DNA from: Shigella phage ESh27
Strand: one strand, 5' to 3'
Length of the DNA: 64,000 bases
Sequence record: ON528737
Part shown: positions 1-64,000 of the stretch, one piece after another
Layout: each line of letters starts with the position of its first letter
Position numbering within the stretch: position 1 is the first letter of the stretch
Program-made: the position numbers and the translations under genes
The notes under the pieces: model-generated
What the model saw: the letters and a program-made list of their open reading frames with translations, nothing else
Databases searched by the model: none
What the model was told of the DNA's origin: nothing

Positions 1-3000
1 TACCAGGATATTTAATTTCTTGGTCACGGTTACCTTTGTTATCACGCGTCCAATATCCAGGGAATTGGCTATATACGGCAGAATCGTTAATGTCAATAGA
101 CCAAAAACCTACAGTAGAAGCTGTTGGTTTATCGGTATAAACCGTAGCAGTTTTAACGCCGTTAGAAATAATCCTGTTATTTACAGTTAACCCACCAGTA
201 GTTATTGTTGCACCACTTGTGATTTGAACACCATTGTCAAGACGAACTAATCCTGTGGCATTGTTAATCGTGATCGGGCGTAAGTTATTAAACGTCCCGG
301 TCTGGTCACCTGAGTTAGTTAATGCAATATAAGAACTGTTACCGGCATTATAAAGCATAACACCATAGTTACCGTTAATAGCTCTGAATGCAATAGGAGA
401 ACTAGAAACAATTTCGCCTGTAGCACTAATAGGCCCGGTAAAGGTAGAAACACCTGTAACATTTAATCCATTTGTAGAAACAATGCCTGTTGAATAAAGT
501 GTTCCATTAATATTAAACGATACTTTATTATCAGAAGCGCGCTGAGAATAGAAATGGTATCCTGTTTCGTCACCAGCTTCAAATATTGTATCACGGGCAC
601 CATCTGTAGCGCTATTACCCCATGCTCTAACAACGAAATTCTCTTTATTACTAAGAGATTGGGTTCCTTTAGTGAAAACTATTTCAGAACCGCTAGAGTC
701 ATTAAGAGTTAATCTACGAGTAACAGATGCTTCGGACCCAAAAGAAGCAGTGCTTGTAGATACTAAAGGAGCACTCAGGTTGGTCTGTTTAGTAAGACTT
801 AAAGAACCATTAACCGTCTGGTCGATGTCTCTACGGATGAACTGAAGAGAATCTAGACCATCTAACAGATTACTATCTACGGCTTTAGCTTTCAATGGCA
901 AATAGTTAGCAAGTACACGGTTTAATTCATATGGAGATATAGCATAGCTATTTTTTTCATATGATTCTAAAGGTTGTGTTGAACCAACTGTATCATTACC
1001 AACGAATGTAATTGAACCAGATGAAGTTTTAACAAAACCTCTTATTGCAGTAGTAGCAGCCCATGTTGGTTCATTCTGGACAATCCATTTTAAATTCTTA
1101 GGAGATACAGCAGTATTAGCAGAAGTTCCTGTTACAGTTTCAGCCTGAGTAGCAACCTTAATCACGCCTTCAGAAGTTTCAGTGGACTTAGTCCCTAAAA
1201 GCTTTTTAGGAGTAATAAGAACATCATCTAAAGTTCCTGCATTAGATTCAGCTTGGGTCGCTACACGAAGTGTACCACGTTGTGTTTCATTTGCTTTAGA
1301 AATATCAAGAGTATAATGGTTCCACAAGGTTCCTTCTTCAATAAGTCCGGAATCAGAATTAACACTGGTACGGTCAGAAGAATCAAAATGAGTTTTAATT
1401 TTCAGTGGAGACGAGATACGAGTATCGTCAGTTCCAGTATCAAATTCAACTTGCGTAGCAATTTCGGCTATGCCGGATAATCCTTCCGTAGCTTTCCTAT
1501 CATTTAACGTCTTAGGCGTTACTGCTCTAGTATAATCAGTTCCAGTGTTAGTTTCTGCTTGCGTAGCAATTTCAATTAAACCAATACGCCCATCAGTAGA
1601 AGTTTTCTTATGCAGAGTTTCAGGAGTCACTACAGCATTAGCCCAACCGGCTTGTGATTCGCCAGCGATAACTTCACTTTCAATAGCAAGAATTACTGCG
1701 CCCTGTTGAGTAGGGGTAGCTTTATACTGGTCAAGAGCCTTTGGAGAAATAGTTAAATTATCTACGGCTTTGTTATAAACGTTAGTCCCAGCATTACCAC
1801 GAATAGTAGCAGCTGTAGTACCAGACGTAGATGTGTATTTTACAATACCAGATAAAACTTCAGAACCTTGACGGGCATCCAATTTCTTAGGAGTAATAAT
1901 AGTGGTATCATCTGTGCCAGCATTAGTTTCAGCCTGAGTTGCAACTTCAGCAACACCTCTACGGGTTTCAGTTGCTGTACGTTCGTTCAATTTCTTAGGA
2001 GAAATAATCAAGTCGTCTTGGAATGCAAAATCAGTATTCTGGTTAACTTGTGCAGTTGTTGCAATACGAGCAATACCACGACGAGTTTCAGTTGCTGTAC
2101 GATTTGCTAATGTTTCCGGAGTAATAGCCAGTTCTTTACCAGGAGCATTTTCTAAATCAACATTTGCTTGCGCTTGAGAAGCAAGAGCAATAACACCTAA
2201 ACGAGCTCGAGTGGTATTGCTCGATGCATCGACTCGTTCGACGGTTACGGTGTTTTGTTGAACTACCCAATATTTTGTTTCAGATGAATAATCTTCTATA
2301 TAAGCTAACTCAAGTACAGGTACATACGAAGTATCACCATTAAATTCCAACTCACTAACAGAAACCCATTGTGCATCAGGTGGATACTCCGAACGTTTTG
2401 GGAACTGTAATAAAGAAATACTGCTAGCAATTGTATCGCCTTCAGCAGCTTTAATTTTTACAGTTTGCCCTTTACGCATATAATTCAACGATATTTTAAC
2501 AGTATCGCCAGACAAAATATCTGTAGGCAAAGTAAGATTTACCGTCGAGATTGTATCATTATTAGTTCCAAAAACAAGAACTTCTTCATTAGGGTGTAAA
2601 TCAGTATCATTACGAACTATACGTAAACGAGATTTCTGGTCACCTTCCCAAACACGCCATAAGCTATTAGCAGAATCATAAACAAAGAATGCTTCCGCAG
2701 TATTACGTCCTTCTGCTACATGAACACCAGCTTCTCGTATAGAAGTTGTATCATCGTAAGTTTTGACAATTGTGTGATATAATGGGTTTAATTTGTCTAA
2801 ATCAACTAAATTAATAATATCGCCATTATTAGCATTACGAGGCAATGTAATATTAATAGGAGCGGCTGATGTAAAACGTCGAATGATAAAATCATTAGGT
2901 TGCGCCTGATATGGCTTAGCAGGAGTTACTGTGACTGCATTACGTTCGTAATCAGAAACATACATTTGCCATAGGCGGTTGCTAAAAATGAAGACCATTT

Positions 3001-3533
3001 TAGATTTTGGGTGCGTCATTAAAACTGAACGAACCTGTTGTCCTCTAAAGTTTACAATACTTTGAGCCTCTGCAGTAATTTGAACTTTTACATAGCCTAC
3101 TCTACCGCCAATATCAGACAAAATAACTGTATCGCCATCTAAAGGATTTTGAGGCAAAGTGAAATTAATATCAGTGCCAGCTGAAGTATCAACCGCGATA
3201 GAGTTACCTACTGATAATTGGAAATCTCCGCCTTGAACTGTAATCCATTCTGCATCTGTACGAGTTGCCTTCCATTTAGCCAAAGAGAAAGGGCCCGCCG
3301 GAGCTGGAATATCGTTTAAAGCTTGATAAAAACGATTATCATAAAGAACAATAAAATCTTTTGTATACGCGCGCGTCTCGTCATAATTCTGTACGGTGTT
3401 TTCTTGCACCAAAAAGTCAACGTTCACGCCATCGGTGCCAACTGTGCGGTCAGCAAGCGCAACGTTAACTATCTTATCACCGCCTGCGTCAAGACCATCT
3501 TCGGCCCTGAACTTACGTTTGATGTCAACCATG
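1..3533 (-). CDS. 34: Long tail fiber proximal subunit gp34, N-terminal ~1177 codons; C-terminus lies beyond window start
   Basis: Minus-strand ATG at 3531-3533 gives MVDIKRKFRAEDGLDAGGDK, matching T4 gp34 N-terminus; frame spot-checked at window start (SIDINDSAVYSQFPGYW); not in ORF track because no stop in window. Confidence 0.88.
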
Positions 3534-3566
3534 GTAGTCCTCTTATCATTATGTGTTCTATTTTAC

Positions 3567-3574
3567 TATTTATA
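3567..3574 (-). promoter_or_regulatory. T4-type late promoter (TATAAATA) for gene 34
   Basis: Plus-strand tatttata = minus TATAAATA, ~35 nt upstream of gp34 ATG. Confidence 0.6.
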
Positions 3575-3652
3575 AATGAGTAAAAGACTATTTACGCTTT
3601 CGAACTAGTATGTTACTATAGTCCAAGTTGACTAACTGAACAAGAGGTTCAT

Positions 3653-4570
3653 ATGGATTTAGAAATGATGTTGGATGAGGATTACAAAGAAGGTATTGCA
3701 CTTGCAGACTTTAGTAACATTGCATTAGCAGCTGCATTAAACAACTTTGAAGACGGTGATAAAATTACTGTTCCGATGGTTCGCCATGTAATCTTGAATT
3801 CAATTCGTAAAAACGTAGTGATGTTCCGTAAGCAAGGTTATACAAAATTTGTATTGTGCATGGATAACGCTACTTCCGGGTATTGGCGACGCGACTTTGC
3901 TTACTATTACAAGAAAAATCGTAAAACTGATCGTGAAGCTTCAAAGTGGGATTGGGAAGGATATTTTACTGCACTCCATCAAGTCGTTGATGAGATTAAG
4001 AAATATATGCCATACGTTGTAATGGATATTGACAAATACGAAGCGGATGACCATATCGGTGTATTAACTAAATATTTGTCATTAGCTGGTCATAAGGTGT
4101 GTATTGTTGCATCAGATGGTGACTTTACACAATTACACAAATACCCTAACGTTAAACAGTGGTCGCCACCGCAGAAAAAATGGGTTAAAATTAAGAATGG
4201 TTCTGCCGAAATTGATTGCATGACTAAAATTCTTAAAGGCGACCGTAAAGATGGTGTTGCGTCTGTTCGAGTTCGTGGTGATTTCTGGTTTACTCGAGTT
4301 GAAGGCGAACGAACTCCGAGTATGAAAACAACGATTATTGAAGCAATTGCTAATGACCGTTCTCAAGCTGAAGTATTATTAAGTGCAGAAGAATATAAAC
4401 GGTATCAAGAAAATTTGGTTCTCATTGATTTTGATTATATCCCTGATAATATTGCTTCAACCATTATAGAGTATTATAACTCATATAAACAACAACCTAA
4501 AGGCAAGATTTATTCATACTTTGTAAAATCCGGCCTTTCTAAATTAACAAGTGTAATTAACGAATTCTGA
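3653..4570 (+). CDS. rnh: RNase H (5'-3' exonuclease / flap endonuclease)
   Basis: 305 aa; MDLEMMLDEDYKEG N-terminus as in T4 RNase H; SD aagagg; divergent from gene 34 as in T4. Confidence 0.93.
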   Translation: MDLEMMLDEDYKEGIALADFSNIALAAALNNFEDGDKITVPMVRHVILNSIRKNVVMFRKQGYTKFVLCMDNATSGYWRRDFAYYYKKNRKTDREASKWDWEGYFTALHQVVDEIKKYMPYVVMDIDKYEADDHIGVLTKYLSLAGHKVCIVASDGDFTQLHKYPNVKQWSPPQKKWVKIKNGSAEIDCMTKILKGDRKDGVASVRVRGDFWFTRVEGERTPSMKTTIIEAIANDRSQAEVLLSAEEYKRYQENLVLIDFDYIPDNIASTIIEYYNSYKQQPKGKIYSYFVKSGLSKLTSVINEF

Positions 4571-4577
4571 GGTAAAC

Positions 4578-4847
4578 ATGGCTAAGAAAGAAGCAGTTGA
4601 ATTTAATCAAGATGTGCATGGTGAAGAACTGGCTAAACTAGTCAAGGAAGCTTCCGATAACAAACTTAAAATTTCTGGTTATAATGAACTGATTAAAGAC
4701 ATTCGTACTCGTGCTAAAGAAGAGCTTGGCGTTGATGGAAAAATGTTTAATCGTTTGTTAGCTCTTTATCATAAAGATGCTCGTGACCAATTTGAAGCTG
4801 AAAACGAAGAGGTAGTCGAGCTTTATGACACAGTTTTCACTAAGTGA
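4578..4847 (+). CDS. dsbA: dsDNA-binding protein DsbA (late transcription enhancer)
   Basis: 89 aa, T4 DsbA length and rnh-dsbA-33-59-32 synteny. Confidence 0.88.
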   Translation: MAKKEAVEFNQDVHGEELAKLVKEASDNKLKISGYNELIKDIRTRAKEELGVDGKMFNRLLALYHKDARDQFEAENEEVVELYDTVFTK

Positions 4848-5163
4848 TATTAAACCGGTTGATGAGGCCGGTTTATCTGAACAAGAGTTAGCAGTAAAAC
4901 ACGATAAAGATGATATCGCTAAATTGCTTGACCGTCAAGAAAACGGATTCATTATCGAATCCATGGTTGAACAATTTGGTATGTCTTATTTAGAAGCAAC
5001 AACTGCTTTCTTGGAAGAAAATTCTATTCCAGAAACACAATTTGCTAAATTTATTCCTACAGGAATTGTTGAAAAAATTACAAGTGAAGCAATTGACGAA
5101 AACATGCTTCGCCCATCAGTTGCTCGTGGTGAAAAAACTAATACGTTAGATTTCTTATTATGA
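4825..5163 (+). CDS. 33: Late transcription co-activator gp33
   Basis: 112 aa (T4 gp33 is 112 aa); synteny. Confidence 0.88.
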   Translation: MTQFSLSDIKPVDEAGLSEQELAVKHDKDDIAKLLDRQENGFIIESMVEQFGMSYLEATTAFLEENSIPETQFAKFIPTGIVEKITSEAIDENMLRPSVARGEKTNTLDFLL

Positions 5164-5813
5164 TTAAAATACGCATGCCTCCTGATGGAGAACGTTATAT
5201 TAATGGAAAATCGGTATACAAACTATACTTGATGTGCAAACAACATTTTAATGGTCGGTATGACGTAATCAAATATAACTGGTGCATGCGTGTTTCGGAT
5301 AATGCGTATCAAAAACGCCGAGATAAATATTTCTTTGAGAAACTAGCAGAGAAATATAAGTTAAAGGAACTCACTTTGATATTCATCAGTAACTTAGTTG
5401 CTAACCAAGATGCATGGATTGGTGAGATATCAGACGCTGATGCATTAGTTTTCTATAGGGAATATATTGGACGTCTCAAACAGGCCAAGGAGACATTTGC
5501 TGAAGATGTACGTAACATCTACTATTTCAGTAAGAAAGTGGAAGTTAGTGCGCTTCAAGAGATATTTGATTATAATAATAAAGTTCAGTCGAGCTACATA
5601 TTTAAATTGCTACAAAGCAATATAATTTCGTTTGAAACCTTCTTGTTGTTGGATTCATTCTTGAATATTATAGATAAGCATGACGAACTTACTGACAATT
5701 TAGTCTGGCAAAATTATTCTACCAAATTAAAGGCATATCGAAAAATACTTCAAATCGATGGAAATGCTGCTAAGAAATTGTTCATAGAAACAATCAAATC
5801 ATGTAAGTATTAA
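5160..5813 (+). CDS. 59: gp59 helicase (gp41) loader
   Basis: 217 aa, matches T4 gp59 length and sequence; ATGA overlap with gene 33. Confidence 0.9.
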   Translation: MIKIRMPPDGERYINGKSVYKLYLMCKQHFNGRYDVIKYNWCMRVSDNAYQKRRDKYFFEKLAEKYKLKELTLIFISNLVANQDAWIGEISDADALVFYREYIGRLKQAKETFAEDVRNIYYFSKKVEVSALQEIFDYNNKVQSSYIFKLLQSNIISFETFLLLDSFLNIIDKHDELTDNLVWQNYSTKLKAYRKILQIDGNAAKKLFIETIKSCKY

Positions 5814-5929
5814 GCTTTATTTCTTGTGTGTTAAAATTACTTTATAAATAAATCATACCAGCTACGAGGTATAAGTGTCGTAGCAACCAACTGTAAATAA
5901 ATTAAATAATCTAAATAAAGGTAAATATA
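5814..5929 (+). promoter_or_regulatory. Gene 32 5' leader: translational operator region (autoregulation) with embedded late promoter TATAAATA at 5843-5850
   Basis: AT-rich unstructured leader upstream of gene 32 ATG; tataaata at 5843-5850; T4 gene 32 is autoregulated at this leader. Confidence 0.6.
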
Positions 5930-6832
5930 ATGTTTAAACGTAAATCTACTGCTGACCTCGCTGCTCAAATGGCTAAACTGAACGGTAACAAAGGTTTCTC
6001 TTCAGAAGATAAAGGCGAATGGAAGCTGAAGCTAGATGCATCAGGTAATGGTCAAGCGGTAATTCGTTTCTTGCCAGCAAAAACTGATGACGCACTACCA
6101 TTTGCAATTCTTGTTAACCACGGTTTCAAGAAAAATGGTAAATGGTATATTGAAAATTGCTCTTCTACACATGGTGATTACGACTCTTGTCCTGTATGTC
6201 AGTACATTAGTAAAAATGACCTGTACAATACCAACAAAACTGAATATTCTCAACTGAAACGTAAAACTTCTTATTGGGCTAATATTCTGGTTGTTAAAGA
6301 CCCTCAAGCTCCAGATAACGAAGGTAAAGTATTTAAATATCGTTTCGGTAAAAAGATTTGGGACAAAATCAATGCAATGATTGCAGTTGATACCGAAATG
6401 GGTGAAACTCCAGTTGATGTTACTTGCCCGTTTGAAGGTGCTAACTTCGTTCTGAAAGCTAAGCAGGTTTCTGGTTTTAGCAACTATGATGAATCTAAAT
6501 TCTTGGGTCAATCTGAAATTCCTCGTATTAATGACGAAGCATTCCAGAAAGAACTGTATGACCAGATGGTAGACCTTACTACTTTGACGGCTAAAGACCA
6601 GTTCAAATCCTTCGAAAAATTAAATGAATCTTTCGCTAAGGTTCTTGGTACTGCGGCTCTTGGTGGTGCAGCAGCCGCAGCAGCTTCTGTTGCAGATAAA
6701 GTTGCTTCTGACCTTGATGATTTTGATAAAGACATGGAAGCCTTTAGTTCTGCAAAAACTGAAGATGACTTCATGAGCTCTACCTCATCCTCTGATGATG
6801 GCGACCTTGATGACCTGTTAGCTGGTCTATAA
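5930..6832 (+). CDS. 32: ssDNA-binding protein gp32
   Basis: 300 aa; [36 protein letters not shown], acidic C-terminal tail, Zn-binding C/H cluster; near identical to T4 gp32. Confidence 0.96.
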
Positions 6833-6838
6833 TAAATC

Positions 6839-6860
6839 GGGAGACTTCGGTCTCCCTTTT
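6839..6860 (+). terminator. Intrinsic terminator after gene 32 (GGGAGACTTCGGTCTCCC + TTTT)
   Basis: 7-bp GC stem, UUCG tetraloop, T-run. Confidence 0.8.
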
Positions 6861-6887
6861 GAGTATCTGTAAATTACCGAAAAGGTT

Positions 6888-6918
6888 GTTTACTTCTTCC
6901 CTGGATGTGTTAGTATAG
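6888..6918 (+). promoter_or_regulatory. T4-type early promoter (-35 GTTTAC ... -10 TAGTATAG)
   Basis: gtttac at 6888-6893, gtgttagtatagac 22 nt downstream; same architecture recurs upstream of several early ORFs. Confidence 0.6.
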
Positions 6919-6945
6919 ACTTATCAACAACATGAGGAAATCAAA

Positions 6946-7338
6946 ATGGAAATCGGAAAATCTTATATCATTAACCCTTTATTTAAAGACGACTTTGTTC
7001 AAGAAGCACCACACAATAACGCTAAGATGTTAAAATTGATTGAACTCCATGGGCCTAGTTTTGTTGTAAACGGAATGGAACCTGATTATGATAGCGATAC
7101 GCCAAACGTAGTAAGTGTAACTATGGAAGATGGTACTGTATGTTCTGCCGCTGGTGAAATTGAAACTTATTTTGAGATTTATCCTGACGAGTTCAAATAC
7201 TTTACTGAGGTAGATTTAGTAAAGCCTCAACCTACTAACGAAGGTATAACTTTAGGTGTAACAAAAATCCATTGTATCGTAGATGAAACCAACGTCGACG
7301 AAATCATCGAACTTTTGCAAAAAACTTTTAAAAAGTAG
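6946..7338 (+). CDS. Hypothetical early protein (frd.3/frd.2 position)
   Basis: 130 aa ORF, SD gaggaaa, own early promoter. Confidence 0.6.
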   Translation: MEIGKSYIINPLFKDDFVQEAPHNNAKMLKLIELHGPSFVVNGMEPDYDSDTPNVVSVTMEDGTVCSAAGEIETYFEIYPDEFKYFTEVDLVKPQPTNEGITLGVTKIHCIVDETNVDEIIELLQKTFKK

Positions 7339-7400
7339 TGTATAATCAGATAGGGTTATGTTATAGTAGCCCTATCAAATCAAAAGTGAAGGAGAATAAA

Positions 7401-7649
7401 ATGAGATTACAACGTCAGAGCATCAAAGATTCTGAAGTTAAAGGTAAATGGTATTTCAACATCGTTGGTAAAGACGCTGAACTCCTTGAACAAGCTGAAG
7501 AAGCTTTACGTGAAATGGGTTGGAATGAAGAATGTGATGGATGTCCACTCTACGAAGACGGCGAAAGTGCAGGATTCTGGATTCACCACTCTGACGTTGA
7601 ATCGTTTAAAGCCGATTGGAAAGTTGTTAAGAAAAATCTGAGGAAATAA
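7401..7649 (+). CDS. Hypothetical small early protein (frd.1 position)
   Basis: Track ORF 7338-7649; internal ATG at 7401 has strong SD aaggaga and TGTATAAT -10 at ~7338-7345 upstream. Confidence 0.5.
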   Translation: MRLQRQSIKDSEVKGKWYFNIVGKDAELLEQAEEALREMGWNEECDGCPLYEDGESAGFWIHHSDVESFKADWKVVKKNLRK

Positions 7650-7651
7650 AA

Positions 7652-8239
7652 ATGCTTAAATTAGTATTCGCGTGTGCTCCGACTAAAACAGTTGATGATA
7701 AACTGGAATATGCTTTTGGATTAGGTGATGGGCTGCCATGGAAGCATATCAAACAAGATATGAGTAACTTTGTTGCTCGCACTAAAAACACTGTAATGGT
7801 TATGGGTGCTAAGACTTTTGCATCATTACCTCGTCTACTCCCAGATCGTACTCATGTGGTTGTCACTGATATGGCCAGAAAACTGCCTAGGACTAAAACT
7901 GATGAACTTGCACGGTTCTATATCACCCAAGCAGAATTTATTACCTTGGTAATGGGTAGTGAAATTAACTTGTTAAGCCCTTCAACCGACGTACCGTTTA
8001 AACTTTCTACTGAACATGTCGATGTCTCGGTTATCGGCGGTCCTGCTCTACTTAAACAAGCATTGCCTTATGCTGATGAAATTGTTATGACTAAAATCAT
8101 TAAGAAATGTCGTGTTAATTCAGACGTTCAACTTGATAAAGATTTCATCCAAGATATTATGCTTCAACGTTCTATGGTAGAATCTCATTACTACAGAATC
8201 GATGAACTCACCGAAATTACTGAGAGCGTATATAAATGA
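7652..8239 (+). CDS. frd: Dihydrofolate reductase
   Basis: 195 aa; FGLGDGLPW, VIGGPALL, C-terminal TESVYK as in T4 DHFR. Confidence 0.95.
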   Translation: MLKLVFACAPTKTVDDKLEYAFGLGDGLPWKHIKQDMSNFVARTKNTVMVMGAKTFASLPRLLPDRTHVVVTDMARKLPRTKTDELARFYITQAEFITLVMGSEINLLSPSTDVPFKLSTEHVDVSVIGGPALLKQALPYADEIVMTKIIKKCRVNSDVQLDKDFIQDIMLQRSMVESHYYRIDELTEITESVYK

Positions 8240-9096
8240 AACAATACCAATACCTGATTAATGATATCCTAGAAAATGGCTACGAAACAGACGACCGTAC
8301 AGGCACAGGAACAATTGCCCTGTTCGGAACTAAATTACGTTGGGATCTGACTAAAGGATTCCCTGCAGTAACAACTAAGAAATTAGCATGGAAAGCTTGT
8401 ATTGCCGAGTTACTGTGGTTCATGTCAGGTTCTACTAATGTTAATGAATTACGTCTTCGTACTCATGGTAGTCTAATTGAAGGTAAAACTATTTGGGACG
8501 ATAATTACGAAAATCAGGCAAAAGACCTTGGTTATCATAGTGGTGAACTTGGTCCTATATATGGTAAACAATGGCGTGATTTCGGTGGTGTGGACCAATT
8601 AGTTGAAACAATCGACCGTATTAAAAAATTACCAACTGATCGCCGTCAAATTGTTTCTGCCTGGAATCCGGCCGAAATAAATCAAATGGCTCTTCCTCCT
8701 TGCCATATGTTCTATCAGTTCAATGTGCGTAATGGTCATCTTGATTTACAATGGTATCAACGCAGTGTAGATGTTTTCTTGGGCCTGCCGTTCAACATTG
8801 CCTCGTACGCTGCCTTGACGCATATTGTGGCTAAGATGTGTAATCTTATCCCGGGTGATTTAGTGTTCTCAGGCGGCAATACGCATATCTACAGCAACCA
8901 CGTAGAGCAATGCAAAGAAGTTTTACGTCGTGAACCTAAAGAGTTGTGTTCTCTTGAAATTAATTGGCCTAGTAATTTTGAGAATTGGCCTACAAAAATC
9001 CAAATGGACTGGGTTACTGGAACGATGACACATTCTGATTTCGTTCTTAAAAATTACGAATCACATCCAGCTATCAAAGCTAAAATGGCGGTATAA
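8236..9096 (+). CDS. td: Thymidylate synthase (uninterrupted, no group I intron)
   Basis: 286 aa continuous ORF; active-site PPCH motif; T4 TS is 286 aa. Confidence 0.95.
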   Translation: MKQYQYLINDILENGYETDDRTGTGTIALFGTKLRWDLTKGFPAVTTKKLAWKACIAELLWFMSGSTNVNELRLRTHGSLIEGKTIWDDNYENQAKDLGYHSGELGPIYGKQWRDFGGVDQLVETIDRIKKLPTDRRQIVSAWNPAEINQMALPPCHMFYQFNVRNGHLDLQWYQRSVDVFLGLPFNIASYAALTHIVAKMCNLIPGDLVFSGGNTHIYSNHVEQCKEVLRREPKELCSLEINWPSNFENWPTKIQMDWVTGTMTHSDFVLKNYESHPAIKAKMAV

Positions 9097-9097
9097 A

Positions 9098-9352
9098 ATG
9101 ATTTTACGTTTTATTAATTCATATGGCACCACAATTTTTGAAATGAAAAATCCAAGTGAACTGGATATCCCTTCACCAAATAGTGAAATCACAGTTAAAG
9201 GTGAACGATTCGTTTGTTATTCACATGAACGAATTTATGAATATCGTGAATTTTGTGGTGGATTCGGTATGGAAAAAGAACCATTGGTTTATTTCGATAT
9301 CACGGTCTTGACTCCTAAAGAATACAAAGAAATTATTGCTAAGAATAATTAA
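9098..9352 (+). CDS. Hypothetical protein
   Basis: 84 aa ORF between td and nrdA. Confidence 0.5.
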   Translation: MILRFINSYGTTIFEMKNPSELDIPSPNSEITVKGERFVCYSHERIYEYREFCGGFGMEKEPLVYFDITVLTPKEYKEIIAKNN

Positions 9353-9378
9353 CGCTTCAGTTTAAAAGTGTATAATAA
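9350..9378 (+). promoter_or_regulatory. Putative promoter with extended -10 (TGTATAAT) upstream of nrdA
   Basis: gtgtataat at ~9368-9376. Confidence 0.4.
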
Positions 9379-9439
9379 ATTAACGGGATAAATACTATCC
9401 CGTTTGGAGTAATGTCTATCAACCTATACCGAGGAATAT

Positions 9440-11695
9440 ATGCAAGTAACTAAGAGCAGTGGGGTATCCCAAAATTTTGATGCACAGAAAATTATTCAAG
9501 TATTAACTTGGCAATGTGAAGGAACACAAATCGACCCATATGAATTGTACGAAGAAATTAAGACCCATCTTGTTGACGGGATGAGCACCAAAGATATTCA
9601 GAAGATTTGTATTAAAGTTGCAGCCAACTCGATTTCTGTCGAAGAACCTGATTATCAATATGTTGCCGCTAAAGGATTAATGTTTGCACTTCGTAAAGAT
9701 GTGTACGGACAGTTTGAACCTCCTGCTTTTATCGACCATATCTCGTATTGTGTTAATGAAGGCAAATACGACCCTGAGTTGTTGTCTAGATATTCTGCAG
9801 AAGAAATCATTTATCTCGATTCTCAGATTAAACATGAACGAGATTTTGATCTGACTTATGCTGGTGCTATGCAGCTTAAAGAAAAATACCTGGTTAAAGA
9901 TAAAACAACTGGGAAGATTTATGAAACTCCACAGTTTGCTATCATGGCTATTGGTATGGCCTTACATCAAGACGAAACTCATGACCGTTTGAAACATATT
10001 ATTCGTTTTTATGATGCTGTTTCTACTCATCAAGTTTCATTGCCTACCCCAATTATGGCAGGTGCTCGTACTCCAACTCGCCAGTTCTCTAGTTGTGTAG
10101 TTATTGAAGCCGGTGATTCGTTAAAATCTATTAACAAAACTTCAGCATCAATTATTGAATATATTTCTAAACGAGCTGGTATTGGTATCAACGTTGGTAT
10201 GCTTCGTGCAGAAGGTTCTAAGATCGGTACGGGTGAAGTTCGACATACGGGTGTTATTCCGTTCTGGAAACATTTCCAAACTGCAGTAAAATCTTGTTCT
10301 CAAGGTGGTATTCGTGGTGGTGCTGCTACGGCGTATTATCCGATGTGGCACTTAGAAGTAGAGAACCTGTTGGTTCTGAAAAATAACAAAGGTGTGGATG
10401 AAAACCGTATTCGACATATGGACTACGGAATTCAGATTAATGACCTTATGATGGAACGCCTTGGTAAAAATGATTATATTACTTTATTTAGCCCTCACGA
10501 AATGTCAGGCGAACTATATTACTCATTCTTTGAAGATCAAGATAAATTCCGTGAGCTTTATGAGAAAGCTGAAAAAGACCCAACAATCAGAAAGAAAAGA
10601 ATCAAAGCACTAGAACTCTTTGAATTGTTCATGACTGAACGTTCTGGTACTGCTCGAATTTATCCACAGTTTGTTGATAACACGAATAACTACACTCCGT
10701 TTATTCGTGAAAAAGCTCCAATTCGTCAGAGTAACTTATGCTGTGAAATCGCTATTCCAACTAATGATGTGAATGGTCCTGATGCTGAAATTGGTTTATG
10801 TACGCTGTCTGCATTCGTGCTAGATAACTTTGATTGGCAAGACCAAGACAAAATTAATGAGCTCGCTGAAGTCCAGGTACGTGCATTGGATAATCTATTA
10901 GATTATCAAAGCTATCCTGTTCCTGAAGCTCTGAAGGCTAAGAAACGTCGTAACTTGGGTGTCGGTGTGACGAACTATGCTGCATGGTTAGCTTCTAACT
11001 TTGCTTCATATGAAGACGCTAACGATTTGACTCATGAATTGTTTGAGAGATTGCAATATGGCCTTATCAAAGCTTCAATCAAACTCGCCAAAGAAAAAGG
11101 ACCTTGTGAGTATTATTCAGACACTAAATGGTCTAGAGGCGAATTACCTATCGACTGGTACAATAAAAAGATTGACCAAATCGCAGCCCCGAACTACGTC
11201 TGTGACTGGGAAGAACTTCGAGCTGAACTCAAAGAACATGGAATTCGTAACAGTACACTTAGTGCTCTCATGCCATGCGAATCAAGCAGTCAAGTCTCAA
11301 ATAGCACAAACGGTATAGAACCACCTCGTGGACCTGTAAGTATTAAAGAATCTAAAGAAGGCAACTTCCGTCAGGTTGTTCCTAATATCGAACATAACAT
11401 GAGTCTTTACGACTACGCGTGGAAACTTGCTAAGAAAGGTAATAAACCTTATTTGACCCAAGTTGCTATCATGTTGAAATGGGTGTGCCAATCTGCTTCT
11501 GCTAATACTTACTATGACCCGGCAGTATTTGAGAAAGGTAAAGTGCCAATGTCAGTAATGCTTGACGATCTGCTTTACTTCTGGTACTTTGGCGGAAAAA
11601 ATCTCTACTATCATAACACTCGTGATGGGTCAGGTACAGATGACTATGAATTAGAAACACCTAAAGCCGAAGATTGCTCTGCTTGTAAGCTTTAA
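9440..11695 (+). CDS. nrdA: Aerobic ribonucleoside-diphosphate reductase large subunit
   Basis: 751 aa; ATP-cone N-terminus, catalytic NLCCEI and C-terminal CxxC; T4 NrdA ~754 aa. Confidence 0.95.
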   Translation: MQVTKSSGVSQNFDAQKIIQVLTWQCEGTQIDPYELYEEIKTHLVDGMSTKDIQKICIKVAANSISVEEPDYQYVAAKGLMFALRKDVYGQFEPPAFIDHISYCVNEGKYDPELLSRYSAEEIIYLDSQIKHERDFDLTYAGAMQLKEKYLVKDKTTGKIYETPQFAIMAIGMALHQDETHDRLKHIIRFYDAVSTHQVSLPTPIMAGARTPTRQFSSCVVIEAGDSLKSINKTSASIIEYISKRAGIGINVGMLRAEGSKIGTGEVRHTGVIPFWKHFQTAVKSCSQGGIRGGAATAYYPMWHLEVENLLVLKNNKGVDENRIRHMDYGIQINDLMMERLGKNDYITLFSPHEMSGELYYSFFEDQDKFRELYEKAEKDPTIRKKRIKALELFELFMTERSGTARIYPQFVDNTNNYTPFIREKAPIRQSNLCCEIAIPTNDVNGPDAEIGLCTLSAFVLDNFDWQDQDKINELAEVQVRALDNLLDYQSYPVPEALKAKKRRNLGVGVTNYAAWLASNFASYEDANDLTHELFERLQYGLIKASIKLAKEKGPCEYYSDTKWSRGELPIDWYNKKIDQIAAPNYVCDWEELRAELKEHGIRNSTLSALMPCESSSQVSNSTNGIEPPRGPVSIKESKEGNFRQVVPNIEHNMSLYDYAWKLAKKGNKPYLTQVAIMLKWVCQSASANTYYDPAVFEKGKVPMSVMLDDLLYFWYFGGKNLYYHNTRDGSGTDDYELETPKAEDCSACKL

Positions 11696-11750
11696 GACTT
11701 TTGATTATAATTTACTCATGGATGAGTTAATAACTAAGTGAGAAAATATA

Positions 11751-12926
11751 ATGAGTACAGTTTTTAACACGCAACAAGTCGATGTTTTGAATGAACCGAT
11801 GTTCTTTGGTTCTGGTCTTGGCCTCGCACGGTATGATATTCAGCGTCATAAAGTTTTCGAAGAACTTATTGAAAAGCAATTGTCGTTTTTCTGGCGCCCA
11901 GAAGAGGTAAACTTGATGTTGGACTCTGCGCAGTTCAATAAGCTTCCTCAGTTCCAACAGGACATCTTTACAAACAATCTTAAGTATCAATCATTATTAG
12001 ATTCTATACAAGGCAGGGCCCCATCTGCGGTACTTATGGCACTTATTTCTGACCCTTCATTAGATACATGGGTTGCAACATGGACATTCAGTGAAACTAT
12101 TCACTCTCGTTCATATACTCATATTATGCGAAATCTTTATACCGATCCATCTAAGGTATTTGATGAAATTGTATTAGACGAAGCAATCATGAAACGAGCT
12201 GAATCAATAGGTAAATATTATGATGATGTTCTAGTCAAGACTCGCCATTGGGAAAATGCTAAGGAAAATTATGAGTATTCACTAGGCTCATGCCAGCAGA
12301 ATGATATTGAGATGTACGAAGAAATAATGTTTAACGCCAAGCGTGAGCTAATGAAATCTCTTTATCTCTGTTTGCACGTTATCAACTCCTTAGAAGCTAT
12401 TCGTTTTTACGTATCATTTGCATGTACTTTCAACTTCCATAAAAATATGGAAATTATGGAAGGCAATGCAAAGATTATGAAGTTCATTGCTCGTGACGAA
12501 CAACTCCACCTTAAGGGTACTCAGTACATTATCCGTCAACTTCAATCTGGTACTGACGGCGATGAGTGGGTTCAAATTGCTAAAGAATGTGAACAAGAAG
12601 CAGTTGACATTTTTATGGAAGTAAATAGTCAAGAGAAGGAATGGGCTGCGCACCTCTTTAAAGACGGTACATGTCCAGGTATAAATACACAGAGTATGTG
12701 TGCTTTTGTTGATTACTTGACTGTGTCTCGTATGAAACAGTGTGGTTTGCCGTGTCCAATTACTGATGCTCCGACCAAACATCCGTATCCTTGGATTCGT
12801 GAATATCTGAACTCTGATTTAGTTCAAGCAGCTCCTCAGGAAGTTGAAATCAGTTCTTATCTTGTTGCACAAATTGATAATGATGTAGACCAAAATGTAA
12901 TCAATTCATACAAAAAATATTTCTAA
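11751..12926 (+). CDS. nrdB: Ribonucleoside-diphosphate reductase small subunit (uninterrupted, no intron)
   Basis: 391 aa continuous ORF; di-iron ligand motifs (ExxH). Confidence 0.95.
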   Translation: MSTVFNTQQVDVLNEPMFFGSGLGLARYDIQRHKVFEELIEKQLSFFWRPEEVNLMLDSAQFNKLPQFQQDIFTNNLKYQSLLDSIQGRAPSAVLMALISDPSLDTWVATWTFSETIHSRSYTHIMRNLYTDPSKVFDEIVLDEAIMKRAESIGKYYDDVLVKTRHWENAKENYEYSLGSCQQNDIEMYEEIMFNAKRELMKSLYLCLHVINSLEAIRFYVSFACTFNFHKNMEIMEGNAKIMKFIARDEQLHLKGTQYIIRQLQSGTDGDEWVQIAKECEQEAVDIFMEVNSQEKEWAAHLFKDGTCPGINTQSMCAFVDYLTVSRMKQCGLPCPITDAPTKHPYPWIREYLNSDLVQAAPQEVEISSYLVAQIDNDVDQNVINSYKKYF

Positions 12927-12930
12927 GGAC

Positions 12931-12950
12931 GGGACTTCGGTCCCACTTTA
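12931..12950 (+). terminator. Hairpin GGGACTTCGGTCCC with weak T-tract between nrdB and denA
   Basis: UUCG tetraloop hairpin, followed by actttatt. Confidence 0.45.
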
Positions 12951-12952
12951 TT

Positions 12953-13363
12953 ATGAAAGATATTGCCGCCGAATATTCCTTTATTAAATATATAGAATTG
13001 GAGCTATTAGAAGATGCAACAATTAAAACCATTGATGCCCCTAATAAGAAAAATGTCATATACGCTATTGCTATAGATGACGAACTTGTGTATATTGGTA
13101 AAACCAAGAATTTAAAGAAACGCATTAACTATTATCGAACAGCCATAAATCGAAAAGACCAGACTTCAGATTCAAGAAAATCACTTATGATTTTGGATGC
13201 CTTAATGCAAGGCAAAAAGGTTGAATTCTGGGCCCGCCAATGTTTTGACCTTTCAGTCACTAACGAACTCGGTTCAATGACCATTGCAACAATGGACCTT
13301 GAAGAACCGCTTTTTATCAAAAAGTTCAACCCGCCTTGGAATATCCAACATAAGAAAAAGTAG
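12953..13363 (+). CDS. denA: Endonuclease II (GIY-YIG family, host DNA degradation)
   Basis: 136 aa; YAIAIDDELVYIGKT...RINYY motif; C-terminus PLFIKKFNPPWNIQHKKK as in T4 DenA. Confidence 0.92.
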   Translation: MKDIAAEYSFIKYIELELLEDATIKTIDAPNKKNVIYAIAIDDELVYIGKTKNLKKRINYYRTAINRKDQTSDSRKSLMILDALMQGKKVEFWARQCFDLSVTNELGSMTIATMDLEEPLFIKKFNPPWNIQHKKK

Positions 13364-13392
13364 TTTACATACCACAAGGATTGTGGTACAAT
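13363..13392 (+). promoter_or_regulatory. T4-type early promoter (GTTTAC ... TACAAT)
   Basis: gtttac 13363-13368, tacaat 13387-13392. Confidence 0.55.
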
Positions 13393-13408
13393 TTAAAAAA
13401 CTAACTGA

Positions 13409-14542
<1,134 letters not shown>

Positions 14543-14544
14543 TG

Positions 14545-14574
14545 GTTTACAAACACCAAGGAAGGTGTTACTAT
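14545..14574 (+). promoter_or_regulatory. T4-type early promoter (GTTTAC ... TACTAT) upstream of alc
   Basis: gtttac 14545-14550, gtgttactat ~14566-14574. Confidence 0.55.
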
Positions 14575-14604
14575 GGCTTTTATCAACAACACGAGGAGAA
14601 AATT

Positions 14605-15105
14605 ATGAATATGCAATTGATTACTAACGATATGGTCGTAACCGCTTTTGGAGACACAACTGACGGAATCCGAGTCTTTAAGAAAGGACGTCCAGTTGGT
14701 TATCTTACTGACCTCCGTGTTACACTGGCCAAAAATCTTAAAAAGAAAGTAAAACAAAAAGAGTATTCCACCCGATACGCCGAAGAGAAACGCGAAGCGA
14801 TGCCGGAAGCAGTTAATGCCATGGTAGAATTTCTTCAAAACAATTTGACTAAATATGACGCTAATGTGTTCATTAATATTAGTCAACCAAACGTACATAT
14901 CGCAGGTATAAAATTCTACATTATTTGCGACCCTCTTACCGACAAATTCAACCGCCTCGGAATTTCAAGCCCGTATCATACAGCAGAAGAGTTGTGTGTA
15001 TTGTTTGAATCGTACAAAATCCAGTGTGATGGTTTGAAAACCGTTCTTATCAATGGATTATCCCGAGATGAAATCATTGAGATTATTAAAACATGCTTAA
15101 AGTAA
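14605..15105 (+). CDS. alc: Alc (blocks transcription of cytosine-containing DNA)
   Basis: Internal ATG with SD gaggag gives ~166 aa MNMQLITNDMVVTAFGDTT; T4 Alc ~167 aa; longest-ORF start 14542 contains the promoter. Confidence 0.8.
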   Translation: MNMQLITNDMVVTAFGDTTDGIRVFKKGRPVGYLTDLRVTLAKNLKKKVKQKEYSTRYAEEKREAMPEAVNAMVEFLQNNLTKYDANVFINISQPNVHIAGIKFYIICDPLTDKFNRLGISSPYHTAEELCVLFESYKIQCDGLKTVLINGLSRDEIIEIIKTCLK

Positions 15106-15449
15106 ATCCGATTTATGCTATAGTAGCAGCTTTTGCTCTAGCTTCTACGGTAACAATAGTTGTCTTAAACAACAAAGTTGATTCGTTGAATACTGAATTA
15201 GCTTCTGTCAAAGAGACCGCTAAAAACAATGCTAAAGTATTAGACGACTTCAAAGTTCAATATCAGTCAATCGAAGAAATGACTTATAAGAACCGTGTTT
15301 TAGTTGACCAACTTAAGGCTGAAAATGAAAAGCTCCGTAAGGATTCGAAGAAGAAGAACGTGGTGGCAAGTAAACCAGGATTGGTTGAAAAACAAATCAA
15401 CAGGTCCTTCGATTCCTTTGCAGAAGACCTCAGGAAGCTCTCAGAATGA
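15093..15449 (+). CDS. Putative i-spanin (inner-membrane spanin, pseT.3 position)
   Basis: 118 aa; N-terminal TM helix IYAIVAAFALASTVTIVVL then coiled-coil-like charged region. Confidence 0.65.
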   Translation: MLKVNPIYAIVAAFALASTVTIVVLNNKVDSLNTELASVKETAKNNAKVLDDFKVQYQSIEEMTYKNRVLVDQLKAENEKLRKDSKKKNVVASKPGLVEKQINRSFDSFAEDLRKLSE

Positions 15450-15736
15450 TTAAATTAACCGCAGTTGTATTATCTATTGGCATTTTGGCTGGATGTGCCC
15501 AAGATGTGCCCTTAAGCCCTAAAGAAACTTTACATCCGCAATGGCCTGAATCTATTGTTGAATATAACCAGAAATGGCAGGTAAAGGTTATTGATGGTAA
15601 TCCATGGGTTGGAATGCCATTTGAAGACTCTCAAGAATTTCGTATCTGGTTAAACGACGTAAAAAGATATGTACATGACCAGAAGACTATGTTATGTTAT
15701 TATCGTAGTGGTTTAAAAGAGGAAAAATGCCAATGA
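15446..15736 (+). CDS. Putative o-spanin (outer-membrane lipoprotein, pseT.2 position)
   Basis: 96 aa; signal peptide plus lipobox LAGC; ATGA overlap with preceding gene. Confidence 0.65.
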   Translation: MIKLTAVVLSIGILAGCAQDVPLSPKETLHPQWPESIVEYNQKWQVKVIDGNPWVGMPFEDSQEFRIWLNDVKRYVHDQKTMLCYYRSGLKEEKCQ

Positions 15737-15951
15737 CTAAAGAACAGCATGAATACATTAAAGGGCTTATCTATGAATCTGAAATGGCGGCTATGATTTA
15801 TGGCCGTCTGATTCAACGATTAGAATCTTTGCCTCCGACTAATGACCGCTTGTTAGTTCAGTCTCGTGCTAATCTGAAAAATGAATATCAGAACAAGTGG
15901 GCAGTAGCGACTAAAGCTCTTCATGAGTATATCGAATCTTTAGTAAAATAG
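15727..15951 (+). CDS. Hypothetical protein (pseT.1 position)
   Basis: 74 aa ORF; SD aagagga. Confidence 0.5.
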   Translation: MPMTKEQHEYIKGLIYESEMAAMIYGRLIQRLESLPPTNDRLLVQSRANLKNEYQNKWAVATKALHEYIESLVK

Positions 15952-15980
15952 TTTACAAACTCTCGGGAGCAGAGTATAAT
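15951..15980 (+). promoter_or_regulatory. T4-type early promoter (GTTTAC ... TATAAT)
   Basis: gtttac 15951-15956, tataat 15975-15980. Confidence 0.55.
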
Positions 15981-16008
15981 GCTCCTATGGATAATTGAGG
16001 AAATCTAA

Positions 16009-16307
16009 ATGAAAACATTACTAGAGAATTATATCAAACGGTCAGATGAGTATATTGATATCTGCCGTGGAATGTCACTTGTCAATTATGATAAAGATGC
16101 AGCAAAGGCCATAGATGAAGCAGGTAAAGCTCTTCGTAAAGCTGCTAAAGAAAAAGGGTTGGATTTGCAACAACTCAAAAGTCATATGATTAAATTTATT
16201 TCTTCAAACGTTAGAAGTACGTCAATTAATAAAAACGTTGCTGAAATTAATAAAGACCGGCGCGAACATAACATTCGTATTCTTGAAGCTTTCTTAGGAA
16301 TAAAATA

Positions 16308-16308
<1 letters not shown>
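16009..16308 (+). CDS. Hypothetical protein
   Basis: 99 aa ORF, SD gagg. Confidence 0.5.
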
Positions 16309-17394
<1,086 letters not shown>

Positions 17395-17395
<1 letters not shown>

Positions 17396-17586
17396 TGAAA
17401 CGATTATATGAAGTGATTGAGGCCATCGAACAGCATAAAGAATATTTGTTTGTAGCCTGGCCTTTAGTAAATGGACAGTTCGGTATTGATGTGCTGGACT
17501 ATGAGCATGAAGAACGTTTGGACGGTGGTATATTTGATAACGTCGACCAGGCAATTGAATGGTTAAATGAAAATTATGTACGATAA
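17395..17586 (+). CDS. Hypothetical protein (cd.x-type small ORF)
   Basis: 63 aa ORF. Confidence 0.45.
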
Positions 17587-17791
17587 ACATCATGAAATCG
17601 AAGATGAAGCATACAAAATGCTTCGTAAACTAGTAGGACTTAATATGAGTTCTACATTAATCAACAAGCTTACCGAAATTCGTAACGACCTGAATACTCG
17701 TTACAAAGGCGAATATCATGTAGAGTTTGTTCCTGTAGGCGAACCGACCGAGCAATTTGTTGTTCGAGTTAAAGTAAATACTGTACACTGA
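17567..17791 (+). CDS. Hypothetical protein (cd.x-type small ORF)
   Basis: 74 aa ORF. Confidence 0.45.
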   Translation: MKIMYDKHHEIEDEAYKMLRKLVGLNMSSTLINKLTEIRNDLNTRYKGEYHVEFVPVGEPTEQFVVRVKVNTVH

Positions 17792-17798
17792 GGTAATT

Positions 17799-18074
17799 AT
17801 GTTCCCTAAATATTCTGAAATTGTAAAGGTCGTTTTTAGTCAGATTATCGCAAATCATTTCTTTGATAAGCTGGATACTGCTACCGAGCTTAAGGTCCAC
17901 TCTGAACTACTCTACGTTTTGAATACACTAGTGCCTGACCAAGTGGATTCTGTGTCTGTTACGTTGTTGCCCAGCTCGGCTCATGTGATTGTTGTGTTTG
18001 GTCTTGATGCTGAACTAGTAATTCAGTGTGAAGTTGATTTCGATTCACAAGAAATTAAATGTTTTGCAATTTAA
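17799..18074 (+). CDS. Hypothetical protein (cd.x-type small ORF)
   Basis: 91 aa ORF, SD gaggtaatt. Confidence 0.45.
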   Translation: MFPKYSEIVKVVFSQIIANHFFDKLDTATELKVHSELLYVLNTLVPDQVDSVSVTLLPSSAHVIVVFGLDAELVIQCEVDFDSQEIKCFAI

Positions 18075-18104
18075 GTTTACAACACCGTAGAGTTGTGATA
18101 TGAT
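18075..18104 (+). promoter_or_regulatory. T4-type early promoter (GTTTAC ... TATGAT)
   Basis: gtttac 18075-18080, gtgatatgat. Confidence 0.5.
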
Positions 18105-18131
18105 GACTCTACCAACAATGAGGAAATTGAA

Positions 18132-18368
18132 ATGCTAAGTGAAAATCCAATTACAGTACACGAATTTCAGATTAAAGTAAAAGAATTTGCTCAAGCACTC
18201 ATCAATAAAGTGTCTGAACGTTTCCAGGATGCAACATTACGAGTTATTCAAGAATCTCCACGTTCTTTTCTCATAATCGTTAATCCTAAAGATGGTGACC
18301 AAATTACTAATCTTAAATTAGGCAGTGATGGTCTTGTTGAAGCAACTCGAGTATATGGAACACTATAA
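18132..18368 (+). CDS. Hypothetical protein (cd.x-type small ORF)
   Basis: 78 aa ORF, SD gaggaaa. Confidence 0.5.
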   Translation: MLSENPITVHEFQIKVKEFAQALINKVSERFQDATLRVIQESPRSFLIIVNPKDGDQITNLKLGSDGLVEATRVYGTL

Positions 18369-18488
18369 TGAGAGCTATCTCATTACTATCGAGAATGGTC
18401 ATAAATCTGAGCACTACCAACTTAACCTGTCTAATCCGGTTAAAGGTATTGTTGAATCAGAATCTGTTTATATCTCCTAAGGATTGTT

Positions 18489-19481
18489 ATGTTACCTGTC
18501 GTCGGAAAACTTATTTCTCCAAAAGAACTGGCTGAGATTATTCCTTTGTCGGAAGCTTACGCATCACAAGTGGCTTCTCATCGCGAACAAGTTAATTCGA
18601 TTATGAATGGTGAAGACCCACGCAAACTTATTGTTGTAGGTCCTTGTTCAATTCATGACCCTATTGCTGCTGTTGAATACGGCAAACGTCTGGCTGAACT
18701 TCAAACTCGTCTTCCTAATGTTCTGTTAGTGATGCGCGTTTATTTTGAAAAGCCTCGAACTACCGTAGGTTGGAAAGGTCTTGTAAATGATCCATATCTT
18801 GACGGAAGTTTTGATATGAACCACGGTCTTATAGTTGCACGAACATTGTGTCGTAAACTTCTACGTATGGGACTTCCATTAGCAACTGAAGTATTAGACC
18901 CATTCACGATTAAGTATCTTTCTGGTATTTTCTCATGGGTTGCTATTGGCGCCCGTACGACTGAAAGTCAGACACATCGTGAAATTGCTTCAGGTCTACC
19001 GATGTGCGTAGGCTTTAAGAACGCAACCAATGGTTCTATTAAAGTAGCTACAGACGCGATGTATAGTGCCGCCTGGCCTCATCGGTATATGGGTATGGAC
19101 GTCGATGGTACTGTAGGCATTGTTGAAGCTGAAGGTAATCAGAATACGCATATCGTATTGCGTGGCGGGACCAACGGCCCGAACTATCATTCTTCTGATA
19201 TTCAAGAAGCTTCTAACAAAGCAAGGGCAGTAGGTCTGAATCATTATGTAATGGTTGACTGTAGCCATGCAAACGCTGATGGGCATTATAGCAATCAAAT
19301 TGGTATTGGTAAAAATTTAGCAGCTAATGATTTGGTCAAAGGAATTATGATAGAATCGTTCCTACATGAAGGAAATCAAAAAATTTCTGATAATATGTCC
19401 TATGGCGTTTCCGTTACCGATGCGTGCATCAGTTGGGAACAAACTAAAGAGCTGTTAACTTATATTAATAAGGTTCAATAA
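18489..19481 (+). CDS. 3-deoxy-D-arabino-heptulosonate-7-phosphate (DAHP) synthase, class I (AroG/AroF/AroH-like)
   Basis: 330 aa; GPCSIHD, RVYFEKPRTTVGWKGLVNDP, IGARTTESQTHRE, GFKN, DCSHAN, IESFLHEGNQ match the E. coli AroG family including metal ligands (Cys, His, Glu, Asp); stop overlaps cd start (TAATG). Confidence 0.85.
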   Translation: MLPVVGKLISPKELAEIIPLSEAYASQVASHREQVNSIMNGEDPRKLIVVGPCSIHDPIAAVEYGKRLAELQTRLPNVLLVMRVYFEKPRTTVGWKGLVNDPYLDGSFDMNHGLIVARTLCRKLLRMGLPLATEVLDPFTIKYLSGIFSWVAIGARTTESQTHREIASGLPMCVGFKNATNGSIKVATDAMYSAAWPHRYMGMDVDGTVGIVEAEGNQNTHIVLRGGTNGPNYHSSDIQEASNKARAVGLNHYVMVDCSHANADGHYSNQIGIGKNLAANDLVKGIMIESFLHEGNQKISDNMSYGVSVTDACISWEQTKELLTYINKVQ

Positions 19482-20062
19482 TGAAAGCTAGCACATACCT
19501 TCAGATTGCATATCTGATTTCTCAAGAATCAAAATGTTGTTCATGGAAAGTAGGTGCCGTCATTGAAAAAGATGGACGTATCATTTCTACTGGGTATAAC
19601 GGTAGCCCGGCAGGTGGTATAAACTGTTGTGACCATGCTACTGAACAAGGTTGGTTGAAGAATAAACCAAGCCCGGTCATCGTTGCTGGGCATAAAGAAG
19701 GCACTACAGCATTTGGACGGGCCGATAATTTTGTTTTGGCTAAAGAACATCGGGCTGCTCATAGTGCATGGTCTGCTAATAACGAAATCCATGCGGAACT
19801 GAACGCAATTTTGTTTGCAGCTCGTAAAGGTAATTCTATTGAAGGTGCTACGTTATATACGACGCTTTCTCCGTGTCCTGATTGCACTAAAGCTATTACG
19901 CAGTCAGGTATTAAAAAGGTTGTATATGCAGAATTATATGACCGATCTCCTGAAAATTGGGCAGACATTCTAAAACAAGCTGGTATTGAAGTAATTCAGT
20001 ACTCTCGTAATAATCTTCGTTCTCTGAATTGGGAACAAATCCGAAACTTTTGTGGTGAATAA
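19481..20062 (+). CDS. cd: dCMP deaminase
   Basis: 193 aa; MKASTYLQIAYLISQESKCCSWKVGAV, HAELNAI, SPCPDC zinc motif; matches T4 Cd. Confidence 0.95.
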   Translation: MKASTYLQIAYLISQESKCCSWKVGAVIEKDGRIISTGYNGSPAGGINCCDHATEQGWLKNKPSPVIVAGHKEGTTAFGRADNFVLAKEHRAAHSAWSANNEIHAELNAILFAARKGNSIEGATLYTTLSPCPDCTKAITQSGIKKVVYAELYDRSPENWADILKQAGIEVIQYSRNNLRSLNWEQIRNFCGE

Positions 20063-20063
20063 T

Positions 20064-20360
20064 ATGATTTTAACTGAACAAGAAACTGTGGTTCTTCGTG
20101 AACGTATTAAAACTATTCTGTCTGTAGGCGTTCATTGTGTTGTATTTGAAAAGGCTAACGGTGATGTTCGTACGATGTTTGCTTCGCGCGACGAACTTGA
20201 AGTCAAATACGAAAATAACAATCCGGCAACAGAAGTTCGTTATGAACCTCGTGAATCAGTTCGAGCATTCGATACCAAGTTAGGTCAGTGGCGTTCTTTC
20301 CGCCTTGATAAAGTAATTTCGGTTGATGGTACTCCGGTGGAACGTTTGCTTCTTATGTAA
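20064..20360 (+). CDS. Hypothetical protein (31.x position)
   Basis: ATG at 20064 immediately after cd stop; ~98 aa. Confidence 0.5.
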   Translation: MILTEQETVVLRERIKTILSVGVHCVVFEKANGDVRTMFASRDELEVKYENNNPATEVRYEPRESVRAFDTKLGQWRSFRLDKVISVDGTPVERLLLM

Positions 20361-20387
20361 TATGCTTTACGAATAGTATGGTATTAT
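20360..20387 (+). promoter_or_regulatory. Putative MotA-dependent middle promoter upstream of gene 31
   Basis: MotA-box-like aTGCTTtA at ~20363-20370, -10-like tattat ~20 nt downstream. Confidence 0.45.
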
Positions 20388-20417
20388 TAATCTATCGTCA
20401 AACAACAAGGAAATAAG

Positions 20418-20750
20418 ATGTCTGAAGTACAACTCCCAATTCGTGCTGTTGGTGAATATGTCATTCTGGTTTCTGAACCCGCTCAAGCAGGTGATGAAGA
20501 AGTTACCGAATCAGGACTTGTGATTGGTAAACGTGTTCAAGGTGAAGTTCCTGAACTATGTGTAGTTCATTCTGTAGGTCCTGATGTTCCTGAAGGTTTT
20601 GTTGAAGTCGGTGATTTGACTCCACTACCAGTTGGACAAATTCGAAATGTTCCACATCCATTTGTGGCTTTAGGTCTTAAACAACCTAAAGAAATTAAAC
20701 AGAAATTCGTAACATGCCACTATAAAGCTATTCCGTGTCTTTATAAGTGA
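20418..20750 (+). CDS. 31: Co-chaperonin gp31 (GroES analogue for capsid protein folding)
   Basis: 110 aa; [35 protein letters not shown]-terminal [15 protein letters not shown] as in T4 gp31. Confidence 0.92.
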
Positions 20751-20758
20751 TATAAATA
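20751..20758 (+). promoter_or_regulatory. T4-type late promoter (TATAAATA) upstream of rIII
   Basis: tataaata directly after gene 31 stop, followed by hairpin gaagag-aaca-ctcttc at 20766-20781. Confidence 0.5.
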
Positions 20759-20874
20759 ACTATATGAAGAGAACACTCTTCTAAGCGGTAGCCTACAACT
20801 GAGAGACTTGTCGAAAGAAGGTGAAATTCAGACGAACGTGGCTACTAAATATTATCTCGAATTGAGAATTTAAA

Positions 20875-21123
20875 ATGATTAAACAATTACAACACGCTCT
20901 TGAACTGCAACGCAACGCATGGAATAATGGCCACGAAAACTACGGCGCGTCAATTGATGTTGAAGCCGAAGCACTGGAAATCCTGCGATATTTCAAACAT
21001 CTGAATCCAGCACAGGCCGATCTTCGTGATATCCTGGCTCAGAAAGATGAATTGAAATATGCTAAGCCTCTGGCTTCAGCAGCTCGTAAAGCAGTTCGTC
21101 ATTTTGTTATTACCCTGAAGTAA
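20875..21123 (+). CDS. rIII: rIII lysis-inhibition accessory protein
   Basis: 82 aa; MIKQLQHALELQRNAWNNGHENYGASIDVEAEALEILRYFKHLNP as in T4 rIII. Confidence 0.88.
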   Translation: MIKQLQHALELQRNAWNNGHENYGASIDVEAEALEILRYFKHLNPAQADLRDILAQKDELKYAKPLASAARKAVRHFVITLK

Positions 21124-21493
21124 GTTAAATCGAGGAGCCGTCGAATTGTCTGATTATCGATTTGCGAATCGGTATGTTTTAGAAGTACCGCCCCGACAAT
21201 TTTACGGTGTACCTCTTGAATGTTGTTCTTATAACGGTAAGTGCATGCTACCCCGAGGTGATGGCTAATCGGGAGTACGCCTCAAGGCCTATATATCCAT
21301 CAGTATATATCTTATCCTCGAGAAATCGAACCCGGAACCTTTAAGCTAACGGTGTGCAACAGATAAGAGTTATAAGGTATGATGACGGGTTTATGGTTAT
21401 CCTGTCGTTAAATATCCAAAACCTATGTTCCCCTTGAGGGCTTGAGCAGGCAATGTCAATAAGTCCTGCATTTTCATTTAAAGAGAATTTATA

Positions 21494-21670
21494 ATGGCAA
21501 AACAAACTAAAGCAAAGAAAGCAGTTGAAAAGAAAGTCGGTGATTCTAAACGCGCTGGATACAAGCGTGGGTCGAACTCTCGTATTAATCAAACAGTTGA
21601 GAAGATCATGCGCAGAGCACGTGCAGTTCTTCGAGATGATGCTTCTCGTTTTGGAAAGGTTGTTGCATAA
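21494..21670 (+). CDS. Small lysine-rich hypothetical protein (58 aa, below the ORF-track cutoff)
   Basis: ATG at 21494 with upstream aaagag; MAKQTKAKKAVEKKVGDSKRAGYKRGS...; followed directly by strong terminator. Confidence 0.4.
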   Translation: MAKQTKAKKAVEKKVGDSKRAGYKRGSNSRINQTVEKIMRRARAVLRDDASRFGKVVA

Positions 21671-21675
21671 TTTTA

Positions 21676-21699
21676 GGGAGACTTCGGTCTCCCTTTTGT
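21676..21699 (+). terminator. Intrinsic terminator (GGGAGACTTCGGTCTCCC + TTTT), identical hairpin to the gene 32 terminator
   Basis: 18-nt hairpin with UUCG loop followed by T-run. Confidence 0.8.
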
Positions 21700-21729
21700 G
21701 TGTTTAGGGCAGAAAAAGTTTAAAAAGAT

Positions 21730-21758
21730 GTTTACTCTCCTGTAGGATGTGTTACTAT
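21730..21758 (+). promoter_or_regulatory. T4-type early promoter (GTTTAC ... GTGTTACTATAGAC)
   Basis: gtttac 21730-21735; tactat 21753-21758. Confidence 0.6.
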
Positions 21759-21800
21759 AGACTTGTACCACCTAATCAATAAAACAAACTGGAGAATAAA

Positions 21801-22169
21801 ATGAAAATCAATCTGAACTCATACATCGAATGTAAAGACCACGACGGTTATAAAGCTATCGAAATTAAAGAATTCCAGTGGATGTTATACAAAGAGCAAT
21901 TTGAGATCGTAGGTTGTATGACCCCTGAAGGTCCTTCAAATGATTTCTCTTGGAAAATTGTGTTAGCAAACTTTTTCACAGGTGACACATACGAATTAAA
22001 AACTATTATTACCGGTAAAATTCGTTCAGAAACATATGTTGACGAAGAAACTGGTTACTCTGAAGATGTTACATGGTATCAAAATGGACGCATTACAGCA
22101 GATAACCTTATCGAAAAAATGAAAGCCAAAGGTGTTTTAAATTTAGACAATTGGATTAAAGTTGCATAA
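21801..22169 (+). CDS. Hypothetical early protein (30.x region)
   Basis: 122 aa; SD ggagaataaaatg; own promoter. Confidence 0.5.
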   Translation: MKINLNSYIECKDHDGYKAIEIKEFQWMLYKEQFEIVGCMTPEGPSNDFSWKIVLANFFTGDTYELKTIITGKIRSETYVDEETGYSEDVTWYQNGRITADNLIEKMKAKGVLNLDNWIKVA

Positions 22170-22173
22170 AACA

Positions 22174-22202
22174 GTTTACTTTGGTACAGGTTATGTTATT
22201 AT
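22174..22202 (+). promoter_or_regulatory. T4-type early promoter (GTTTAC ... TATTATAGAC)
   Basis: gtttac 22174-22179; tattat 22197-22202. Confidence 0.6.
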
Positions 22203-22243
22203 AGACCTGTACCAACAAACAACTTAAACATCCGGAGAATAAA

Positions 22244-22609
22244 ATGAACTACATCAACTTCGAACGTAAATATGTTTCTAACGGTATCGCTGGTTCTTCT
22301 GAAGTTATTTGCTTATGGAAACACAAAAACGGTACAGTTTGTGAAATCGAACAGTGCATGACTCCTAATTACGTTTATATGCGATTTGAAAATGGCATCA
22401 CGGTTTCAATCACGATGGAAGGTTCTACTTTTAAAATCGCTTTAGATGATGATTTCCGTCAACGTGATTTAGGTACTCATCCTTGCTGGAATGGTGTTAA
22501 TCGTAAACTTCTGGTTAAAACTTGGATTCGTCATATCCTGAGTAACCGAGCTAAACCTGAACATCTCGAAGCAATCTTTGATGTAGTTCTTAATGAATTC
22601 GATATCTAA
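22244..22609 (+). CDS. Hypothetical early protein (30.x region)
   Basis: 121 aa; SD ggagaataaaatg identical to the upstream gene. Confidence 0.5.
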   Translation: MNYINFERKYVSNGIAGSSEVICLWKHKNGTVCEIEQCMTPNYVYMRFENGITVSITMEGSTFKIALDDDFRQRDLGTHPCWNGVNRKLLVKTWIRHILSNRAKPEHLEAIFDVVLNEFDI

Positions 22610-22615
22610 TTTAAC

Positions 22616-22633
22616 TGGGAGCTTCGGCTCCCA
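22616..22633 (+). terminator. Hairpin TGGGAGCTTCGGCTCCCA (UUCG loop); weak or no T-tract
   Basis: Perfect 7-bp stem; followed by attgagg then ATG at 22649. Confidence 0.35.
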
Positions 22634-22648
22634 ATTGAGGAAAATATT

Positions 22649-22936
22649 ATGTTTATGACCACTTATTTTGATACCCGCAAAAACTTTTGTGAAGTTGTTT
22701 TCTCTAAAGCACCTAAAGACCTTCCGGCCCATTTGCAACCTACTAGCGAGTCAATTAAACACTATGTCAACGTAGTATGTCCTTTGGAGTTTCGTACAGT
22801 AAATGGGCATGATACTTTAGCTATCACTAAACTTAATCGTGAAATTGACATCGATCCTTCGATCGCAAGTGAAATTAACATTTCTGATATTGGCGGCGGT
22901 AATGTTAAATCACATGGCTTTCAGATGAGGTTCTAA
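22649..22936 (+). CDS. Hypothetical protein (30.x region)
   Basis: 95 aa ORF. Confidence 0.45.
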   Translation: MFMTTYFDTRKNFCEVVFSKAPKDLPAHLQPTSESIKHYVNVVCPLEFRTVNGHDTLAITKLNREIDIDPSIASEINISDIGGGNVKSHGFQMRF

Positions 22937-22940
22937 TAAA

Positions 22941-23159
22941 ATGCTTAAAAAATTAATCAAGAAATTGTTTGGTACGGAAATGATTGAAGTTACTTATCGT
23001 GTAACAGACGTTTTTCCATATTATGCAGAAAACCGTTTAGAACCATACGTTACGTCAATTAAAATGCCTAAAAATGACGGAAATTTATCTATCGAAGACC
23101 GTATACCTGGTTATGGTCATTGGGCTGATGTTGAAATTATAAGTGTTAAAGATGTCTGA
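22941..23159 (+). CDS. Hypothetical protein (30.x region)
   Basis: 72 aa ORF. Confidence 0.45.
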   Translation: MLKKLIKKLFGTEMIEVTYRVTDVFPYYAENRLEPYVTSIKMPKNDGNLSIEDRIPGYGHWADVEIISVKDV

Positions 23160-23610
23160 ATTAGAAATAAGAAGTAATTTCAAATGGCCGTCATGTGCAT
23201 TAAGTAATTTCGCCCAATGGCCTTTTGTCATGGATGGTATTCAATTCGGAGGTCTTGAAGGATTTCTCCAAGGATGTAAGGTGAAAAATGTTGAACATCA
23301 AAGACGTATATTTGGGTTGTCTGGATTGGCTGCACAGCAAGCTGGAAGGTCTTATGCAAGAGCTCAGGGCCATGGGACTCTCTTCTGGTTAGGAGTTCCA
23401 TTTTCAAGATACTCTGAAGCGTGGAAAGAATTATACACAAATGCATATTTTGAAGCAGCGATCCAAAACAAGGGGTTTCGCGATGCCTTACAAGCCTCTA
23501 AAGGAAAAATTTTGAAGCATAGCATGGCCAGCCACCTAACAAAAGATGATACAATACTAACTGAAGCTGAATTTATTGATGTGTTAAACCTATTAAGAGA
23601 CTCTTTATGA
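23152..23610 (+). CDS. NADAR / YbiA-like (DUF1768) domain protein
   Basis: ATG at 23152 overlapping upstream stop; LSNFAQWPFVMDGIQFGGLEGFLQGCK resembles the YbiA/NADAR core (FSNFAAWP..DG..W.TSEHYFQAQKF). Confidence 0.55.
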   Translation: MSELEIRSNFKWPSCALSNFAQWPFVMDGIQFGGLEGFLQGCKVKNVEHQRRIFGLSGLAAQQAGRSYARAQGHGTLFWLGVPFSRYSEAWKELYTNAYFEAAIQNKGFRDALQASKGKILKHSMASHLTKDDTILTEAEFIDVLNLLRDSL

Positions 23611-24425
23611 AGCCTACTATTTTGACTGATATTGATGGTGTATGTTTAAGCTGGCAATCTGGACTTCCTTATTTTGCCCAAAAATATAATCTTCCATTAG
23701 AACATATTTTAAAAATGATTCAGGACGAAAAATTTATTTCTCCTGGTAAACTATTCAATACCGACGATAACCTCGGTAAACAATTAATAGAAAAATATAA
23801 TCGCTCTGATTTTATTCGTTACTTAGCGCCTTATTCGGATGCTCTTCGAGTTATCAATAAACTAAAAGAAGACTATAATTTTGTAGCCGTAACGGCGTTA
23901 GGTGATTCAATTGATGCTCGATTGAATAGACAATTTAATTTGAATGCTTTGTTCCCAGGCGCTTTCTCTGAAGTAATGATGTGTGGTCATGATTCTTCAA
24001 AGGAACAATTATTCGAACTAGCTAAAACAAAATATAACGTAATTTGTTACGTTGACGATTTAGCTCATCATTGTGACCATGCGGCAGAAATTCTTAATGT
24101 ACCGATTTATTGGTTGGCCCGTGGTGAACGTGATGATATTCCTCGTACTGCACAACGTGTACACACGTGGGATGATATTGAATCTCGTTTGGTTCCACCC
24201 GAGCATAATTCAGATTCAGATCGTGAAGACCTTTTAAAACGATTGGCGGATTTGCTTAAAGAATCTGGTGCAACAAGTCCAGGTGCATGGCCTAATCAAA
24301 TTGGTGGCCCCTCGACAACACGTACTCCATATACCTGGCGAACCCCAGGACCAACCGATATGCAGCCATGGTGGACGATTCAAAACTTTCCTTTAGATTC
24401 GTCTAAATGGACTATAAATTGTTAA
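23607..24425 (+). CDS. HAD-superfamily hydrolase-like protein (possible nucleotidase/phosphatase) with unusual Pro/Thr/Trp-rich C-terminal tail
   Basis: 272 aa; N-terminal HAD motif I ILTDIDGV, downstream YVDD; ATGA-coupled to the NADAR gene. Confidence 0.5.
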   Translation: MKPTILTDIDGVCLSWQSGLPYFAQKYNLPLEHILKMIQDEKFISPGKLFNTDDNLGKQLIEKYNRSDFIRYLAPYSDALRVINKLKEDYNFVAVTALGDSIDARLNRQFNLNALFPGAFSEVMMCGHDSSKEQLFELAKTKYNVICYVDDLAHHCDHAAEILNVPIYWLARGERDDIPRTAQRVHTWDDIESRLVPPEHNSDSDREDLLKRLADLLKESGATSPGAWPNQIGGPSTTRTPYTWRTPGPTDMQPWWTIQNFPLDSSKWTINC

Positions 24426-24434
24426 GGGTTAATT

Positions 24435-24704
24435 ATGTTTGTAGTTCATGATATTACAGATGGCAAAAATACCACACGTGACTACGGTCACGTTAACATG
24501 TTCTTTCGAGACTGGCCGTTGTTTCGTTCAGTAAAAGACGCAGAAATATTTAAAGAGTGTGTTGAACAAGGGTTCATCTACATTTCAGAATATTATGTTG
24601 AAGGACTCGGTAAACGGGTTACCACTTATCAGAAAACGCTGAAATCGCTTCTAGATGAAGTGGCTTATAATAGAACCGTAACCAAAATCGAGGATATCAA
24701 ATGA
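24435..24704 (+). CDS. Hypothetical protein (30.1 position)
   Basis: 89 aa ORF. Confidence 0.5.
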   Translation: MFVVHDITDGKNTTRDYGHVNMFFRDWPLFRSVKDAEIFKECVEQGFIYISEYYVEGLGKRVTTYQKTLKSLLDEVAYNRTVTKIEDIK

Positions 24705-26194
24705 TTTTAGATATTTTAAACCAAATAGCTGCGATCGGTTCTACTAAAACAAAACAGGAAATCCTTAAGAAAAATAAGGACAACAAATTACTTGAACGTG
24801 TGTATCGTTTAACATATGCACGTGGTATCCAGTATTATATTAAGAAATGGCCAGGACCAGGTGAAAGGTCCCAAGCATATGGTCTTCTTGAATTAGATGA
24901 CATGTTGGATTTTATTGAGTTCACATTAGCCACTCGTAAACTCACTGGTAATGCTGCAATTAAAGAGCTCATGGGTTATATCGCTGATGGTAAACCTGAT
25001 GATGTAGAAGTCCTTCGTCGTGTAATGATGCGCGACCTTGAAGTAGGTGCTTCAGTGTCTATCGCGAATAAGGTGTGGCCTGGTCTTATTCAATTGCAAC
25101 CACAGATGTTAGCATCTGCATATGATGAGAAATTGATTACTAAAAATATTAAATGGCCCGCATTTGCCCAATTAAAAGCAGATGGTGCTCGTTGTTTCGC
25201 TGAAGTTCGCGATGATGGTGTTCAATTCTTTTCTCGCGCCGGTAACGAATACCATGGTCTTACCCTATTAGCAGATGAACTAATGGAAATGACTAAAGAA
25301 GCTCGTGAAAGACACCCTAATGGGGTTTTAATTGATGGTGAATTAGTTTATCATTCATTTGATATTAAAAAGGCTGTGAGCTCAGGAAATGACCTGTCGT
25401 TCTTATTTGGCGATAATGAAGAATCCGAAGAAGTACAAGTTGCAGACCGTAGCACTTCAAACGGTTTAGCAAATAAATCTCTTCAAGGGACTATTTCTCC
25501 TAAAGAAGCTGAAGGTATGGTTCTTCAAGCCTGGGACTATGTTCCTTTAGATGAAGTCTATTCTGATGGCAAAATTAAAGGTCAGAAATACGATGTTCGT
25601 TTTGCTGCTCTTGAAAATATGGCTGAAGGCTTTAAACGAATTGAGCCAATTGAAAATCAGTTAGTTCGTAATCTTGACGAAGCTAAAGTGGTTTATAAAA
25701 AATATGTTGACCAAGGTCTTGAAGGTATTATCCTTAAAAACCGTGATTCATATTGGGAAAACAAACGCTCTAAGAACCTAATTAAATTTAAAGAAGTTAT
25801 TGATATCGCTTTAGAAGTTGTAGGATACTATGAACACTCTAAAGACCCTAACAAATTGGGTGGTGTCGAACTCGTATCACGTTGTCGTCGTATTACAACT
25901 GATTGTGGTTCAGGTTTTAAAGATACAACTCATAAAACAGTTGACGGTGTAAAGGTTCTTATTCCTTTAGACGAGCGTCATGATTTAGACCGTGAACGAT
26001 TAATGACCGAAGCTCGTGAAGGTAAATTGATCGGACGTATCGCTGATTGCGAATGTAATGGTTGGGTTCATTCTAAAGGCCGTGAAGGTACTGTAGGTAT
26101 TTTCCTTCCAATTATTAAAGGGTTCCGTTTTGATAAAACAGAAGCGGATTCATTTGAAGACGTATTTGGACCGTGGTCCCAGACAGGTTTATAA
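24701..26194 (+). CDS. 30: ATP-dependent DNA ligase
   Basis: 497 aa; adenylation motif KADGAR, EGIILK, C-terminal FEDVFG; matches T4 DNA ligase. Confidence 0.95.
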   Translation: MILDILNQIAAIGSTKTKQEILKKNKDNKLLERVYRLTYARGIQYYIKKWPGPGERSQAYGLLELDDMLDFIEFTLATRKLTGNAAIKELMGYIADGKPDDVEVLRRVMMRDLEVGASVSIANKVWPGLIQLQPQMLASAYDEKLITKNIKWPAFAQLKADGARCFAEVRDDGVQFFSRAGNEYHGLTLLADELMEMTKEARERHPNGVLIDGELVYHSFDIKKAVSSGNDLSFLFGDNEESEEVQVADRSTSNGLANKSLQGTISPKEAEGMVLQAWDYVPLDEVYSDGKIKGQKYDVRFAALENMAEGFKRIEPIENQLVRNLDEAKVVYKKYVDQGLEGIILKNRDSYWENKRSKNLIKFKEVIDIALEVVGYYEHSKDPNKLGGVELVSRCRRITTDCGSGFKDTTHKTVDGVKVLIPLDERHDLDRERLMTEAREGKLIGRIADCECNGWVHSKGREGTVGIFLPIIKGFRFDKTEADSFEDVFGPWSQTGL

Positions 26195-26382
26195 TGAAAG
26201 CTTATTTAGAAACAGTTATTGTAGCTAAGAAGGATGGTGGAGATGTTTCCACCTCTTGCTCTCAGATTATATTAGATTTTCCTAATGAAAATTCGTATCG
26301 GGTTTTTGTAGATAACGTTAATGGGTACGAAAAAGGCCCTAATTTTGAAGTTTATCGTACTTTGCTCCCGATTGTGGATTAA
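26194..26382 (+). CDS. Hypothetical protein (alt.1 position)
   Basis: ATG overlapping ligase stop (TAATG); ~62 aa. Confidence 0.45.
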   Translation: MKAYLETVIVAKKDGGDVSTSCSQIILDFPNENSYRVFVDNVNGYEKGPNFEVYRTLLPIVD

Positions 26383-26401
26383 GAGCCTTCGGGCTCTTTT
26401 T
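26382..26401 (+). terminator. Intrinsic terminator (GAGCCTTCGGGCTC + TTTTT)
   Basis: UUCG-loop hairpin followed by T5. Confidence 0.75.
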
Positions 26402-26437
26402 GGCATAAATATAAATTATTACTAAAAGGAAAACACT

Positions 26438-28525
26438 ATGTCTGAACAATTAAATGAAGTGTTTGAATCTGAAGGCAGTCTTCCTGTCGTCAATTTGAAC
26501 CCTAAAGCTAAAGTTCCACAAGTCTGGAAAATTGGTGATATCGATACAAATATTGTAGTTCGTTTATTCTCTTACCTTTCTGAAGGCGATGCTGTAAAAC
26601 AAGTTAAACTTGGTGACAAATACGCTCATGTCGTTATTATGAGTCTGTCTGAAAAGGGTAATCTCGCTGAATTGAAAAATGGCCTTGGTCCTGCTCCTAT
26701 TGATGCAATCAACACCATTTTCAATACAGTGTATGAACAGGTTAAAGCTCTTCGTATGGATGCAGTTCTGTTTCGATTCCCTACCAAGAAATTGAAAGGA
26801 CGTGGACAGCAGCTTCAAACTCTTCTTGCTCGTTTAGTTTCTACTAAAACCGGTGGTCGTTTTAAAGTATTGTCTGCAATGTATCAATTCACAGGTAAAC
26901 ACACATATGTGATGATGGTTCGTAAAAATGCCAACATTGAAGATATTAAAGGCATCCCTAACATTAACACAGAGTTGTACACGAAAGTAGATTCTGATGT
27001 TGGCGAAGTTTATGTGAGTAAAAAGACCGGCGAAAAAGTCACCAAAGAAACGGCTATCGCTGGTTCTATTGCTGCTGTAGAAGAAAAACGTAAAGATAAG
27101 CCTGTTATTGCTCGTACTAAAATTTCTCGTCGTGCTATTGCAGCAAGCCAATCTTTAGAAGCAGATCGCCAAGAAGGTGAGCTATTCCAGAAATACGAAA
27201 ATTCTGCTAAAGAAGTTAGTGGCCCAGCTACAGCCGAATTACTTCCTGAAGCATATGAAATCGTACTAGCCCAAGCATCGTCCACAGCAAAAGGCACTTT
27301 AGTTGCTGATATCGAAAATAAGATTTATAATCGTATTGATGAATCCTTTAGATTTGCTGATGAAGTTTCTTATGGTAGTGTTATTAAGCCGACTTTAGAA
27401 AAGTTTGCTAAGAAAATTAAAACCGAAAAAACAACATCTGTTAAAGCATTAGCTGCTTTTGTTGAAGCTGCAAATGAAATTGCAGACTCTATTAAAGACG
27501 AATGGTTTGAAGATTTTAGACGAGATAATTTCCAACTGGCTGACGACGTTTTAGCTGAAGTATCTGAAAAAACTTGGAAACAACGTAAATCAGCGTTCTT
27601 GTCTAATGTGATGTATACTTATGCACGAGAATCGGCCAGAGGCACCTTTAATATAACAATGAATCGGGACCCTAAACAATACTCTGTTGCTGAAAAACGA
27701 GCTATTCGTGAATATGCCTCTTCTGCGTATACCGATATCAATAATATGTTGTTAGGTCGTTATAAACCGGATTTTTATGATGTTGCAGATGAAGATGAAG
27801 TTAAACGCGCTATTGATGGTCTTGATTCGGCGTTTTTAAATGGAGACCGTTTACCTGAAGGACTAACGTTATATAGAGCCCAGTCTATCAGAATGCCTAT
27901 TTACGAAGCAATGGTTAAAAATAAGGTATTCTACTTCAGAAACTATGTTTCTACTTCATTAGCTCCTATTATTTTCGGCGGGTTTAAAGAGAACGTTGCC
28001 CTTGGACTTGCTCCTGAAGAAGTTCGCAAAGAGCTTAACATTGACAATAATGACGAAGGTGTTACTATTTCTCCTAGTCAAGTAAGAACAGCTATGCATG
28101 CACCAGAACAAATCCGTGTTAACGTTGGATGGGCTATTGATGGCGCTCATAAAGTTAACGTGATTTACCCAGGACAGTTGAGTAATCACCCTAATGAGCA
28201 AGAAATTATTTTGCCTAGAGGCATTCTCTTGCAGATAAATAAAATTACAGATGCGTCATCTGATACCGGTGCAGGTTTAGAATCAAACCTTAAATTTATT
28301 CAAGCTGAAGTTATGTCCTCAGACCAGTTGGATGAAGCTGTCATTTACGATGGTGATGTTCTCATGGAAACAGGCGAGGTGGTTGCTATGACGGGTGAAA
28401 TCGAATCAGATGAGCCGGTATCTTTTGCCTCATTCGTAGAAATAAACAGTGCACCTAAAGGATTGAAACTGTTAGCATCTTTAATGGATTTGGAATCGGT
28501 TCCATTTAAATTTGTTCAAGGATAG
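26438..28525 (+). CDS. alt: Alt mono-ADP-ribosyltransferase (packaged; modifies host RNA polymerase)
   Basis: 695 aa (T4 Alt ~682 aa); C-terminal ART motifs R (LYRAQS), STS (YVSTSLAP), Q/ExE (NEQEIILPRG); position between gene 30 and gene 54. Confidence 0.85.
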   Translation: MSEQLNEVFESEGSLPVVNLNPKAKVPQVWKIGDIDTNIVVRLFSYLSEGDAVKQVKLGDKYAHVVIMSLSEKGNLAELKNGLGPAPIDAINTIFNTVYEQVKALRMDAVLFRFPTKKLKGRGQQLQTLLARLVSTKTGGRFKVLSAMYQFTGKHTYVMMVRKNANIEDIKGIPNINTELYTKVDSDVGEVYVSKKTGEKVTKETAIAGSIAAVEEKRKDKPVIARTKISRRAIAASQSLEADRQEGELFQKYENSAKEVSGPATAELLPEAYEIVLAQASSTAKGTLVADIENKIYNRIDESFRFADEVSYGSVIKPTLEKFAKKIKTEKTTSVKALAAFVEAANEIADSIKDEWFEDFRRDNFQLADDVLAEVSEKTWKQRKSAFLSNVMYTYARESARGTFNITMNRDPKQYSVAEKRAIREYASSAYTDINNMLLGRYKPDFYDVADEDEVKRAIDGLDSAFLNGDRLPEGLTLYRAQSIRMPIYEAMVKNKVFYFRNYVSTSLAPIIFGGFKENVALGLAPEEVRKELNIDNNDEGVTISPSQVRTAMHAPEQIRVNVGWAIDGAHKVNVIYPGQLSNHPNEQEIILPRGILLQINKITDASSDTGAGLESNLKFIQAEVMSSDQLDEAVIYDGDVLMETGEVVAMTGEIESDEPVSFASFVEINSAPKGLKLLASLMDLESVPFKFVQG

Positions 28526-28554
28526 TTTACAAGCACATGGATGTGTGATACTAT
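28525..28554 (+). promoter_or_regulatory. T4-type early promoter (GTTTAC ... TGATACTAT)
   Basis: gtttac 28525-28530; tactat 28549-28554. Confidence 0.55.
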
Positions 28555-28583
28555 CATCCCATCAACAACATGAGGAAAACGTT

Positions 28584-28877
28584 ATGAAATCTATGCTTCG
28601 CTTTAATGGTCAAGAACTAGTAGTTGAAGATGTTATCCCAGCGGATGATGCTTTTAACGAAGCCGTGATTGACGAATTGAATCGAGTATTCCCAGGTGCA
28701 TTCCATATTGCTATGGAACCTCTTAAAAACTTTCGTGACCCTGAGCACACCGACCAAATTTTTATCGGTGTGGTGACAGGTCATTTAGAAACAGAGGTAC
28801 CAATGGTTGTATTAGTTAAATACTCTAAAGATGATACTCCATTCCGAGCACCAGCATTCCTTTCATTCCGTAAATAA
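28584..28877 (+). CDS. Hypothetical protein (alt.-1 position)
   Basis: ATG at 28584 with SD gagga; ~97 aa. Confidence 0.5.
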   Translation: MKSMLRFNGQELVVEDVIPADDAFNEAVIDELNRVFPGAFHIAMEPLKNFRDPEHTDQIFIGVVTGHLETEVPMVVLVKYSKDDTPFRAPAFLSFRK

Positions 28878-28886
28878 ACCCCTAAA

Positions 28887-28908
28887 GGGAGACAACGTCT
28901 CCCTTTTT
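28887..28908 (+). terminator. Intrinsic terminator (GGGAGACAACGTCTCCC + TTTTT) at early/late convergence point
   Basis: 7-bp stem hairpin plus T5 between plus-strand early genes and minus-strand gene 54. Confidence 0.75.
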
Positions 28909-28909
28909 C

Positions 28910-29872
28910 TTATAGTCCTAAAACTCTTGATGCAGAATTCACCACACCTGTCAATGTGTTTATATTAGACACACCTCCAGCAGTCCCACCTAATCTAGAA
29001 AGTCTTGATACCGCACTTCCTAGCCCAGAATCATTCTGGTTATTTCCAAACATTCCTGAAACGCTACTAATAAGTCCTGATTCCAGCCATTCTAAAGCGG
29101 CCTGCCTATTTACAGCACCTGATTGCATAACGCGATAAGCAAATGTTACATCAAAAACTGTTATCTGATTATCACCATCATACGTTAACTCAGGAGAAGA
29201 GACACTAACAGGAATACATCCGGTGAACATGACAGCTGTATGTGGTAAACCATTTCGTGCGTGTAAATTAACCTGAATATCTGCTTCGACGTCTTGTGGT
29301 AAAGCACGAAGACCTGTTACAGGGTCTTGGACAGAGTTTACCCAGTCTTGCATTGCTCTAAAGTTAGATGCTTCGGAATCCATTCTAAAGCTTATTACTA
29401 ACGGGTCCATTTCACGACCGGTAATTCGGATGTTCGGTGAGTTATAGTTGAAATCTGTTTCATAAGATAATCGGTTCTCAGGCATTTTTACAGAATAAAT
29501 CATTAAACCTGTATTATTATATGCCATATTGAAGAAGTCTATCAGATAAGCTCCTACTGTGAATTCACCTAACAAGCTTTGTACCGTACGTTGACTCATT
29601 GCTCCAATCAGATATTTACTTACACCTGATTTTCGAATTAATTTCTGTGTTCCTGCTGTAATCAGGGTTGTTACGCCCTGATTGATATCACCTTGAGTCA
29701 ATCCTAGCCAATCTGAATCCAACCCTAAGTTATTATAAGCAAAACTGCCAATTGACGAAATTAGTGAAGACGATTTGGTCGACGGTGTAGTAGCAAATAC
29801 ACAACTAAACATATTGTTTCGTTGGAAATCTGCATTTATAGCTTGGTTATTAAATTCTTCTAAAGAGTACAT
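28910..29872 (-). CDS. 54: Baseplate tail-tube initiator gp54
   Basis: 320 aa, T4 gp54 length and synteny 54-48-29. Confidence 0.9.
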   Translation of the reverse strand: MYSLEEFNNQAINADFQRNNMFSCVFATTPSTKSSSLISSIGSFAYNNLGLDSDWLGLTQGDINQGVTTLITAGTQKLIRKSGVSKYLIGAMSQRTVQSLLGEFTVGAYLIDFFNMAYNNTGLMIYSVKMPENRLSYETDFNYNSPNIRITGREMDPLVISFRMDSEASNFRAMQDWVNSVQDPVTGLRALPQDVEADIQVNLHARNGLPHTAVMFTGCIPVSVSSPELTYDGDNQITVFDVTFAYRVMQSGAVNRQAALEWLESGLISSVSGMFGNNQNDSGLGSAVSRLSRLGGTAGGVSNINTLTGVVNSASRVLGL

Positions 29873-30981
29873 TAGAAAGTCCCCGCATAAAGTGAAGAAC
29901 GGTTTAATGTAATAATTTCTCGCATTGTTATCTCTAACGTAAATGTTGATGGTAAGTTAGGAGCAACAGCGAGACCATTAAATTGTCCATTTGGAGTTTT
30001 ATCAAAACGTACGCTTTGAATTTGACATGGGCCAAATACATCAGTTAACCCGTCAAATTTAGACGTGTGTCCAAAGTTTTTAACCATCCAAATTGTAGGG
30101 TTGCTTACAACTAATACGTTTGTTAATGACGCAGTAATCTTTTCAAACAATGTCTTATTTTTTACAGCATCGTCTGGTGTCATAGGCTCAATAAACGTTG
30201 AACGGTACCATTCGTCTAAATAACTTTTAATCTCTTGGGCGTATTGTGATTTACCAGTCTCGCCATATGAGAAATAGTTAAAATATTGGTAAATGTTTAT
30301 AATAGCCATAAGGTCTTCAGTTGAACGTGGAGTTAAATCCCATGTAAAGACTTTAGTACGGTTCTCAGCACCGCCGTACATACTACGAGAAGTCGTATAA
30401 ATCTGTTCGTTATTATCAGCCATAAGCCCTTGAGTAATAGAATCTAATGCACCAAAGACTGCAGTAGAAGCAATGTTACTTAAAACACCTGTAGCAGTAC
30501 CTCCACCTTTAGTAATAAGGCTATCACCGATATCATTAAAACGATGCGAAGTTGTATCAACGTCAGATTTAGAACGCGGCAAAAGGATATTAGCAACAGG
30601 AGTTTTATTTATAGTAGATTTATTAGCTCCGGCAGGAAGCAATCCATTTGAGAATTTAGTCACTGCATCTTTCACATTATCAGTTAAATCTGATATGATA
30701 CCATTAGATGAAGTCCCGGCGTATGCCGGACGTAAATTCCTGAGGGATCCTGAATCGCGTGCAGACATATTGTACGCGGTAAATAATAATCCATTCTTAT
30801 AAAGGTCTGTTACCTGGAAGTCTCCTGTGGAGTCATTTCCGGCTGCTCTTCCTGTAGGAAATTGAGCAACATAAGTTTTAGTAGTTGTTTCGGTTTTAGT
30901 GCTTTGCCCAGCACTTTCTGAGACTGGGATTGCTTTATTTAAATCCTTTGCATCTACTACTATTTCTTTTACACTAATCAT
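29872..30981 (-). CDS. 48: Baseplate tail-tube cap gp48
   Basis: 369 aa; T4 gp48 ~364 aa; synteny. Confidence 0.9.
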   Translation of the reverse strand: MISVKEIVVDAKDLNKAIPVSESAGQSTKTETTTKTYVAQFPTGRAAGNDSTGDFQVTDLYKNGLLFTAYNMSARDSGSLRNLRPAYAGTSSNGIISDLTDNVKDAVTKFSNGLLPAGANKSTINKTPVANILLPRSKSDVDTTSHRFNDIGDSLITKGGGTATGVLSNIASTAVFGALDSITQGLMADNNEQIYTTSRSMYGGAENRTKVFTWDLTPRSTEDLMAIINIYQYFNYFSYGETGKSQYAQEIKSYLDEWYRSTFIEPMTPDDAVKNKTLFEKITASLTNVLVVSNPTIWMVKNFGHTSKFDGLTDVFGPCQIQSVRFDKTPNGQFNGLAVAPNLPSTFTLEITMREIITLNRSSLYAGTF

Positions 30982-30989
30982 AATAATCC

Positions 30990-32762
30990 TTAATTAACAC
31001 CGGTGGCATGGAAAATTCCAGGAGCCGTTGTACTTGTTACAGGGGTCATATTCTGGACTACGGTATTCTTTTTGACGACATTATTTGTGTTACTAATCGT
31101 CGCTACCGGTTGCTGTTGTTTAGATTCAGAAGCACGTCCTTTCTCTATTGACTGAACTTGTTTTGCTTCCGGAGATTTAGTTGAAGATTCAGGCTTAACT
31201 GTTGTCTGAGCTTTTTTGGCTTCAGCCATTTTATTATTTAGCTTTTCAAATCTAGCATCTAATTCCTTTTTAACGACAGGAGTTTTATTAAGTTCAGGGT
31301 CTTTAATAAGTTTACTTAAATCAGCATAAGACTTCTCAACGTTTTTAGCATTTTCCGGATTAGTCATATCGATTTTATCGATATAATCCTCAAATCTAAC
31401 TAAGGCTGCCCGAGTTTCATTAGCTTTTATATATGCCTCTTTACGTTCCTCTTCAGGTAACTCTTTTAATTTTGCCGATTCCGCAGCACGCTCATCGCTT
31501 GTACTAAACTCTTCTTTATTGTCATTACCACGAACCCAGTTAGTAACGAATGTTTTGCCGCGTTGTAACATATCAAGACCTTTAGAAACGGTTCCTAATT
31601 CCCCGTCGTCACGCTTCATTTGATATTTAGCGACTTTCTCTTGGTCTTCTTTCTTTAATTTGTTCCCAGTAGTTTCTTGGAATCCTTCTAAAGCACGTCC
31701 TTCTATTTCGTCCGCGGTATCACCAAAACCTATAGCACGCAATATAGACGCGGAGAGTTTAGCCATTCCTAATTGAATTAGTTCACCTAAGTTCATTAAT
31801 GCTGTTCCTACACCTTTGACAATAGCAACAGTTAAACCACCCCAGTCTCCAGCTTCCCACAATTGTTTTATCGAGTCAATAGAAGTGAATATATCGCTTA
31901 AGAATTTACCCCACTCTTTAGCTTCATCGGAGAATTTAGTAAAGTTTTCATCAAATAAATCCCAGGCAGAAGTGAACTTGTCTGTCCAATATTTGAAATG
32001 GACTATCAATAAATCAATACCGATAACAATACCGAGAATAAGTGCGGCCATTTTTGCTGCTTCAATAGCAGCCGTTATAGTGTATTTGAAAAGCATTCCG
32101 GCAATTCTGTCTGAAATTGATATTGATTTATTAAACCCGGTTTGAACTGTTTTGGTGAGCATTGCAATTTTATCGCTCAATTTAAAGCTAATTCCGCCTT
32201 TAGAATCAGAAGTAGAATTAGCACTTTCTTGAACCGGGGCCGGGAAGAAATCTTCGTCTGGCTTATTATCAATCTTTTCAGGTGTAGGGAATGCTTTAAA
32301 CAACTCATCAGAAGTTTCATTCTCAACCACTTTAACAGGTATTGCGTTCTCAATTACTTCAAGAGAGGTGCCTCCTGTATTTTGAATAGCGGTAGATGTT
32401 TGTAATTTTTGCTCTAATAATGTAGCTAATCGGTCTAACTTAGAGCTTATTGCACTAGAAACTTCGTTTATACTTTTAGTGACTTCAGTTTGTTTTTCAA
32501 TAACTTCTGCGATAAGCTCTGTGCCTTCAGCAGTATTATCCGTCGAATTCTTTAAGTCTCCAATTGATTCAATAATTCCATTGCCTTTATCTTCTACACT
32601 TTGTGATGTGAGTTCAGACGCGGCTTGGACATCGTCTAGTTTTGATGAAATGTTATTCAATGCTTCTAATGAATCGGTAGCTGCTGTTGCAGCTACTTTT
32701 TGTGGTTTATTATCGGCAATGACCTTATTTCTACGCATGGATTTCATTTCTTCAGGTTTCAT
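30990..32762 (-). CDS. 29: Tail length tape-measure protein gp29
   Basis: 590 aa, same as T4 gp29; coiled-coil-rich. Confidence 0.9.
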   Translation of the reverse strand: MKPEEMKSMRRNKVIADNKPQKVAATAATDSLEALNNISSKLDDVQAASELTSQSVEDKGNGIIESIGDLKNSTDNTAEGTELIAEVIEKQTEVTKSINEVSSAISSKLDRLATLLEQKLQTSTAIQNTGGTSLEVIENAIPVKVVENETSDELFKAFPTPEKIDNKPDEDFFPAPVQESANSTSDSKGGISFKLSDKIAMLTKTVQTGFNKSISISDRIAGMLFKYTITAAIEAAKMAALILGIVIGIDLLIVHFKYWTDKFTSAWDLFDENFTKFSDEAKEWGKFLSDIFTSIDSIKQLWEAGDWGGLTVAIVKGVGTALMNLGELIQLGMAKLSASILRAIGFGDTADEIEGRALEGFQETTGNKLKKEDQEKVAKYQMKRDDGELGTVSKGLDMLQRGKTFVTNWVRGNDNKEEFSTSDERAAESAKLKELPEEERKEAYIKANETRAALVRFEDYIDKIDMTNPENAKNVEKSYADLSKLIKDPELNKTPVVKKELDARFEKLNNKMAEAKKAQTTVKPESSTKSPEAKQVQSIEKGRASESKQQQPVATISNTNNVVKKNTVVQNMTPVTSTTAPGIFHATGVN

Positions 32763-33292
32763 TCAAGCAATCCAATAATTTCTGCTATACCCTTAATAGG
32801 TCCATTAGGACCTGGAATAGCAATGGTTGTCGAAAGGTCTTCTGCCCATTTGATTACAAAAGCAGGCATCTCAAGGAAAGAAATTTCTTTCTCTTCGTCA
32901 TTAACTTTTATTAAGCAACTTGATAACATTTCACTGATTGTAGCGAATTGTTCAAATTTGCCTGGAGGTCTAAAATAAAAAGTATTGCCTTGGAATTGGA
33001 ATTCTGTTCGTTGGCATACATAGACGTCATCTAGTTTATAAGTGAATCCGTCTTTTTCAACTTCAGACTTAAGTTTGTTATTAAATTCCAATATGTGTAG
33101 ACATGCAAAATCAAAATCTGCGGGACTCATATTTTTACAAATAGAATCAGCTAAGATTTTCATGTTTTCATCAGGGCCTTTAACGTCCTTTAAAAGATTA
33201 TAATGTTTGAGCCCTAATTTAGGAATCATTACCTTTTTATTAGACTGTGGTAGAATTATTTTCTTTAGAGGTAGAATCAGATTTAAGTTCAT
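32759..33292 (-). CDS. 28: Baseplate distal hub subunit gp28
   Basis: 177 aa (T4 gp28 177 aa); 5' end overlaps 3' end of gene 27 by ~50 nt, start uncertain. Confidence 0.8.
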
Positions 33293-34412
33293 TTTTAACC
33301 TTAACTGGGTTAACAGGTTCTAACACCATTGAGTTGGTAAACATGTATAGATGAGTTTGTGAGTTGTTATTTGATAACTCATGAATAACTTCATCTACGT
33401 AAAATTCGGATTTGAATTGGTTCTTTTGGTCAACAAATATAATTTTAGTAGCAGGCGTTATGTTAAAATTACCTGTAGTAGTGCATTTAGCATATCCGTC
33501 ATATTGAGCCATTGTCTGAAGACGACTTGCTTCTTCAAATCCATTACGATAGGTCATTTCGGAATATCCGCCGGATCTTGACACAAGAATAGCATTATCA
33601 CCATCACCTGTAACAATAACCGGAATAGATGTATCTAAAAATGAATGGGCGAATATCGTGGCGTTTTTAATAGGGTCTCTTGTAAATTGGTTGGCTTTAG
33701 TCATCCAGGTAAAATCCCATACTAATGGATACTCAAGCTCTTGAATATACTGACCTACAGTATTTGGCTCACCTACAATCATCTTAATGCCTTCCTGGCC
33801 AATAAGAGTATCGTAGTCAATCATGTTTACGCCTAAAATATCTTGCCATACGAATACGAACTTATCACTCGCTGTAGCAAGTCCTAATTCTCTGACATAT
33901 GCCAAATAATCATCAAATGTGCTTGTCCAAGGAATATCAGGAACATAAGCATTAATAGTGTTTATTGGCGGAGTAATTAACGTACGGTCTTTGTATATGA
34001 CACCTAACATTTCACGTATAGATTCTCCTGCGTCCGGGAAGAATGGACGCCCAAATTTAAGGTTCTCTATAGAATGTATTGTTCCAAGCTCAATTGCAAT
34101 AATATTGTCACCTTTTGAGTCCACAGACACAGAATAATGTCTACATCCGTAAATTCGAGTTCTAACTTGAAGAGGTGTGTTTGAATTTGAAACAGAGATT
34201 TGAACTATCTGTCTACCATCCATTTTAGTGTGGATGTTTTTAGTGTCATAAAATTGAAGAATCCCTTCATTTCTTCCATATAGTGAATCTCGCATGGTTA
34301 AAGTTGTTATTGTTGCTGCGAGTTCAACATATCTATTTTCTTGCCAAGCCGAATAATCTTGGTATAATTTAACGCTTAAGTTAGGATATCCTGGACGTTG
34401 GAATACTGTCAT
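33240..34412 (-). CDS. 27: Baseplate hub subunit gp27
   Basis: 390 aa (T4 gp27 391 aa). Confidence 0.9.
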
Positions 34413-35161
34413 TTTTTATGGTCCTTTTCTACTAATGTTAAAGCAATACCACGTTCAACAGGAATCATTTGCATAATAGAATCCAATGTGTATTGACTCT
34501 TTACTAGTGAATGGTTTATCTGATAGAATGTAAAAATCTCATCAGGGTTAACTAACAATTTAAAAACCTCTAAGATATCAGTATATGTTTTAACATGACG
34601 TTCACAACAACCTAATCTAAGGGTCAAATTAATAGGATTCATAGAAGCAATAACCTTCTCGAGAGAGTCAATGTCTATTGCTTCTATTACTTGGATTTGG
34701 TTCTCTTCAGTCAAATCATTCCATGGGTACCATTCATCGTTATAATATATTTCTTTTATGTTTTCACTTATCATTAATGCTTTGTTGTCATAAAACTTTT
34801 CAGGGAAAGAAAAACGTATTTTTATACCAGCAACATCAAGTTCAGGTTCGACTAGTTCTTTTTGATATATCTCAAATGGTGCAGTTTTTTCTTTAGAGCA
34901 TTTAGGACAAGTGAAAATAACGGGAACTTTTGTTTTGCCTATAGAGCCTGCAAAAACTTGCAGGAATATAAATGGTTGCCATGTTTTAGGGTACTCGCCA
35001 AAATAATCATCAATCAGATCAGCAATTATTTCTTTTTGTTCTTGCGGCGAACGATGTTCGATATCATTTCTAACTAGTAAAAAGTCTCTATAATCCGCCA
35101 CAGTGAACGGCTTAAAACGATGAACACCATCCGGTAATTTACAACGAATTATATTAGCCAT
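34409..35161 (-). CDS. 51: Baseplate hub assembly catalyst gp51
   Basis: 250 aa (T4 gp51 249 aa); CPKCSKEK zinc-ribbon-like motif. Confidence 0.85.
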
Positions 35162-35178
35162 AATTACTCCTTTTCTAT

Positions 35179-35186
35179 TATTTATA
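35179..35186 (-). promoter_or_regulatory. T4-type late promoter (TATAAATA) for gene 51
   Basis: Plus tatttata = minus TATAAATA, 18 nt upstream of gp51 ATG. Confidence 0.65.
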
Positions 35187-35190
35187 AATA
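35183..35190 (+). promoter_or_regulatory. T4-type late promoter (TATAAATA) for gene 26; overlaps the divergent gene 51 promoter
   Basis: tataaata 19 nt upstream of gp26 ATG; palindromic tatttataaata core. Confidence 0.65.
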
Positions 35191-35208
35191 CACAATAAAG
35201 GAGTTAAC

Positions 35209-35835
35209 ATGTACAAATATACGTTTACCGTACGTTTAGGCGATAAAGAAGTGAATTGTAGAGCCTTTACTTTAAAAGAATATTTAGGGCTCATAGGTGC
35301 TCGTGCTACTGGTACTATTGAATCAGCAGTGAACAATATTATCACTAATTGCTCTAATGCTAAAAACTTGTCTAAACAAGAAGCCGAGTTATTGTTGGTA
35401 AATCTGTGGGCACATTCATTAGGTGAAGTGAATCAAGAACACACCTGGAATTGTTCCTGTGGGCATTCATTTCAAGTCTATATGAATTTATTGCACACTC
35501 AATTAGATGAACAGGCCGATCCCTGGTATTCGTTCAGTGGTATTAAAATTAAGTTCCGTCAACCTAAATTATTTGACGATAAAAATATCGCATTAATGAT
35601 TGCTTCATGTATTGAGACTGTTTTTGTCAATGGAGAGTCCATCCCTGTTGAAGATTTAACTGAAGCAGAAATAAACGACCTTTACGGCCTTATAACAGAA
35701 GATGACATGATCAATATTAAAAATCTTTTGGTATCGCCATCAATTTATCTGGCAACCCCTATTAAATGTCCCAAATGTGGGGCGTCACATGTTCACACAA
35801 TACGAGGCCTCAAAGAATTCTTTGAGTTATTATAA
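35209..35835 (+). CDS. 26: Baseplate hub subunit gp26
   Basis: 208 aa (T4 gp26 208 aa). Confidence 0.85.
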   Translation: MYKYTFTVRLGDKEVNCRAFTLKEYLGLIGARATGTIESAVNNIITNCSNAKNLSKQEAELLLVNLWAHSLGEVNQEHTWNCSCGHSFQVYMNLLHTQLDEQADPWYSFSGIKIKFRQPKLFDDKNIALMIASCIETVFVNGESIPVEDLTEAEINDLYGLITEDDMINIKNLLVSPSIYLATPIKCPKCGASHVHTIRGLKEFFELL

Positions 35836-36233
35836 TGTCTAATATCAATAAACTTTATTCAGATATCGACCCAGAAATGCGTATGGATTGGAATAAGGAC
35901 GTTGCTCGTTCTGTAGGACTTCGTTCTATTAAAAATAGTCTTCTTGGCATAGTGACAACCAGAAAAGGCTCACGCCCATTCGACCCTGAATTTGGATGCG
36001 ATTTGGTTGATGAACTTTTCGAGAACATGACACCACTTACAGCCGATACTATTGAGCGTAATATCCAGGCAGCTGTCCGTAACTATGAGCCTCGCATCGA
36101 CAAACTTTCTGTAAGTGTAACGCCAGTATATGATGACTATACGGTTATAGTAGAGATTAGATTTTCGGTCGTAGACAACCCTGACGATATTGAACAAATT
36201 AAACTTCAGTTAGCGTCAAGCAATAGAGTGTAA
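35835..36233 (+). CDS. 25: Baseplate wedge subunit gp25
   Basis: 132 aa (T4 gp25 132 aa); MSNINKLYSDIDPEMRMDWNKDVARSVGL. Confidence 0.9.
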   Translation: MSNINKLYSDIDPEMRMDWNKDVARSVGLRSIKNSLLGIVTTRKGSRPFDPEFGCDLVDELFENMTPLTADTIERNIQAAVRNYEPRIDKLSVSVTPVYDDYTVIVEIRFSVVDNPDDIEQIKLQLASSNRV

Positions 36234-36258
36234 TGCTTCAAGGCAACCTATGTATAAT
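36231..36258 (+). promoter_or_regulatory. MotA-dependent middle promoter for uvsY (MotA box TAATGCTTCA + TATAAT)
   Basis: tgcttca at 36234-36240, tataat at 36253-36258. Confidence 0.6.
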
Positions 36259-36313
36259 GGTTTTAGGTCCTTCCGATACAGCCGGGAGATTATTAGTTAA
36301 AAGAGAGAACATT

Positions 36314-36727
36314 ATGAAGCTGGAAGATTTACAGGAAGAGTTAGACGCAGACTTAGCTATTGATACGACAAAGTTGCAATATGAGACGGCGAATAATGTT
36401 AAGTTATACAGCAAATGGCTGCGTAAACACTCATTTATTCGTAAAGAAATGTTGCGTATAGAGACTCAGAAGAAAACTGCTCTAAAAGCAAGATTAGACT
36501 ACTACTCGGGACGAGGTGATGGTGATGAATTCAGTATGGACCGATACGAGAAATCTGAAATGAAAACTGTCCTGGCCGCAGATAAAGATGTGCTTAAAAT
36601 AGAGACTACTTTACAATACTGGGGGATTTTACTTGAGTTCTGTAGTGGTGCACTTGATGCAGTTAAGTCTCGTAGTTTTGCACTTAAACATATTCAAGAT
36701 ATGCGAGAATTTGAAGCGGGGCAATAA
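36314..36727 (+). CDS. uvsY: UvsY recombination mediator protein
   Basis: ATG at 36314 with upstream agagag gives 137 aa MKLEDLQEEL... matching T4 UvsY length; track start 36233 would read through the promoter. Confidence 0.9.
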   Translation: MKLEDLQEELDADLAIDTTKLQYETANNVKLYSKWLRKHSFIRKEMLRIETQKKTALKARLDYYSGRGDGDEFSMDRYEKSEMKTVLAADKDVLKIETTLQYWGILLEFCSGALDAVKSRSFALKHIQDMREFEAGQ

Positions 36728-36951
36728 TGCGTTATTCAATTGAAGATGCATTTAATAATGATGAAGAATTTGAAACTGAAATTAAATTCTTAATGGAAAA
36801 GTATCGTCTACGACGTCAGGATATTCGTATTCTGGCCGACCACCCTTGTGGTGAAGACGTCCTTTATATTAAAGGGAAGTTTGCCGGGTACATCGACGAG
36901 TATTTTTATACAAAAGATATGGGTATCGATATGTGCATGCGAGTGGTATAA
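36727..36951 (+). CDS. Hypothetical protein (uvsY.-1 position)
   Basis: 74 aa ORF, ATGA-coupled to uvsY. Confidence 0.5.
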   Translation: MRYSIEDAFNNDEEFETEIKFLMEKYRLRRQDIRILADHPCGEDVLYIKGKFAGYIDEYFYTKDMGIDMCMRVV

Positions 36952-36954
36952 ATA
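36947..36954 (+). promoter_or_regulatory. Putative late promoter (TATAAATA) upstream of the uvsY.-2-type ORF
   Basis: tataaata 30 nt upstream of ATG 36984. Confidence 0.4.
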
Positions 36955-36983
36955 GATATGTAATTTCAACTTAGGAGGCAATC

Positions 36984-37151
36984 ATGTCAGATAAGATTTG
37001 TGTTGTCTGTAAAACTCCAATCGATTCTGCATTGGTTGTTGAAACAGACAAAGGTCCAGCACATCCTGGTCCTTGTTATAATTATGTACAACAATTGCCG
37101 GTTTCAGAAAGTTCAGAAGAGCAATTGAACGAAACCCAACTTTTACTATAG
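36984..37151 (+). CDS. Small Cys-containing hypothetical protein (uvsY.-2 position, 55 aa)
   Basis: SD aggagg; MSDKICVVCKTPIDS... with CxxC; below track cutoff. Confidence 0.4.
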   Translation: MSDKICVVCKTPIDSALVVETDKGPAHPGPCYNYVQQLPVSESSEEQLNETQLLL

Positions 37152-37159
37152 TGTTACCT

Positions 37160-37206
37160 TTTTTGCCTATGGTTTTGGCCCTTCCAAAAAGGTCGGGCCT
37201 TTTTTA
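37160..37206. terminator. Bidirectional terminator region between convergent uvsY operon and uvsW.1
   Basis: ccttttttgcc ... ggcccttccaaaaaggtcgggcctttttt: GC stems flanked by A- and T-runs on both sides. Confidence 0.55.
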
Positions 37207-37207
37207 A

Positions 37208-37438
37208 TTAGAAATCTTCTTCCGCATCCTCATCGTCGCCTTCAAGTTCGGCACGCTTACCTGCTAAGGCATCCCTGACAGAAATATCATCTGTATCTTT
37301 TAATTCCGTTTCTTTTATACGTTTCTTATAATAAGCTTCCAATTCTTCAAGCCCTTCTAGTGTATGACAACTAGCAATTTTACCCATGAATTCGTCAATA
37401 GATGCTTCGTATAAAAATTGTTTAAATTCAAGTACCAT
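37208..37438 (-). CDS. UvsW.1 (small protein encoded downstream of UvsW helicase)
   Basis: 76 aa acidic ORF directly downstream of uvsW, as for T4 uvsW.1. Confidence 0.65.
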   Translation of the reverse strand: MVLEFKQFLYEASIDEFMGKIASCHTLEGLEELEAYYKKRIKETELKDTDDISVRDALAGKRAELEGDDEDAEEDF

Positions 37439-37463
37439 TTTTATCTCCTAAGGGCCGAAGCCC

Positions 37464-38978
37464 TTATAAATTAATTGTTTTCATTACATAGTTAAATTTC
37501 TCATCAGCGTAACGTTGGATACGATCAATACCGTGTTTTAACAAGTAATTAAGATGAGTATACTTCTTTTTAGTATTTAATGATTTAGGTTTTACACCTG
37601 CGTCATCGATGAGATCCCAAACTGTAGCAACAGCTTTAGAACCATGCTTACGAAGCACGCGACCTACGGTTTGAAGTACGATAATTTTTGATTTAACACC
37701 ATGGGCAAAAATAACATGATGAAGATTCTTGACTGAAATACCGGTAGAGAATACTCCATATGATGCGACAATAATAATGCCTTTACCATTTTCTGCCATG
37801 ACTTTAAGCGCGTTACGTGTTTCAGTATCAACTTCACCTGATACGTAATAAACTTTTTCGTATCCAAGCTCTTTAATAGCTTCAAATATTTCTTTACCGT
37901 GTGTAACGTGTTTAAACATTACAAAGGCGTTCTCGTCTTTCTTAGCCAATTTGACTGAAAGTTGAGCAATCCACTTTGTGCGTCGTTTTAGTCCGGTAAT
38001 AATTTTAACTTCTTCTTGGTATGTTTTACCTTTTAATTTGGTGGCGAATTCGTCCGGATAACGAAGGAAAATACTATTAATCTTAAGCTCAGTTACCTGT
38101 CCGTCTTCCATTAATTTAGACGTGCTAACAGGACGGAAGATTTCGCCGAACATACCTACGTACTGCATTACATTGGCTTTTCCGTCTCTTAATGAGCCGG
38201 ATAAACCGAATTTAAACATGCAATTATTTAATCCTGAGATGATTGAAGAAATACTTTTGCCTGTTGCTAAGTGGCATTCATCGTTCATCATCATACCGAA
38301 CTGAGAGAACCATTCTTTAGGCTGCTTAACTACCGTTTGCCATGTGCCAACAATAATTGGAGCGTCGTTTTTAGATTTGTCCGCTTTATCAGCACCACCG
38401 CCAATTTTCTTAATCATCGAATGACTAAACAAGCGATAATCAACAAAATCATTAGCCATCTGGGTTGTCAATGCTGTTGTAGGGACGATAATGAGAATTT
38501 TACCTTCATAGTTCTCTAGATAATATCGAGCTAAAAGTGCTTGGATTAGTGATTTACCTGCTGATGTCGGAAGGTTTAAAATTCGACGACGATTAACTAG
38601 TCCTTCATATACTGCATCTTTTTGATACCAATGTGGTTCGATTTTGGCATTGCCTGAATAAATTTCTTGTTTAGAAAGCCATGCGTCAAAATCTTCCCTG
38701 GTAAGGTCTTCGGTCTCAAAGATTTTAGGGTCAATCCATACAGAATAACTCATATTGTTACAGAACTTTTTTATTTGTCCTACAAGTCCATATGGTAACA
38801 AACGATTGTAATCTAAAAGTCGAATTCTACCATCCCAGTTCCCATATTTGTAACGCGGGTTGAATTTGTACCCATCGGCTTCAAAGCTAAAAAAGTCGCG
38901 TAATTCATAGAACACGCTTTCGTCGCATTCAATTCTTACATGGCTAAAATCATAAAAATGTACTTTAATATCTGTCAT
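37464..38978 (-). CDS. uvsW: UvsW DNA helicase (SF2)
   Basis: 504 aa; Walker A PTSAGKS, DECH box (NDECHLATG); matches T4 UvsW. Confidence 0.95.
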   Translation of the reverse strand: MTDIKVHFYDFSHVRIECDESVFYELRDFFSFEADGYKFNPRYKYGNWDGRIRLLDYNRLLPYGLVGQIKKFCNNMSYSVWIDPKIFETEDLTREDFDAWLSKQEIYSGNAKIEPHWYQKDAVYEGLVNRRRILNLPTSAGKSLIQALLARYYLENYEGKILIIVPTTALTTQMANDFVDYRLFSHSMIKKIGGGADKADKSKNDAPIIVGTWQTVVKQPKEWFSQFGMMMNDECHLATGKSISSIISGLNNCMFKFGLSGSLRDGKANVMQYVGMFGEIFRPVSTSKLMEDGQVTELKINSIFLRYPDEFATKLKGKTYQEEVKIITGLKRRTKWIAQLSVKLAKKDENAFVMFKHVTHGKEIFEAIKELGYEKVYYVSGEVDTETRNALKVMAENGKGIIIVASYGVFSTGISVKNLHHVIFAHGVKSKIIVLQTVGRVLRKHGSKAVATVWDLIDDAGVKPKSLNTKKKYTHLNYLLKHGIDRIQRYADEKFNYVMKTINL

Positions 38979-38983
38979 AATAA

Positions 38984-39727
38984 TTACCTTAAACGGCCTT
39001 TAACATATCCATCTGGGATGGATAACGGATTTACTAATTTATTTATAGCCCCGTTATTTACCCATATTCTGCCGGTGGTCGTAGGTTTTACTTCACAACC
39101 CTTTCTAGATTTTCTATTAAGTTGGACCATTCCTTTTACAAATCCTTCAGGCATCGGGTCCTCGGCTGATATAAATCTGTTTTCTTTACCGTTGTTAACA
39201 CAAATTTTATTTAGAGTTGTAGGATTTTTAGGACCTTTAATTTTATCAATCTTTGGCTTTCCTGTACCATACCGCCCGTGGCATGTTGGGTCTTCAGAGT
39301 ATCGACGTTTATTTGTTTCAGATAGTTTTCTTTTTGTTTCTTCCGATCTGTGTTTTCCTAAAAGATTATGACCAAGCCTCTTTATTCGTTCTTTAGCACT
39401 ATTAGACATTTTAGTCTTATCAGCTTCGGTGTACTTATACCTTCCACCTTCACCGCCTTGGCGCATATTATAATACTCGTTAGATTTGACCAAATCCTCT
39501 GTTACTAACTGAGCTTCGTATTCTAAAGCTTCAGCGGAAGTTTCAAATTGTTTAATTATTGAACGTTTAAATGATTCTTCTCCGTATTTTTTGATAGCGC
39601 GATTTAAGGCAACACCTGACCCTAGATACGAATCATTTAAATTTTCTGTAGAATGTTTGCCAATGTACTTTTTACCATTGATTAAATTTACGGTCTCATA
39701 AACAAAGTGATACATACTCTTTTCCAT
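38984..39727 (-). CDS. GIY-YIG family homing endonuclease (SegE-like)
   Basis: GIY-YIG N-terminal module (FVYETVNLINGKKYIGKHST...YLGSGV...N...E) and basic DNA-binding C-terminus; start taken at ATG 39725-39727 (alternative 39713-39715, MYHFVYET); track start 39766 lies upstream of the late promoter. Confidence 0.7.
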   Translation of the reverse strand: MEKSMYHFVYETVNLINGKKYIGKHSTENLNDSYLGSGVALNRAIKKYGEESFKRSIIKQFETSAEALEYEAQLVTEDLVKSNEYYNMRQGGEGGRYKYTEADKTKMSNSAKERIKRLGHNLLGKHRSEETKRKLSETNKRRYSEDPTCHGRYGTGKPKIDKIKGPKNPTTLNKICVNNGKENRFISAEDPMPEGFVKGMVQLNRKSRKGCEVKPTTTGRIWVNNGAINKLVNPLSIPDGYVKGRLR

Positions 39728-39743
39728 GTAATAAATATAGTTA

Positions 39744-39751
39744 TATTTATA
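39744..39751 (-). promoter_or_regulatory. T4-type late promoter (TATAAATA) for the GIY-YIG endonuclease gene
   Basis: Plus tatttata = minus TATAAATA, ~17 nt upstream of the endonuclease ATG. Confidence 0.55.
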
Positions 39752-39764
39752 ATGAGGAAATATC

Positions 39765-40433
39765 ATGATCGATAAAGACTATATTGAAGAGTTACGTGCT
39801 CTTTCTGATAAAAAGGAAGCCAAAGCTAAACTGTTCGAATATGCGAAACAATTTGGCATTAGTGTTAAGAAAACAAAATCATTCGATAATATTGTTATTG
39901 ATATCGAAGAAGCTCTTAACGCACTGGCTGATGAACCGTTACCTGAAACTGATGGATTATCTATTACTGATTTAATTACTGCCGCAGATGATGTGGACGG
40001 TGTTAATTTCACCAACGAAGAAGTTAAAGAAGAAGCTATTCTGTTGTTTGATTCTCCAACAGAACAAGTTGAAGTATTAGAAGTTGTCGAACAAGAAAAA
40101 GAATTCGACCATGATAAATTTGAAGAAGCAATTACTCAGGTTGTTGAATCTGAAAAGGAGCCTGAGACAGAGGTAAATAAAGAAGTAAAATTTGTTCTGC
40201 CTGAAAATTTTAGTCCTACACTCATTAAATTAGGCAAAGGCCTAGGATATGTTACTGTTCCTTGGTGGATTTATCAATGGATAGCCGAAACACCTGATTG
40301 GAAATCTCGCCCAACCAGTTTTGTGCACGCTTCTGCTCACCAAACATTATTTAGCTTAATTTATTATATTAATCGCGATGGATCAGTTCTAATTCGTGAA
40401 ACTCGTAATTCTTCTTTCATAACATTAAAATAA
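39765..40433 (+). CDS. inh: Inh, inhibitor of prohead protease gp21
   Basis: 222 aa acidic protein immediately upstream of hoc, as T4 inh. Confidence 0.7.
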   Translation: MIDKDYIEELRALSDKKEAKAKLFEYAKQFGISVKKTKSFDNIVIDIEEALNALADEPLPETDGLSITDLITAADDVDGVNFTNEEVKEEAILLFDSPTEQVEVLEVVEQEKEFDHDKFEEAITQVVESEKEPETEVNKEVKFVLPENFSPTLIKLGKGLGYVTVPWWIYQWIAETPDWKSRPTSFVHASAHQTLFSLIYYINRDGSVLIRETRNSSFITLK

Positions 40434-40442
40434 GGATAACTT

Positions 40443-41858
40443 ATGACATTCACTGTCACGTTATCTCCTTTAACTCCTACAGGGGTTATTGGAGGTTCAC
40501 AAACATTCACTGCTACACCTGCAGGTGAAACTCCAGATGGTACTATTACATATGTCTGGACTGTAGATGATATAGCACAGGAGTCTACGGCTGCTACAAT
40601 GGATTATACTCTTGCTTCTCCGGCAGGAACAAAAAAAATTAAAGTGGTTGCAACTAATACACTTTCCGCAGGAGATCCGGAAATAGCTGAAGCGTCAACA
40701 ACTATCACTGTTAATAAGAAAGAAAATAATTCTACCGTCGCTGTTACTCCGGCTTCTCCGGCGGCAGTAGAAATTGGAACAGCAACAACATTCACTGCTA
40801 ATGTAAGCAATCAACCTAGTGGTGCTGCTATTGCTTATACATGGAAAGTTGATGGGGTCGCTGTTGATGGTCAAAAGCAATCAACCTTTGAATATACACC
40901 AACAACTGAAGGAACTAAGTCTATAACTTGCTCTGTCACAGTGACTGCAACTGATTACGTTGATAAAACAGTAGAATCATCAGCGGTTTCTTTGACTGTA
41001 AATAAAAAGGCTAATTCTTCAACACTAAAAATTACGCCTGAGTCTCCGACTACAGTCTTTGGTGTTCCTATTACTTTAACTGCAAATGTCTCCGGTGCAC
41101 CTTCAGGTGCTACTACATCATTCCAGTGGTCAATGGATGACAGTAATATTCCAGATGCAACTTCTGCTACGTATAAATTCACTCCAACCGAGGTCGGAAG
41201 TAAAACTCTTAAATGCACCGTATCTGTTTCTGCATCAAATTATGTTACAAAAGAAATTTCAGCAGAAGCAACAGTAGTAACTAATAATGCTACATTTAAT
41301 AGTGCCACCATTTCTTTATCTCCCCCATCAGTTAATACTACTGTTGGTGGAACTGCAACTTTAACAGCATCTGTTACTGGTGCTCCAGGTGATACTAATA
41401 TTGTGTATTCTTGGAAGAAAGACAACGTAGCAGAAAGTAATTCTACTAATACTTACAGTATTGATACCTCCTCAGCTGGTACTCATACAATTAAAGTTGA
41501 AGCAGTATTAACTAAAGATAACTATACTTCAAAGACAATTAGTTCAACCGCTGAAGTTGTTATTGCTGAACGGACTCCAATTGAACCAGAAGGTGAACTA
41601 CCTTATGTTCATCCTCTTCCACACCGTACTTCAGCTTACATCTGGTGTGGTTGGTGGGTTATGGATGAAATCCAAAAAATGACTGAAGAAGGTAAAGATT
41701 GGAAAATTGACGATCCAGGTAGTAAGTATTACTTGCATCGTTATACGCTTCAGAAGATGATGAAAGACTATCCAGAAGTTGATGTTCAAGAATCACGTAA
41801 TGGATACATCATCCATAAAACTGCGCTAGAAACTGGTATCATTTATACATATCCATAA
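40443..41858 (+). CDS. hoc: Hoc, highly immunogenic outer capsid protein, with four tandem Ig-like repeats
   Basis: 471 aa; four ~95-aa repeats each with TFTA/TLTA..(S/T)G...Y.W...D pattern, plus C-terminal capsid-binding region; T4 Hoc is 376 aa. Confidence 0.85.
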   Translation: MTFTVTLSPLTPTGVIGGSQTFTATPAGETPDGTITYVWTVDDIAQESTAATMDYTLASPAGTKKIKVVATNTLSAGDPEIAEASTTITVNKKENNSTVAVTPASPAAVEIGTATTFTANVSNQPSGAAIAYTWKVDGVAVDGQKQSTFEYTPTTEGTKSITCSVTVTATDYVDKTVESSAVSLTVNKKANSSTLKITPESPTTVFGVPITLTANVSGAPSGATTSFQWSMDDSNIPDATSATYKFTPTEVGSKTLKCTVSVSASNYVTKEISAEATVVTNNATFNSATISLSPPSVNTTVGGTATLTASVTGAPGDTNIVYSWKKDNVAESNSTNTYSIDTSSAGTHTIKVEAVLTKDNYTSKTISSTAEVVIAERTPIEPEGELPYVHPLPHRTSAYIWCGWWVMDEIQKMTEEGKDWKIDDPGSKYYLHRYTLQKMMKDYPEVDVQESRNGYIIHKTALETGIIYTYP

Positions 41859-41864
41859 TCGTAA

Positions 41865-41890
41865 GGGGCTTCGGCCCCTTTCTTCGTTTT
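41865..41890 (+). terminator. Intrinsic terminator after hoc (GGGGCTTCGGCCCC + T-rich)
   Basis: UUCG-loop GC hairpin followed by tttcttcgtttt. Confidence 0.75.
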
Positions 41891-41958
41891 AAAGCATATA
41901 AAACACAACTTGAGATTGATGTATATAATGGCACAAACCAAATAACACTGGATTGATT

Positions 41959-42153
41959 ATGAGAGCTGAAGTTGAAGTTTATACATTACATGAGGCGGGA
42001 TTTTCATTCGTAGAAATTGCTCAAAAAATCGGTTTACAACCTAAAGAAGTTGGATTACTATGGACTAAAGCCGAGACAGCTCGGTCAAAGTTTAAAGCAA
42101 AAGAAAAAGTTGTATACCGTAAACGTTTGATTAACAAAAAGGTGAAGAAATGA
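41959..42153 (+). CDS. Small basic protein with possible helix-turn-helix (24.3 position)
   Basis: ATG at 41959; ~64 aa; GFSFVEIAQKIGLQPKEVGLLWTKA HTH-like, Lys/Arg-rich C-terminus. Confidence 0.45.
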   Translation: MRAEVEVYTLHEAGFSFVEIAQKIGLQPKEVGLLWTKAETARSKFKAKEKVVYRKRLINKKVKK

Positions 42154-42401
42154 GTTTTGCACAGGAATTAAGAGAAAGGGCCCTGGCCACTAAAGCCAAT
42201 TTGTTGAGTGATTTTATTACTAACTTCTCTGTGATGGCAGAGAAAGCCGCTGACAAAGGCCAGACACAATTCACGTACTATCCGTCAAAGAATGATTTAA
42301 CTATAACTGAACAAGTCGGTCAATGGCTTCGTGATAATGGCTTTCAGTACAAAATTAATCATGACCAGCGTGATGGTCATTGGATAGAAATCAAGTTCTA
42401 A
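42150..42401 (+). CDS. Hypothetical protein (24.2 position)
   Basis: 83 aa ORF, ATGA-coupled. Confidence 0.5.
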   Translation: MSFAQELRERALATKANLLSDFITNFSVMAEKAADKGQTQFTYYPSKNDLTITEQVGQWLRDNGFQYKINHDQRDGHWIEIKF

Positions 42402-42429
42402 TATGCTTTACATTTTTTGATGGTATAAT
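42402..42429 (+). promoter_or_regulatory. Putative MotA-dependent middle promoter upstream of rnlB (ATATGCTTTA + TATAAT)
   Basis: tgcttta at 42405-42411; tataat 42424-42429. Confidence 0.55.
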
Positions 42430-42520
42430 GAATCTAGGTTCTATCCATTCAAATTAAACATCGGGTCGGAGATAGAGTCTCTGCTAATTATTTTGATATT
42501 ATTATTTATAATGGTGATTT

Positions 42521-43528
42521 ATGTTTAAGAAATACAGCAGTCTTGAAAACCACTACAATAGCAAGTTTATTGAGAAAATTCGTTCACAAGGACTTGATGT
42601 AGGCGTTTGGGTAGCACGTGAGAAAATCCATGGGACCAACTTCTCGTTAATAATTGAACGTGACAACGTCACATGCGCCAAGCGCACAGGCCCTATTCTT
42701 CCAGCAGAAGATTTTTATGGTTATGAAATAGTACTCAAAAAGTATGATAAAGCTATTAAAGGCGTTCAAGAAGTCATGGGCAGTATTTCAACTTCAGTGC
42801 CGGTGACATATCAAGTCTTTGGTGAATTCGCTGGTGGTGGAATTCAGAAAGGTGTTGACTACGGTGAAAAAGATTTCTATGTATTCGATATCATCATAAA
42901 CACTGAAAGCGGTGATACTTATTACATGAGTGATTACGAAATGCAAGATTTCTGTAATACGTTTGGTTTTAAAATGGCACCAATGCTTGGACGTGGAACA
43001 TTTGATGCTCTTATCATGATTCCAAACGACCTTGATTCCGTCTTAGCCGCTTATAACGCTACTGCATCAGAAGACCTTGTCGAAGCAAATAATTGCGTAT
43101 TTGATGCTAATGTTATTGGCGATAATACGGCAGAAGGTTATGTTCTGAAGCCTTGTTTCCCTAAATGGCTGCCAAACGGTACTCGTGTAGCGATTAAGTG
43201 CAAGAACTCTAAATTCAGTGAAAAGAAAAAGTCTGATAAGCCTATTAAAACTCAGGTTCCATTAACTGAAATTGACAAAAACTTGCTTGATGTTCTAGCT
43301 TGTTATGTTACATTAAATCGTGTTAATAATGTTATTTCTAAGATTGGGACTGTAACGCCAAAAGATTTTGGCAAAGTGATGGGATTGACTGTTCAAGATA
43401 TTCTGGAAGAAACTTCTCGTGAAGGTATTGTATTAACATCATCTGATAATCCGAATCTTGTTAAGAAAGAATTAGTCCGAATGGTGCAAGATGTTCTGCG
43501 TCCTGCATGGATTGAATTAGTATCATAA
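42521..43528 (+). CDS. rnlB: RNA ligase 2
   Basis: 335 aa; [19 protein letters not shown], active-site KIHGTNFS (KxHG), C-terminal [11 protein letters not shown] as in T4 Rnl2. Confidence 0.92.
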
Positions 43529-43530
43529 CA

Positions 43531-43560
43531 AAAAAAAAAGGGACCGTAAGGTCCCTTTTT
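43531..43560. terminator. Bidirectional intrinsic terminator (A9-GGGACCGTAAGGTCCC-T5) between rnlB and gene 24
   Basis: Perfect hairpin flanked by A-run and T-run; convergent genes. Confidence 0.85.
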
Positions 43561-43563
43561 CGT

Positions 43564-44847
43564 TTATTCATCTATAATAATTTTAGGCAATTTAACACCA
43601 AGTAAAACAGACAAGTCTGAACGTCCTGCCATTTTATCCATGTCCCCGCCATCAATTACTCTCGCTTCTTTTTCATCTTTTGCTACTGTGTAAGGATTTG
43701 CTGATAAAGCATATCTAACCAATAAACCTATAGATGGTTGTAAGCTTTCCGGATCAACTACAACTTTAAATGCACCGACATGTTCCGGGTCGTCTAAATC
43801 CATTCCTTCAGTGTATGGAGCATAAAAGATGGACCCTACAATTTCTTTTTCGCCGATATTTTCTACAACACCCACAATAACATAATCTAACGGACTGTTA
43901 GTATCGCAATAAAGCGGTAAACCATTAGCTAAGAACCCGTAAGCATTTTGTGAAAGATACTTATCATCTTCTGGTTTATGTTTTAACCAACCGGAAGCAG
44001 CAAGAATAGCAGCTGCACGAGCTGAAGCTACACAAAACGTCGCAGTATAAGTTGACTCTTTTTGAATGTGGGATACCATTTCACACACCATTCGATATAA
44101 CGAACGACCTGCTTCCGGAGCGGATGCATAGCTCAAGTCAATAAATCCAGTGTCAGTAATTCCAGTAACTTTATAACGTTTCGATACAGTAATTAAAGAC
44201 TGAAGAATATCTTTATTAATTTCATCAGCCATTTCAGTAGCAAGCAAATCTTCTAAGAAGTTAGGGGCATCAAATCCATTCGCTTCCAAATCTTGCGCTA
44301 ATTCAACCGTGAGACCGGTTTTAAGTTTACGAGATTTGACTGAAGTTTGCCATTTATTAATCTGGAATCTTGCATCAGAAATTTCGCTACCAGAGCTTTC
44401 AAATTTGCTTGTCACCGCTGCATCTGAAAATAACCGTACCTTTAAATGAACGACTGCAATCTGAAGAGCCAATTCTAGATCACTTTCTTGAATATCTGCA
44501 AATGGCGTATCTTCTAACACTTTATAGACGATATTATTATATTTGAAAAAATCGCCTTTATTTAGTGTGACTTTTGATTCTTCTGTGAGCTCGGTAATTT
44601 TTTCTCGGTCTACATATCCAGCTTCACCTGCATAAGTAGCACCAGTTTTAAACGTTAATTCGTTGTCTGGGTTAAGATATTTGATACCATAAAAAGCAGC
44701 AACAGGTTGATTAGTTCTTTGTGTTGCTACAATGTCAGAATATATTAATTTAGTCGTAGCGCGAGTCAAAGCAACGAGATTTGGGCGACCAATTGAGTTG
44801 CTAGTAGACGTTGTAGATTCACGCAATAATTTTTGGATTTTACTCAT
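43564..44847 (-). CDS. 24: Capsid vertex protein gp24
   Basis: 427 aa; near identical over long stretches to T4 gp24 (LRESTT...SIGRPNLVALTRATTKLIYSDIVATQRTNQPVAAFYGIKYLNPDNE). Confidence 0.96.
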   Translation of the reverse strand: MSKIQKLLRESTTSTSNSIGRPNLVALTRATTKLIYSDIVATQRTNQPVAAFYGIKYLNPDNELTFKTGATYAGEAGYVDREKITELTEESKVTLNKGDFFKYNNIVYKVLEDTPFADIQESDLELALQIAVVHLKVRLFSDAAVTSKFESSGSEISDARFQINKWQTSVKSRKLKTGLTVELAQDLEANGFDAPNFLEDLLATEMADEINKDILQSLITVSKRYKVTGITDTGFIDLSYASAPEAGRSLYRMVCEMVSHIQKESTYTATFCVASARAAAILAASGWLKHKPEDDKYLSQNAYGFLANGLPLYCDTNSPLDYVIVGVVENIGEKEIVGSIFYAPYTEGMDLDDPEHVGAFKVVVDPESLQPSIGLLVRYALSANPYTVAKDEKEARVIDGGDMDKMAGRSDLSVLLGVKLPKIIIDE

Positions 44848-44873
44848 TGCATTTTTCCTTATGTGATATAGAT

Positions 44874-44881
44874 TATTTATA
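44874..44881 (-). promoter_or_regulatory. T4-type late promoter (TATAAATA) for gene 24
   Basis: Plus tatttata = minus TATAAATA, ~27 nt upstream of gp24 ATG. Confidence 0.65.
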
Positions 44882-44887
44882 AAGATT

Positions 44888-44917
44888 GTTTACAACGTAT
44901 TTGGTATGTGATACTAT
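44888..44917 (+). promoter_or_regulatory. T4-type early promoter (GTTTAC ... TGATACTATAGAC) between late genes 24 and 23
   Basis: gtttac 44888-44893; tactat 44912-44917. Confidence 0.6.
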
Positions 44918-44947
44918 AGACTTATTAACTACAGAGGAGTAAACAAA

Positions 44948-45217
44948 ATGACTAAAGCACGTTTCTTACGAGATACTTTAAAAGTTCTGGAAGCTGAAGC
45001 GGTTAAGTTAGTAGAAAAATATGGTGCAAAAGTTAATGGTAATGCCTTCAACAAAGTATGGATGAAAGTTGATTCTGAAGCTCGAGCTAAAGGCTATTGG
45101 GCCACCGATAAACTTGCATCATTCAAAAACAAAGACGGTTCTCCAGCATATGTCCAAGAAGGTATGCCTAATTGGCAAAATATTTTGAAAACTTACATCG
45201 AAATTGCACAGAAATAA
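44948..45217 (+). CDS. Hypothetical early protein embedded between capsid genes 24 and 23
   Basis: 89 aa; strong SD gaggagtaaacaaaatg; own early promoter. Confidence 0.6.
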   Translation: MTKARFLRDTLKVLEAEAVKLVEKYGAKVNGNAFNKVWMKVDSEARAKGYWATDKLASFKNKDGSPAYVQEGMPNWQNILKTYIEIAQK

Positions 45218-45245
45218 AACCAAAAATGGGAGACCGAAGTCTCCC
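45218..45245 (-). terminator. Intrinsic terminator after gene 23 (minus-strand GGGAGACTTCGGTCTCCC + T-run)
   Basis: Third copy of the same 18-nt hairpin; on the minus strand followed by atttttg. Confidence 0.75.
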
Positions 45246-45269
45246 AAAATAAGATTTAATCAATTAAGA

Positions 45270-46838
45270 TTAGATGCCTTTTACATATACACGGCGGAAG
45301 TAAGCGTTCTTACCAAGGCTGTTCAGGATAGACGGCATACCGGACTGGATGCGAGCACCTGGAGCCTGCAGGGAACTTTCAGCAAACGGGTTAACACCGA
45401 TACCGTAACGAGTTTTAAAGCCCATTACCGGCTGGAAGTTCTTAGGATCGGAACCACGCAGTGGGGTAAGTGCAACGTAAGGAGCATAGTAAATACCTGC
45501 ATCCATTTCGTTAGCGCCTTTGTAACCAACGGTGAAGTAATCCTGTTTAGCATATTGGTCGATGTATACGCGGTATTTACCACCAAGTACACCGGCAAAT
45601 ACGGACTTAGTAGTGTCGGTATTAAAACCAGAAGCCAGACCCTGTGCAGCATAAGAAATGCCAGTATCAACTGAAGCCAGTACGTTAACTACGTTACGGG
45701 AAGCGATAATGAAGTTACCTTCACCACGACCGGTTTGACGAGCAATTTCAACTGCTTCTTTATCAATCTGGAACAACAGAGATTTAAAGCTTTCACCAGC
45801 CCAACGAGCACCACGGATATCAATCGGGTCCTGGAAGTCAAATACACCAGCTTTAGAACCCGGAGTCAGGGTCATACCAGATTTACCAACCTGAGCGGAG
45901 TAGTTAATCCAGTCAACAACTTCACGGTTGATTTCTAGCATAATTTCTGTAGCCAGGATACCGCTCAGTTCAGCATCAGCATCCATACCGTGTACTGCAC
46001 GGAGGTCTTGTGCCAATTCGATGGAGTAAGCTGCTTTCAGCTGACGAGATTTAGCTTCAATAACTTGTTTGTCGATACGGAAGCCCATTTCGTTCCATGG
46101 GTTATCAGTAGAACCGTTGAAACCTTCCTGGAGTTCAGCGATAGAAGTAGCCATACCTTCAGCGATTTCTACCAGTGCACCAGCTTCCATTTGTTTCTTA
46201 ATTTCAGCATCTAATTTAGTTGCATCGTTAGCACTAGCATCGATTGTTACTACAGCGGAAGCTTGCAGATATACAGTACCAGTTTCCTGGAAGAAGTGAG
46301 TATAGATATCACCTACAACGGTTTGTGTGCTAGCAGCCAACGCCGGGAATTTCTTAGCAGCGCCCTGACCAGAGAACATTGCATCCGGAGCATACATCGG
46401 ATGGAAAGCTTCTTTAGCGCCAGCAGCGATAGGGTCTTTACCATATACTGCACGGAGAGCAAATACCTGACCGGTAGGGCTGTTCATAGGCTGAACACCA
46501 CAAATATCAAAAGCGATCAGATTAGGAATAGCACGACGAACCATACCCATAACTGCTGGCCCAATCTGGGTTACTGCACCAGAGGTTTGACCTGCTGCGA
46601 TGTTCTGAGCATTATAACCGTGGTCACCACCAATTTCAGCTTCGGTCAAGAAAGAACCAAATGCCTGAGCGATTTTCTCGTCTTTATATTCAGGGGATAC
46701 TTCGAAATCTTTTTCCTGGTTTTCGAAGATTTTAGCGATAATAGCCTGCTTGCTATTAGCGATTTCCGGCAGGCCTTCACCTTCCAGCAGTTCTTTCCAT
46801 TTGTCTACGAGCTGAGCTTTAGTTTTGATAGTAGTCAT
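45270..46838 (-). CDS. 23: Major capsid protein gp23
   Basis: 522 aa; near identical to T4 gp23 (MTIKTKAQLVDKWKELLEGEGLPEIANSKQAIIAKIFENQEKDF...). Confidence 0.97.
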   Translation of the reverse strand: MTTIKTKAQLVDKWKELLEGEGLPEIANSKQAIIAKIFENQEKDFEVSPEYKDEKIAQAFGSFLTEAEIGGDHGYNAQNIAAGQTSGAVTQIGPAVMGMVRRAIPNLIAFDICGVQPMNSPTGQVFALRAVYGKDPIAAGAKEAFHPMYAPDAMFSGQGAAKKFPALAASTQTVVGDIYTHFFQETGTVYLQASAVVTIDASANDATKLDAEIKKQMEAGALVEIAEGMATSIAELQEGFNGSTDNPWNEMGFRIDKQVIEAKSRQLKAAYSIELAQDLRAVHGMDADAELSGILATEIMLEINREVVDWINYSAQVGKSGMTLTPGSKAGVFDFQDPIDIRGARWAGESFKSLLFQIDKEAVEIARQTGRGEGNFIIASRNVVNVLASVDTGISYAAQGLASGFNTDTTKSVFAGVLGGKYRVYIDQYAKQDYFTVGYKGANEMDAGIYYAPYVALTPLRGSDPKNFQPVMGFKTRYGIGVNPFAESSLQAPGARIQSGMPSILNSLGKNAYFRRVYVKGI

Positions 46839-46855
46839 TTGTGTTAACCTTTAAA

Positions 46856-47668
46856 TTAGAAACGAGATGCGACTTTCGCATATAAACTTACATTAGAATT
46901 CTGTTCTACCTGAGTTGTGGTAGTGTCAACTGCTTCGGCAACAAAATTAAGACCGGCAGCGTCATTGTCAACTGTATTTATACTTTCGGTAATAGCGGCT
47001 TCTTCTTTAGTAGAACCTTTAACCATTTCTACAATAGCAGTTAACTTAGTACCAAATGCGTCAGAATAATCCATACCTTCAACCAGGCCAATAACTTTTT
47101 CTTTCTGAGATTCAGTCAGGTCTTTTACGCTTTCATTAATAGCAGTTTCACGCTGAACGTAATTGATATATGCATCACGTTTGGTAACTTCTTCGAACAA
47201 ACGAGCGGTTTCTTCTTTATGTTCGGCCAGCTCTTCTTCCATTTCTGCTACAACATCTACAGATTCTTCTGGAACAACAACGTTATGTTCAACAAACAGT
47301 TCTTTCAGACCACCAAGCATGGATTCAAACAAATCAGCTTTAATGCCTTTATCAACTGCGATTTGGTTTTCTGCGAGCCATTCTTTTGCAAGATGGTCCA
47401 GGAATTTAGAAGCTTGTTCAGCCAATTTTTTATCAGCTTTCTCTTCAGCATCTTCTTTAGCCTTTTCAACTTCTTCTTCGGCTTTTTCGGCGATGGCTTT
47501 GATATGAGATTCAGCAAGTTTGACTGCTTCCTGCTTAACGGTGGCTTCGAATACAGTGCTGAAATTAGCTTTAACGTCCGGAGACAGTTCTACTGATTCG
47601 AAAACACTATTAAGAGCAACTGAAGTCTCGATATTCTGAGCTTCTTTCAAAAGTTGTTCTTTGATCAT
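46856..47668 (-). CDS. 22: Prohead core scaffold protein gp22
   Basis: 270 aa, acidic coiled-coil; T4 gp22 269 aa; synteny. Confidence 0.9.
   Translation of the reverse strand: MIKEQLLKEAQNIETSVALNSVFESVELSPDVKANFSTVFEATVKQEAVKLAESHIKAIAEKAEEEVEKAKEDAEEKADKKLAEQASKFLDHLAKEWLAENQIAVDKGIKADLFESMLGGLKELFVEHNVVVPEESVDVVAEMEEELAEHKEETARLFEEVTKRDAYINYVQRETAINESVKDLTESQKEKVIGLVEGMDYSDAFGTKLTAIVEMVKGSTKEEAAITESINTVDNDAAGLNFVAEAVDTTTTQVEQNSNVSLYAKVASRF
46975..46982 (-). promoter_or_regulatory. Putative late promoter (TATAAATA) for gene 23, inside the 3' end of gene 22
   Basis: Plus tatttata; ~137 nt upstream of gp23 ATG. Confidence 0.4.
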
Positions 47669-47698
47669 TTTAGTGTCCTGTGGTTTAGATTACATTAT

Positions 47699-47706
47699 TA
47701 TTTATA
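47699..47706 (-). promoter_or_regulatory. T4-type late promoter (TATAAATA) for gene 22, overlapping the gene 21 stop codon
   Basis: Plus tatttata 47699-47706; ~31 nt upstream of gp22 ATG. Confidence 0.6.
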
Positions 47707-48343
47707 ATGCTTTTAAACTCTCTGCGAGAGCTTTAAATGCTTCATCAGCACTGTTTTTGGTGATTTCCACCGAATTTTCTGATTCTGATATTTGTTTAGG
47801 AGTAACCCAAGCATCTGGAGCAGAAGGTCCCCATACGGCATCTACGCCGACGGTTAATTTAAATCCTTCGTTCACGATACGGTACCCTTTATTGGTGTCG
47901 GTTAAAGAACCAAGACCACGAGAGGAAACACCTGGAATCCAACCAGCTCGTATATTAGCAGCTAATTTATCGCCGGGACCATGGTCGCCTTCAATAATTC
48001 TAGCGCGTCCATATACATCGTTTCCTTTCCACCACATATCTTCAATAATGATAGCGGCTTGCATAGGGTCAACATTTGCGCGAGGTGGATGGTTTAATTC
48101 TCCAAGGGCTTGTTTAGTTGCGACTTGTTCTTTAATATAGTCACTTACTGCTTTTTCCAAAACGCGTTTAGGATATAAACGTTTATTTCGGTTAACAACC
48201 TCTGCCTGAAGAAAAATACCTTCTATATAAAGCCCTGGTTTTAAGCCAGAATCTTTTCCATCATGAGATTCCAACATTGGAACGCCATCAATAATCTCAC
48301 CGGGTTGACCCCAAGTTTCAATAAGTAACTCGGGTTTATTCAT
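47702..48343 (-). CDS. 21: Prohead core protease gp21
   Basis: 213 aa (T4 gp21 212 aa); synteny. Confidence 0.9.
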   Translation of the reverse strand: MNKPELLIETWGQPGEIIDGVPMLESHDGKDSGLKPGLYIEGIFLQAEVVNRNKRLYPKRVLEKAVSDYIKEQVATKQALGELNHPPRANVDPMQAAIIIEDMWWKGNDVYGRARIIEGDHGPGDKLAANIRAGWIPGVSSRGLGSLTDTNKGYRIVNEGFKLTVGVDAVWGPSAPDAWVTPKQISESENSVEITKNSADEAFKALAESLKAL

Positions 48344-48768
48344 TAGCTTAATCCTAATGCTTTACGACGTTTAAGAGCTTTTTTACGCTTACGCAAGCCT
48401 TTAACTTGGCCTGAAGGGTTAGCTTTTTTAGCTTTAACGACCTTACGAGCGATTTGTCTACGTTTTGCTTTAGAAAGACCGGTTGTTTGGAACGCGTTAC
48501 GTTCACGAGTTTTACGGTCTTTAGTGCGGGTGACTTCACCGCGAGAAGAAACATGTTTAACGATAAACTCATTTAACTGTTCTTCATTAATAATGGAAGC
48601 CATTGCAACAGCTAAATCCGTTTCAGTTTCAAGCATGTTCTCGATAATAGTATTTATATCGTCAATATCGAGAGCAGAAGACAATGCATCGATTCGGCCC
48701 TGTGCTTCAGGAATAAGTGCTTCGACATTTTCGAGTACCAATTCATAAGATTCAGGGATAAGATACAT
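48343..48768 (-). CDS. 68: Prohead core protein gp68
   Basis: 141 aa (T4 gp68 141 aa); synteny. Confidence 0.8.
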
Positions 48769-48998
48769 TATTCATCGTCCTCATCATCTTCGTCGTCATC
48801 GTCTTCATCAGCGTCGTCTTCCGAAGCTTTAGCTTTCTTTTCTTCTTCAGGTTCTTCGCCTTCAATCAAAAATTGAGAAGCGATTTCTGCTTTGCGTGCT
48901 TCAATCAAATGAACCGTTTTTTCTGCCATTGCACTTTCAAAAAACTTTCGAGTAGCAACGAGGTCGTTTGATTTAATAGCTTGAATTAAATCGTCCAT
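48768..48998 (-). CDS. 67: Prohead core protein gp67 (acidic C-terminus)
   Basis: 76 aa with poly-acidic tail [16 protein letters not shown]; synteny. Confidence 0.8.
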
Positions 48999-50569
48999 TA
49001 AAAATCCTCTTGTTCTTGGTCGGGGTCTTGGAAACGAGCCTCTTTCGACTCTTCTTCAATTTGCTTAGCCTCTTGTTCAATTTCCTCGTCAGACATCTGA
49101 AGAATATCTTTCATAGCTGTTCTGTGAGAAATATATTTACCAATAAATGGTTCGGCCATCTGAAGCATATTAATGCGACGCTCCAGAATCTCAGCATCCT
49201 TTAATTCCGAGAAATAACTATCCCGATGAAATTTTATCTTAATATTATTTATTTCATCATTCCACTCATCTTCTGTAATAATTCCTTTAAGAATTAAATT
49301 GGTTTTAAGCGGATCTAGGAATATCTCTTCAAATTTATGTTGCAGCTCACGAATAAATTTACCAAATGTCAATTCATCTCGTGTAATAGAAGTACCGGCA
49401 TCAAACTGTATACCGCCTTGGTCGCTTGGAATACGGGTAATTGGAATACGTAAAGCCATATAAAGCGCATTACGGAACCAACGTACATCTTCCATATTTC
49501 CAGTATTATCTGCACCCGGTAATGTATCAACTTCTGTTACTGCTTTACCATCACGTCGTTGTAACCAATAATCTTCGGTCATCGACATAATATGCTGCTG
49601 GTTTTTAATCTTGCCTGTAGTAGCATCATATGCAATACGGTTTTTCATCGTATTCATAACATGTTGCATATGTTCTGCTGCTTTTCTTGAAGGCATATTA
49701 CCTGTATCAACGTACCATACACGACGATCAGGAGCACGAGTAATACGATAAATTACGACGGCATCTTCAAGAAGTTTTAATTGGTTCGCCGGCTTAATAG
49801 CCCGATGCAAATAACCAATGATATTTTTACCACAACAATCAACTAAACCAGAATGGGCATAAACAATCGCGGCTTTAGGGATTTTTATTTTTGTGCCAGC
49901 TTCATATATGCGACCGTCACAAGCATAAGATTCGTGTGATGTGTCATAAATGAAATATTCTTTATAACCCTTGACTATTTTAACACCGGCTTCAGTGGTT
50001 GTAATAACTTCACGGACATATTGAACTTGACGTGGGTCTAAACGACGAAGCTCTTTAATACCTTCTTTAGGGCGTTTAGGGTCAATAATTTTATGGAAGA
50101 AAATTCGAGAATCCACATACCAACGTCTAAAATGGTCTGAACCTTTACGTTGGAAAGATAAATGATTTAACACTTCGTTAAATTCATCCAACATCATTGA
50201 TTTGATATTTGGACTAAATTTTGTGTTGTCTAAATTTATAGAAACGACTTCTGTATCATCTTCATATACGATAGCATCGGAAACTATTTCAGAGACTGCA
50301 TTGTCTACTTCATAGTTCGTCATCAAATTTCGGTATGTATCGATTAATTCACGGGTTGATTTGAGCCCTGGTTCTTGGCTACCAAACATTCTCTGAAACA
50401 TAGCATTATATGTTTGCTGTGCTTCATTTTCAGATACTTCGTATTCTTTAGCACCATCATCTAATTTTGGTGTGGTAATCGATTCTAAATTTTCTTTTTC
50501 TTGGTCTTTGTAATCACGTTCGTCCATTTTTGCCCATGGAGCAAACAAACTTAAGATATTAAATTTCAT
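48998..50569 (-). CDS. 20: Portal vertex protein gp20
   Basis: 523 aa (T4 gp20 524 aa); synteny. Confidence 0.95.
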
Positions 50570-50596
50570 TGTATTCTCCGAATGGGAATTATAGTT

Positions 50597-50604
50597 ATAT
50601 TTAT
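50597..50604 (-). promoter_or_regulatory. T4-type late promoter (TATAAATA) for gene 20
   Basis: Plus tatttata; ~28 nt upstream of gp20 ATG; preceded on the minus strand by hairpin TTGGGGAGAAATCCCCAA (50630-50647). Confidence 0.65.
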
Positions 50605-50653
50605 ATGGACTTCTCCGTCATCACGGGAAGTTGGGGAGAAATCCCCAACCAGA

Positions 50654-51145
50654 TTATTCCCACCAATCAAGAGCAAGAGTTACTTCGAACGTTTCAATCT
50701 CGTTATTGCTGTCCCAGTCAAGAGATACTTCACCAACGTTAGTAGGCCACAAGCCAACAATTTCAACTTCTTTAGTGACCGTTTTAGCATCACGAGCAAA
50801 TTGACGAACGATAGCAGTCTTTTTATATTCAGCAGGTTTACCACCGGTAATTTCATTGCCTTGTCCTGCTGCAATACCTTGCCAATCAACAAATTTCTGA
50901 CGAATACTATGAGCATCGTCGTTCATTACTGTAATAGTCCAATCATCGAATGTACGGTCACCGGCCACGTTAATTTTACGGTTCATATAAGAAACAGGAA
51001 CCTTTTCAACGATCGCAGCAGGAAGAGCAGTAGCACGACACTGGAAGCTAAAGTTTTGCCCAAGATAAGAGATTTCTACTTCGAACAGGTTAGGGCGAGC
51101 GAAATCACCAGATTCGAAGGCACGAGTTACGTCATCTACAAACAT
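50654..51145 (-). CDS. 19: Tail tube protein gp19
   Basis: 163 aa (T4 gp19 163 aa). Confidence 0.95.
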   Translation of the reverse strand: MFVDDVTRAFESGDFARPNLFEVEISYLGQNFSFQCRATALPAAIVEKVPVSYMNRKINVAGDRTFDDWTITVMNDDAHSIRQKFVDWQGIAAGQGNEITGGKPAEYKKTAIVRQFARDAKTVTKEVEIVGLWPTNVGEVSLDWDSNNEIETFEVTLALDWWE

Positions 51146-51217
51146 ATTAGCCTCTGTAGTAATATGGGCTTAGGATTAACCGGATGCCCATAGAATTAAT
51201 TTTTAAACGATATAGTA

Positions 51218-51225
51218 TATTTATA
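51218..51225 (-). promoter_or_regulatory. Putative late promoter (TATAAATA) for gene 19
   Basis: Plus tatttata; directly downstream (minus sense) of hairpin GGGCTACCGAAATAGCCC at 51227-51244. Confidence 0.5.
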
Positions 51226-51257
51226 TGGGCTACCGAAATAGCCCATCAGGCGTCTTA

Positions 51258-53240
51258 TTAGCCACCTACAGCACCAATCAGTTCGTCGAAATCAGCACCA
51301 GTTGCTGTTGCTACAAAGTTCAACGTAATATAATTTATCGAGCGGGCAGGTTGTAAGTAGAAAGTAGCTACAAATTCATTACGGTCGATAACTGCTGGGG
51401 TGTTATTGGTAGTATCACAAACAACTTTAAAGTTATATACACCACCGAGAGCTTTAATACCCTGTAGATATTGAGAAGTCTCTGTACGGAAAGAAGAACG
51501 GGTGAATGCGTTATTCAATTCAAACAGGCGATATTTGGATGCCGAACCAATGTTCGTTTTAACCATGTTAAACAAACGACGTACGTTAATACGGTCAAAT
51601 GGCGAAGGAACAGAAGTGGCAGTTTTATCACCATACAGAACATATCCATCACCACCGGTACCAGTAACAGGGTTAATAGCTTCCTGATACAAACGATCTC
51701 GTTGTGCTTGACGAGTTTCAATTGCAAGCTTAATAACGTTAAGAATTTGTCCACGGTTATAACCGGCTGGAGACATCCAAGGCTGAGAAATATTGTCTGT
51801 TCGAGCACAAAGACCGGCGATATCAGCAGCTAATGGAACCCAACGATTCACATCGTTATATTTGTCATATTGATATTTATAGTTACCATCAATAGCAGCA
51901 TAAGTAGAACTTATATTAAAGTTATTATCAGTGTAAGTTCCTGACGCTGTACGCCAATCAACCAGATTATCAACTGCACGATTAACAGGAATACCAACTA
52001 CAGCTGCACGTGGAGGCGAGCAAAGAACCAAGCAATCTTGACGAGAATCACCAATTGCTACAACGTGTTTCTGAACTGTAGAAGCAACTTCTAAAGATTC
52101 ACCAGCACAAGAACCAGCAATAAACAGCTGTGCATTAACCGATTCACGGTCAGCAAACAAATCCCAAGCTTCCATTAAATCACCGGCTTCAACCGTTTCA
52201 TTAGATGATAAGCCACCATTCAGTTTGATTACGCCAGAGAAACCTTTTGGCCAACCTTGTGCCGTAGCGAAAATATAATTGCTTGCGCCTTTAGCAAAGA
52301 AATCGTCAATGAAGATATTGCTACCATAAATATCTCGTTCACCACGTTTAGTAGAAAGAACTACGCTCTGGACTACCGCGTCGTTGCGACGAACGATAAT
52401 TGCATATTGGTCGTCAGTCTGTGGACCGTACCCAAAGATTGCTTTAGCAGTAGAATAACGAGTGCCACCATCAGGATAAATTTTTAACTGGGCTGAAGCA
52501 CCTTTGTCATAGTCTGCTTTAGATACGATTTCAATTTCGAGCTGGTCTCCAAGTTCACCTGGATAAAGAGCAACTACACCCGGGACACCATATTTTTTAA
52601 TAGATTCTTGGAAAGTTAGAGAAGTAATAGCTTCTTCTGAAGTTTCAACTTCAGTCAACAGAATACCAGAATCCATTACAACTGAATCAATAGTAATTAC
52701 TGCAGACAGACCAGAAGAAGACCCAGACATTTCGGCAGTCCAGTTTGAACCTAATTCAGGATATTCGCCGATTTCTTTCGCTTTAGCGATAATTTTACCT
52801 GAAGGAATAAAGATATTCAAAATTTTACCGTCAGAATCAACTGAAGTAACTTCACCGTCTGGTTCGATAACATCTGTAGAATATTTAACTACAACTTTAT
52901 CACCGACTCTGTAGTTGGTGCCAGCCGAAGAAATAGTAAAATTAATGTTTCCTGCCACAGGAGATGAGTTCTTAGCAGTATCACGATCAACAGCGCGTAC
53001 AACACGAAGGTCATTACCATATTGAAGGAAGTTCATAGCAGACATGAAATAATCTGCGGTGTCTGTGTTAGGAGTACCAAACATATCAACCAACGCAACT
53101 TCATCGGTGATTTGTTTAATCTGGAATGCAGGTCCCCATTGGAATTTTCCAGCCAGGGCAGCAGTACCAGTGGAGTTATTAACTACAGTACTCTGTACGG
53201 TAGTTTCTTTGAGCTCAACGCCCGGAGAGAGAAGTGCCAT
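51258..53240 (-). CDS. 18: Tail sheath protein gp18
   Basis: 660 aa (T4 gp18 659 aa); MALLSPGVELKETTVQSTVVNNSTGTAALAGKFQWGPAFQIKQ. Confidence 0.95.
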   Translation of the reverse strand: MALLSPGVELKETTVQSTVVNNSTGTAALAGKFQWGPAFQIKQITDEVALVDMFGTPNTDTADYFMSAMNFLQYGNDLRVVRAVDRDTAKNSSPVAGNINFTISSAGTNYRVGDKVVVKYSTDVIEPDGEVTSVDSDGKILNIFIPSGKIIAKAKEIGEYPELGSNWTAEMSGSSSGLSAVITIDSVVMDSGILLTEVETSEEAITSLTFQESIKKYGVPGVVALYPGELGDQLEIEIVSKADYDKGASAQLKIYPDGGTRYSTAKAIFGYGPQTDDQYAIIVRRNDAVVQSVVLSTKRGERDIYGSNIFIDDFFAKGASNYIFATAQGWPKGFSGVIKLNGGLSSNETVEAGDLMEAWDLFADRESVNAQLFIAGSCAGESLEVASTVQKHVVAIGDSRQDCLVLCSPPRAAVVGIPVNRAVDNLVDWRTASGTYTDNNFNISSTYAAIDGNYKYQYDKYNDVNRWVPLAADIAGLCARTDNISQPWMSPAGYNRGQILNVIKLAIETRQAQRDRLYQEAINPVTGTGGDGYVLYGDKTATSVPSPFDRINVRRLFNMVKTNIGSASKYRLFELNNAFTRSSFRTETSQYLQGIKALGGVYNFKVVCDTTNNTPAVIDRNEFVATFYLQPARSINYITLNFVATATGADFDELIGAVGG

Positions 53241-53267
53241 TTTAATTCCTCTTAATTTGCTTTATTT

Positions 53268-55593
<2,326 letters not shown>

Positions 55594-56418
55594 TTATTGT
55601 TTTCTAGGACCAGGAGGGGTTGGTGGAGTCGGGATTGGAATATCATGAGTATAAGTTTGTTCAACTTCACCATTCCAATCTTGTGCTTCAACGTCTCTCG
55701 GTTTAATTTCTGTATCAACTGATTCAAAAACACTGGCGGCTGTTTGAAGGTCTCGTTCATTAGCATGAAAATCAAGATAAGTCGTTTTAATAAGGCCTTC
55801 GGCTGCGCCTACCGGAGGATACATCCATCCATTTACTTCAAATGTTAATGACCACTCTAAACGTCGACGGGATAAATTATCACCATCTATTTGTTCATCC
55901 ATTGCTGCTGACATCCATACGACTTTAATATCCCTTTCAAATGGAATATCCTGTCCATACTGCTCAATCATAGTCGTATTAAAATGCGGCTGAAAATATG
56001 GAATAATTTGCTCAACGATTTGAAACATATCATCTTCATAACGAGTAAAGATGCTCAGTTCAAAAATCATTTTAATTGGTGATGGGTTGTATTGGTCTAC
56101 AATATCCTTAGTCGATTTACTCAAAAGAGAGTTATTCAATATATTCGTTTTAAAAGTCGGGTTATAAACGAAATCTACCATTTGGAGATTTATACGTGGT
56201 AGAATAGTTTCGACTTTAGCCACATCTTCTTGTGAGTTTATAGAGGTCCATTTATTAAGTTTCATCATAAAGTGCTCTTTAGATGCATACGTAATAGGAA
56301 CTCTAATTAATTTATTGCCTGTAGACAATTGACGGTTAACTTGGATATTTGAAAACAAATCGCCCATCATTGTGATATATCGCCTGAACGACGAGTTGTA
56401 AAAATAACCAAACATCAT
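55594..56418 (-). CDS. 15: Tail sheath stabilizer / tail completion protein gp15
   Basis: 274 aa (T4 gp15 272 aa); synteny. Confidence 0.9.
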   Translation of the reverse strand: MMFGYFYNSSFRRYITMMGDLFSNIQVNRQLSTGNKLIRVPITYASKEHFMMKLNKWTSINSQEDVAKVETILPRINLQMVDFVYNPTFKTNILNNSLLSKSTKDIVDQYNPSPIKMIFELSIFTRYEDDMFQIVEQIIPYFQPHFNTTMIEQYGQDIPFERDIKVVWMSAAMDEQIDGDNLSRRRLEWSLTFEVNGWMYPPVGAAEGLIKTTYLDFHANERDLQTAASVFESVDTEIKPRDVEAQDWNGEVEQTYTHDIPIPTPPTPPGPRKQ

Positions 56419-56467
56419 TTCTCCTAACCGGCCTTTCGACCGGTGTTTGCTTTATCTTATTTATTTA

Positions 56468-57232
56468 TTAATTCATAAACCCATCGTCAAATGGTGAATT
56501 TTGTCTACCGCGGTTGTTAACTACTACATATGGTTCAACGTATTCACTTGCCTCTGAATTGATTTGCTCAACTTCAGAATATTCATCGATATTAATGTCA
56601 TGGATACCGTCAAGATTTCTAACAGGGTTAAGTTCCAAGTCACTAAATTCAGGTATATTGATACCTTCATTTTTCTGAAGCACCGGATTGATTTCTTCAC
56701 CGGAGTAAATAAACTTGCCTGCAGTAATTTTACGAATCGCATTTTTACCTACTTGATAGAACGGGTCATATGGTTCAACCCAGTTAATCTCAAACAAACT
56801 GTTGTCCATTGGGAAGTATATTAAATCACCTTCCTTAGGCTCCTGATTGTTAACCTGGTGTTTGAAAAGACCTGGGTTAATAGATAATGTAACTTCATCT
56901 TGAACTTGCATTCCGAAGTTGCTGAAGAACGATTTCGCTCCTTCATAACCTTCAAATGAGTTCAGATATGCTGCAAATTTCCATGCTTTAGTAAATTTAT
57001 TTTTAAGGTCCTCACCAAAGATAAGATCCACTGCAACATATTCACGTGGAACATAAAAACATTCAATACCGCGCATTTGTATGCTTTCTGCCACTAGAAC
57101 ATCAGCTAATGTCTGACTATTCTCATAGTTATTAAAATTGACAAATGGATTGAGGATTTCGGTCTCATTTGTCTGAGAATACCCGCCGCGATTTTCTAGT
57201 TTGGCGAAAAGATTTTTATCATAAGTCGCCAT
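56468..57232 (-). CDS. 14: Neck protein gp14
   Basis: 254 aa (T4 gp14 256 aa); synteny. Confidence 0.9.
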
Positions 57233-57233
57233 A

Positions 57234-58160
57234 TTAACCTACCAAAATACCTGCAGGAGGGTCCAGTAAATATAACTCTTCTCGTAAAGCTTCTTTCTCT
57301 AAACGGGCTTCTTCAATTAATCGAACACCATCAACAGTGACACCGCCTGGTAACATCATACCTTGATGTTTAGCAAGAATTTGTCCATTAAGCTCTTTAG
57401 CTAATGCAGTTGCATAATCTTTAACCCAGCGGTTGTTATATGCGCCTTGTTTAGTTGCAGGATCTTCACCAACTCGACGTCCGACTAAATTATGGTCTGG
57501 GTTGTCATACCGCTCAGAAATAGACCATGAATCACGAGGACCGACCTGTCCGTAACCTACTGTATTTCCTACCATCTTATGTGTCTCAATATAAGAGCGA
57601 ACATACGATTCAACGATAATAACATCTTTCTGTCTAAAGTTACCCATTACTTTTAATTGCTCGTTTGCAGAGTTAAACCAAAAATCTGGAAGAGGAGCAA
57701 TCATATCTTGAAGCATACCCATATAAGATACTAATTGAGAATAATACCCGAGGTCGGCACCAAAAGCGTTCGGACCGTAGAATTTACCACAATTACTACC
57801 CATACCACCAGAAACGCCTGCCATTCCTAAAAGGAAATCAGTGAACCATGGATAAGTTGCGTTACCATCCATTGAAGTAATAGAGCCAACGTTTGTTCTT
57901 ATAATTCTTGTTACAGCAAATACATTAGAACCACGCATATCAAATACGCCGTGACGGTATTTTTCTTCGTCATCAACAAAAAATACATGGAAACCTTTAT
58001 TCAACCCGTCAAAATGGTATTCGCCATAAAGTTCTAACGCTCGTGAAATACAATCATAAATTTGGTCTGTAGTTAATTCGACATTTACAATAGGAGCGCC
58101 TAAACGACGTAATATTACATCCTTTAATTCTTTAGGGTTTTGTGCATTATAACCTGACAT
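57234..58160 (-). CDS. 13: Neck protein gp13
   Basis: 308 aa (T4 gp13 309 aa); synteny. Confidence 0.9.
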
Positions 58161-58192
58161 ATAAATCCTTTAGGGCCCGAAGGCCCTTTTCA

Positions 58193-59635
58193 TTAAGCTG
58201 TAGGAAGTTCAACCCAAGCACCATCTTTGCGAACATAGAATTTACCGTCCGAAGGAGCATCTTCGATATATCCAGCCTCTTTAAGGGCCTGAATTTCTGC
58301 TTCTGCTGCAGCAAGGTCGGTTTCTAAAGTGGTAACACGCGTAGTTAAAGCCATAATTGTTGTGTCATGGTTTTTAACTGTTGGCAATATACCACGTTCT
58401 TCTATGGTTTGACCATTTGGGTTAGTGCCGCTTATAAGTTTATTTAAACTAGTTACTTGTCCTTTAATACCTGACGAATTAGTTCCCAATTCGGTTTGAA
58501 CGTTTTGAATGTTATTGCCTAGGTCAGTAACACCAGTTTCAAGAATACGAGTCCTATATAAAAGTGAACCAGCCGGTTCGGGTTGTCCACCATTTGAATC
58601 AACGCCAACCACCTGATTAAGCCATGCTACATTAAAACGTAAACCACTAGAAGAATCAACACCTAAAACTGTGTTAATACCTGAAATGGAATCGGTATTT
58701 AATTTGATCTTACCCTGAAGAGTAGTTGGTAAATCTGGAGAGCCTATAGTAGTTTCTAACGTTGTCAAACGTGGTTTAATACCGCCAGGCGAGTTAATGT
58801 CTGAATTTATTGTTGATATAGAAAGACGATTGGCCTCGACTTGAGTTTTAATAGCGGTTGAATTAGGATATCCAACAAAATCTTTTAATGCCGCAATATC
58901 TCTAGTTTGGATAGAAATGGATGAATCAATACCGGATAAACGAGTGTAAACTGGTACTGTTAACGATGGTCTAGGACCTATTTCTTGACGGAGGTTTTCA
59001 ACTTCGGTTGTCAGAGCCCCAACATCAGAATCGGCAAATTTATTTTCTAACTCGGTTAAACGAACGCCTTGGTCAACCAACACCGAGCTGTTAGTAATAA
59101 TACGTCGTTTCATCCCGGTGCTTTCATTACCTTCGGTTGGGACACCATTAATATCTTGCCCAGTATATTGCCCTAATTCGGTTTTAATCCAAAGAAGGTC
59201 GTTACGCACCGTACGATACACTGAATCTGTTTCTGGATTAACTACTCCGATATTAGCAATAGTATCATCTAGTTTTTCTTCAGTGTTTAAAATATCAACA
59301 CCGTGTGAATTTACAGTGTGTTTTAATACTTCAATATCATCAGTGTTATGTCCAATTTGTGCTAAAGCATCTACGTCACCAGAAACATCCAAGATACTTT
59401 TAATTGTGACAATATCAGCATTAGCGGTATCTAAAGATTCTGCGATAGTCTTAACGTTATCGTTAATTGTTTCTACATTTCGTTGAACTTCTGTTATTGG
59501 ACGGTTCATTACTCCTTCAGAACCGTATAACGTATCAGCGCCAGTTATTTCTTCTGAATTTTTAATCCAGTTTAAACGTTTTTGACCCTCATCAGGAGGG
59601 CCATCAACGTATGGTAGACTTTTTAATTCGATCAT
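58193..59635 (-). CDS. wac: Fibritin (whisker antigen control) with C-terminal foldon
   Basis: 480 aa coiled-coil protein; C-terminal foldon GYIEDAPSDGKFYVRKDGAWVELPTA. Confidence 0.93.
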   Translation of the reverse strand: MIELKSLPYVDGPPDEGQKRLNWIKNSEEITGADTLYGSEGVMNRPITEVQRNVETINDNVKTIAESLDTANADIVTIKSILDVSGDVDALAQIGHNTDDIEVLKHTVNSHGVDILNTEEKLDDTIANIGVVNPETDSVYRTVRNDLLWIKTELGQYTGQDINGVPTEGNESTGMKRRIITNSSVLVDQGVRLTELENKFADSDVGALTTEVENLRQEIGPRPSLTVPVYTRLSGIDSSISIQTRDIAALKDFVGYPNSTAIKTQVEANRLSISTINSDINSPGGIKPRLTTLETTIGSPDLPTTLQGKIKLNTDSISGINTVLGVDSSSGLRFNVAWLNQVVGVDSNGGQPEPAGSLLYRTRILETGVTDLGNNIQNVQTELGTNSSGIKGQVTSLNKLISGTNPNGQTIEERGILPTVKNHDTTIMALTTRVTTLETDLAAAEAEIQALKEAGYIEDAPSDGKFYVRKDGAWVELPTA

Positions 59636-59644
59636 TTTTTACCC

Positions 59645-61195
59645 TTAGTAATGGACTTTAATAATATAATTTAAAGATATATTCCATGGACGAGTCTCAT
59701 ATCCGATAAGTCCTTCACGGTTAAGAGTGCCTGTTGCGTCGCGGTGACCGCCTAATTCGAAGCCGTCATTTGTGAAATATGATGCGTTATCCCAATCAGC
59801 GTATTTTCTAGTACCCAAATAACCTTGATATACGGATGCTCCGAATGGTGCCTCATGACGTTGATATTCGCCCCATCCACCGGCGTGTTTATGATATGAC
59901 ATTTGCTGTGCTTGGACACCACCAACATGCATACCGTCACATCCTACACCTAATCTATCCTTTCCATAGCCGTCTTGACCGCGATTATTTAAAATATGGC
60001 TGCCTGTACCAGCTCCTCTAACAAAAAGACCGCGCATGTCTGGAATTCCAGGATTATTCCAATCACCGCCAAATCTCGTTCCAACCACATTTCGATAGTC
60101 CGGAAATTGGTTCCCAGAAACGGTCCCGCCATGACATAAAACCCAACCTGGAGGAGCGCTATCACCTGCGAACATTTGAATTGTTCCAACAGGAACACGT
60201 TCAGATGCGTATCGCTCTGTTGCAACCGGCTGGTCACCGTTTTTCCACATTCCACCACGTGACCAAATTCCGTTTGCTGTGAGATGGTCTAAATTTAAAG
60301 AACCATTAATAGTTTGCCCACCGCGTGTATTAATTACATCTGCGTTCCATGCTAATGCTCCAGAGCTATCGCCTTCGGGTGCAACACCGGCCTGTGTCGT
60401 TAATTTTACGACTCCACGCATAGAACCGGTAGCTCCTCTACCATTTAGCGTTTCACCTGTTACAGCAACATCTCCTAAATTACTATTAATTTCCGTTTGT
60501 GTTCCTAGACGTATAACACCTTTATATTCTTGTGTTGCAACAGAATTCATAAAGGTATACGGGGAAATTGCATATCCTTCGCGAAGAGTTCCTTGACGTG
60601 TTTGAGCCACCGTAGCTAAACGCACAACACCGGTAATAGATTCTGAAGCCGGGTCGTTATTAGGAGCTATTTGAGAAATTAATTTTATTGCTAATTGCTG
60701 AGTTTTAAGCGGTGTCATTGCTGTGGTATCATCAGACCCGGCAAGTGCAGCGGTTTGAGTTGCAATTTTAATAACACCATTAGTTGTTTCGGTGGAATAA
60801 CGAGTAGAGAACGTGTTATCAATAGTTTGGTTTAATTTAAGCGGAGTAATAGAAACAGTGTCTAAAGTGCCGGCAATGGCTTCCTCTTGTGTTGCATATT
60901 TAGTTACACCGTATTGTGTTTCTGACGCGTTCGGATACTGAAGTCTTGCATTTAATGTGGCGGGTGTAACAGCTTTAGTACTATTAAATCCATCAAGAAC
61001 TTCTTGTTCTGTCGCTAATTGAATTACACCTTTTTCTGCTTCACTTGCGTCCGGAACACCTTTAACACCGTATGCGCTAATTGAGGCTAAGGCTGCCTGG
61101 ACATTGGTTATTGAACTATCAAAATTTGACCCTACCGGGTCAAATTCAACATATACAGATTCGTTCGAAACGTGTTGATATGTATTGTTACTCAT
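59645..61195 (-). CDS. 12: Short tail fiber gp12
   Basis: 516 aa (T4 gp12 527 aa); N-terminal ATQ..GT...ITP repeats shared with gp34; synteny. Confidence 0.9.
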
Positions 61196-61869
61196 GCGGT
61201 TCTCACAAAATAATAAAAGGTTGTAGGTGAAATATGGTTGTCAAGAGTAATGGTTTGCGCACCTAGTAAATTCCAAGTGCCGTACCCGGACTTAGCCTGA
61301 GACACTATTTCTTGAGAAACCGTGATACCATAAGAGGAATACGTTGGGAGTACGTGTCTTTGGTTATCTAAATATGTTATTTGTAATTTAGTCCCAACAG
61401 TAGGGTCATCTTTATACTCTGCAATAGCCAATTGGTCGGAAATCGCATTCCGGAGAGTAGTACGTAATTGTACAACAAATTCGTCGGCGGTCATACCTAC
61501 AGTAGCATTAACAGGAAGTCCATAAACTTTTACAATAACAGGGCTTCCATCGGGCAAACTAGGGTCAGTTACACTTCCACTAAAGGACCAATAATCTACC
61601 TGTGAAGTTCCTTCAGGAGATACACCTGAGGTGTTAATTGTAACTGTTCCTACATCTGCTCTAGCAATATTATGAACATCGTTTATTGCAGATTCTACGT
61701 TATCATCATAGAATCCTTTTGCCAATTGAGAAATAGTTACAGAACCTACGCCTTGGTTGTTTAAAATATCAATTTGAGTAGGATTTTTTCTAAATCCTAA
61801 AAAATCTGCTTCGCGGGATATTACTCCCGCTTTAGTACTAAGTATGGTCATTATGCAATCCTTACCCAA
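61192..61869 (-). CDS. 11: Baseplate wedge subunit gp11 (short tail fiber connector)
   Basis: 225 aa (T4 gp11 219 aa); synteny. Confidence 0.88.
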
Positions 61870-63665
61870 CGGTATACGGTAATTGACGGTTGAATATTAT
61901 TTACAGCTTGAGGCGGTACGTGTGTACTATTCGTTGTGGCGTGGCCTTCACGGTATTTGGTGTATATAGGACCTTCTGCATCAGGGTCGTATTGACAACC
62001 ACCAATAATAATTGTGCCGTTCTCATCGGAAATAAGAACTTTCTCGTCAGTTTGAGTAGGAGGTAAATCAGAATTAGTTAGTGTGTTAGACGTTGTTCCG
62101 ACTGTTCCACCGGCGGTATGTGTAGGATTCCCGCTAGAATCAAGGTCGTTATTATTTAATGCAAAATTAGGATCGCTAATATCGTCGTTCCATCCAACTA
62201 ATACTTTTCCTTGTCCCCATAATTTCCAAGAGCCAAATCCTAAATATGTGGCTGGGTTATTAGGGTTCACTGCATTTTCGTAAATAGTACCGACAGGGTA
62301 AATAGTGTTAAAAATATTTGCAATAGATGAGAATTCCCTGCTATATGTCGGAACAGGTTCTACATTAGGCCATCCGATATTATTGAAATCGGTCAAAGCC
62401 ACATCGCCTGTCACATTTACGGTTGCACCTTGTGCGACATACCTTTCATCAGTTGTATCTAAAATGTCATCGATACTTAATAAAGTGCCTAAATCGTTAT
62501 TAAACCATGTAATATCAATAATGTCTTGGTCTTCAAACTTACGGTCAAAGACTAAAGCACGTGCGATAGTTGCATCGTTATCATCATATTCAATAGAATA
62601 ATCTGTGTTAGATGTAACCCAAGTCCCACCTAAAGCTGAACACTCAGTAGAAGTTTCTGCGTCAGCTCCTTCACATCTGAACATAGGTAAACCAACAGTA
62701 CCAGCTAATTCTTGAAGAATACCGTTAAAACGAACTTCTAAAGAATTGGTATTGACCGGTTCTGAAGGATTAACTCCAAATGCGGAAAAAGGAATAGATT
62801 TCAAAGTTGACAAATCAGCAACATATACACTTCCTTCTAAGGAAGGACGGGTTGTTAATTTCGAATCTAAAATACGTATTTGGCGGCGAGAATAAGAACT
62901 ACGTAATTGTGTAATCCCATCTAAAAAGGTTTCAATTTGTACAGTGTCGCCGATATTACATGGTTGTCTTAAACGGATGTTTTTACCGTCTAATGCAACG
63001 ATTTCACCAGGATTAGCTCCTGGAGAACCAAAGTCACTATTGTCACTGAACACATCACCGTAGTATAATTCGTTACCACGATGTTTTACACGGATATTAT
63101 TCACATTATAAGAAACAGACCCAAATACATCAAGAAAATCAGTTTGACCTTGAACTTCGACTAAAAATTCTTTACGAGCTACACTACTAATATCAGAACT
63201 AGTAATTTTGTCTATTTGTTTATTTTTAACATATTCCCAGCGTCCAGGAGAACAGTAAACTAATTCTAAGTCTGAAAACTGCACATTGATTTCTACTGGG
63301 CTGGAAGAACCTTTAATAGTATCACCGCTGGCAGCAATTAATGTTACAGGGTTAATATTCCACGTGGCGAATACATCACGGGCTCTAATTACTTTATTAT
63401 AATCTTCCACTGTTCCTTTAGGTAAATTTATAGAAACACGCCCTGTTGAAGTATCAATTGCGTATGATTTACCCCATTCAGCAGCTAAATTAAGTCCATC
63501 TGAAGAATGGTATGTTTTCCAGGCACCAGCGGAATATGGAACTTCGCCATCGCCTAATTCATAATACAACTCATCAAAGTTTTCATTAATTTTTGCACCA
63601 CCACGACGAAGGTAATCGCCTTGTCCGTCATCAACGACGTTCCCAATTTTAATATTTTGTTTCAT
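61851..63665 (-). CDS. 10: Baseplate wedge subunit and tail pin gp10
   Basis: 604 aa (T4 gp10 602 aa); synteny. Confidence 0.9.
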
Positions 63666-64000
63666 TATTGAGCGACCCTAATTTTCTGAGTTGAAATAAC
63701 TTTAGCTGCCACTCGAAGACCATTTATACGTGAAGAAACTGTCATAGTGGCAAAATTGTTAATTATCGAAAAACTAATATTCGCAATTTCATCTTCTTCG
63801 TTATCATTACCAACGCGCATCACTGCGTATTCGGTTGAAATAACTCTTGAATTAATTGTATCTATTAGAATATTTATTTCGCATGATTTAATTTTTCTGC
63901 CGTTGGCAGATTGGCATGTAACCAAAAGTTTAGCAGCATTATATTCAGTTTTATAAAATAGAGGAATATTGACATAGTCTGAAATAATATTCCATGTCCC
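63665..64000 (-). CDS. 9: Baseplate wedge protein gp9 (long tail fiber connector), 3' part only; start lies beyond window end
   Basis: Minus-strand ORF open to the window edge; position upstream of gene 10 as in T4. Confidence 0.75.
   Translation of the reverse strand, partial: GTWNIISDYVNIPLFYKTEYNAAKLLVTCQSANGRKIKSCEINILIDTINSRVISTEYAVMRVGNDNEEDEIANISFSIINNFATMTVSSRINGLRVAAKVISTQKIRVAQ

Follow-up and report, generated by a model that had tools for sequence, protein, structure and literature searches.

The window, a 64,000-nt stretch of Shigella phage ESh27 (ON528737), belongs to a Mosigvirus (RB69-type Tevenvirinae), the genus from which all of its best matches come. It shares 95 to 98% identity with RB69 and phiC120 and is colinear with both across all 64 kb (blocks of 94 to 98% identity to RB69), the exceptions over the whole window being two insertions and one deletion. 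It contains a nucleotide-metabolism cluster with the gene order 32, frd.2, frd.1, frd, td, nrdA.2, nrdA, nrdB, denA, rnlA. The features of the cluster and its surroundings are as follows.

5160 to 5813, + strand: gene 59, helicase loader (Pfam T4_Gp59_N, 1e-50; T4_Gp59_C, 2e-44)
5814 to 5929, + strand: 59-32 spacer, 116 bp, corresponding to the T4 segG locus but empty (T4 map; PMC2988022, Table 1)
5930 to 6832, + strand: gene 32, single-stranded DNA-binding protein (Pfam gp32, 1e-60)
6833 to 6945, + strand: 32-frd.2 spacer, 113 bp, without RB69ORF245c and without a seg ORF
6946 to 8239, + strand: frd.2, frd.1 and frd (dihydrofolate reductase) (Pfam FRD2, DUF5417 and DHFR_1; RB69 synteny)
8236 to 9096, + strand: td, thymidylate synthase, 286 aa (Pfam Thymidylat_synt)
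8758 to 8795, + strand: equivalent of the 38-bp I-TevI homing site, -27 to +11 (alignment; motif and cut distances from PMC2988022)
9098 to 9352, + strand: nrdA.2 homolog (DUF5496; profile match)
9440 to 11695, + strand: nrdA, ribonucleotide reductase large subunit, 751 aa (Pfam ATP-cone, Ribonuc_red_lgN and lgC)
11696 to 11750, + strand: nrdA-nrdB spacer, 55 bp, identical to that of RB69, the empty counterpart of the mobE locus
11751 to 12926, + strand: nrdB, ribonucleotide reductase small subunit, 391 aa (Pfam Ribonuc_red_sm)
11872 to 11876, - strand: site corresponding to the MobE nicks (T2 nrdB nt 122 to 126, noncoding strand; PMC2790892)
12407 to 12424, + strand: nrdB intron insertion point (12423/12424) and I-TevIII cut equivalents (alignment; PMC1865063)
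12953 to 13363, + strand: denA, endonuclease II (Pfam GIY-YIG; phrog_1111, 4e-63)
38984 to 39715, - strand: segE-like gene for a free-standing GIY-YIG homing endonuclease, 243 aa from its likely start

As an earlier note on this DNA had reported, td (8236 to 9096) and nrdB (11751 to 12926) are single continuous ORFs, and nrdA is followed by nrdB after 55 bp. The Thymidylat_synt profile covers td unbroken (profile positions 1 to 266 of 266, 3e-97), and the gene measures 861 nt in the window, in RB69, in intron-less T2 and in spliced T4. Alignment to T2 and spliced T4 is free of gaps at the intron position of T4 and AV110, which corresponds to 8784/8785 in the window; no intron insertion was found at this conserved point when td was aligned to T2, RB69 and spliced T4. 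Similarly, nrdB (1,176 nt, compared to 1,179 nt in T2) is colinear with T2 and spliced T4 through the T4 intron position at 12423/12424, and these alignments show no intron insertion at the conserved point.

The flanks of gene 32 are equally compact. The 32-frd.2 spacer contains a terminator-like hairpin, GGGAGACTTCGGTCTCCC, followed by TTTT; the spacer lacks a seg ORF, as the note had stated, and the endonuclease panel described below gave no match there. The note had, however, placed T4 segG after gene 32, whereas segG lies between genes 59 and 32 and it is frd.3 that follows gene 32 (PMC2988022, Table 1). In the window neither flank of gene 32 is occupied, so this misplacement leaves the absence unchanged. 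None of the 55-, 116- and 113-bp spacers offers ORF-sized space. An equation of RB69ORF245c with T4 frd.3, based on equal position and length, was rejected, as the two show no similarity.

Group I core elements inside td or nrdB, the observation that the earlier note named as contradicting it, were searched for with a covariance-model scan in permissive mode, and none was found. The group I core model RF00028 gave no match at an E value of ≤1 between positions 5800 and 13500, and no intron match appeared in the whole 64-kb window at an E value of ≤0.1. The same scan recovered both T4 introns as positive controls (RF00028, 40.3 bits, E value of 9e-8, and 35.7 bits, E value of 2e-6). A negative scan of the whole window in Rfam gathering mode was discarded as uninformative, because in this mode the known introns of T4, AV110 and a20 go undetected as well.

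In tblastn and phmmer searches, I-TevI, I-TevIII, MobE (full length, from mogra), SegD and SegG gave no match in the td-nrdB region or its spacers, and SegG gave none within the window. The only matches of the panel in the window are the segE-like product and DenA. Beyond the panel, the endonuclease census draws on the colinearity of the window with RB69 together with the published lack of homing endonuclease genes in that phage (PMC2993671). The GIY-YIG ORF following nrdB was rejected as a homing endonuclease gene; it is denA, a conserved host-DNA nuclease gene whose product is 76.9% identical to T4 DenA and whose position is common to T4 and RB69. Two further hits were taken as chance: a match to the I-TevIII C terminus at 43724 to 43816 (E value of 0.2 to 0.5), which lies antisense to gene 24 when mapped onto RB69, and a MicX match at 43525 to 43637 (28 bits, compared to a gathering score of 75 bits).

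The sequence, tblastn, phmmer and the intron scan agree that 8236 to 12926 is free of intron-borne and intergenic homing endonuclease genes, as the note had claimed. Nothing mobile lies between 5814 and 13363, and the genes are contiguous. Gene continuity, synteny and the empty spacers are direct observations, and since the finding is an absence, the question of chance does not apply to it.

The window resembles RB69 (AY303349/NC_004928) in its gene 32-rnlA order, its uninterrupted td and nrdB and its identical nrdA-nrdB spacer, with 95.3% DNA identity across the 8.8 kb of the gene 32-rnlA cluster. It differs from RB69 in lacking RB69ORF245c, in carrying a DAHP-synthase insert and the segE-like gene, and in lacking the 3-nt deletion that RB69 has at the MobE nick equivalent. 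The intron-less td and nrdB alleles of the Tequatrovirus T2, which recombines with T4, are the classical experimental recipients of T4 elements. Like T2 (AY262132), ESh27 has an uninterrupted td of 861 nt with CAACG at -27 to -23, an uninterrupted nrdB and a short nrdA-nrdB spacer (51 bp in T2). However, the exons of the two phages are only about 75 to 80% identical. The td-nrdB cluster genes of T4 (NC_000866) are orthologous and in unchanged order, but the td intron with I-TevI, mobE, the nrdB intron with its defunct I-TevIII, and segG are missing from the window; T4 additionally has nrdA.1 and frd.3.

Alignment to the intron-containing T4 alleles, as the earlier note had proposed, located the homing-site equivalents of td and nrdB at 8758 to 8795 and 12407 to 12424. 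I-TevI recognizes a CXXXG (5'-CNNNG-3') motif, cuts 23 and 25 nt upstream of the insertion point and generally tolerates changes in its homing site (PMC2988022). The CAACG motif is retained at 8758 to 8762 (-27 to -23), which predicts cuts at 8761/8762 on the top strand and at 8759/8760 on the bottom strand. Over the 38-bp site, the window matches T2 at 27 positions and T4 at 32 (11 and 6 differences, respectively), and over the approximately 20-bp primary binding region centered on the insertion point it matches T2 at 12 of 20. The note's description of the target sites as intact therefore does not stand for I-TevI: the motif is kept, yet the site has diverged.

I-TevIII cuts 14 and 16 bp upstream of the nrdB insertion point (PMC1865063), which maps to 12409/12410 and 12407/12408. 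From -40 to +40, the window matches T2 at 70 of 80 positions. Within the I-TevIII region (-16 to -1), it differs from T4 at -14, -8 and -2, the bases being C, A and A in the window but T, T and G in both T4 and a20. The MobE nicks have been mapped to nrdB nt 122 to 126 (PMC2790892). At the equivalent positions the window reads GAAAAGCAATTGTCGTTTTTCTGG, which is nearer to the sensitive T2 allele (27/35 matches) than the immune T4 allele is (21/35).

Occupied alleles of these loci exist within the same genus. Among approximately 140 to 150 RB69-type records, about 20 carry the td intron, about 8 the nrdB intron, 2 mobE and 10 the segE-like gene, counts taken from megablast tables and not from a curated genus-wide tally. 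The td intron is present in AV110, F27 and TuIa, for instance. The AV110 td exon 2 is 96% identical to that of the window, and in the AV110 and F27 td exons no T4-like co-conversion tract was found past position -1. The intron of these two phages is only 90% identical to that of T4, so T4 itself is not its recent source. The a20 nrdB intron measures 1,090 nt and has a 269-aa HNH ORF, and nrdB exon 1 of this phage is 97 to 100% T4-like over its final ~100 nt, marking a co-conversion tract. In mogra, a tract that is 96 to 100% identical to T4 comprises the last ~50 nt of nrdA, mobE and nrdB up to nt ~125 to 128, ending next to the mapped MobE nicks (nt 122 to 126; PMC2790892), and its flanks are 98 to 100% identical to the window.

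These invaded Mosigvirus alleles (AV110, F27, TuIa, a20 and mogra) thus have the backbone of the window plus the elements and short donor-type tracts, and both the occupied alleles and the co-conversion tracts are observed directly. A megablast search with the window flanks and T4 segG found no T4-type segG in an RB69-type backbone (best full-length match, 91.3%), although this chimeric query separates the genera poorly, genes 59 and 32 being conserved between them.

The cluster of ESh27 is very probably an ordinary uninvaded allele of the RB69-type (Mosigvirus) nucleotide-metabolism cluster. Intron and homing endonuclease content at these loci is a presence/absence polymorphism within the genus, very probably generated by endonuclease-initiated gene conversion (homing). 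The absence could instead be secondary, if the td or nrdB intron, or mobE, was present in an ancestor and was later removed precisely, as recombination with a relative lacking introns could do. Such recombinational loss would leave few traces, and occupied and empty alleles do coexist and recombine in one genus, producing mosaic patches such as the small stretch at nt 351 to 450 of the window td that diverges from RB69. Nevertheless, no T4-like co-conversion footprint lies beside any of the three sites in the window. From -30 to +20, td differs from RB69 by a single base, and nrdB nt 1 to 180 and the 55-bp spacer are RB69-type. Moreover, empty alleles far outnumber occupied ones in the genus, and those of RB69 are among them. 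We consider secondary loss very improbable. The idea that the ORFs or spacers hide the cryptic or degenerate remnant of an intron or endonuclease arose only because the Rfam gathering threshold misses ORF-bearing phage introns. No remnant was found: the genes match their intron-less alleles in length (td measures 861 nt in all four phages compared), the validated permissive scan and the endonuclease panel (tblastn and phmmer) were negative there, and the spacers, at most 116 bp, are identical or near-identical to those of RB69. The lengths, the scan and the panel refute this idea at the sequence level and leave it practically no probability.

Alternatively, the empty state could persist because synonymous changes in the target sites protect td and nrdB from the I-TevI, I-TevIII and MobE enzymes of relatives. 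In td, where exons flanking resident introns carry T at -1 and A at -4, the window carries C and G, respectively; nrdB has the three differences from T4 and a20 described above, and 11 of the 38 I-TevI site positions are unlike T2. In addition, RB69 has been reported to exclude T4 completely, and recombination between the two has not been seen (PMC2993671). However, the CAACG motif is retained at the exact distance, I-TevI is broadly tolerant of homing-site changes (PMC2988022), and from +1 to +20 the window exon 2 is identical to the invaded, intron-hosting alleles of AV110 and F27. The differences at -1 and -4 lie between the cut and the insertion point, a segment expected to be co-converted with the intron, and are more plausibly a result of homing than an obstacle to it. 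The window-like flanks of mogra mobE and the nearness of the nick site to sensitive T2 likewise argue against resistance, which seems unlikely. Preferring the uninvaded allele, we infer that the empty sites of the window may still be cut by the corresponding enzymes.

The earlier note also called the phage an intron-less, endonuclease-poor recipient background for T4 elements, and each part of this description holds only within limits. It is intron-less at td and nrdB. Because nrdD, the third gene that hosts an intron in T4, falls outside the window, this stretch cannot justify the term for the entire phage. It is endonuclease-poor relative to T4 but not endonuclease-free, as the note missed the SegE homolog at 38984 to 39715 (- strand), a gene situated outside the 8236-to-12926 interval. 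T4 SegE is a free-standing GIY-YIG homing endonuclease that targets uvsW. The segE-like product is 48.6% identical to it over nearly the full length (E value of 1.5e-75). It falls in phrog_314, "homing endonuclease" (3e-43), and profile searches detect an N-terminal SegE-type GIY-YIG catalytic domain, with matches to PF19835 (29.7 bits; cutoff, 25) and PF01541 GIY-YIG (25.8 bits; cutoff, 22.6); NUMOD3 is matched as well. The longest ORF of this gene extends to 39766. Relative to RB69, the gene is a 742-bp insertion at the inh-uvsW spacer, and it is complete in only the 10 phage records, other RB69-type records having a clean empty site. Like T4 segE, it occupies the inh-uvsW spacer immediately upstream of uvsW; it shares the orientation of its T4 counterpart and is sporadically distributed. 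Its product exceeds T4 SegE in length by ~40 aa and has diverged from it, with a putative activity and target. T4 has six endonuclease loci within the syntenic interval (segD, segE, I-TevIII, mobE, I-TevI and segG), of which only the segE locus is occupied in the window; ESh27 is empty at td, nrdB, nrdA-nrdB, 59-32 and 23-24 and occupied at inh-uvsW only. The recipient reading is partly supported, on the basis of natural evidence from the same genus, whose members carry the td intron, the nrdB intron and mobE, but the exclusion of T4 by RB69 (PMC2993671) counts against it.

The absence of introns and homing endonuclease genes from this cluster is already known, being the published state of RB69 and the documented norm of this phage group. 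Absence is the norm among T-even relatives and T4, published as an outlier with 15 homing endonuclease genes, is the exception; alone, the finding carries little weight. Two cautions accompany it: the GIY-YIG ORF adjoining nrdB is no homing endonuclease gene, and a negative Rfam scan at the gathering threshold does not exclude ORF-bearing phage introns. Its modest practical value is that, for a second genus, it supplies the precise sequences and coordinates of the empty sites of three well-studied homing systems. Paired with mogra, AV110 and a20, the window provides natural before/after comparisons, usable for co-conversion tract lengths, target tolerance and the cross-genus spread of homing elements. 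It is possible, although we put it forward only tentatively, that T4-type elements are now spreading across the genus boundary to RB69-type phages, with the exact preinvasion alleles preserved in the window. As the window and mogra are 98 to 100% identical around the T4-like mobE tract, ESh27 would be a competent natural recipient. If true, this would contradict the 2010 view of RB69-type genomes as lacking homing endonuclease genes and genetically isolated from T4.

The window derives from a Mosigvirus, one of the RB69 group of T-even-type phages. Window positions 5800-14600 show 97.7% identity to phiC120 and 95.3% to RB69 (AY303349), both at full coverage, and RB69 aligns with the entire 64-kb window by blastn in six colinear blocks of 94-98% identity. 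The gene order around td and nrdB is as follows, every call resting on Pfam or PHROG matches together with the curated RB69 annotation.

Genes of the td-nrdB cluster
5160-5813, 59
5930-6832, 32
between 32 and frd, frd.2 and frd.1
7652-8239, frd
8236-9096, td
9098-9352, nrdA.2
9440-11695, nrdA
11751-12926, nrdB
12953-13363, denA
13418-14542, rnlA

The td gene measures 861 nt in the window, in RB69, in the intron-less phage T2 (AY262132) and in spliced T4 (NC_000866). Alignment of genomic td from T4 and the Mosigvirus phage AV110 to the window is interrupted at their introns alone, placing the td insertion point at window 8784|8785. Similarly, nrdB is colinear with T2 and spliced T4 through the T4 intron position, at window 12423|12424. 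Both genes are thus uninterrupted, as the earlier note had claimed with coordinates and lengths that are all correct. The 55-bp gap it gave between nrdA and nrdB was confirmed from the sequence and is the same sequence in RB69. The 59|32 and 32|frd.2 spacers measure 116 bp and 113 bp, respectively. Using tblastn and phmmer, with full-length I-TevIII from phage a20 and full-length MobE from phage mogra among the queries, no match to I-TevI, I-TevIII, MobE, SegD or SegG was found in the cluster region. The downstream side of gene 32 indeed lacks a seg ORF, its 113-bp spacer showing no SegG or SegD match. However, T4 segG was wrongly placed after gene 32: it lies between 59 and 32, upstream of 32, and frd.3 is the next gene after 32 (PMC2988022 Table 1). 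In the window, gene 32 has an empty spacer on either side. A 136-aa GIY-YIG ORF directly after nrdB was rejected as a homing endonuclease, because it shares 76.9% identity with T4 DenA and occupies the denA (endonuclease II) position conserved in T4 and RB69.

An Rfam scan of the whole window at the gathering threshold (50 bits for RF00028) gave no match, a negative that is meaningless because this mode also misses introns that T4, AV110 and a20 are known to carry. Those introns, in td and nrdB, bear endonuclease genes; they score 36-40 bits and are detected only in permissive mode, a mode that finds both T4 introns (RF00028, 40.3 bits, E 9e-8; 35.7 bits, E 2e-6). In this T4-validated mode, window 5800-13500 yielded no match at E<=1 and the whole window no intron match. 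The group I core inside these ORFs that the earlier note named as contrary evidence is therefore absent. Phage group I introns can be present even where a default Rfam scan comes back empty. The host gene of the third T4 intron, nrdD, lies outside the window.

I-TevI has a 38-bp site, prefers 5'-CXXXG-3' and cleaves upstream of the insertion point, at distances of 23 and 25 nt (PMC2988022). The window carries this motif as CAACG at 8758-8762, exactly at -27 to -23. Across the site (-27 to +11), it matches T2, the classical experimental recipient, at 27 of 38 positions and T4 at 32 of 38 (counted from the aligned sequences). Exon 2 of td is identical from +1 to +20 to the exons around the resident intron in AV110 and F27, and the junction differs from theirs only at -1 (C versus T) and -4 (G versus A). 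At the td 5' splice site, AV110 combines exon A at -4 with intron GCCTAGG (AV110 3745-3775), and T4 combines G with GCCTGAG, which may reflect co-variation in the P1/internal guide pairing.

In the I-TevIII region of nrdB, three positions within -16 to -1 distinguish the window from T4, and the window matches T2 at 70 of 80 positions from -40 to +40. In T2 nrdB, the MobE nicks fall on the non-coding strand at nt 122-126 (PMC2790892), equivalent to window 11872-11876. Over nrdB nt 107-141, the window matches the sensitive T2 at 27/35 positions and the immune T4 does so at 21/35. In RB69, the sequence exactly at the nick equivalent has diverged and lacks 3 nt (GAAATCC---TGTC, nt ~120-130), whereas window 11870-11885 and a20 keep the T2-like GAAAAGCAATTGTC; because of this difference, MobE sensitivity could differ between RB69 and the window phage. 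The I-TevI, I-TevIII and MobE sites are recognizable and, judged from sequence, plausibly competent. They are nevertheless diverged rather than "intact" as first described, with 11/38 mismatches to T2 at the I-TevI site.

Among roughly 140-150 RB69-type records in the phage collection, these elements are sporadic. About 20, including AV110, F27 and TuIa, have a td intron that encodes a 245-aa homolog of I-TevI; this homolog is 88.6% identical to T4 I-TevI and the intron 90% identical to that of T4. In ~8 (e.g., a20), nrdB contains a 1,090-nt intron with a 269-aa HNH ORF, and mogra and KAW3E185 have mobE in the nrdA|nrdB spacer. No T4-type segG was found on an RB69-type backbone in the collection. 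In mogra (650-1525), flanks 98-100% identical to the window enclose a tract 96-100% identical to T4. The tract takes in the final ~50 nt of nrdA and all of mobE and stops at nrdB nt ~125-128, where it adjoins the published MobE nicks (nt 122-126; PMC2790892). This is a natural MobE homing footprint, and it implies that a Tequatrovirus-to-Mosigvirus transfer took place recently. In a20 (600-1815), nrdB is T4-like over ~100 nt at the end of exon 1 and ~10 nt at the start of exon 2, and RB69 type again beyond that; the unequal tract lengths are consistent with a cut 14-16 bp upstream of the insertion point. The two relatives bear clear homing footprints, and the window therefore represents the "before" state in natural invasions that have been documented.

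Compared to RB69, the whole window contains only two insertions of >150 bp.

Insertions relative to RB69 and the genes they carry
18384-19477, insertion 1, DAHP synthase gene (PF00793, 5e-75; phrog_5045)
18489-19481, + strand, AroF/AroG-like DAHP synthase ORF, 330 aa, between cd.2 and cd
38979-39720, insertion 2, GIY-YIG ORF (PF19835 SegE_GIY-YIG, above curated cut-off; phrog_314 "homing endonuclease," 3e-43)
38984-39766, - strand, SegE-like gene, homing endonuclease gene by sequence, inh|uvsW spacer

The DAHP synthase gene, an auxiliary metabolic gene, is found in about 139 Mosigvirus records and is absent from RB69, which is therefore the exception. The SegE-like ORF shares 48.6% identity with T4 SegE along almost the full length (E 1.5e-75) and sits immediately upstream of uvsW, the T4 segE locus. 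The insertion starts immediately 3' of TTATTACATGG, downstream of a late-promoter-like TATAAATA box that is also present at the RB69 empty site and used there ahead of uvsW; given this arrangement, the likely start codon is the ATG at 39715 (243 aa). Only 10 phage records carry the gene; RB69 and phiC120-type relatives lack it, and the remaining RB69-type records have a clean empty site. The claim that intergenic homing endonuclease genes are missing thus holds within 8236-12926 but not window-wide. "Endonuclease-poor" is a fair description, as one of the six T4 endonuclease loci in the syntenic interval (segD, segE, I-TevIII, mobE, I-TevI and segG) is occupied.

Smaller differences were also observed. 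RB69ORF245c (75 aa) is missing at 32|frd.2 (window 6833-6945, compared with RB69 1531-1908). A direct repeat of the ribosome-binding region, ATCAACAA(C)ATGAGGAAA, flanks this ORF on both sides in RB69, suggesting that the cassette may have been gained or lost via short homology. The ORF shows no similarity to T4 frd.3 at the same position. Within td, nt 351-450 (window 8586-8685) form a mosaic patch with 78-82% identity to RB69 and AV110, compared to at least 94% in the flanking td sequence; the patch does not resemble T4 either (about 76% identity). Near rIII/30.9, window 21224-21375 is a divergent spacer of ~150 bp versus ~50 bp in RB69, and at ~36950, near uvsY.-1/uvsY.-2, ~88 bp are deleted relative to RB69; neither contains an ORF.

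Taken together, the cluster is very probably an ordinary uninvaded allele of an RB69-type phage, in a genus whose polymorphic occupancy would arise through endonuclease-driven gene conversion. Resistance of the target sites could also explain the empty loci, but this is unlikely given the retained CAACG motif in td, the documented tolerance of I-TevI to site changes, and the existence of invaded relatives with flanks identical to those of the window. Precise secondary loss of the elements is more improbable still, as donor-type footprints are absent, and a hidden intron or endonuclease remnant is refuted, with a negligible chance of being real.

That td and nrdB are uninterrupted is correct and already known. 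The proposed T4 co-infection assay is questionable, because RB69 is reported to exclude T4 completely, with no recombination seen between them (Petrov et al., PMC2993671). A broader reading, which concerns the relatives more than the window sequence, is supported by the mogra footprint and offered tentatively: T4-type elements may now be entering RB69-type phages, with the window keeping the exact pre-invasion alleles.

Follow-up and report, generated by a model that had tools for sequence, protein, structure and literature searches.

DAHP synthase condenses phosphoenolpyruvate (PEP) and erythrose-4-phosphate (E4P) in the first committed step of the shikimate pathway, and in the regulated enzymes of this family the inhibitor pocket of each subunit is closed by an N-terminal strand from its partner. 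Alleles resistant to feedback have been described for two of the E. coli isozymes, namely AroG P150L and S180F and AroF Q152I and N8K (PMC11843938, section 3.1.3; PMC7044121), and the laboratory alleles of AroG at P150 and S180 abolish inhibition by Phe (PMC11843938, PMC7044121). In the case of phages, genome papers mention the domain in phiC120 (PMC8022965) and in Klebsiella phage KLB31 (PMC11845039). The latter is a parallel to the case described here, as a host-type shikimate-pathway enzyme encoded by a lytic phage was proposed, on purely genomic grounds, to sustain a bottleneck step as an auxiliary metabolic gene (PMC11845039). A search of the full-text literature, the coverage of which does not extend to subscription journals, returned no functional work on any phage DAHP synthase gene, be it a published activity or a knockout phenotype.

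Here we analyzed such a gene in a 64,000-nt stretch of the Shigella phage ESh27 genome (the window). It is a member of the T4-like set found in PHROG 5045 and, under the name phospho-2-dehydro-3-deoxyheptonate aldolase, in GenBank (Bas46, phiC120, HX01, PEi26, EcS1, X20, PM2 and PWKp18), which has in common the location between pseT and cd, a truncated N-terminus and a signature of Ile, Lys and Pro at three inhibitor-site positions. Its product resembles E. coli AroF (6agm/6agl) over the full length (51% identity), with the same metal ligands and PEP/E4P residues, the beta-hairpin insertion and a Gly at the position of AroG S211. Unlike AroF, which has 356 amino acids, the phage protein has 330, lacks AroF residues ~2-10 including N8, carries two loop deletions and a shorter C-terminus, and is encoded by a gene with a GC3 of 0.29 as opposed to 0.50 in aroF. 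The identity to AroG is 47%. We consider it likely that this is a functional and most probably deregulated accessory DAHP synthase gene of a Mosigvirus, a T4-like coliphage, carried on a phage-derived cassette and probably transcribed early together with cd.2 and cd.

Identification of the DAHP synthase gene

The ORF at 18489..19481 on the forward strand starts with the most upstream ATG possible after the in-frame stop, with a Shine-Dalgarno sequence (AAGGA) 5 nt ahead of it. Its 330-aa product matched Pfam PF00793 (E=5e-75; 252 bits against a cutoff of 25.5), scored 427.7 bits with the aroFGH equivalog TIGR00034 of NCBIfam (cutoff 173.2) and 455 with the NF009395 profile (cutoff 343), and fell under the cutoffs of the AroG-specific and AroH-specific NCBIfam models. 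KDO8P synthase, the other family within PF00793, was rejected on the wide excess of the equivalog score over its cutoff and on the presence of the metal-binding Cys.

Alignment of 13 phage and 9 bacterial sequences showed the four metal ligands to be invariant, AroG C61, H268, E302 and D326 corresponding to C53, H260, E289 and D311 in the phage protein. The residues binding PEP and E4P (R92, KPRT 97-100, A164-R165, K186 and R234 in AroG numbering) are all kept, and the catalytic residues do not vary across phage genera that share just 58-77% identity. The AF2 model (pLDDT 84) is a (beta/alpha)8 barrel with an internal beta-hairpin formed by strands 198-203 and 209-214, and gives TM scores of 0.88-0.91 (about 0.90) against chains of AroG (1kfl, 1qr7) and of the N. 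meningitidis enzyme DAH7PS, while the best match among solved structures is AroF 6agm (E=5e-105). Based on profiles, alignment and fold model we assign the ORF as a gene for a type I-alpha, AroF-like 3-deoxy-7-phosphoheptulonate synthase (EC 2.5.1.54), predicted to be enzymatically active. An earlier reading made from the DNA letters (hereafter the sequence-only reading) had reached the class I assignment from six hallmark motifs and the four AroG ligands; all six motifs are in the translation and the ligands hold on proper alignment. It had also described the protein as about 20 residues shorter than AroG at the N-terminus. The overall figure stands, but only 7-10 residues are missing there, and the remaining loss falls in two internal loop deletions (~5-7 and 3-4 aa) and the shorter C-terminus.

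Distribution among T4-like phages and phylogeny

The gene is not novel, being already annotated in more than 200 phage genomes and having its own PHROG, phrog_5045, to which residues 1-330 align on profile positions 8-337 of 341 (E=3.2e-182). Homologues are carried by 212 phage records, with a full-length match in every one (212/212), the protein is identical (100%) in Bas46 (QXV76892.1), CCU7 and p000v, and the gene is annotated at the same locus in 139 Mosigvirus records. The interval between pseT and cd holds the synthase in six genera (Mosigvirus, Kanagawavirus, Kagamiyamavirus, Marfavirus, Winklervirus and Bragavirus); in an uncultured T4-like contig, a stretch of 7 kb takes in frd, td, pseT, the synthase and cd. 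The sequence-only reading had offered the gene as new, adding that its presence at this locus in well-studied T4-like phages would make it known; the 139 Mosigvirus records and the five other genera put an end to that claim, and as well over 100 deposited Mosigvirus genomes already name the protein, the gene call itself adds nothing. That T4 has no DAHP synthase here is correct, as cd.1 occupies the position, and in RB69 the site is empty. Besides RB69, the gene is missing from ~10 of roughly 150 Mosigvirus-like records (about 7%). The pseT-cd interval varies in content, with unrelated small ORFs filling it.

In a neighbor-joining tree the phage synthases were monophyletic (83/100 bootstrap), with an unresolved set of 98 sequences as their sister group. 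Homologues outside the phage clade, which we took to be bacterial, come from several phyla and are at most 55% identical to the phage protein, and no direct bacterial donor was found among them. The sequence of Aeromonas phage HJ05 (38% identity, 79-kb genome, other gene context) served as outgroup only. Matches labelled Acinetobacter phage MD-2021a (45-48% identity) were dropped because their neighbors clpS, clpA and fadH show that these contigs are bacterial chromosome.

Structure and origin of the cassette

Upstream of the synthase lies the resident cd.2 homologue (18132..18368, forward strand; 78 aa; DUF7320, Pfam PF24005, E=1.5e-35; phrog_1504), collinear with cd.2 of RB69 and T4, and downstream lies cd (19481..20062, forward strand; 193 aa; PF00383, E=4.7e-26), which the annotations of Bas46, T4 and RB69 give as dCMP deaminase, so that the placement between small ORFs of the cd.x type and cd was read properly from the start. 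Homology to the empty site of RB69 runs up to position 18383 of the window and resumes at 19478. Comparison of the junctions identified a 13-bp direct repeat, ATAATGA[G/A]AGCTA, whose left copy (18365..18377, forward strand) lies at the junction of cd.2 stop and cd start and whose right copy (19478..19490, forward strand) lies where the RB69 homology begins again. The 1.1-kb cassette bounded by the repeat consists of the synthase gene preceded by the 3' half of a cd.2 of foreign origin.

The foreign half-gene is a 41-aa ORF (ORF41; 18355..18480, forward strand), annotated also in Bas46, HX01 and F2, that covers DUF7320 positions 43-76, matches phrog_15876 over the full length and represents the C-terminal half of a second cd.2. 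Its BLOSUM62 local score is 60-70 against cd.2 of Kanagawavirus and Marfavirus and 30 against the window's own cd.2, and among the phage synthase loci compared such a fragment precedes the synthase in Mosigvirus only. Because the cassette carries a cd.2 half of the Kanagawavirus/Marfavirus type, it came from another phage. The junctions show a cassette that entered an RB69-like genome where cd.2 meets cd and that, judging from these sequences, was not taken directly from the host. Codon usage, described as phage-like by the sequence-only reading, is indeed so: GC3 is 0.29 in the synthase gene and 0.50-0.57 in E. coli aroF, aroG and aroH, and RSCU values correlate with those of the neighboring phage genes (r=0.88) far better than with aroFGH (0.28).

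Signals for expression

The synthase stop codon (TAA, 19479-19481) and the cd start codon (ATG, 19481-19483) share one base in the sequence TAATG. The proposed translational coupling to cd thus has its overlap in the window, and the synthase adjoins cd also in Kanagawavirus and Marfavirus phages, but coupling is not conserved, as one or two small ORFs separate both genes in EcS1, X20 and PM2. In L022 cd is absent beside the synthase.

Scanning for consensus sequences highlighted a promoter-like site of the sigma-70/T4-early type (GTTTACA, 17 nt, TG-TATGAT) at 18076..18104 on the forward strand, in the gap between cd.3 and cd.2, with 10 of 12 consensus matches and an extended -10 TG. Its place matches that of the T4 early promoter Pe133295, annotated between cd.2 and cd.3. 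Because promoter-like sites in the region were at chance level (16 found, 17.8 expected), the call is one of position, on which this site is the probable source of a transcript over cd.2, ORF41, the synthase gene and cd. Between ORF41 and the synthase gene, neither a promoter nor a terminator of its own was found, the promoter scan being at chance level overall. Neither tRNA genes nor Rfam families were detected anywhere in the 64,000-nt window.

Inhibitor site and feedback regulation

Every member of the phage clade lacks the first 8-10 N-terminal residues in the alignment (about 7-10 relative to AroG for the window protein), which removes the region of AroG D6, D7 and I10 and of AroF N8 and I11 and leaves the helices after it in place; the site of AroF N8K falls within the missing part. 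Moreover, the clade carries P150I, Q151K and S180P in AroG numbering (P151, Q152 and S181 in AroF), these being I141, K142 and P171 of the window protein. The motif T[IV][KR]YL was found in 23 of 24 phage-clade proteins and GLP..VGFKN in all 24. Neither motif occurs in any of 95 other close homologues, 88 of which retain PQ[YF] together with [GA]LS..VGFKN. Among 150 distant representatives T[IV][KR]YL was likewise never found, and since only 72 of them have the P/Q/S triad, deviation from it is not rare across the family. In the AF2 model pLDDT drops below 50 at residues 140-158, precisely where the sequence is altered.

We weighed whether the label given in many GenBank records is right and the gene might be an ordinary copy of tyrosine-sensitive AroF, which would simply raise the amount of enzyme and be controlled in the same way as the isozyme of the host. 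AroF is its best structure match, NF009395 is passed, and the pocket retains D146, the equivalent of AroF P148, L179, V221, several hydrophobic residues and the beta-hairpin. The Gly at the AroG S211 position (G202), of the Tyr type as in AroF, is invariant in the phage clade; this is the position of Phe/Tyr selectivity in yeast Aro4 (G226, with ARO4 G226S; PMC7044121), to which the PDB titles of NmeDAH7PS S213G entries also point. Yet the N8 site is absent, the three replacements extend throughout the clade at positions where AroF Q152I, AroG P150L and AroG S180F each confer feedback resistance (PMC11843938), and an enzyme inhibited by Tyr would bring little where tyrosine is plentiful. We consequently regard a simple AroF copy as unlikely.

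The preferred reading is that the phage DAHP synthases are feedback-insensitive, as predicted from their alignment to the mutant positions, and the suggestion of feedback insensitivity made earlier from the short N-terminus gains by the three clade-wide replacements. The likeness to the resistant AroG alleles (P150L, S180F, D146N and L175Q) consists in natural alteration at P150 and S180, although the mutants tested carry residues other than Ile, Lys and Pro (Leu and Phe where the phage protein has Ile and Pro), D146 and L175 (Ile in the phage) are not mutant-like, and deregulation is a prediction. The altered segment is strictly conserved, and it may instead be that a different ligand is sensed.

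This apparent loss of the usual amino-acid feedback brake is the only fresh point that the locus offers, and it raises a testable question, namely whether a virulent coliphage bypasses end-product control of host aromatic biosynthesis by means of a naturally deregulated enzyme. The system is tractable, as the protein of Bas46 in the BASEL collection is the same and RB69 offers a site that is naturally empty. If the prediction is true, coliphages would have their first shikimate-pathway auxiliary metabolic gene with a functional basis, the biology of such genes would extend from marine to enteric T4-like phages, and metabolic engineering would gain a DAHP synthase scaffold that resists feedback by nature.

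Proposed role of the enzyme

Under the model of a deregulated accessory enzyme, the early-type promoter in the cd.3/cd.2 gap would yield a transcript with cd.2, the synthase and cd, from which we infer early expression. The enzyme, with its catalytic core intact, the N-terminal strand of the partner-subunit inhibitor pocket missing and three pocket positions replaced, would be deregulated, and the phage would therefore keep carbon flowing into chorismate while the host isozymes are feedback-inhibited, repressed and, once the host is shut off, not replaced. The relevant product of chorismate would be aromatic amino acids, folate or quinones.

Chorismate is the precursor of pABA, and the sequence-only reading saw the purpose of the enzyme in pABA and folate feeding the phage DHFR, thymidylate synthase and dCMP hydroxymethylase. 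The genes for DHFR (7652-8239), thymidylate synthase (8236-9096) and NrdA/NrdB do lie on the same strand ~10 kb upstream, and the abutment on cd in the window and in Kanagawavirus and Marfavirus phages and the uncultured contig with frd and td could be read likewise. However, this co-location is not evidence for the proposal because T4 and RB69, which like T4-like phages in general carry the same folate-dependent genes, have no synthase. No pab or fol biosynthesis gene stands alongside the synthase, small ORFs separate the synthase from cd in three genera and cd itself is gone in L022, the variable interval fills with unrelated ORFs anyway, and the greatest part of the chorismate flux, by a wide margin, goes to aromatic amino acids. 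A folate-directed purpose appears to us quite improbable.

Diversity and selection within Mosigvirus

Third-position diversity in eight Mosigvirus genomes was 0.011 for the synthase, about tenfold lower than for cd (0.108) and pseT (0.094), and 114 of 139 records have a cassette of 99% identity or higher, with a best flank identity of 96.7%. Variable codons with amino-acid changes and those with synonymous changes only were in the proportion 11:11 in the synthase and 8:42 in cd, the synthase ratio being also above that of pseT, which by these counts indicates weaker constraint or only recent divergence. More tentatively, we propose as a possibility that the allosteric pocket was remodelled once, through the truncation and P150I/Q151K/S180P, to a feedback-resistant or differently regulated form and kept under selection, and that the cassette recently swept Mosigvirus by recombination because a forced shikimate flux in the host raises phage yield in amino-acid-replete habitats, the gut among them. 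A bypass of host end-product control would, if real, also explain a low-diversity cassette common to ~93% of the sampled Mosigvirus genomes.

A neutral or selfish cassette that recombination has carried through Mosigvirus to no advantage of the phage, with a dispensable or decaying enzyme, would suit the records lacking the gene, the 11:11 ratio, a region known for accessory ORFs and the putative homing endonuclease annotated 2.2 kb upstream in Bas46, but is very hard to credit given that the cassette contains no endonuclease gene, that the 99-aa upstream ORF has no Pfam match, that codon usage is fully ameliorated, and that full-length proteins, invariant catalytic residues and the locus itself have been maintained across the six genera.

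The ESh27 synthase belongs to a known phage gene family

The synthase gene (18489..19481, + strand) encodes 330 aa from an ATG start that has AAGGA 5 nt upstream, with no in-frame start codon upstream of 18489 in the ORF. Its translation contains all six motifs quoted in the sequence-only reading (GPCSIHD, KPRTTVGWKGL, IGARTTESQTHRE, GFKN, DCSHAN and IESFLHEGNQ), and the DAHP synthase identity claimed there was borne out by Pfam DAHP_synth_1 (E = 5e-75). The NCBIfam aroFGH equivalog model (427.7 bits; cutoff 173.2) and subfamily NF009395 (455 versus a cutoff of 343) also matched, and scores lay under the cutoffs of the AroG-specific and AroH-specific models. The best solved relative was E. coli AroF (6agm; E = 5e-105, 51% identity), AroG matching at E = 4e-91, and the AlphaFold2 model (pLDDT 84, pTM 0.87) superposed on AroG and N. 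meningitidis DAH7PS chains with TM 0.88-0.91. Alignment with E. coli AroF, AroG and AroH from MG1655, 13 phage-clade and 9 bacterial homologues showed the four metal ligands to be kept (AroG C61/H268/E302/D326, synthase C53/H260/E289/D311) and R92, the KPRT motif, A164-R165, K186 and R234 (AroG numbering) to be invariant. We infer that the 330-aa protein has DAHP synthase activity.

The gene belongs to an already annotated phage family, and its supposed novelty did not survive the searches. PHROG 5045 ('phospho-2-dehydro-3-deoxyheptonate aldolase', category moron/AMG) matched over the full length (E = 3e-182), and tblastn against 50,697 phage records found homologues in 212, every match full-length, at identities of at least 99% in 100 and of 95-99% in 39. 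Exact protein matches (100% identity) are present in CCU7, p000v, Bas46/ChristianSchoenbein, phiC120 and the LF82 series, labelled variously aroF, DAHP synthetase or 'putative aldolase'; the window itself is Mosigvirus (98.1% identity to LF82 phages across 5 kb). Homologues at 58-77% identity share the pseT-cd interval in six named phages from other genera (Kanagawavirus Entb_45 and PEi26, Kagamiyamavirus EcS1, Marfavirus PWKp18, Winklervirus X20 and Bragavirus PM2) and in one uncultured T4-like contig, whereas in T4 cd.1 occupies the synthase position and in RB69, the type Mosigvirus, cd.2 adjoins cd at an empty site. The genome papers of phiC120 (PMC8022965) and of Klebsiella phage KLB31 (PMC11845039) mention the domain, the latter proposing an AMG role; the literature searched contained no functional study of a phage DAHP synthase. 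The contig 'Acinetobacter phage MD-2021a' (CAKLQH020000043.1) was set aside, as it carries clpS, clpA, aroF, bioH and fadH and looks like mislabelled bacterial chromosome.

The genes around the synthase are the T4 set: pseT (16496-17395), cd.5/cd.4/cd.3-type small ORFs, cd.2 (18132-18368; DUF7320), a 41-aa ORF (18355-18480) overlapping the resident cd.2 end by 14 nt, the synthase, cd (19481-20062) directly after it, and then a 31.1-type WYL_2 protein, gene 31 (Cpn10-like) and rIII, with DHFR, thymidylate synthase, NrdA, NrdB, RnlA and Alc upstream on the same strand. The synthase stop does overlap the cd start, as had been proposed, the last base of TAA (19479-19481) being the first of ATG (19481-19483); because 1-2 small ORFs intervene in EcS1, X20 and PM2, this overlap is not conserved. 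A 99-aa ORF at 16009-16308, named 'putative homing endonuclease' in Bas46 and replaced by a different small ORF in RB69, gave no hit in Pfam at E <= 1e-5. The whole window (1-64000) contains neither tRNA genes nor Rfam families at gathering threshold.

Altered inhibitor site in the phage clade

The altered regulatory site is the only new point about the synthase. Of the some 20 residues said to be missing at the N-terminus, alignment places only 7-10 there, the remaining ones being absent from two loops and from the C-terminus; the N-terminal truncation takes out the residues that align with AroG D6/D7/I10 and AroF N8/I11. Phage-clade sequences also replace AroG P150, Q151 and S180 (AroF P151, Q152 and S181) with Ile141, Lys142 (Arg in one sequence) and Pro171, one sequence keeping Pro at the first position. 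T[IV][KR]YL occurred in 23 and GLP..VGFKN in all 24 of the phage-clade sequences, against neither in 95 other close homologues, and in none and 3, respectively, of 150 representatives of a 1.84-billion-protein library; PQ[YF] plus [GA]LS..VGFKN occurred in 0, 88 and 54 of these sets, the full P/Q/S triad being present in just 72 of these 150 distant sequences. In PDB 1kfl (Shumilin et al. 2002), Q151 and S180 reportedly hydrogen-bond the inhibitor, which partner-subunit D6/D7 are also said to contact. The type I-alpha Phe site comprises the N-terminal extension together with a beta-hairpin at the tight-dimer interface (PMC4735112), and published feedback-resistant alleles include AroG P150L and S180F and AroF Q152I and N8K (PMC11843938; PMC7044121), which are other substitutions than the phage Ile/Lys/Pro. 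The phage clade keeps the pocket residues D146, the AroF P148 equivalent, L179, V221 and a Tyr-type Gly at AroG S211, and confidence in the model is low only over the altered segment (residues 140-158).

We lean modestly towards a synthase insensitive to Tyr and Phe feedback. The altered segment is strictly conserved, which would also suit its sensing a new ligand, and it could do so rather than regulation being lost. The prediction of lost feedback is cheap to check by comparing Bas46 with RB69-type backgrounds.

Two homologues touch on this site. One from metagenomic T4-like contigs is intermediate: it keeps Pro at AroG P150, carries Lys and Pro at 151 and 180, respectively, and is not followed by cd. 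Aeromonas phage HJ05 (79 kb, non-T4-like) carries a distant synthase (3899-5062; 38% identity) whose N-terminal extension is long and which has Pro at the S180 position and non-P/Q residues at 150/151; the allosteric site may have been altered independently here.

Expression and proposed role

No promoter-like or terminator-like site separates cd.2 from the synthase. A promoter-like site (GTTTACA-17-TG-TATGAT, 18076-18104) lies inside the cd.3/cd.2 gap, T4 having an annotated early promoter at the equivalent position; because the scan as a whole was at chance level, we only infer that the synthase is transcribed early together with cd.2 and cd.

In the best-supported mechanism the synthase would be expressed early and probably deregulated, and would keep PEP and E4P flowing into the shikimate pathway once the host no longer expresses its genes, acting while the host isozymes are feedback-inhibited. 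The sequence-only reading, whose observation is confirmed and whose interpretation is partly supported, went further in proposing that chorismate is raised for folate-dependent phage enzymes. This purpose is plausible, yet T4 and RB69 have no synthase and, as is established for T4-like phages, also possess those folate-dependent enzymes; neither pab nor fol genes accompany the synthase, and its adjacency to cd is not conserved.

Origin and probable spread of the cassette

BLASTN homology to RB69 ends at window 18383 and restarts at 19478, with the same 19 RB69 bases aligning to both cassette ends, and reading of the junctions identified a 13-bp direct repeat, ATAATGA[G/A]AGCTA, at 18365-18377 and 19478-19490, a sequence that in the empty site forms the junction of the cd.2 stop with the cd start. 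The 1.1 kb lying between the repeats contains the 41-aa ORF as well as the synthase. The former corresponds to the C-terminal half of a cd.2 protein (Pfam DUF7320 positions 43-76) and scores 60-70 (BLOSUM62, local) against Kanagawavirus and Marfavirus cd.2, versus 30 against the window's own. This foreign-type half places the source of the cassette in another T4-like phage, the left breakpoint lying within the donor cd.2. In agreement with such a source, the codon usage is phage-like as first noticed (RSCU against neighbouring genes, r = 0.88), non-phage-clade homologues, presumed bacterial, are all at most 55% identical, and the phage clade is monophyletic (NJ tree, 83/100 bootstrap). GC3 is 0.29 in the synthase versus 0.50-0.57 in aroF/G/H, and no donor above 77% identity was present among those sampled. 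The 41-aa ORF, a truncated second cd.2 copy intact as an ORF, is annotated in several Mosigvirus genomes (phrog_15876).

The cassette is present in 139 of the ~150 records with the cd-31.1 flank at >=90% identity, and in 114 its identity to the window reaches 99% or more, top flank identity being 96.7%. Across eight aligned Mosigvirus genomes, a small sample, nucleotide diversity was 0.004-0.011 from cd.2 through the synthase (third positions, 0.011 in the synthase), versus 0.046 in cd (0.108) and 0.042 in pseT (0.094). Such low diversity relative to the flanks fits a recent common origin and spread by recombination onto diverse backbones; gene 31 diversity was low as well. Within the genus, amino-acid-changing and synonymous-only variable codons numbered 11:11 in the synthase, 8:42 in cd and 22:72 in pseT, which indicates weaker constraint on the synthase or divergence too recent for purging by selection; none of its variable positions is catalytic or a signature residue.

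The diversity trough is sharp over cd.2, the 41-aa ORF and the synthase (18132-19478 versus 16496-18074 and 19481-20062). Shigella phage JK45 and Escherichia phage F2, Tequatrovirus by record taxonomy, have a pseT-cd region, cassette included, that resembles Mosigvirus and reaches 99% identity in the synthase gene. Both cd.2 (18132-18368) and gene 31 (20418-20750) combine very low between-genome diversity with an extreme third-position GC of 0.14-0.15, versus ~0.27-0.36 in their neighbours.

Follow-up and report, generated by a model that had tools for sequence, protein, structure and literature searches.

What occupies the 370 nt between rIII and gene 30.9 of Shigella phage ESh27? The DNA analysed, a stretch of 64,000 nt from sequence record ON528737 that is called the window in the following, belongs to a T4-like phage, and the interval itself is ~99% identical to Escherichia phage phiC120 (Mosigvirus). 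All neighbouring genes are encoded on the plus strand in the order DAHP-synthase-family gene, cd, 31.1, 31, rIII, gap, 30.9, 30.8 and 30.7. The upstream gene rIII (20875–21123, plus strand) was assigned by its match to phrog_1457 (E 1.6e-42), and the downstream gene 30.9 (21494–21670, plus strand), which encodes a basic protein of 58 aa, by its match to phrog_1427 (E 1.4e-30) and by T4 synteny. With rIII ending at 21123 and 30.9 starting at 21494, 370 nt without a credible ORF lie in between. The spacings around the gap amount to an overlap, 57, 124, 370, 130 and 74 nt, the gap being the outlier. A first reading made from the sequence alone had described an ORF-poor interval of ~370 bp amid tightly packed genes, and this description holds, as the other spacings range from overlap to 130 nt.

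ORFs inside the gap are all short, with 40 and 45 aa on the plus strand and 26–27 aa elsewhere; a minus-strand ORF of 83 aa extends into 30.9. Related phages with an intact protein gene in the interval were not found. The same reading had called the region a GC-elevated island. The GC content is indeed raised, but only modestly: the window averages 38.1%, whereas the gap has 41.6% and the central core 45.4%. Among same-size windows the gap ranks in the top 12% and the core in the top 6%.

The centre of the gap (21228–21376, 149 nt), termed the core below, most probably answers the question. We assign a probability of roughly 85% to the reading that it is a functional structured RNA of the plus strand and represents a new family, as judged from sequence comparison. 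On the 64-kb window a covariance model built from the core alignment scored 183 bits at the core and revealed this single copy. For the comparative analysis, 25 distinct core sequences were aligned with MAFFT and a structure of 46 pairs, corresponding to 1,148 cells, was scored. Standard pairs occurred in 99.0% of these cells, and the alignment with related phages revealed double-sided, i.e. compensatory, changes in 21 of the 46 pairs. None of 500 shuffles matched the observed pairing and covariation. In control alignments with the 3' partners slid by 1–3 columns, pairing amounted to 29–43% with 1–6 double-changed pairs. Essentially the same helices were obtained from RNAalifold and from the MFE structure of the window sequence itself. 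The structured small RNA that had been suggested among other options from the letters alone is borne out by covariation in P1, P3–P6 and a kissing loop, by one event in P7, by the asymmetry between G·U and A·C pairs and by conservation above that of the flanking genes.

All elements of the fold lie on the plus strand; core positions are numbered such that position n corresponds to 21231+n of the window. P1 (21228–21235/21369–21376) closes the domain, and its inner 4 bp show AU/UA/GC/CG swaps in three of the four pairs. The outer 4 bp are paired in ESh27 and exhibit lower conservation. P1, P2, P4 and P5 meet without unpaired nucleotides in a perfect four-way junction. The first arm, P2–P3 (21236–21289), combines the near-invariant P2 with the covarying P3. 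P2 (21236–21238/21287–21289) is invariant except for a C to U change giving U·G, and covariation neither supports nor contradicts this helix. It is followed by an internal loop of 8+6 nt, formed by J2/3 (AAGUGCAU, 21239–21246) and J3/2 (CUCAAG, 21281–21286). P3 (21247–21256/21269–21280), with its loop L3 (21257–21268), shows compensatory changes in five of ten pairs, and in EcS1 and JC221 the whole helix has been rebuilt.

The second arm is the hairpin P4 (21290–21296/21303–21309) with the loop L4 (CCAUCA, 21297–21302). Three of its seven pairs covary, and variants such as UAUAUA/UAUAUA, UAUACA/UGUAUA and UAUGCA/UGCAUA were observed. Both arms are connected by a kissing loop of 6 bp between UGAUGG of L3 (21259–21264) and L4 (21297–21302), which is paired in 100% of the cells with covariation in three of the six pairs; at the pair Y28:R71, for example, 16 sequences have C-G and 9 have U-A. 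The third arm, P5–P6–P7 (21310–21368), contains an inner three-way junction of these helices. P5 (21310–21316/21362–21368) and P6 (21318–21321/21326–21329) each contain three covarying pairs, and P6 is capped by a GAAA tetraloop. P7 (21330–21334/21350–21355) shows one compensatory event, A-U to U-A in Cronus; the other four of its five pairs are invariant, so that covariation gives them neither support nor contradiction. Its 15-nt loop L7 carries an inserted small hairpin in EcS1, and the junction strand J7/5 (GCAACA, 21356–21361) leads back to P5.

Several observations allow the strand to be assigned. Across the alignment, 44 G·U cells face 0 A·C cells, and the pairing is therefore read as plus-strand RNA rather than as minus-strand RNA or as a symmetry of duplex DNA. 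The P6 loops, which are of the GNRA type (GAAA/GUAA), were counted as further support. Folding energy gives z-scores of −0.98 (gap) and −0.58 (core), and neither strand yields a significant value. Because the folding energy is no better than that of shuffled sequence, the evidence beyond chance consists of conservation and covariation. Energy alone would not single out the region.

The dyad symmetries pointed out earlier in this interval fared differently. The element cccttgaggg (21432–21441) is a real, conserved hairpin, whereas the pairing of ccccgagg with cctcaagg is wrong. The partner of CCCCGA is UCGGG at 21269–21274 in the covariation-supported P3 and not CCTC, and the GAGG/CCUC dyad is contradicted by sequence variation. 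Two further candidates, a UGCA/UGCA pairing of J2/3 with J7/5 and a GGCY/GGCC pairing, are likewise contradicted by sequence variation.

Besides its helices the core is distinguished by long unpaired strands of nearly constant sequence. Invariant are 71 of 141 core positions, and 39 of these 71 are unpaired. The longest near-invariant stretch in the alignments, from ACCCGGAACC to AAGCUAACGGUGUGCAACA (21330–21361, plus strand), varies only in a few L7 bases and is kept in JC221. The nucleotide identity of the core to the window is usually above that of gene 31, rIII and 30.9; in KpV477 it amounts to 0.92, whereas gene 31 reaches 0.69, rIII 0.75 and 30.9 0.81. Core diversity is shallow, with most copies >90% identical, so that some of the apparent invariance may stem not from constraint but from phages having exchanged the core recently.

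A divergent copy was found in the Yersinia phage JC221, where blastn matches only 38 nt and the covariance model scores 87.5 bits (E 1.6e-20). This copy is located between uvsY.-2 and the convergent uvsW.1/uvsW genes, inside an ORF-poor stretch of ~800 nt that ends at a strong terminator. It adjoins other noncoding RNA and the terminator downstream instead of 30.9. Compensatory changes have rebuilt P1, P3, P4 and P5 with different base pairs, including an inversion of C4-G138 to G-C, and the kissing helix GAUGG/CCAUC is, as read from the sequence, replaced in the same manner by UUGUAUU/AAUACAA. The unpaired strands GGCAAG(G/U)GCAUG (GGCAAGGGCAUG) and ACCCGGAACC to AGCUAACGGUGUGCAACAG are kept. 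Such a pattern would result from selection for an RNA fold whose single-stranded core is functional; JC221 is the one genome that attests to a second locus.

The whole interval matched 996 phage records, in a piecewise manner, and the core alone matched 407, of which 371 are at ≥90% identity. Compared to the 1,116 records of rIII-bearing relatives, 407 correspond to roughly a third. The core occupies the rIII–30.9 slot on the coding strand in at least nine named T4-like genera (Mosigvirus, a subset of Tequatrovirus, Jiaodavirus, Karamvirus, Kanagawavirus, Roskildevirus, Kagamiyamavirus, Moonvirus and Marfavirus) as well as in unclassified Serratia phages, and phages of the JS98 and VR5/VR26 types match too. 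In Klebsiella, Enterobacter, Raoultella and Kosakonia phages only the central block is matched (91–94% identity), with unmatched flanks. Phages of E. coli K-12 in public collections that contain the core include AlbertHofmann and Paracelsus.

With the covariance model, the core was absent from the rIII loci of T4, RB69, a Gelderlandvirus and Proteus, Providencia and Acinetobacter phages. RB43-type uvsY–uvsW loci, fetched by DNA pattern, also lack it. Two degenerate two-block patterns gave 0 matches in 185,579 bacterial and archaeal genomes, and blastn at E≤10 gave 0 matches in 5,426 E. coli genomes. Pattern scans of IMG/VR returned T4-like contigs only, besides three matches in high-GC coding sequence (L021, L033 and L034) that were discarded as chance. 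One metagenome scan added 14 more close copies and no new diversity.

Comparison of the junction between different phages reveals three alleles at one site, located after ...CUCUUGAAUGU and before GGUAUGAUGACG. T4 has the empty allele, with a gap of 244 nt from rIII to 30.9 and an exact absence of the central 152–153 nt; in ESh27 the site is filled by the RNA domain, and in F2 and RB69 by an unrelated insert of ~45 nt. The flanks of F2 are 99% identical to the window, with the core replaced, and the proximal 30.9 leader is unchanged among the three alleles. A further conserved element, the X module described below, is situated 3' of the core in the window and 5' of it in KpV477, 4S and PEi20. 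In Cronus and Moon the core starts 8 nt past the rIII stop. In the sequence flanking P1 nothing is conserved. The exchange of alleles at the junction, the X module on either side and the lack of a conserved P1 flank together argue for a self-contained unit, and on these alignments the core looks like one that recombination moves in and out. The comparison of sequences thereby establishes a plus-strand RNA fold that is under purifying selection, has long invariant unpaired strands and is carried as an optional cassette.

The flanks of the gap are structured RNA too, and hairpins follow one another along the entire gap on the plus strand. A 5' structured domain (21134–21207) consists of GGAG at 21134–21137, a long helix 21138–21150/21195–21207 and a UGCG hairpin at 21154–21175. 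From the window to T4 it shows a compensatory U-A to C-G change; VR26 has G-C replaced by A-U, and SA21RB has a U·G pair. T4 retains this domain while lacking the core. A degenerate copy of a punctuation hairpin follows (GUACCUCUUGAAUGUUG, 21209–21225), as recognised by comparison with hairpin A, EcS1 and KMB17. The cassette junction is immediately 3' of this copy, and in EcS1 and KMB17 an intact copy stands ahead of the core. The X module (21377–21423) starts with GUAUGAU, continues with a stem 21384–21389/21401–21406 around the loop UUUAUGGUUAU and ends with GUUAAAUAUCCAAAACC. It was found in all genera examined and its stem covaries. Hairpin A (GUUCCCCUUGAGGGCUUG, 21427–21444) is kept in 12 of 12 aligned genomes including T4. 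It occurs once in the window and recurs before another noncoding block at the uvsY–uvsW locus of RB43, Matisse and JC221. The proximal 30.9 leader (21446–21493) comprises the weak stem B (21446–21450/21465–21469), a U-rich tract (21470–21479) and the ribosome-binding region of 30.9, and is essentially unchanged in the core-less T4, RB69 and F2.

Scanning of the gap revealed neither a sigma-70-type promoter nor a terminator inside it, and stem B with the U tract was not called as a terminator. The sole intrinsic terminator, a GC-rich stem with a U tract, is the strong site at 21675–21694, past 30.9. A late-promoter sequence, TATAAATA, is present at 20751–20758 upstream of rIII, and a late promoter is annotated at the equivalent site of the SA21RB record. 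The "terminator" annotated inside the core of SA21RB is the P3 hairpin without a U tract. Transcription, RNA ends and any processing of the core are what we infer from these signals: the core would be transcribed within the rIII-to-30.9 message from upstream, including from TATAAATA, and the unit would end at the terminator after 30.9.

The scans with Rfam, tRNA and group I models did not reveal any known family. Rfam 15 gave 0 matches in the 64-kb window at gathering thresholds; at E≤10, only a 12-bit snoRNA chance match was obtained on 21050–21560, and six homologous loci including JC221 gave 0 matches at E≤1. ARAGORN found 0 tRNA or tmRNA genes in the window. Similarities to SAM-I (UCUUAUC...GAUAAGA) and to tmRNA PK1 (GUGCAUGC) were considered and rejected, no model match lending them support. 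Species 1 and 2 of T4 (rnaC and rnaD) resemble the core as small (119–139 nt) structured RNAs of T-even phages that are optional among relatives and embedded in structured-RNA arrays made from polycistronic transcripts. They differ in locus, being situated in the tRNA cluster, while tRNAs are absent from the window, and rnaC ends in a tRNA-like arm that the core lacks. Searching the T4 tRNA/rnaC/rnaD region at 69–75 kb with the core model gave a best score of 6.7 bits (E 0.48) outside rnaC and rnaD, hence no homology. GOLLD and ROOL are, like the core, ornate and strongly covarying orphan RNAs borne by phages, but their size is four to six times that of the core, their hosts are mostly phages and prophages of Firmicutes, and they match the core neither in sequence nor in structure.

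How might such an RNA work? In the fold shown by covariation, P1 clamps the domain ends, the four-way junction unites P1, P2, P4 and P5, and the 6-bp loop-loop helix ties the P2–P3 arm to P4, which would keep these two arms side by side. P5 leads to the three-way junction with the GNRA hairpin P6 and with P7, and the P5–P6–P7 arm would pack against the P2–P3 and P4 arms. Such a scaffold could hold the ~40 invariant unpaired nucleotides of J2/3, J3/2, L7 and J7/5 in a fixed geometry as a putative binding or active site, whose partner might be a small ligand, a protein or another RNA. The RNA may act in trans or as a self-contained transcript module, possibly released from the polycistronic transcript. 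Its exchange without a change of the 30.9 leader and its other locus in JC221 suggest a function intrinsic to the RNA rather than control of 30.9. We accordingly favour a stand-alone RNA module over a 30.9 riboswitch or a ribozyme, and give the stand-alone module, rather than a leader of 30.9, slightly better than an even chance.

As to possible partners, complementarity of the invariant strands to 16S, 23S and 5S rRNA and three tRNAs of E. coli was no better than that of shuffles once the 24 tests were allowed for. A 10-nt identity with J11/12 of E. coli RNase P (GUGCAACAGA) may be taken as a weak lead, since 50 of 2,000 shuffles attain as much even without correction for multiple testing.

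Presence upstream of 30.9 in 40 of 41 copies (loci retrieved as sequence, plus the window), without an own promoter or terminator, also fits a cis-regulatory leader. The core could then be the aptamer of a riboswitch-like regulator in the 5' leader of 30.9 that senses a metabolite or signal and acts via the downstream hairpins on translation or transcription. The architecture is that of an aptamer, with a multi-helix junction, a loop-loop clamp and invariant junction strands within a conserved, covarying fold. It shares junction, clamp and 5'-leader position with junction riboswitches, for example lysine (L2–L3 kissing loop) and SAM-I and cobalamin (four-way junctions). In addition, the core stands ahead of 30.9 on the coding strand in those 40 copies, and the ribosome-binding region of 30.9 can, as read from the sequence, pair with an upstream U/C-rich sequence. 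In contrast to the known riboswitches, however, no expression platform that overlaps or abuts the aptamer was found in the gap, and the scan revealed no terminator-like site there. Between P1 and the start of 30.9 lie 76–176 nt of variable modules. Core-less phages keep the same proximal leader and 30.9, F2 even with 99% identical flanks, so presence or absence of the core makes no difference to the downstream leader. The copy of JC221 precedes noncoding RNA and a terminator and has no regulated gene downstream. The Rfam covariance models of known riboswitch classes do not match. A 30.9 riboswitch is thus unlikely, though worth keeping in view.

Another alternative is a self-cleaving ribozyme of a new class that would cut the polycistronic rIII–30.9 RNA like sporadic phage ribozymes. 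The sporadic, cassette-like distribution and the compact pseudoknotted fold closed by P1 are in accordance with this idea. A four-way junction bringing adjacent arms together is shared with the hairpin ribozyme, as is the patchy, cassette-like occurrence with small phage ribozymes; the docking of the adjacent arms, which we take to recall the natural hairpin ribozyme, was counted in its favour. However, loops A and B, which are conserved in the hairpin ribozyme, are missing from the core, and the ribozyme families of Rfam 15 gave no match. The ~70 invariant positions in 141 are far above the need of known small ribozymes, and a cleavage site cannot be named from the sequence. We therefore regard a ribozyme as distinctly improbable.

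A passive stabiliser or a relic is clearly disfavoured. As an intercistronic or 3'-UTR fold without a specific partner, the core would stabilise or insulate the mRNA of rIII or 30.9, for which the position of the Cronus and Moon copies, 8 nt past the end of rIII, and the hairpin-string character of the entire gap could be put forward. Yet a stabilising hairpin has no need of a four-way junction, of a kissing loop that covaries or of ~40 unpaired nucleotides that never change, and JC221 changes every helix while keeping the unpaired strands. This makes the passive role very improbable.

Even less can be said for a remnant of a mobile element without RNA function, be it a decayed group I intron or a relic of a miniature transposon or homing site, which we consider scarcely credible. 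In its favour are the precise presence/absence polymorphism at a single junction, an 8-bp terminal inverted repeat (CTTATAAC/GTTATAAG) and the fact that the inserted block follows ...AAUGU and ends ...UAUAAG, although this fit to the intron rule of U before and G at the end has a chance of ~1 in 16. T-even group I introns (td, nrdB and nrdD) are likewise optional with exact boundaries in collinear genomes. In contrast to them the core is intergenic and small, lacks a P3–P7 core and a homing endonuclease, and has ends that are paired in P1; its covarying helices form a closed junction domain and not a catalytic core. Signals of Intron_gpI and gpII are absent even at E≤10. With 149–152 nt the core is shorter than group I introns are known to be. 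It does not interrupt a gene; the empty allele of T4 is itself noncoding. The "inverted repeat" varies between genera yet stays complementary, G·U included and with zero A·C, which points to an RNA helix and not to a DNA end recognised by a protein. Conservation above that of the neighbouring genes, a single copy per genome and the absence from the 185,579 bacterial and archaeal genomes also argue against a relic, and of the features of MITE-like elements neither conserved terminal repeats nor multiple copies nor a direct repeat at the junction were seen. The decayed element or intron proposed in the sequence-only reading is therefore unsupported in that form. The core nonetheless behaves as a precise presence/absence cassette.

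The micro-protein can be dismissed as refuted and practically untenable: the 40-codon TTG ORF (21146–21268) behind a Shine-Dalgarno-like GAGGAG is present in ESh27 as described, but its start codon is CTG in T4, SA21RB, RB69, JS98, VR5 and VR26, a 5-nt indel lies inside it, its 3' half is taken away by the deletion in T4 and the replacement in F2 and RB69, what Klebsiella and Enterobacter phages have in common with it is limited to the RNA helix portion, its C-terminal half runs into helices that evolve by compensation with substitutions following base pairing, and PHROG and Pfam give no match.

A literature search with gene names, taxa, RNA terms and sequence strings revealed nothing relevant on the core RNA. 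Orphan structured RNAs as such are a known kind, and the core family is, to judge by its alignments, a new class of ornate phage RNA. Its absence from Rfam and from the literature searched is likely due to the reference phages T4 and RB69, which lack the core. Automated annotation places spurious "hypothetical proteins" in the interval, and one record has a false terminator.

An ornate fold with long invariant single strands is a hallmark of ligand-binding, catalytic or protein-engaging RNAs, and accessory, cassette-like behaviour is a pattern known for host-takeover and counter-defence functions. Tentatively, the core might be a new functional class of RNA on a swappable accessory cassette, perhaps a small-molecule sensor or sponge, a new ribozyme or a decoy RNA; we hold this to be possible but doubtful. 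A host or immune nucleotide signal would be an example of a target for a sensor or sponge, a host factor or defence protein for a decoy. The natural alleles, i.e. empty, RNA cassette and alternative cassette in near-identical flanks, make the proposal directly testable. Phage molecular biology has T4-like phages as its reference system, and therapy collections make wide use of them. If the core does represent a new functional class, the best-studied group of phages would carry an RNA-based function that, because T4 and RB69 lack it, has been overlooked.

The predicted 149-nt structured RNA (window 21228-21376, plus strand) is flanked by further RNA modules. A GGAG is conserved directly 3' of the rIII stop and opens a 5' domain at 21134-21207, in which a 13-bp long-range helix encloses a UGCG hairpin; a comparison of this phage with T4 and VR26 reveals compensatory changes in this domain. 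In T4, GGAG serves as the motif of the RegB endonuclease, and by this analogy the copy after rIII may be a processing site. On the 3' side of the RNA, the X module (21377-21423) comprises GUAUGAU, a covarying stem with the loop UUGUAGGUUAUC or UUUAUGGUUAU, and GUWAAA...AAAC. The module is kept across genera, yet its position varies, as it is found on either side of the 149-nt core. A coding function was rejected, since the AUGAUG...UAA mini-frame within the module stops at different positions.

In F2 and RB69 the exact slot of the 149-nt RNA is occupied by a different cassette of about 45 nt with a GGUUAUC-containing hairpin (F2 locus L059, approximately 402-445; RB69 locus L039, approximately 1550-1600), and in T4 the slot is empty. 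Public records annotate the RNA domain differently: as a rho-independent terminator in SA21RB (L003 1629-1667), as a 47-aa minus-strand hypothetical protein in KpV477 (L004 2580-2723), and with up to three hypothetical proteins in several other records. These terminator and hypothetical-protein annotations are likely artefacts.

Ten nucleotides on the best-conserved strand of the RNA domain, GUGCAACAGA (21354-21363), are identical to a stretch in J11/12 of RNase P RNA (E. coli rnpB 125-134, locus L066). Since this identity was equalled in 50 of 2,000 shuffles, the sequence likeness can be regarded as a weak lead only.

Among the neighboring features of the window, a strong terminator lies directly 3' of 30.9 (21675-21694), and near-identical early-promoter-like cassettes, GTTTAC...TGTTAYTATAGACYTGTACCA, precede 30.8 and 30.7 (21730-21765 and 22175-22210). 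Immediately upstream of cd, a plus-strand ORF of 330 aa (18489-19481) is assigned to PF00793 (DAHP synthetase I family, E 5e-75), placing an aromatic-amino-acid pathway gene within a T4-like early region.

A second ORF-free block, located between uvsY.-2 and uvsW.1, is conserved in RB43 (L042 1187-1445), Matisse (L043 1147-1357) and JC221 (L041, approximately 1000-1340). It comprises about 130 nt with the sequence GGCGUACUCUUUUGCGCCGUCCGAU.GAAUUUACUUUCGGCGGGGUGAUUGAUAA.AUACCUUCGAG... and ends in a strong terminator. No match to this block was found in Rfam, and it is probably another undescribed phage RNA. At two different loci of T4-like phages a hairpin of the form GUACCC-loop-GGG(G)CUUG is repeated between the RNA modules. 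It occurs at 21209-21225 and 21427-21444 in the window, directly 5' of the core in two retrieved loci (L008, L010), and in the RB43, Matisse and JC221 loci. This hairpin is a putative punctuation element between RNA modules.

Follow-up and report, generated by a model that had tools for sequence, protein, structure and literature searches.

An intact orthologue of the T4 anti-DarT gene adfN, encoding a predicted NADAR-superfamily DNA ADP-ribosylglycohydrolase, in an RB69-like Shigella phage

RESULTS AND DISCUSSION

Gene order at the adfN locus

The DNA analyzed here, referred to as the window, is a 64,000-nucleotide stretch from Shigella phage ESh27 (sequence record ON528737). The source phage belongs to the RB69 group of T-even phages. 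Over the 1.85-kb stretch around adfN and gene 30.2, its DNA is 97.4% identical to that of phiC120 and 95.9% identical to that of RB69. The order of the ORFs in the window is the same as in T4 and RB69: cd, 31.1, 31, rIII, 30.9 to 30.1, 30 (ligase), alt.1, and alt. The features of the locus are compiled in Table 1.

Two ORFs are at the center of this analysis, adfN, which is the orthologue of T4 gene 30.3, and gene 30.2. The TGA stop codon of adfN sits within the ATGA that opens gene 30.2, and the last 8 nt of gene 30.4 are shared with the start of adfN. A preliminary description of the window had already reported the stop/start overlap between adfN and an ORF carrying the motifs ILTDIDGV and YVDD, as well as an Alt ADP-ribosyltransferase a few kilobases downstream. 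Both observations were confirmed. The alt gene starts about 2 kb past the end of gene 30.2 and about 2.8 kb from adfN.

Both ORFs are real genes and not chance reading frames, as evidenced by their family matches and the number of their relatives. The adfN product, gp30.3, matches PF08010 (Phage_30_3) over profile positions 1 to 138 of 138 with an E value of 5e-68 (227.6 bits; cut-off, 36) and PHROG 652 with 1.7e-50, and gp30.2 matches PHROG 420 with 1.4e-78. Homologues were found in roughly 1,450 to 1,500 phage records each (1,510 for gp30.3 and 1,439 for gp30.2). The internal ORF 30.3', which is annotated in T4, was considered as a conserved feature and rejected; in the window it is interrupted by a stop codon. 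A promoter and terminator scan of positions 20300 to 26500 yielded counts equal to the shuffled expectation and thus permitted no regulatory inference.

Table 1. Features of the adfN locus, with positions in the window
Feature	Position	Strand	Description and basis
Gene 30.4 (context)	22941..23159	+	72 aa; PHROG 2042, E=3.3e-35; RB69 and T4 annotation
adfN (T4 gene 30.3 orthologue)	23152..23610	+	152 aa; predicted stand-alone NADAR-superfamily DNA ADP-ribosylglycohydrolase, intact allele; PF08010, T4 identity, AlphaFold, Foldseek
Codons E36 to K43 (EGFLQGCK)	23257..23280	+	NADAR active-site residues: the catalytic Glu and the Lys that binds phosphate
Codon H123	23518..23520	+	Phage-type His in the last beta-strand, in place of the YbiA Glu or the BC4488/DarG1 Asp
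Site of the extra T in RB69 (gene position 411; premature TGA)	23561..23562	+	No insertion in the window; pairwise DNA alignment, column 420
C-terminal helix, residues 138 to 152, EAEFIDVLNLLRDSL	23563..23607	+	Missing in RB69 AdfN; needed for full activity
ATGA, overlap of adfN stop and 30.2 start	23607..23610	+	Sequence; same 4-nt overlap in T4
Gene 30.2	23607..24425	+	272 aa; predicted Mg-dependent phosphatase; C1-capped HAD-superfamily hydrolase core, followed by a variable C-terminal tail of low confidence
Gene 30.2, HAD core (residues 1 to 195)	about 23607-24191	+	
Gene 30, ATP-dependent DNA ligase (context)	24701..26194	+	PF01068, E=1.9e-26
alt, ADP-ribosyltransferase (context)	26438..28525	+	PF03496, E=6e-28; syntenic with RB69 and T4 alt

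Assignment of gp30.3 to the NADAR superfamily

The adfN ORF includes the stretch LSNFAQWPFVMDGIQFGGLEGFLQGCK, and LSNFAQWPF...EGFLQGCK, which the preliminary description had quoted as a YbiA/NADAR core, is found in gp30.3. Plain HMM scans did not recover this relationship directly. The Pfam NADAR model PF08719 gave no match to gp30.3 at an E value of 1 or less, and no match was obtained in NCBIfam either. PF08010 and PF08719 were found together in one distant homologue (P0080) only. A search of the PDB with the single gp30.3 sequence returned YbiA with an E value of 0.98. When a profile of 48 gp30.3 homologues was used instead, YbiA was the sole PDB sequence-profile match, with an E value of 0.0039 and an alignment that spans the Glu/Lys motif.

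The same 48-sequence alignment was used to generate an AlphaFold model of gp30.3, which reached a pLDDT of 92.8. The best three Foldseek matches to this model were all NADAR proteins: YbiA (2b3w), a Phytophthora NADAR in complex with ADP-ribose (8bau), and a DarG1-type NADAR from Geobacter (8bat). Their Foldseek probabilities ranged from 0.98 to 1.00, compared to 0.06 for the fourth match, and the match to 2b3w had an E value of 2.6e-5 and a TM score of 0.67.

Glu36 and Lys43, spaced as E-x6-K, are invariant among the 48 family members and are matched by the Glu and Lys of YbiA in the alignment. Their counterparts in the NADAR of Escherichia coli C7 are E88 and K95. Residue His123, likewise invariant in the family alignment, falls within strand 120-123 of the model. 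A His in the last strand is the published signature of phage gp30.3-type NADARs.

We conclude that gp30.3 is a NADAR-superfamily enzyme. This assignment draws on the family profile, the structure, the conserved residues E36, K43, and H123, and the literature, and not on a direct HMM match. The preliminary description had made the claim dependent on a NADAR-family match in an HMM search and on the conserved catalytic residues. The first was not obtained, and the HMM search instead identified gp30.3 through PF08010. The residues, however, are present after profile- and structure-guided comparison, and the NADAR claim therefore survives the missing match.

Function of the T4 orthologue and related NADAR proteins

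The T4 counterpart of this protein has been characterized. In vitro, it hydrolyzes ADP-ribose attached to guanine in DNA but not ADP-ribose attached to thymidine (2024, PMC11125620), and it has been named AdfN, for anti-DarT factor NADAR (Johannesman et al., Nat Commun 2025, PMC11825919). According to the latter study, T4 and T2 lacking adfN form no plaques on DarTG1 hosts, and plaquing of RB69 is regained when adfN-T4 is supplied ectopically. Purified AdfN-T4 takes ADP-ribose off DarT1-modified DNA, in contrast to its E36A mutant, and activity is weakened by both E36A and K43A. AdfN neither binds DarT1 nor protects against DarTG2 (PMC11825919). In the independent HIDEN-SEQ transposon screen (bioRxiv 10.1101/2025.11.20.689424), insertions in T4 30.3 were lost on DarTG1; the entry for this gene in Data S6 is a log2FC of -7.25 with an adjusted p of 0. 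On E. coli K-12, adfN is dispensable without DarTG1 and essential only when DarTG1 is present.

For T4 gp30.3, published work thus establishes activity, necessity, sufficiency, and guanine specificity. The counter-defence role of gp30.3 is already published, and what the window contains is an orthologue of a characterized gene. The proposal in the preliminary description that a phage NADAR counters DarT-type defence is upheld by T4 genetics and biochemistry for guanine adducts (DarT1). It does not extend to the thymidine adducts of DarT2.

AdfN shares its fold, the catalytic pair of Glu and Lys, and the hydrolysis of guanine-N-ADP-ribose in DNA with the DarG1/BC4488-type antitoxins of DarTG1 systems (E. 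coli C7 and Geobacter lovleyi; 8bat). It differs from them in having no N-terminal extension, a His for the Asp in the last strand, and no adjoining DarT toxin. Uninfected cells expressing DarT1 are also not rescued by AdfN-T4, another difference from the DarG1/BC4488 type. No DarT1 gene lies beside adfN in the window: the adjoining genes are 30.4 and 30.2, and the nearest ADP-ribosyltransferase is Alt. The window adfN is therefore an orphan antitoxin-like gene, as published. Two other T-even anti-DarT factors take part in the same arms race, namely AdfA (gp61.2), which binds DarT1, and AdfM (Tk.4), a macrodomain protein directed against DarTG2. Their folds and mechanisms are unrelated to those of AdfN, and neither is encoded at this locus.

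E. coli YbiA (2b3w) is the best structural match of AdfN, yet the two proteins are only 19% identical. The YbiA gene belongs to an operon under LexA control, and YbiA gives no protection from DarT1 in vivo (PMC11125620). With YbiA as the closest solved structure, gp30.3 might be thought to act on small molecules, such as N-glycosides of the riboflavin pathway or soluble immune signals derived from ADP-ribose, as YbiA-like proteins or as comparative genomics would suggest. We consider this highly improbable as an account of the gene. AdfN-T4 directly removes ADP-ribose from DNA, its phenotype is specific to DarTG1, and His123 occupies the position of the Glu that defines YbiA in the last strand. 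Turnover of small molecules is possible as an additional activity of AdfN.

The alt gene invites another reading, namely that the NADAR edits the marks that the phage's own Alt, ModA, and ModB place on host proteins or RNA and does not act against a host defence. The preliminary description had raised such editing of the phage's own modifications. Indeed, alt lies downstream in the same orientation, and a 2022 survey reported T4-like NADARs to be early genes that are expressed along with ADP-ribosyltransferases. However, on K-12 the phage needs adfN only in the presence of DarTG1, and insertions in alt, modA, and modB are neutral in the part of the HIDEN-SEQ DarTG1 data covered here. The substrate of the characterized NADARs is guanine-linked ADP-ribose in DNA, and in distant phages the NADAR gene is found far from alt. 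There is very little chance that this reading is correct. The proximity of alt is inherited synteny only.

The window allele compared with those of T4 and RB69

The gp30.3 encoded in the window is equal in length to T4 gp30.3 and 95% identical to it. The eight substitutions are all at non-invariant positions, and all 21 family-invariant residues are kept. E36, K43, H123, the C-terminal helix, the place between 30.4 and 30.2, and the 4- and 8-nt overlaps with the flanking genes are also common to both alleles. The two differ in their background, with the window phage being a Mosigvirus (RB69-like) and T4 a Tequatrovirus.

By genome background, the nearest relative is the allele of RB69. In that phage, a T inserted at position 411 of the gene causes an early stop, removing 15 residues, and RB69 is sensitive to DarTG1; AdfN-T4 cut at the same position has lower activity (PMC11825919). 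An alignment of the window with RB69 revealed the extra T at the published position. AdfN-RB69 is mostly identical to the window protein over residues 1 to 137, but it stops there, lacks the last helix, and is non-functional, whereas the window copy is intact. The C terminus of the window protein is identical to that of T4, and residues 138 to 151 form a helix in the model. A frameshifted 42-mer spanning the site occurred in two RB69 records only; the intact 41-mer occurred in 58 records.

Given how close the phage is to RB69 over this stretch of DNA, and that databases do contain truncated or fused gp30.3 variants, the window gene could be suspected of being a decayed, non-functional copy as well. 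We regard this as extremely improbable. The ORF is full length and free of the frameshift, the invariant residues and the C-terminal helix are all retained, and the intact form is common to the 58 records, so that the sequence already largely refutes decay. With the gene intact and the fold and conserved residues of its product in place, we infer that the window AdfN is functional and removes guanine-linked ADP-ribose from DNA. The phage should, therefore, resist DarTG1.

Gene 30.2 encodes a HAD-like protein

The preliminary description had called the second ORF a HAD-like hydrolase. Here too, curated HMM thresholds were not reached (HAD_2, 15.5 bits versus 23.8; TIGR01428, 12.7 bits versus 125.4), and a gp30.2 profile found nothing in the PDB under an E value of 0.2. 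The designation nonetheless proved right: gp30.2 adopts the Rossmannoid HAD fold, and the four HAD motifs (DxD, Thr/Ser, Lys, and DD) are conserved among 49 homologues. There is no variation at D8, D10, and K132, and T96 and D150/D151 are each retained in at least 90% of the sequences. The C-terminal portion of about 75 residues is variable and was modelled poorly.

In HAD enzymes, the DxD form of motif I suggests transfer of a phosphoryl group and not dehalogenation, and a small-molecule substrate is suggested by a C1 cap. Because gp30.2 has both, it is most likely a small-molecule, possibly (deoxy)nucleotide, Mg-dependent phosphatase, with the substrate class deduced from these features. Its comparators are the 5'(3')-deoxyribonucleotidases cdN/mdN and the deoxyribonucleotidase-like protein 3bwv, which belong to the C1-capped HAD subfamily I. 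A literature search for "gp30.2" found no papers and no biochemical data.

The conserved neighbor of gp30.2 is DNA ligase. In 65 of 73 loci (89%), the ligase gene starts downstream of 30.2 at a distance of no more than 1.5 kb, and in about ten it abuts or overlaps 30.2.

Is gene 30.2 a functional partner of adfN?

In the preliminary description, the two overlapping genes were viewed as a counter-defence or nucleotide-repair module. In a two-step unit of this kind, the HAD enzyme might act on the freed ADP-ribose or on an intermediate that bears a phosphate, or it might be the T-even factor on which full AdfN activity depends. The latter variant has a basis in the literature. AdfN-T4 does not rescue uninfected cells that express DarT1 and rescues non-T-even phages only partly, from which its authors suggest that an additional T-even protein is needed (PMC11825919). 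RB69, which fully supports ectopic AdfN-T4, has an intact 30.2. The 4-nt stop/start overlap is kept in T4, in relatives of RB69, and in the window, and the numbers of records given above for the two genes come from near-identical phage genera.

The transposon data, however, argue strongly against a joint function. In the HIDEN-SEQ data covered here, T4 30.2 contains 71 insertion sites and has a log2FC of -0.12 on DarTG1 (adjusted p of 1), compared to -7.25 for 30.3. Insertions in this gene were neutral with respect to DarTG1, to DarTG2, and to the comparison of LB with M9, and the gene is non-essential on K-12. The overlap itself carries little weight. In the T4 block, roughly one in two pairs of adjoining genes, among them 30.4/30.3 and 30.1/30, overlaps by 1, 4, or 8 nt, and the ATGA is thus ordinary packing and not a specific sign of functional coupling.

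Linkage between the two genes is also weak. Among the 79 viral loci that contain a gp30.3 homologue and enough flanking sequence, 30.2 lies directly downstream in 14, all but one from close T-evens. In another six it is located at a distance of 0.7 to 1.7 kb, and in 59 there is none within 5 kb. Conversely, a NADAR gene is directly upstream of gp30.2 in only 20 of 73 loci, far fewer than the 65 with the ligase. No HAD protein was present among 46 neighbors of uncoupled NADARs, in which no Pfam family appeared more than twice. ORFs abutting uncoupled NADARs on either side formed small lineage-specific clusters only, with no recurrent family, and a family-wide partner gene was not found among these neighbors. 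Roughly one in three of the uncoupled NADAR homologues is located within a cluster of phage tRNA genes.

Taken together, a functional NADAR-HAD unit is very improbable. Based on the T4 transposon data and the weak linkage, gp30.2 was rejected as the partner of AdfN, and the transposon data nearly exclude gene 30.2 as the factor that AdfN needs.

The other gene overlapping adfN is 30.4, for which no Pfam match was obtained. Of 84 loci, 14 were found to have it upstream of adfN, exclusively in the close T-even clade that also has the AdfN-T4-type proteins. In the HIDEN-SEQ DarTG1 sheet, from gene 26 to its end (approximately 265 genes), 30.3 and 30.4 are the sole significant genes. Insertions in T4 30.4 had a log2FC of -1.79 with an adjusted p of 0.014 on DarTG1 and were neutral on DarTG2 and in M9 in the data covered. 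The simplest explanation for this depletion is a polar effect on adfN expression. If a clade-restricted gene overlapping adfN supplied the T-even factor for AdfN, 30.4 would be the remaining candidate. We judge this unlikely, if less so than a role for the HAD enzyme.

Proposed role of adfN in infection of DarTG1 hosts

The explanation that we favor, and hold to be very probable as a whole, is that the intact adfN would defeat DarTG1 and that gene 30.2 is a separate gene. In an infected cell with a DarTG1 system, the toxin DarT1 would ADP-ribosylate guanines in the phage DNA and thereby block replication. AdfN, presumably produced from the early 30.x gene block, would act as a stand-alone N-glycosidase of the NADAR fold, in which Glu36, Lys43, and the phage-type His123 cleave the bond between ADP-ribose and guanine. 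The DNA would be returned to its unmodified state and replication could go on. In this way AdfN would mimic DarG1 in the role of an "orphan antitoxin," without binding the toxin. The window phage, unlike RB69, is predicted to resist DarTG1, and adfN should offer it no protection from the thymidine-specific DarTG2. Gene 30.2 would encode a separate HAD enzyme that travels with the ligase gene and is not needed for counter-defence by AdfN.

This gene is important as a case of a lytic phage with an orphan antitoxin-like enzyme for the repair of ADP-ribosylated DNA, which has been in print since 2024-2025. To the known role of adfN, the window adds an intact allele from the RB69 lineage and, as predicted from its sequence, resistance to DarTG1. 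It shows the ancestral, intact adfN in this lineage and supports the view that the sensitivity of RB69 is due to a frameshift confined to RB69 records.

Genetic context of gene 30.4 and adfN

Disruption of the gene directly upstream of adfN also carries a cost on DarTG1-expressing hosts. Among the rows of the published T4 transposon screen HIDEN-SEQ (bioRxiv 10.1101/2025.11.20.689424) running from gene 26 to the end, approximately 265 genes, 30.4 was the only gene besides adfN that was significantly depleted on DarTG1 (log2FC -1.79, adjusted p 0.014). It was neutral on DarTG2 and in M9. Gene 30.4 (window 22941-23159) overlaps the start of adfN by 8 nt, and its depletion on DarTG1 is likely to be a polar effect. 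Alternatively, gp30.4 could be the T-even co-factor postulated for AdfN; the gene was detected in 14 of 84 loci, all of them within the close T-even clade.

The arrangement of terminator-like sites was evaluated by scanning window 20300-26500, where their total number equaled the shuffled expectation. Downstream of the strong hairpin that follows gene 30.9, the only plus-strand site before alt is a weak one inside the ligase gene. Judged by this distribution, genes 30.8 through 30 may therefore be organized as a single transcription unit.

The T4 annotation also includes an internal gene, 30.3', encoding 75 aa in an alternative frame within 30.3. Since a stop codon breaks this frame in the window, 30.3' is unconserved even among T-even phages and is doubtful as a gene.

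Linkage of gp30.2 to DNA ligase

Throughout the T4-like phages (loci L087-L164), the DNA ligase gene is tightly linked to that of the HAD-like gp30.2. The ligase start lies no more than 1.5 kb downstream of 30.2 in 65 of 73 loci, with the 30.2 stop abutting or overlapping it in about 10, and gp30.1 is located between the two in only 23 of the 73. This linkage may have a functional basis or be inherited synteny. At its C terminus, gp30.2 carries a tail that varies in length and sequence and was modeled with low confidence; a short motif within it, TWRTPG, is common to T4, RB69, and the window.

Variation in adfN and its placement in other phages

The extra T that causes the RB69 adfN frameshift is confined to the two RB69 database records, and 58 phage records carry intact sequence at this site. 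Databases also contain shortened gp30.3 proteins of 83 to 126 aa, phages SV76 and UGJNEcP4 being two sources, as well as apparent fusions that carry Pfam families of other small T4 genes (PF11097, PF06919, PF06019, and PF26911). In many Tequatrovirus copies, the match ends at residue 144 and the last 8 residues are divergent. The shortened, fused, and divergent-end forms may represent additional naturally occurring adfN alleles, either loss-of-function or variant.

Outside the close T-even phages, many gp30.3/AdfN homologues are housed in the tRNA gene cluster of the phage. Among the 60 gp30.3 loci without 30.2 nearby, 19 contain three or more tRNA genes, with a maximum of 22, and in 16 a tRNA gene is found within 500 bp of the NADAR gene. 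None of the 20 gp30.3 loci with 30.2 has a tRNA gene closer than 3.8 kb. The loci with this arrangement fall into 11 clusters when grouped at 90% identity and 3 when grouped at 70%; the arrangement also occurs in Ralstonia phage RSP15, assigned to the Ackermannviridae in its database record. Such placement could mark an accessory-gene hotspot or hint at an RNA-linked role.

Locations of the features considered in the window and in related viral loci (L), gp30.3 homologue proteins (P), and tblastn matches (H)
Feature	Location	Strand	Remarks
Terminator-like hairpin, strong	window 21675-21694	+	8-bp stem, 5 G-C pairs, T-rich tail; 3' of gene 30.9
Terminator-like site, weak	window 25314-25326	+	5-bp stem; within ligase gene
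30.3' frame	window 23288-23515	+	frame offset from adfN
30.2/ligase pair	window 23607-24425 and 24701-26194		
30.2 stop abutting or overlapping ligase start	L115, L122, L123, L125, L126, L130, L141, L143, L154, L159		
gp30.2 C-terminal tail	window 24192-24422		residues ~196-272
RB69 adfN frameshift site	window 23561/23562; L001 ~3660		
Shortened, apparently fused, or divergent-end gp30.3	P0004-P0006, P0010, P0013-P0017, P0048, P0102		also tblastn matches H24-H32
NADAR with tRNA cluster	~5001-5440 in most		L033, L037, L042, L054, L058, L063, L064, L072, L073, L075, L076, L082
NADAR with tRNA cluster	5001-5450		L085, Aeromonas phage 31
NADAR with tRNA cluster	4998-5441		L086, Erwinia phage Cronus
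NADAR with tRNA cluster	3995-4513		L003, Ralstonia phage RSP15

Follow-up and report, generated by a model that had tools for sequence, protein, structure and literature searches.

The inh-uvsW locus

The stretch of DNA analysed here (64,000 nt; hereafter the window) belongs to a T4-like Mosigvirus genome, with Escherichia phage p000y as the best DNA match (99.8%). Between inh, the gene for the prohead protease inhibitor, and the helicase gene uvsW lies a third gene, which is co-oriented with uvsW and is not intron-borne (Table 1). The first-pass annotation had proposed a SegE-like GIY-YIG gene at this position, and the proposal is borne out by a Pfam SegE_GIY-YIG match as well as by the neighbours UvsW and inh. 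The uvsW product scored 152 bits against UvsW_N (PF21241). The inh product gave no Pfam match, and Phage_Inh_N/C domains were found in the corresponding gene of the metagenome contigs L023 and L024. The order of inh, a SegE-like gene and uvsW recurs in T4, in Erwinia phage Gravdalen and in both of these contigs.

Table 1. Features of the inh-uvsW locus, domains of the encoded endonuclease and a further GIY-YIG gene of the window
Feature	Position	Strand	Description	Evidence
EndoII/denA-like GIY-YIG protein	12953..13363	+	136 aa, just 3' of nrdB	PF01541, 28.1 bits
uvsW helicase gene	37464..38978	-	downstream neighbour, probable target	Pfam UvsW_N, ResIII, DEAD, Helicase_C
uvsW 5' UTR and first 150 nt	38829..38986	-	probable target/co-conversion zone	carrier-only changes in UTR, at nt 6 and 9, codon 9 and codons 12-15
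SegE-family GIY-YIG homing endonuclease gene	38984..39715	-	243 aa and stop	Pfam, conservation, structure model
AAGG	38987..38990	-	last codons of endonuclease gene, 8 nt before uvsW ATG	read from sequence
Presence/absence segment, 737 bp	38987..39723	-	8-nt leader AAAAGAGT and 243 codons	Mosigvirus alignment; T4 versus T2
Second TATAAATA	39040..39047	-	3' end of endonuclease gene, 61 nt before uvsW ATG	
In-frame upstream extension of longest ORF	39716..39766	-	overlaps promoter and inh start; probably untranslated	
Late-promoter consensus TATAAATA	39744..39751	-	putative resident uvsW promoter, now 5' of endonuclease gene	motif, empty sites
inh (prohead protease inhibitor)	39765..40433	+	divergent neighbour	annotation in every close relative
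GIY-YIG domain	aa 1-92			
NUMOD3-like helices, two	aa 97-141			
Beta-hairpin repeats, two	aa 170-183 and 217-228		xVNNGxxN...PxGaVKG	

Domain structure of the encoded protein

The reading frame is open over 260 codons (38984..39766, minus strand), and its translation includes VYETVNLINGKKYIGKHS and YLGSGV, the two motifs of the GIY-YIG module that had been quoted in the first-pass annotation. In Pfam searches, the product scored 29.7 bits against PF19835 (SegE_GIY-YIG; cut-off 25) and 25.8 bits against PF01541 (GIY-YIG; cut-off 22.6); NUMOD3 stayed under the Pfam threshold (17.1 versus a cut-off of 20.4), and the NCBIfam model "group I intron endonuclease" scored slightly under its cut-off. 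The PHROGs match was to "homing endonuclease" (3e-43). An AlphaFold model was built from 54 homologues; residues 1-92 had pLDDT values above 90, and the top PDB matches of the model were the I-TevI catalytic domain structures 1mk0 and 1ln0 (probability 1.00, target-normalised TM 0.62-0.65). By profile and fold, the gene is a member of the GIY-YIG nuclease superfamily. The C-terminal 151 residues are basic (35 K + R versus 15 D + E), as the first-pass annotation had described for this region.

At the sequence level, I-TevI was reached weakly by the 54-sequence profile (E = 0.05), and a single-sequence search of PDB sequences returned chance matches only. In the profile alignment, Y6, Y17, G19, E67 and N83 pair with I-TevI Y6, Y17, G19, E75 and N90, and Y6, Y17, E67 and N83 are invariant or nearly so across the 54 homologues. 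I-TevI residues 20-28 fall in an insertion of this weak alignment (E = 0.05), and helix alpha-1 of I-TevI, with Arg27, has no aligned counterpart in the window protein. Of the catalytic Arg, Glu and Asn on which the first-pass annotation had staked the assignment, Glu and Asn were recovered, while Arg was left unpaired. The missing Arg partner need not refute the endonuclease call: T4 SegE has the same local sequence and is reported to be active (PMC2330249).

Start codon of the endonuclease gene

Three in-frame ATG codons were considered as the start, at 39766 (260 aa), 39727 (247 aa) and 39715 (243 aa); the end coordinate 39760 of the first-pass annotation corresponds to none of them and is not a boundary of the reading frame. 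Translation probably begins at ATG 39715 to give a product of 243 aa that opens with MYHFVY, as judged from conservation. An alignment showed that the MYHFVY start is common to T4 SegE, the Gravdalen protein and a 243-aa NCBI protein (P0001) that is 100% identical to the 243-aa product, and the sequence GGAA is found 7 nt 5' of this ATG in the window and in T4 alike. We regard it as very unlikely that the real product is the longer protein of 260 or 247 aa, even though the frame is open from ATG 39766 and a 744-nt (247-aa) version is called in three GenBank records (seven of the ten carrying records annotate the gene, four of them at 732 nt and three at 744 nt). ATG 39766 precedes the promoter motif and is replaced by ATA in phage LF82-41, whereas ATG 39727 lies outside the insert, is also seen in empty-site genomes, reads TCG in T4 and is preceded by no ribosome-binding sequence. 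Both longer starts were thus rejected on the basis of the LF82-41 ATA, the T4 TCG, the empty-site sequence and the conservation of MYHFVY.

The first-pass annotation was therefore correct that the longest open reading frame over-calls the start, and its late-promoter consensus is present upstream of the gene. The distance of about 17 nt that it gave between promoter and start fits ATG 39727, which belongs to the resident empty-site sequence, and not the conserved start, which is 28 nt away.

Insertion point and distribution

The gene was present in 10 of 150 related phage records by DNA match, and a contiguous empty site was found in 478 phage records. In an alignment of seven carrying and six empty Mosigvirus loci, the six gene-free genomes read TATAAATAtaactatatttattacatgg joined to TAATTTGACATGactgac, followed directly by uvsW. 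The segment by which the two kinds of locus differ has boundaries that can be slid by 2 nt owing to a GG on either side, and the TAA stop of the endonuclease gene lies in sequence common to the empty site. A comparison of T4 with T2 gave the same junctions as in Mosigvirus. Moreover, the empty sites of T2 and Mosigvirus are near-identical, as the left flank and uvsW nt 1-42 match exactly and the 9-nt spacer is equal in length with two differences. By these comparisons, the insert is lodged between the putative uvsW late promoter and the uvsW start, and its own start codon is placed almost exactly at the former position of the uvsW start. The first-pass annotation had described a mobile cassette expressed from a late promoter; the presence or absence of the 737-bp segment agrees with such a cassette, but TATAAATA lies outside it and is present in the empty sites.

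The 11 copies that were compared are all intact and 732 nt long, differ at 0-4 nt and are at least 99.4% identical to one another. Seven of their nine variable sites are synonymous and two are not.

Transcription and translation signals

The window contains 19 copies of the late-promoter consensus TATAAATA, where 7.6 would be expected, and none of 100 shuffled sequences reached this count. The copy upstream of the endonuclease gene (39751..39744) stands 16 nt before ATG 39727 and 28 nt before ATG 39715, and inh starts 13 nt from it. The same motif was found at the same place in the empty sites of six Mosigvirus genomes and T2, 29 nt 5' of the uvsW ATG, and it is also conserved in T4, Gravdalen and L024. 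Because it is present in every empty site, the upstream TATAAATA is the resident late-promoter motif of uvsW, captured by the insert.

The second TATAAATA, which falls within the 3' end of the endonuclease coding sequence and spans the codons Ala-Ile-Asn-Lys, is a probable late promoter for uvsW. The window, Gravdalen and L023 have the exact consensus here, T4 and L024 have AATAAATA instead, and all five encode the Ile by ATA, a rare codon (9 of 183 Ile codons in five large genes of the window). The AAGG within the last codons of the gene is the probable Shine-Dalgarno sequence of uvsW; in T4, an AAGG stands 7 nt before the uvsW ATG despite the differing encoded amino acids. We found no terminator-like sites between the endonuclease gene and uvsW and no MotA-box middle promoters (TGCTT) on the strand of the gene within 38900..40000, and sigma-70-like sites were not more frequent than in shuffled sequence. 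RNA structures hide the ribosome-binding site in I-TevI and segB; at the present gene, structure masking the ribosome-binding site was not significant (z = 0.17, -0.52 and -0.23). For T4 segE, a promoter has been described in the non-coding region 5' of the gene, with another, internal one that serves the gene downstream (PMC2988022), and the two TATAAATA sites of the window gene agree with this pair. From the motif and the analogy with T4, we infer that the SegE-like gene is expressed late.

Some further signals were noted in and beyond the spacer. The inh-uvsW spacer contains a near-palindrome, TATAAATATAACTATATTTATTA (39730..39751), which reads TATAAATA toward uvsW and AATAAATA toward inh and resembles back-to-back divergent late promoters. 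In transcripts that read through from upstream, base pairing is possible between its UUUCC arm and the GGAAA that precedes the endonuclease start codon, with a fold no better than those of shuffled sequences (z = -0.52). Between the divergent baseplate hub genes (35179..35190), each strand has one TATAAATA and the two overlap, which makes them another probable divergent late-promoter pair.

Sequence variation at the 5' end of uvsW

The first 42 nt of uvsW in gene-free phages were found exactly in 440 phage records, T2 and Mosigvirus included. As a separate observation, the synonymous sites of this gene-free stretch (38937..38978) are also identical across at least two genera, and its conservation is far above that of the rest of uvsW, for which constraint on translation start or recombinational homogenisation could account.

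The Mosigvirus carriers depart from this sequence. All 11 of them are distinct from the non-carriers at nt 6 and 9 as well as in the UTR, and in 10 of the 11 the codons 12-15 are changed, every change being synonymous; the carrier-linked changes extend no farther than about 45 bp from the insertion point. At codon 9, the seven non-carriers examined all have TAT, whereas the 11 Mosigvirus carriers have CAT (five), CAC (three), CGC (one) or TAT (two, namely the window phage and BEU50), and the other carriers have CAC (T4), CAT (L023) or GAA (L024 and Gravdalen). Over uvsW nt 1-150, pairwise diversity amounts to 3.5-5.2 per 50 nt, compared with about 0.8 in the remainder, and the haplotype blocks are reshuffled. 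BEU50 has the gene together with a non-carrier-type patch at uvsW nt 36-81, thus a mosaic flank, and OLB35 and JM10 are gene-free but have the carrier haplotype at uvsW nt 60-150. The carriers are closely related to one another, so the co-occurrence of the gene with flank changes cannot be counted as independent events.

T4 SegE is an active endonuclease whose cleavage site, in RB30 and RB52, lies in the interval from hoc.1 to uvsW; its homing reaches an efficiency of almost 100% and is accompanied by co-conversion (PMC2330249), and uvsW is listed as its target gene (PMC2988022). The pattern at the 5' end of uvsW fits repeated break and repair there, with a putative target site at that end of the gene. 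Every gene-free phage examined has Tyr at UvsW residue 9, and most carriers, which come from several genera, have His, Arg or Glu there; this suggests that codon 9 may be part of the recognition or cleavage site and that carriers would avoid self-cutting at the price of an altered UvsW. The broader proposal that SegE-family endonucleases have repeatedly forced an amino-acid change in the host helicase UvsW is tentative, and we think it rather less probable than its contrary. Since the window phage and BEU50 keep TAT, codon 9 cannot be the sole protection; these two phages could be recent recipients that are still partly self-cutting.

Relation to known homing endonucleases

The open frame matches T4 SegE end to end (tblastn, residues 3-259, 50% identity, E = 4e-72; 62% identity over aligned columns). 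T4 segE is likewise located between inh and uvsW (PMC2988022 Table 1), and the window gene is for this reason a homologue of T4 SegE at the same locus, more than a look-alike. The two share the Pfam family, the insertion point between TATAAATA and the uvsW ATG, the pair of C-terminal repeats, an upstream promoter with an embedded promoter-like motif, and carrier base changes at the uvsW start (the GAT Asp codon, the CAT His-13 codon and the GTA Val-14 codon). However, T4 SegE has 205 aa compared with 243 aa in the window, it has no counterpart to the insert of about 50 aa (two NUMOD3-like helices) that separates the catalytic from the DNA-binding part of the window protein, and it ends in an 11-aa C-terminal tail that the window protein lacks. 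Its embedded motif is imperfect where that of the window is perfect, and it has been reported active (PMC2330249), whereas the window protein is known from sequence. Judging from the 50% identity and the longer linker, the window gene is a second, diverged SegE lineage at the insertion point of T4 segE. As the NUMOD3-like linker is absent from T4 SegE, cutting distance or specificity could differ, and the longer linker may move the cut away from the position used by T4 SegE.

The genes of Gravdalen (Winklervirus) and L023 resemble the window gene in their locus, in the NUMOD3-like linker and in a perfect embedded TATAAATA at the same codons, but have a single C-terminal repeat instead of two. 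The SegE variant of L023 (1980..2543; 183-187 aa) has Mosigvirus-like flanks, and its catalytic and NUMOD3 part is window-like while its C-terminal DNA-binding part is Gravdalen-like. This hybrid make-up suggests that modules have been exchanged within the SegE family.

With I-TevI, the window protein shares the GIY-YIG fold, the build of catalytic domain, linker and DNA-binding domain, NUMOD3-type elements and putative late-promoter control. I-TevI differs in being encoded in the T4 td intron and in having another target, and the sequence similarity is marginal (E = 0.05, with the family profile). For T4 SegF and SegG, the likeness lies in the expected biology, in which the competitor genome suffers a double-strand break and flanking markers are then co-converted, although their loci and targets are different. 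The cleavage site of a free-standing endonuclease can be hundreds to thousands of bp away from the gene that encodes it (PMC2988022).

Proposed mechanism and alternative explanations

On the sequence evidence, the Mosigvirus genome of the window very likely carries a free-standing homing endonuclease gene that belongs to the T4 SegE family, is intact and is probably active. This gene is an uncharacterised member of a familiar type, and several GenBank records already call it a homing endonuclease. According to the empty-site comparison, the gene follows the putative resident uvsW late promoter and precedes the start codon of uvsW. Late transcription would then start from the TATAAATA at 39751..39744, as the motif and T4 suggest, and translation from ATG 39715, as conservation suggests, would yield the 243-aa protein. 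Expression of uvsW would be sustained by co-transcription, by the AAGG in the last codons of the endonuclease gene and by the embedded TATAAATA. In a mixed infection with a gene-free relative, by analogy with T4 SegE, the enzyme would cut at the conserved inh-uvsW junction or the 5' end of uvsW, and repair off the carrier genome would copy the gene together with flanking uvsW sequence into the recipient, that is, homing with co-conversion and local marker exclusion. The carrier site itself may be shielded by the insertion and by the linked base changes at the uvsW start, as the comparative pattern indicates. Marker exclusion by the window gene is inferred from T4; the mosaic flank of BEU50 and the haplotype blocks are compatible with non-reciprocal inheritance and co-conversion.

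The gene might instead be an inactive or domesticated remnant, retained for its embedded uvsW promoter and ribosome-binding site rather than for homing. In favour of a remnant, a review of the T4 elements argues that endonuclease genes are more readily retained when promoters are embedded in them (PMC2988022), the gene contains both a perfect TATAAATA and an AAGG for uvsW, and the canonical Arg could not be aligned. Yet 11 of 11 copies are full length and free of stops with mostly synonymous differences, all residues invariant in the 54 family members are retained, the carrier-linked changes and the mosaic flank suggest recent cutting and repair, and T4 SegE, with the same motifs, is reported active (PMC2330249), so that we hold a mere remnant to be improbable. 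The patchy distribution might also reflect loss rather than invasion, if the gene were ancestral to Mosigvirus and had been deleted from most lineages. SegE-family genes at the same locus in several genera would accord with such a history, as would the presence of the carriers' haplotype at uvsW nt 60-150 in the gene-free OLB35 and JM10. This history appears highly improbable, however, since independent deletions would not recreate the near-identical empty sites of T2 and Mosigvirus; besides, the 11 copies are at least 99.4% identical to one another while T4 SegE stands at 50%, and BEU50 has the gene in a different flank haplotype. We therefore favour a probably active homing endonuclease gene that has invaded the locus.

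Beyond annotation, the import of this reading is slight: the gene start is corrected, and the upstream late promoter is assigned to uvsW and not to the cassette. The carrier and gene-free Mosigvirus genomes nevertheless amount to a natural experiment for mapping the SegE target and the co-conversion tracts, and the same set of genomes may reveal how a selfish gene shapes the first codons of the adjoining helicase gene. For phage-therapy cocktails that contain Mosigvirus phages, biased inheritance of the uvsW-inh-hoc region would be predicted in mixed infections.

Other endonuclease genes in the window

The first-pass annotation had regarded the gene as the only recognisable homing endonuclease gene in the window, and this was upheld. 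No second copy of the SegE-like protein was found in the 64,000-nt window by tblastn, and the window is collinear with phage NRG-P0074 except that four NRG-P0074 endonuclease genes are absent, namely the td intron endonuclease, a gene before nrdA, the nrdB intron endonuclease and a gene between genes 24 and 23. Conversely, there were no window-specific segments above 336 nt relative to NRG-P0074. At the places concerned (8236..12926 and 44848..45269), neither td nor nrdB is interrupted, and little sequence separates td from nrdA or gene 24 from gene 23. Endonuclease content is highly variable within the genus, as seen between the window and NRG-P0074. The GIY-YIG protein encoded just 3' of nrdB resembles T4 endonuclease II (denA). 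It was considered as a second homing endonuclease and rejected, as it is a conserved gene at its expected place after nrdB and its counterpart in NRG-P0074 is annotated plainly as "endonuclease".

Variation in other regions of the window

An 89-aa open reading frame lies between genes 24 and 23 (44948..45217; 44940..45213 compared), and it gave no DNA match to an ORF of similar size at the same place in NRG-P0074. The hoc gene (40443..41858, plus strand) encodes 471 aa in the window and in O157 typing phage 3, compared with 376 aa in most carriers of the SegE-like gene (p000y, NBG1, KAW3E185 and LF82-41). The difference in length probably corresponds to one additional Ig/PKD-like domain. In NRG-P0074, hoc is split into two annotated ORFs. 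Finally, identity to NRG-P0074, which is 92-98% elsewhere, falls to 78% in 52..3983 and to 74.5% in 60303..63968. These two parts of the window contain the proximal long tail fiber gene and the neck whisker/short tail fiber region, both of a kind that typically varies with host range.
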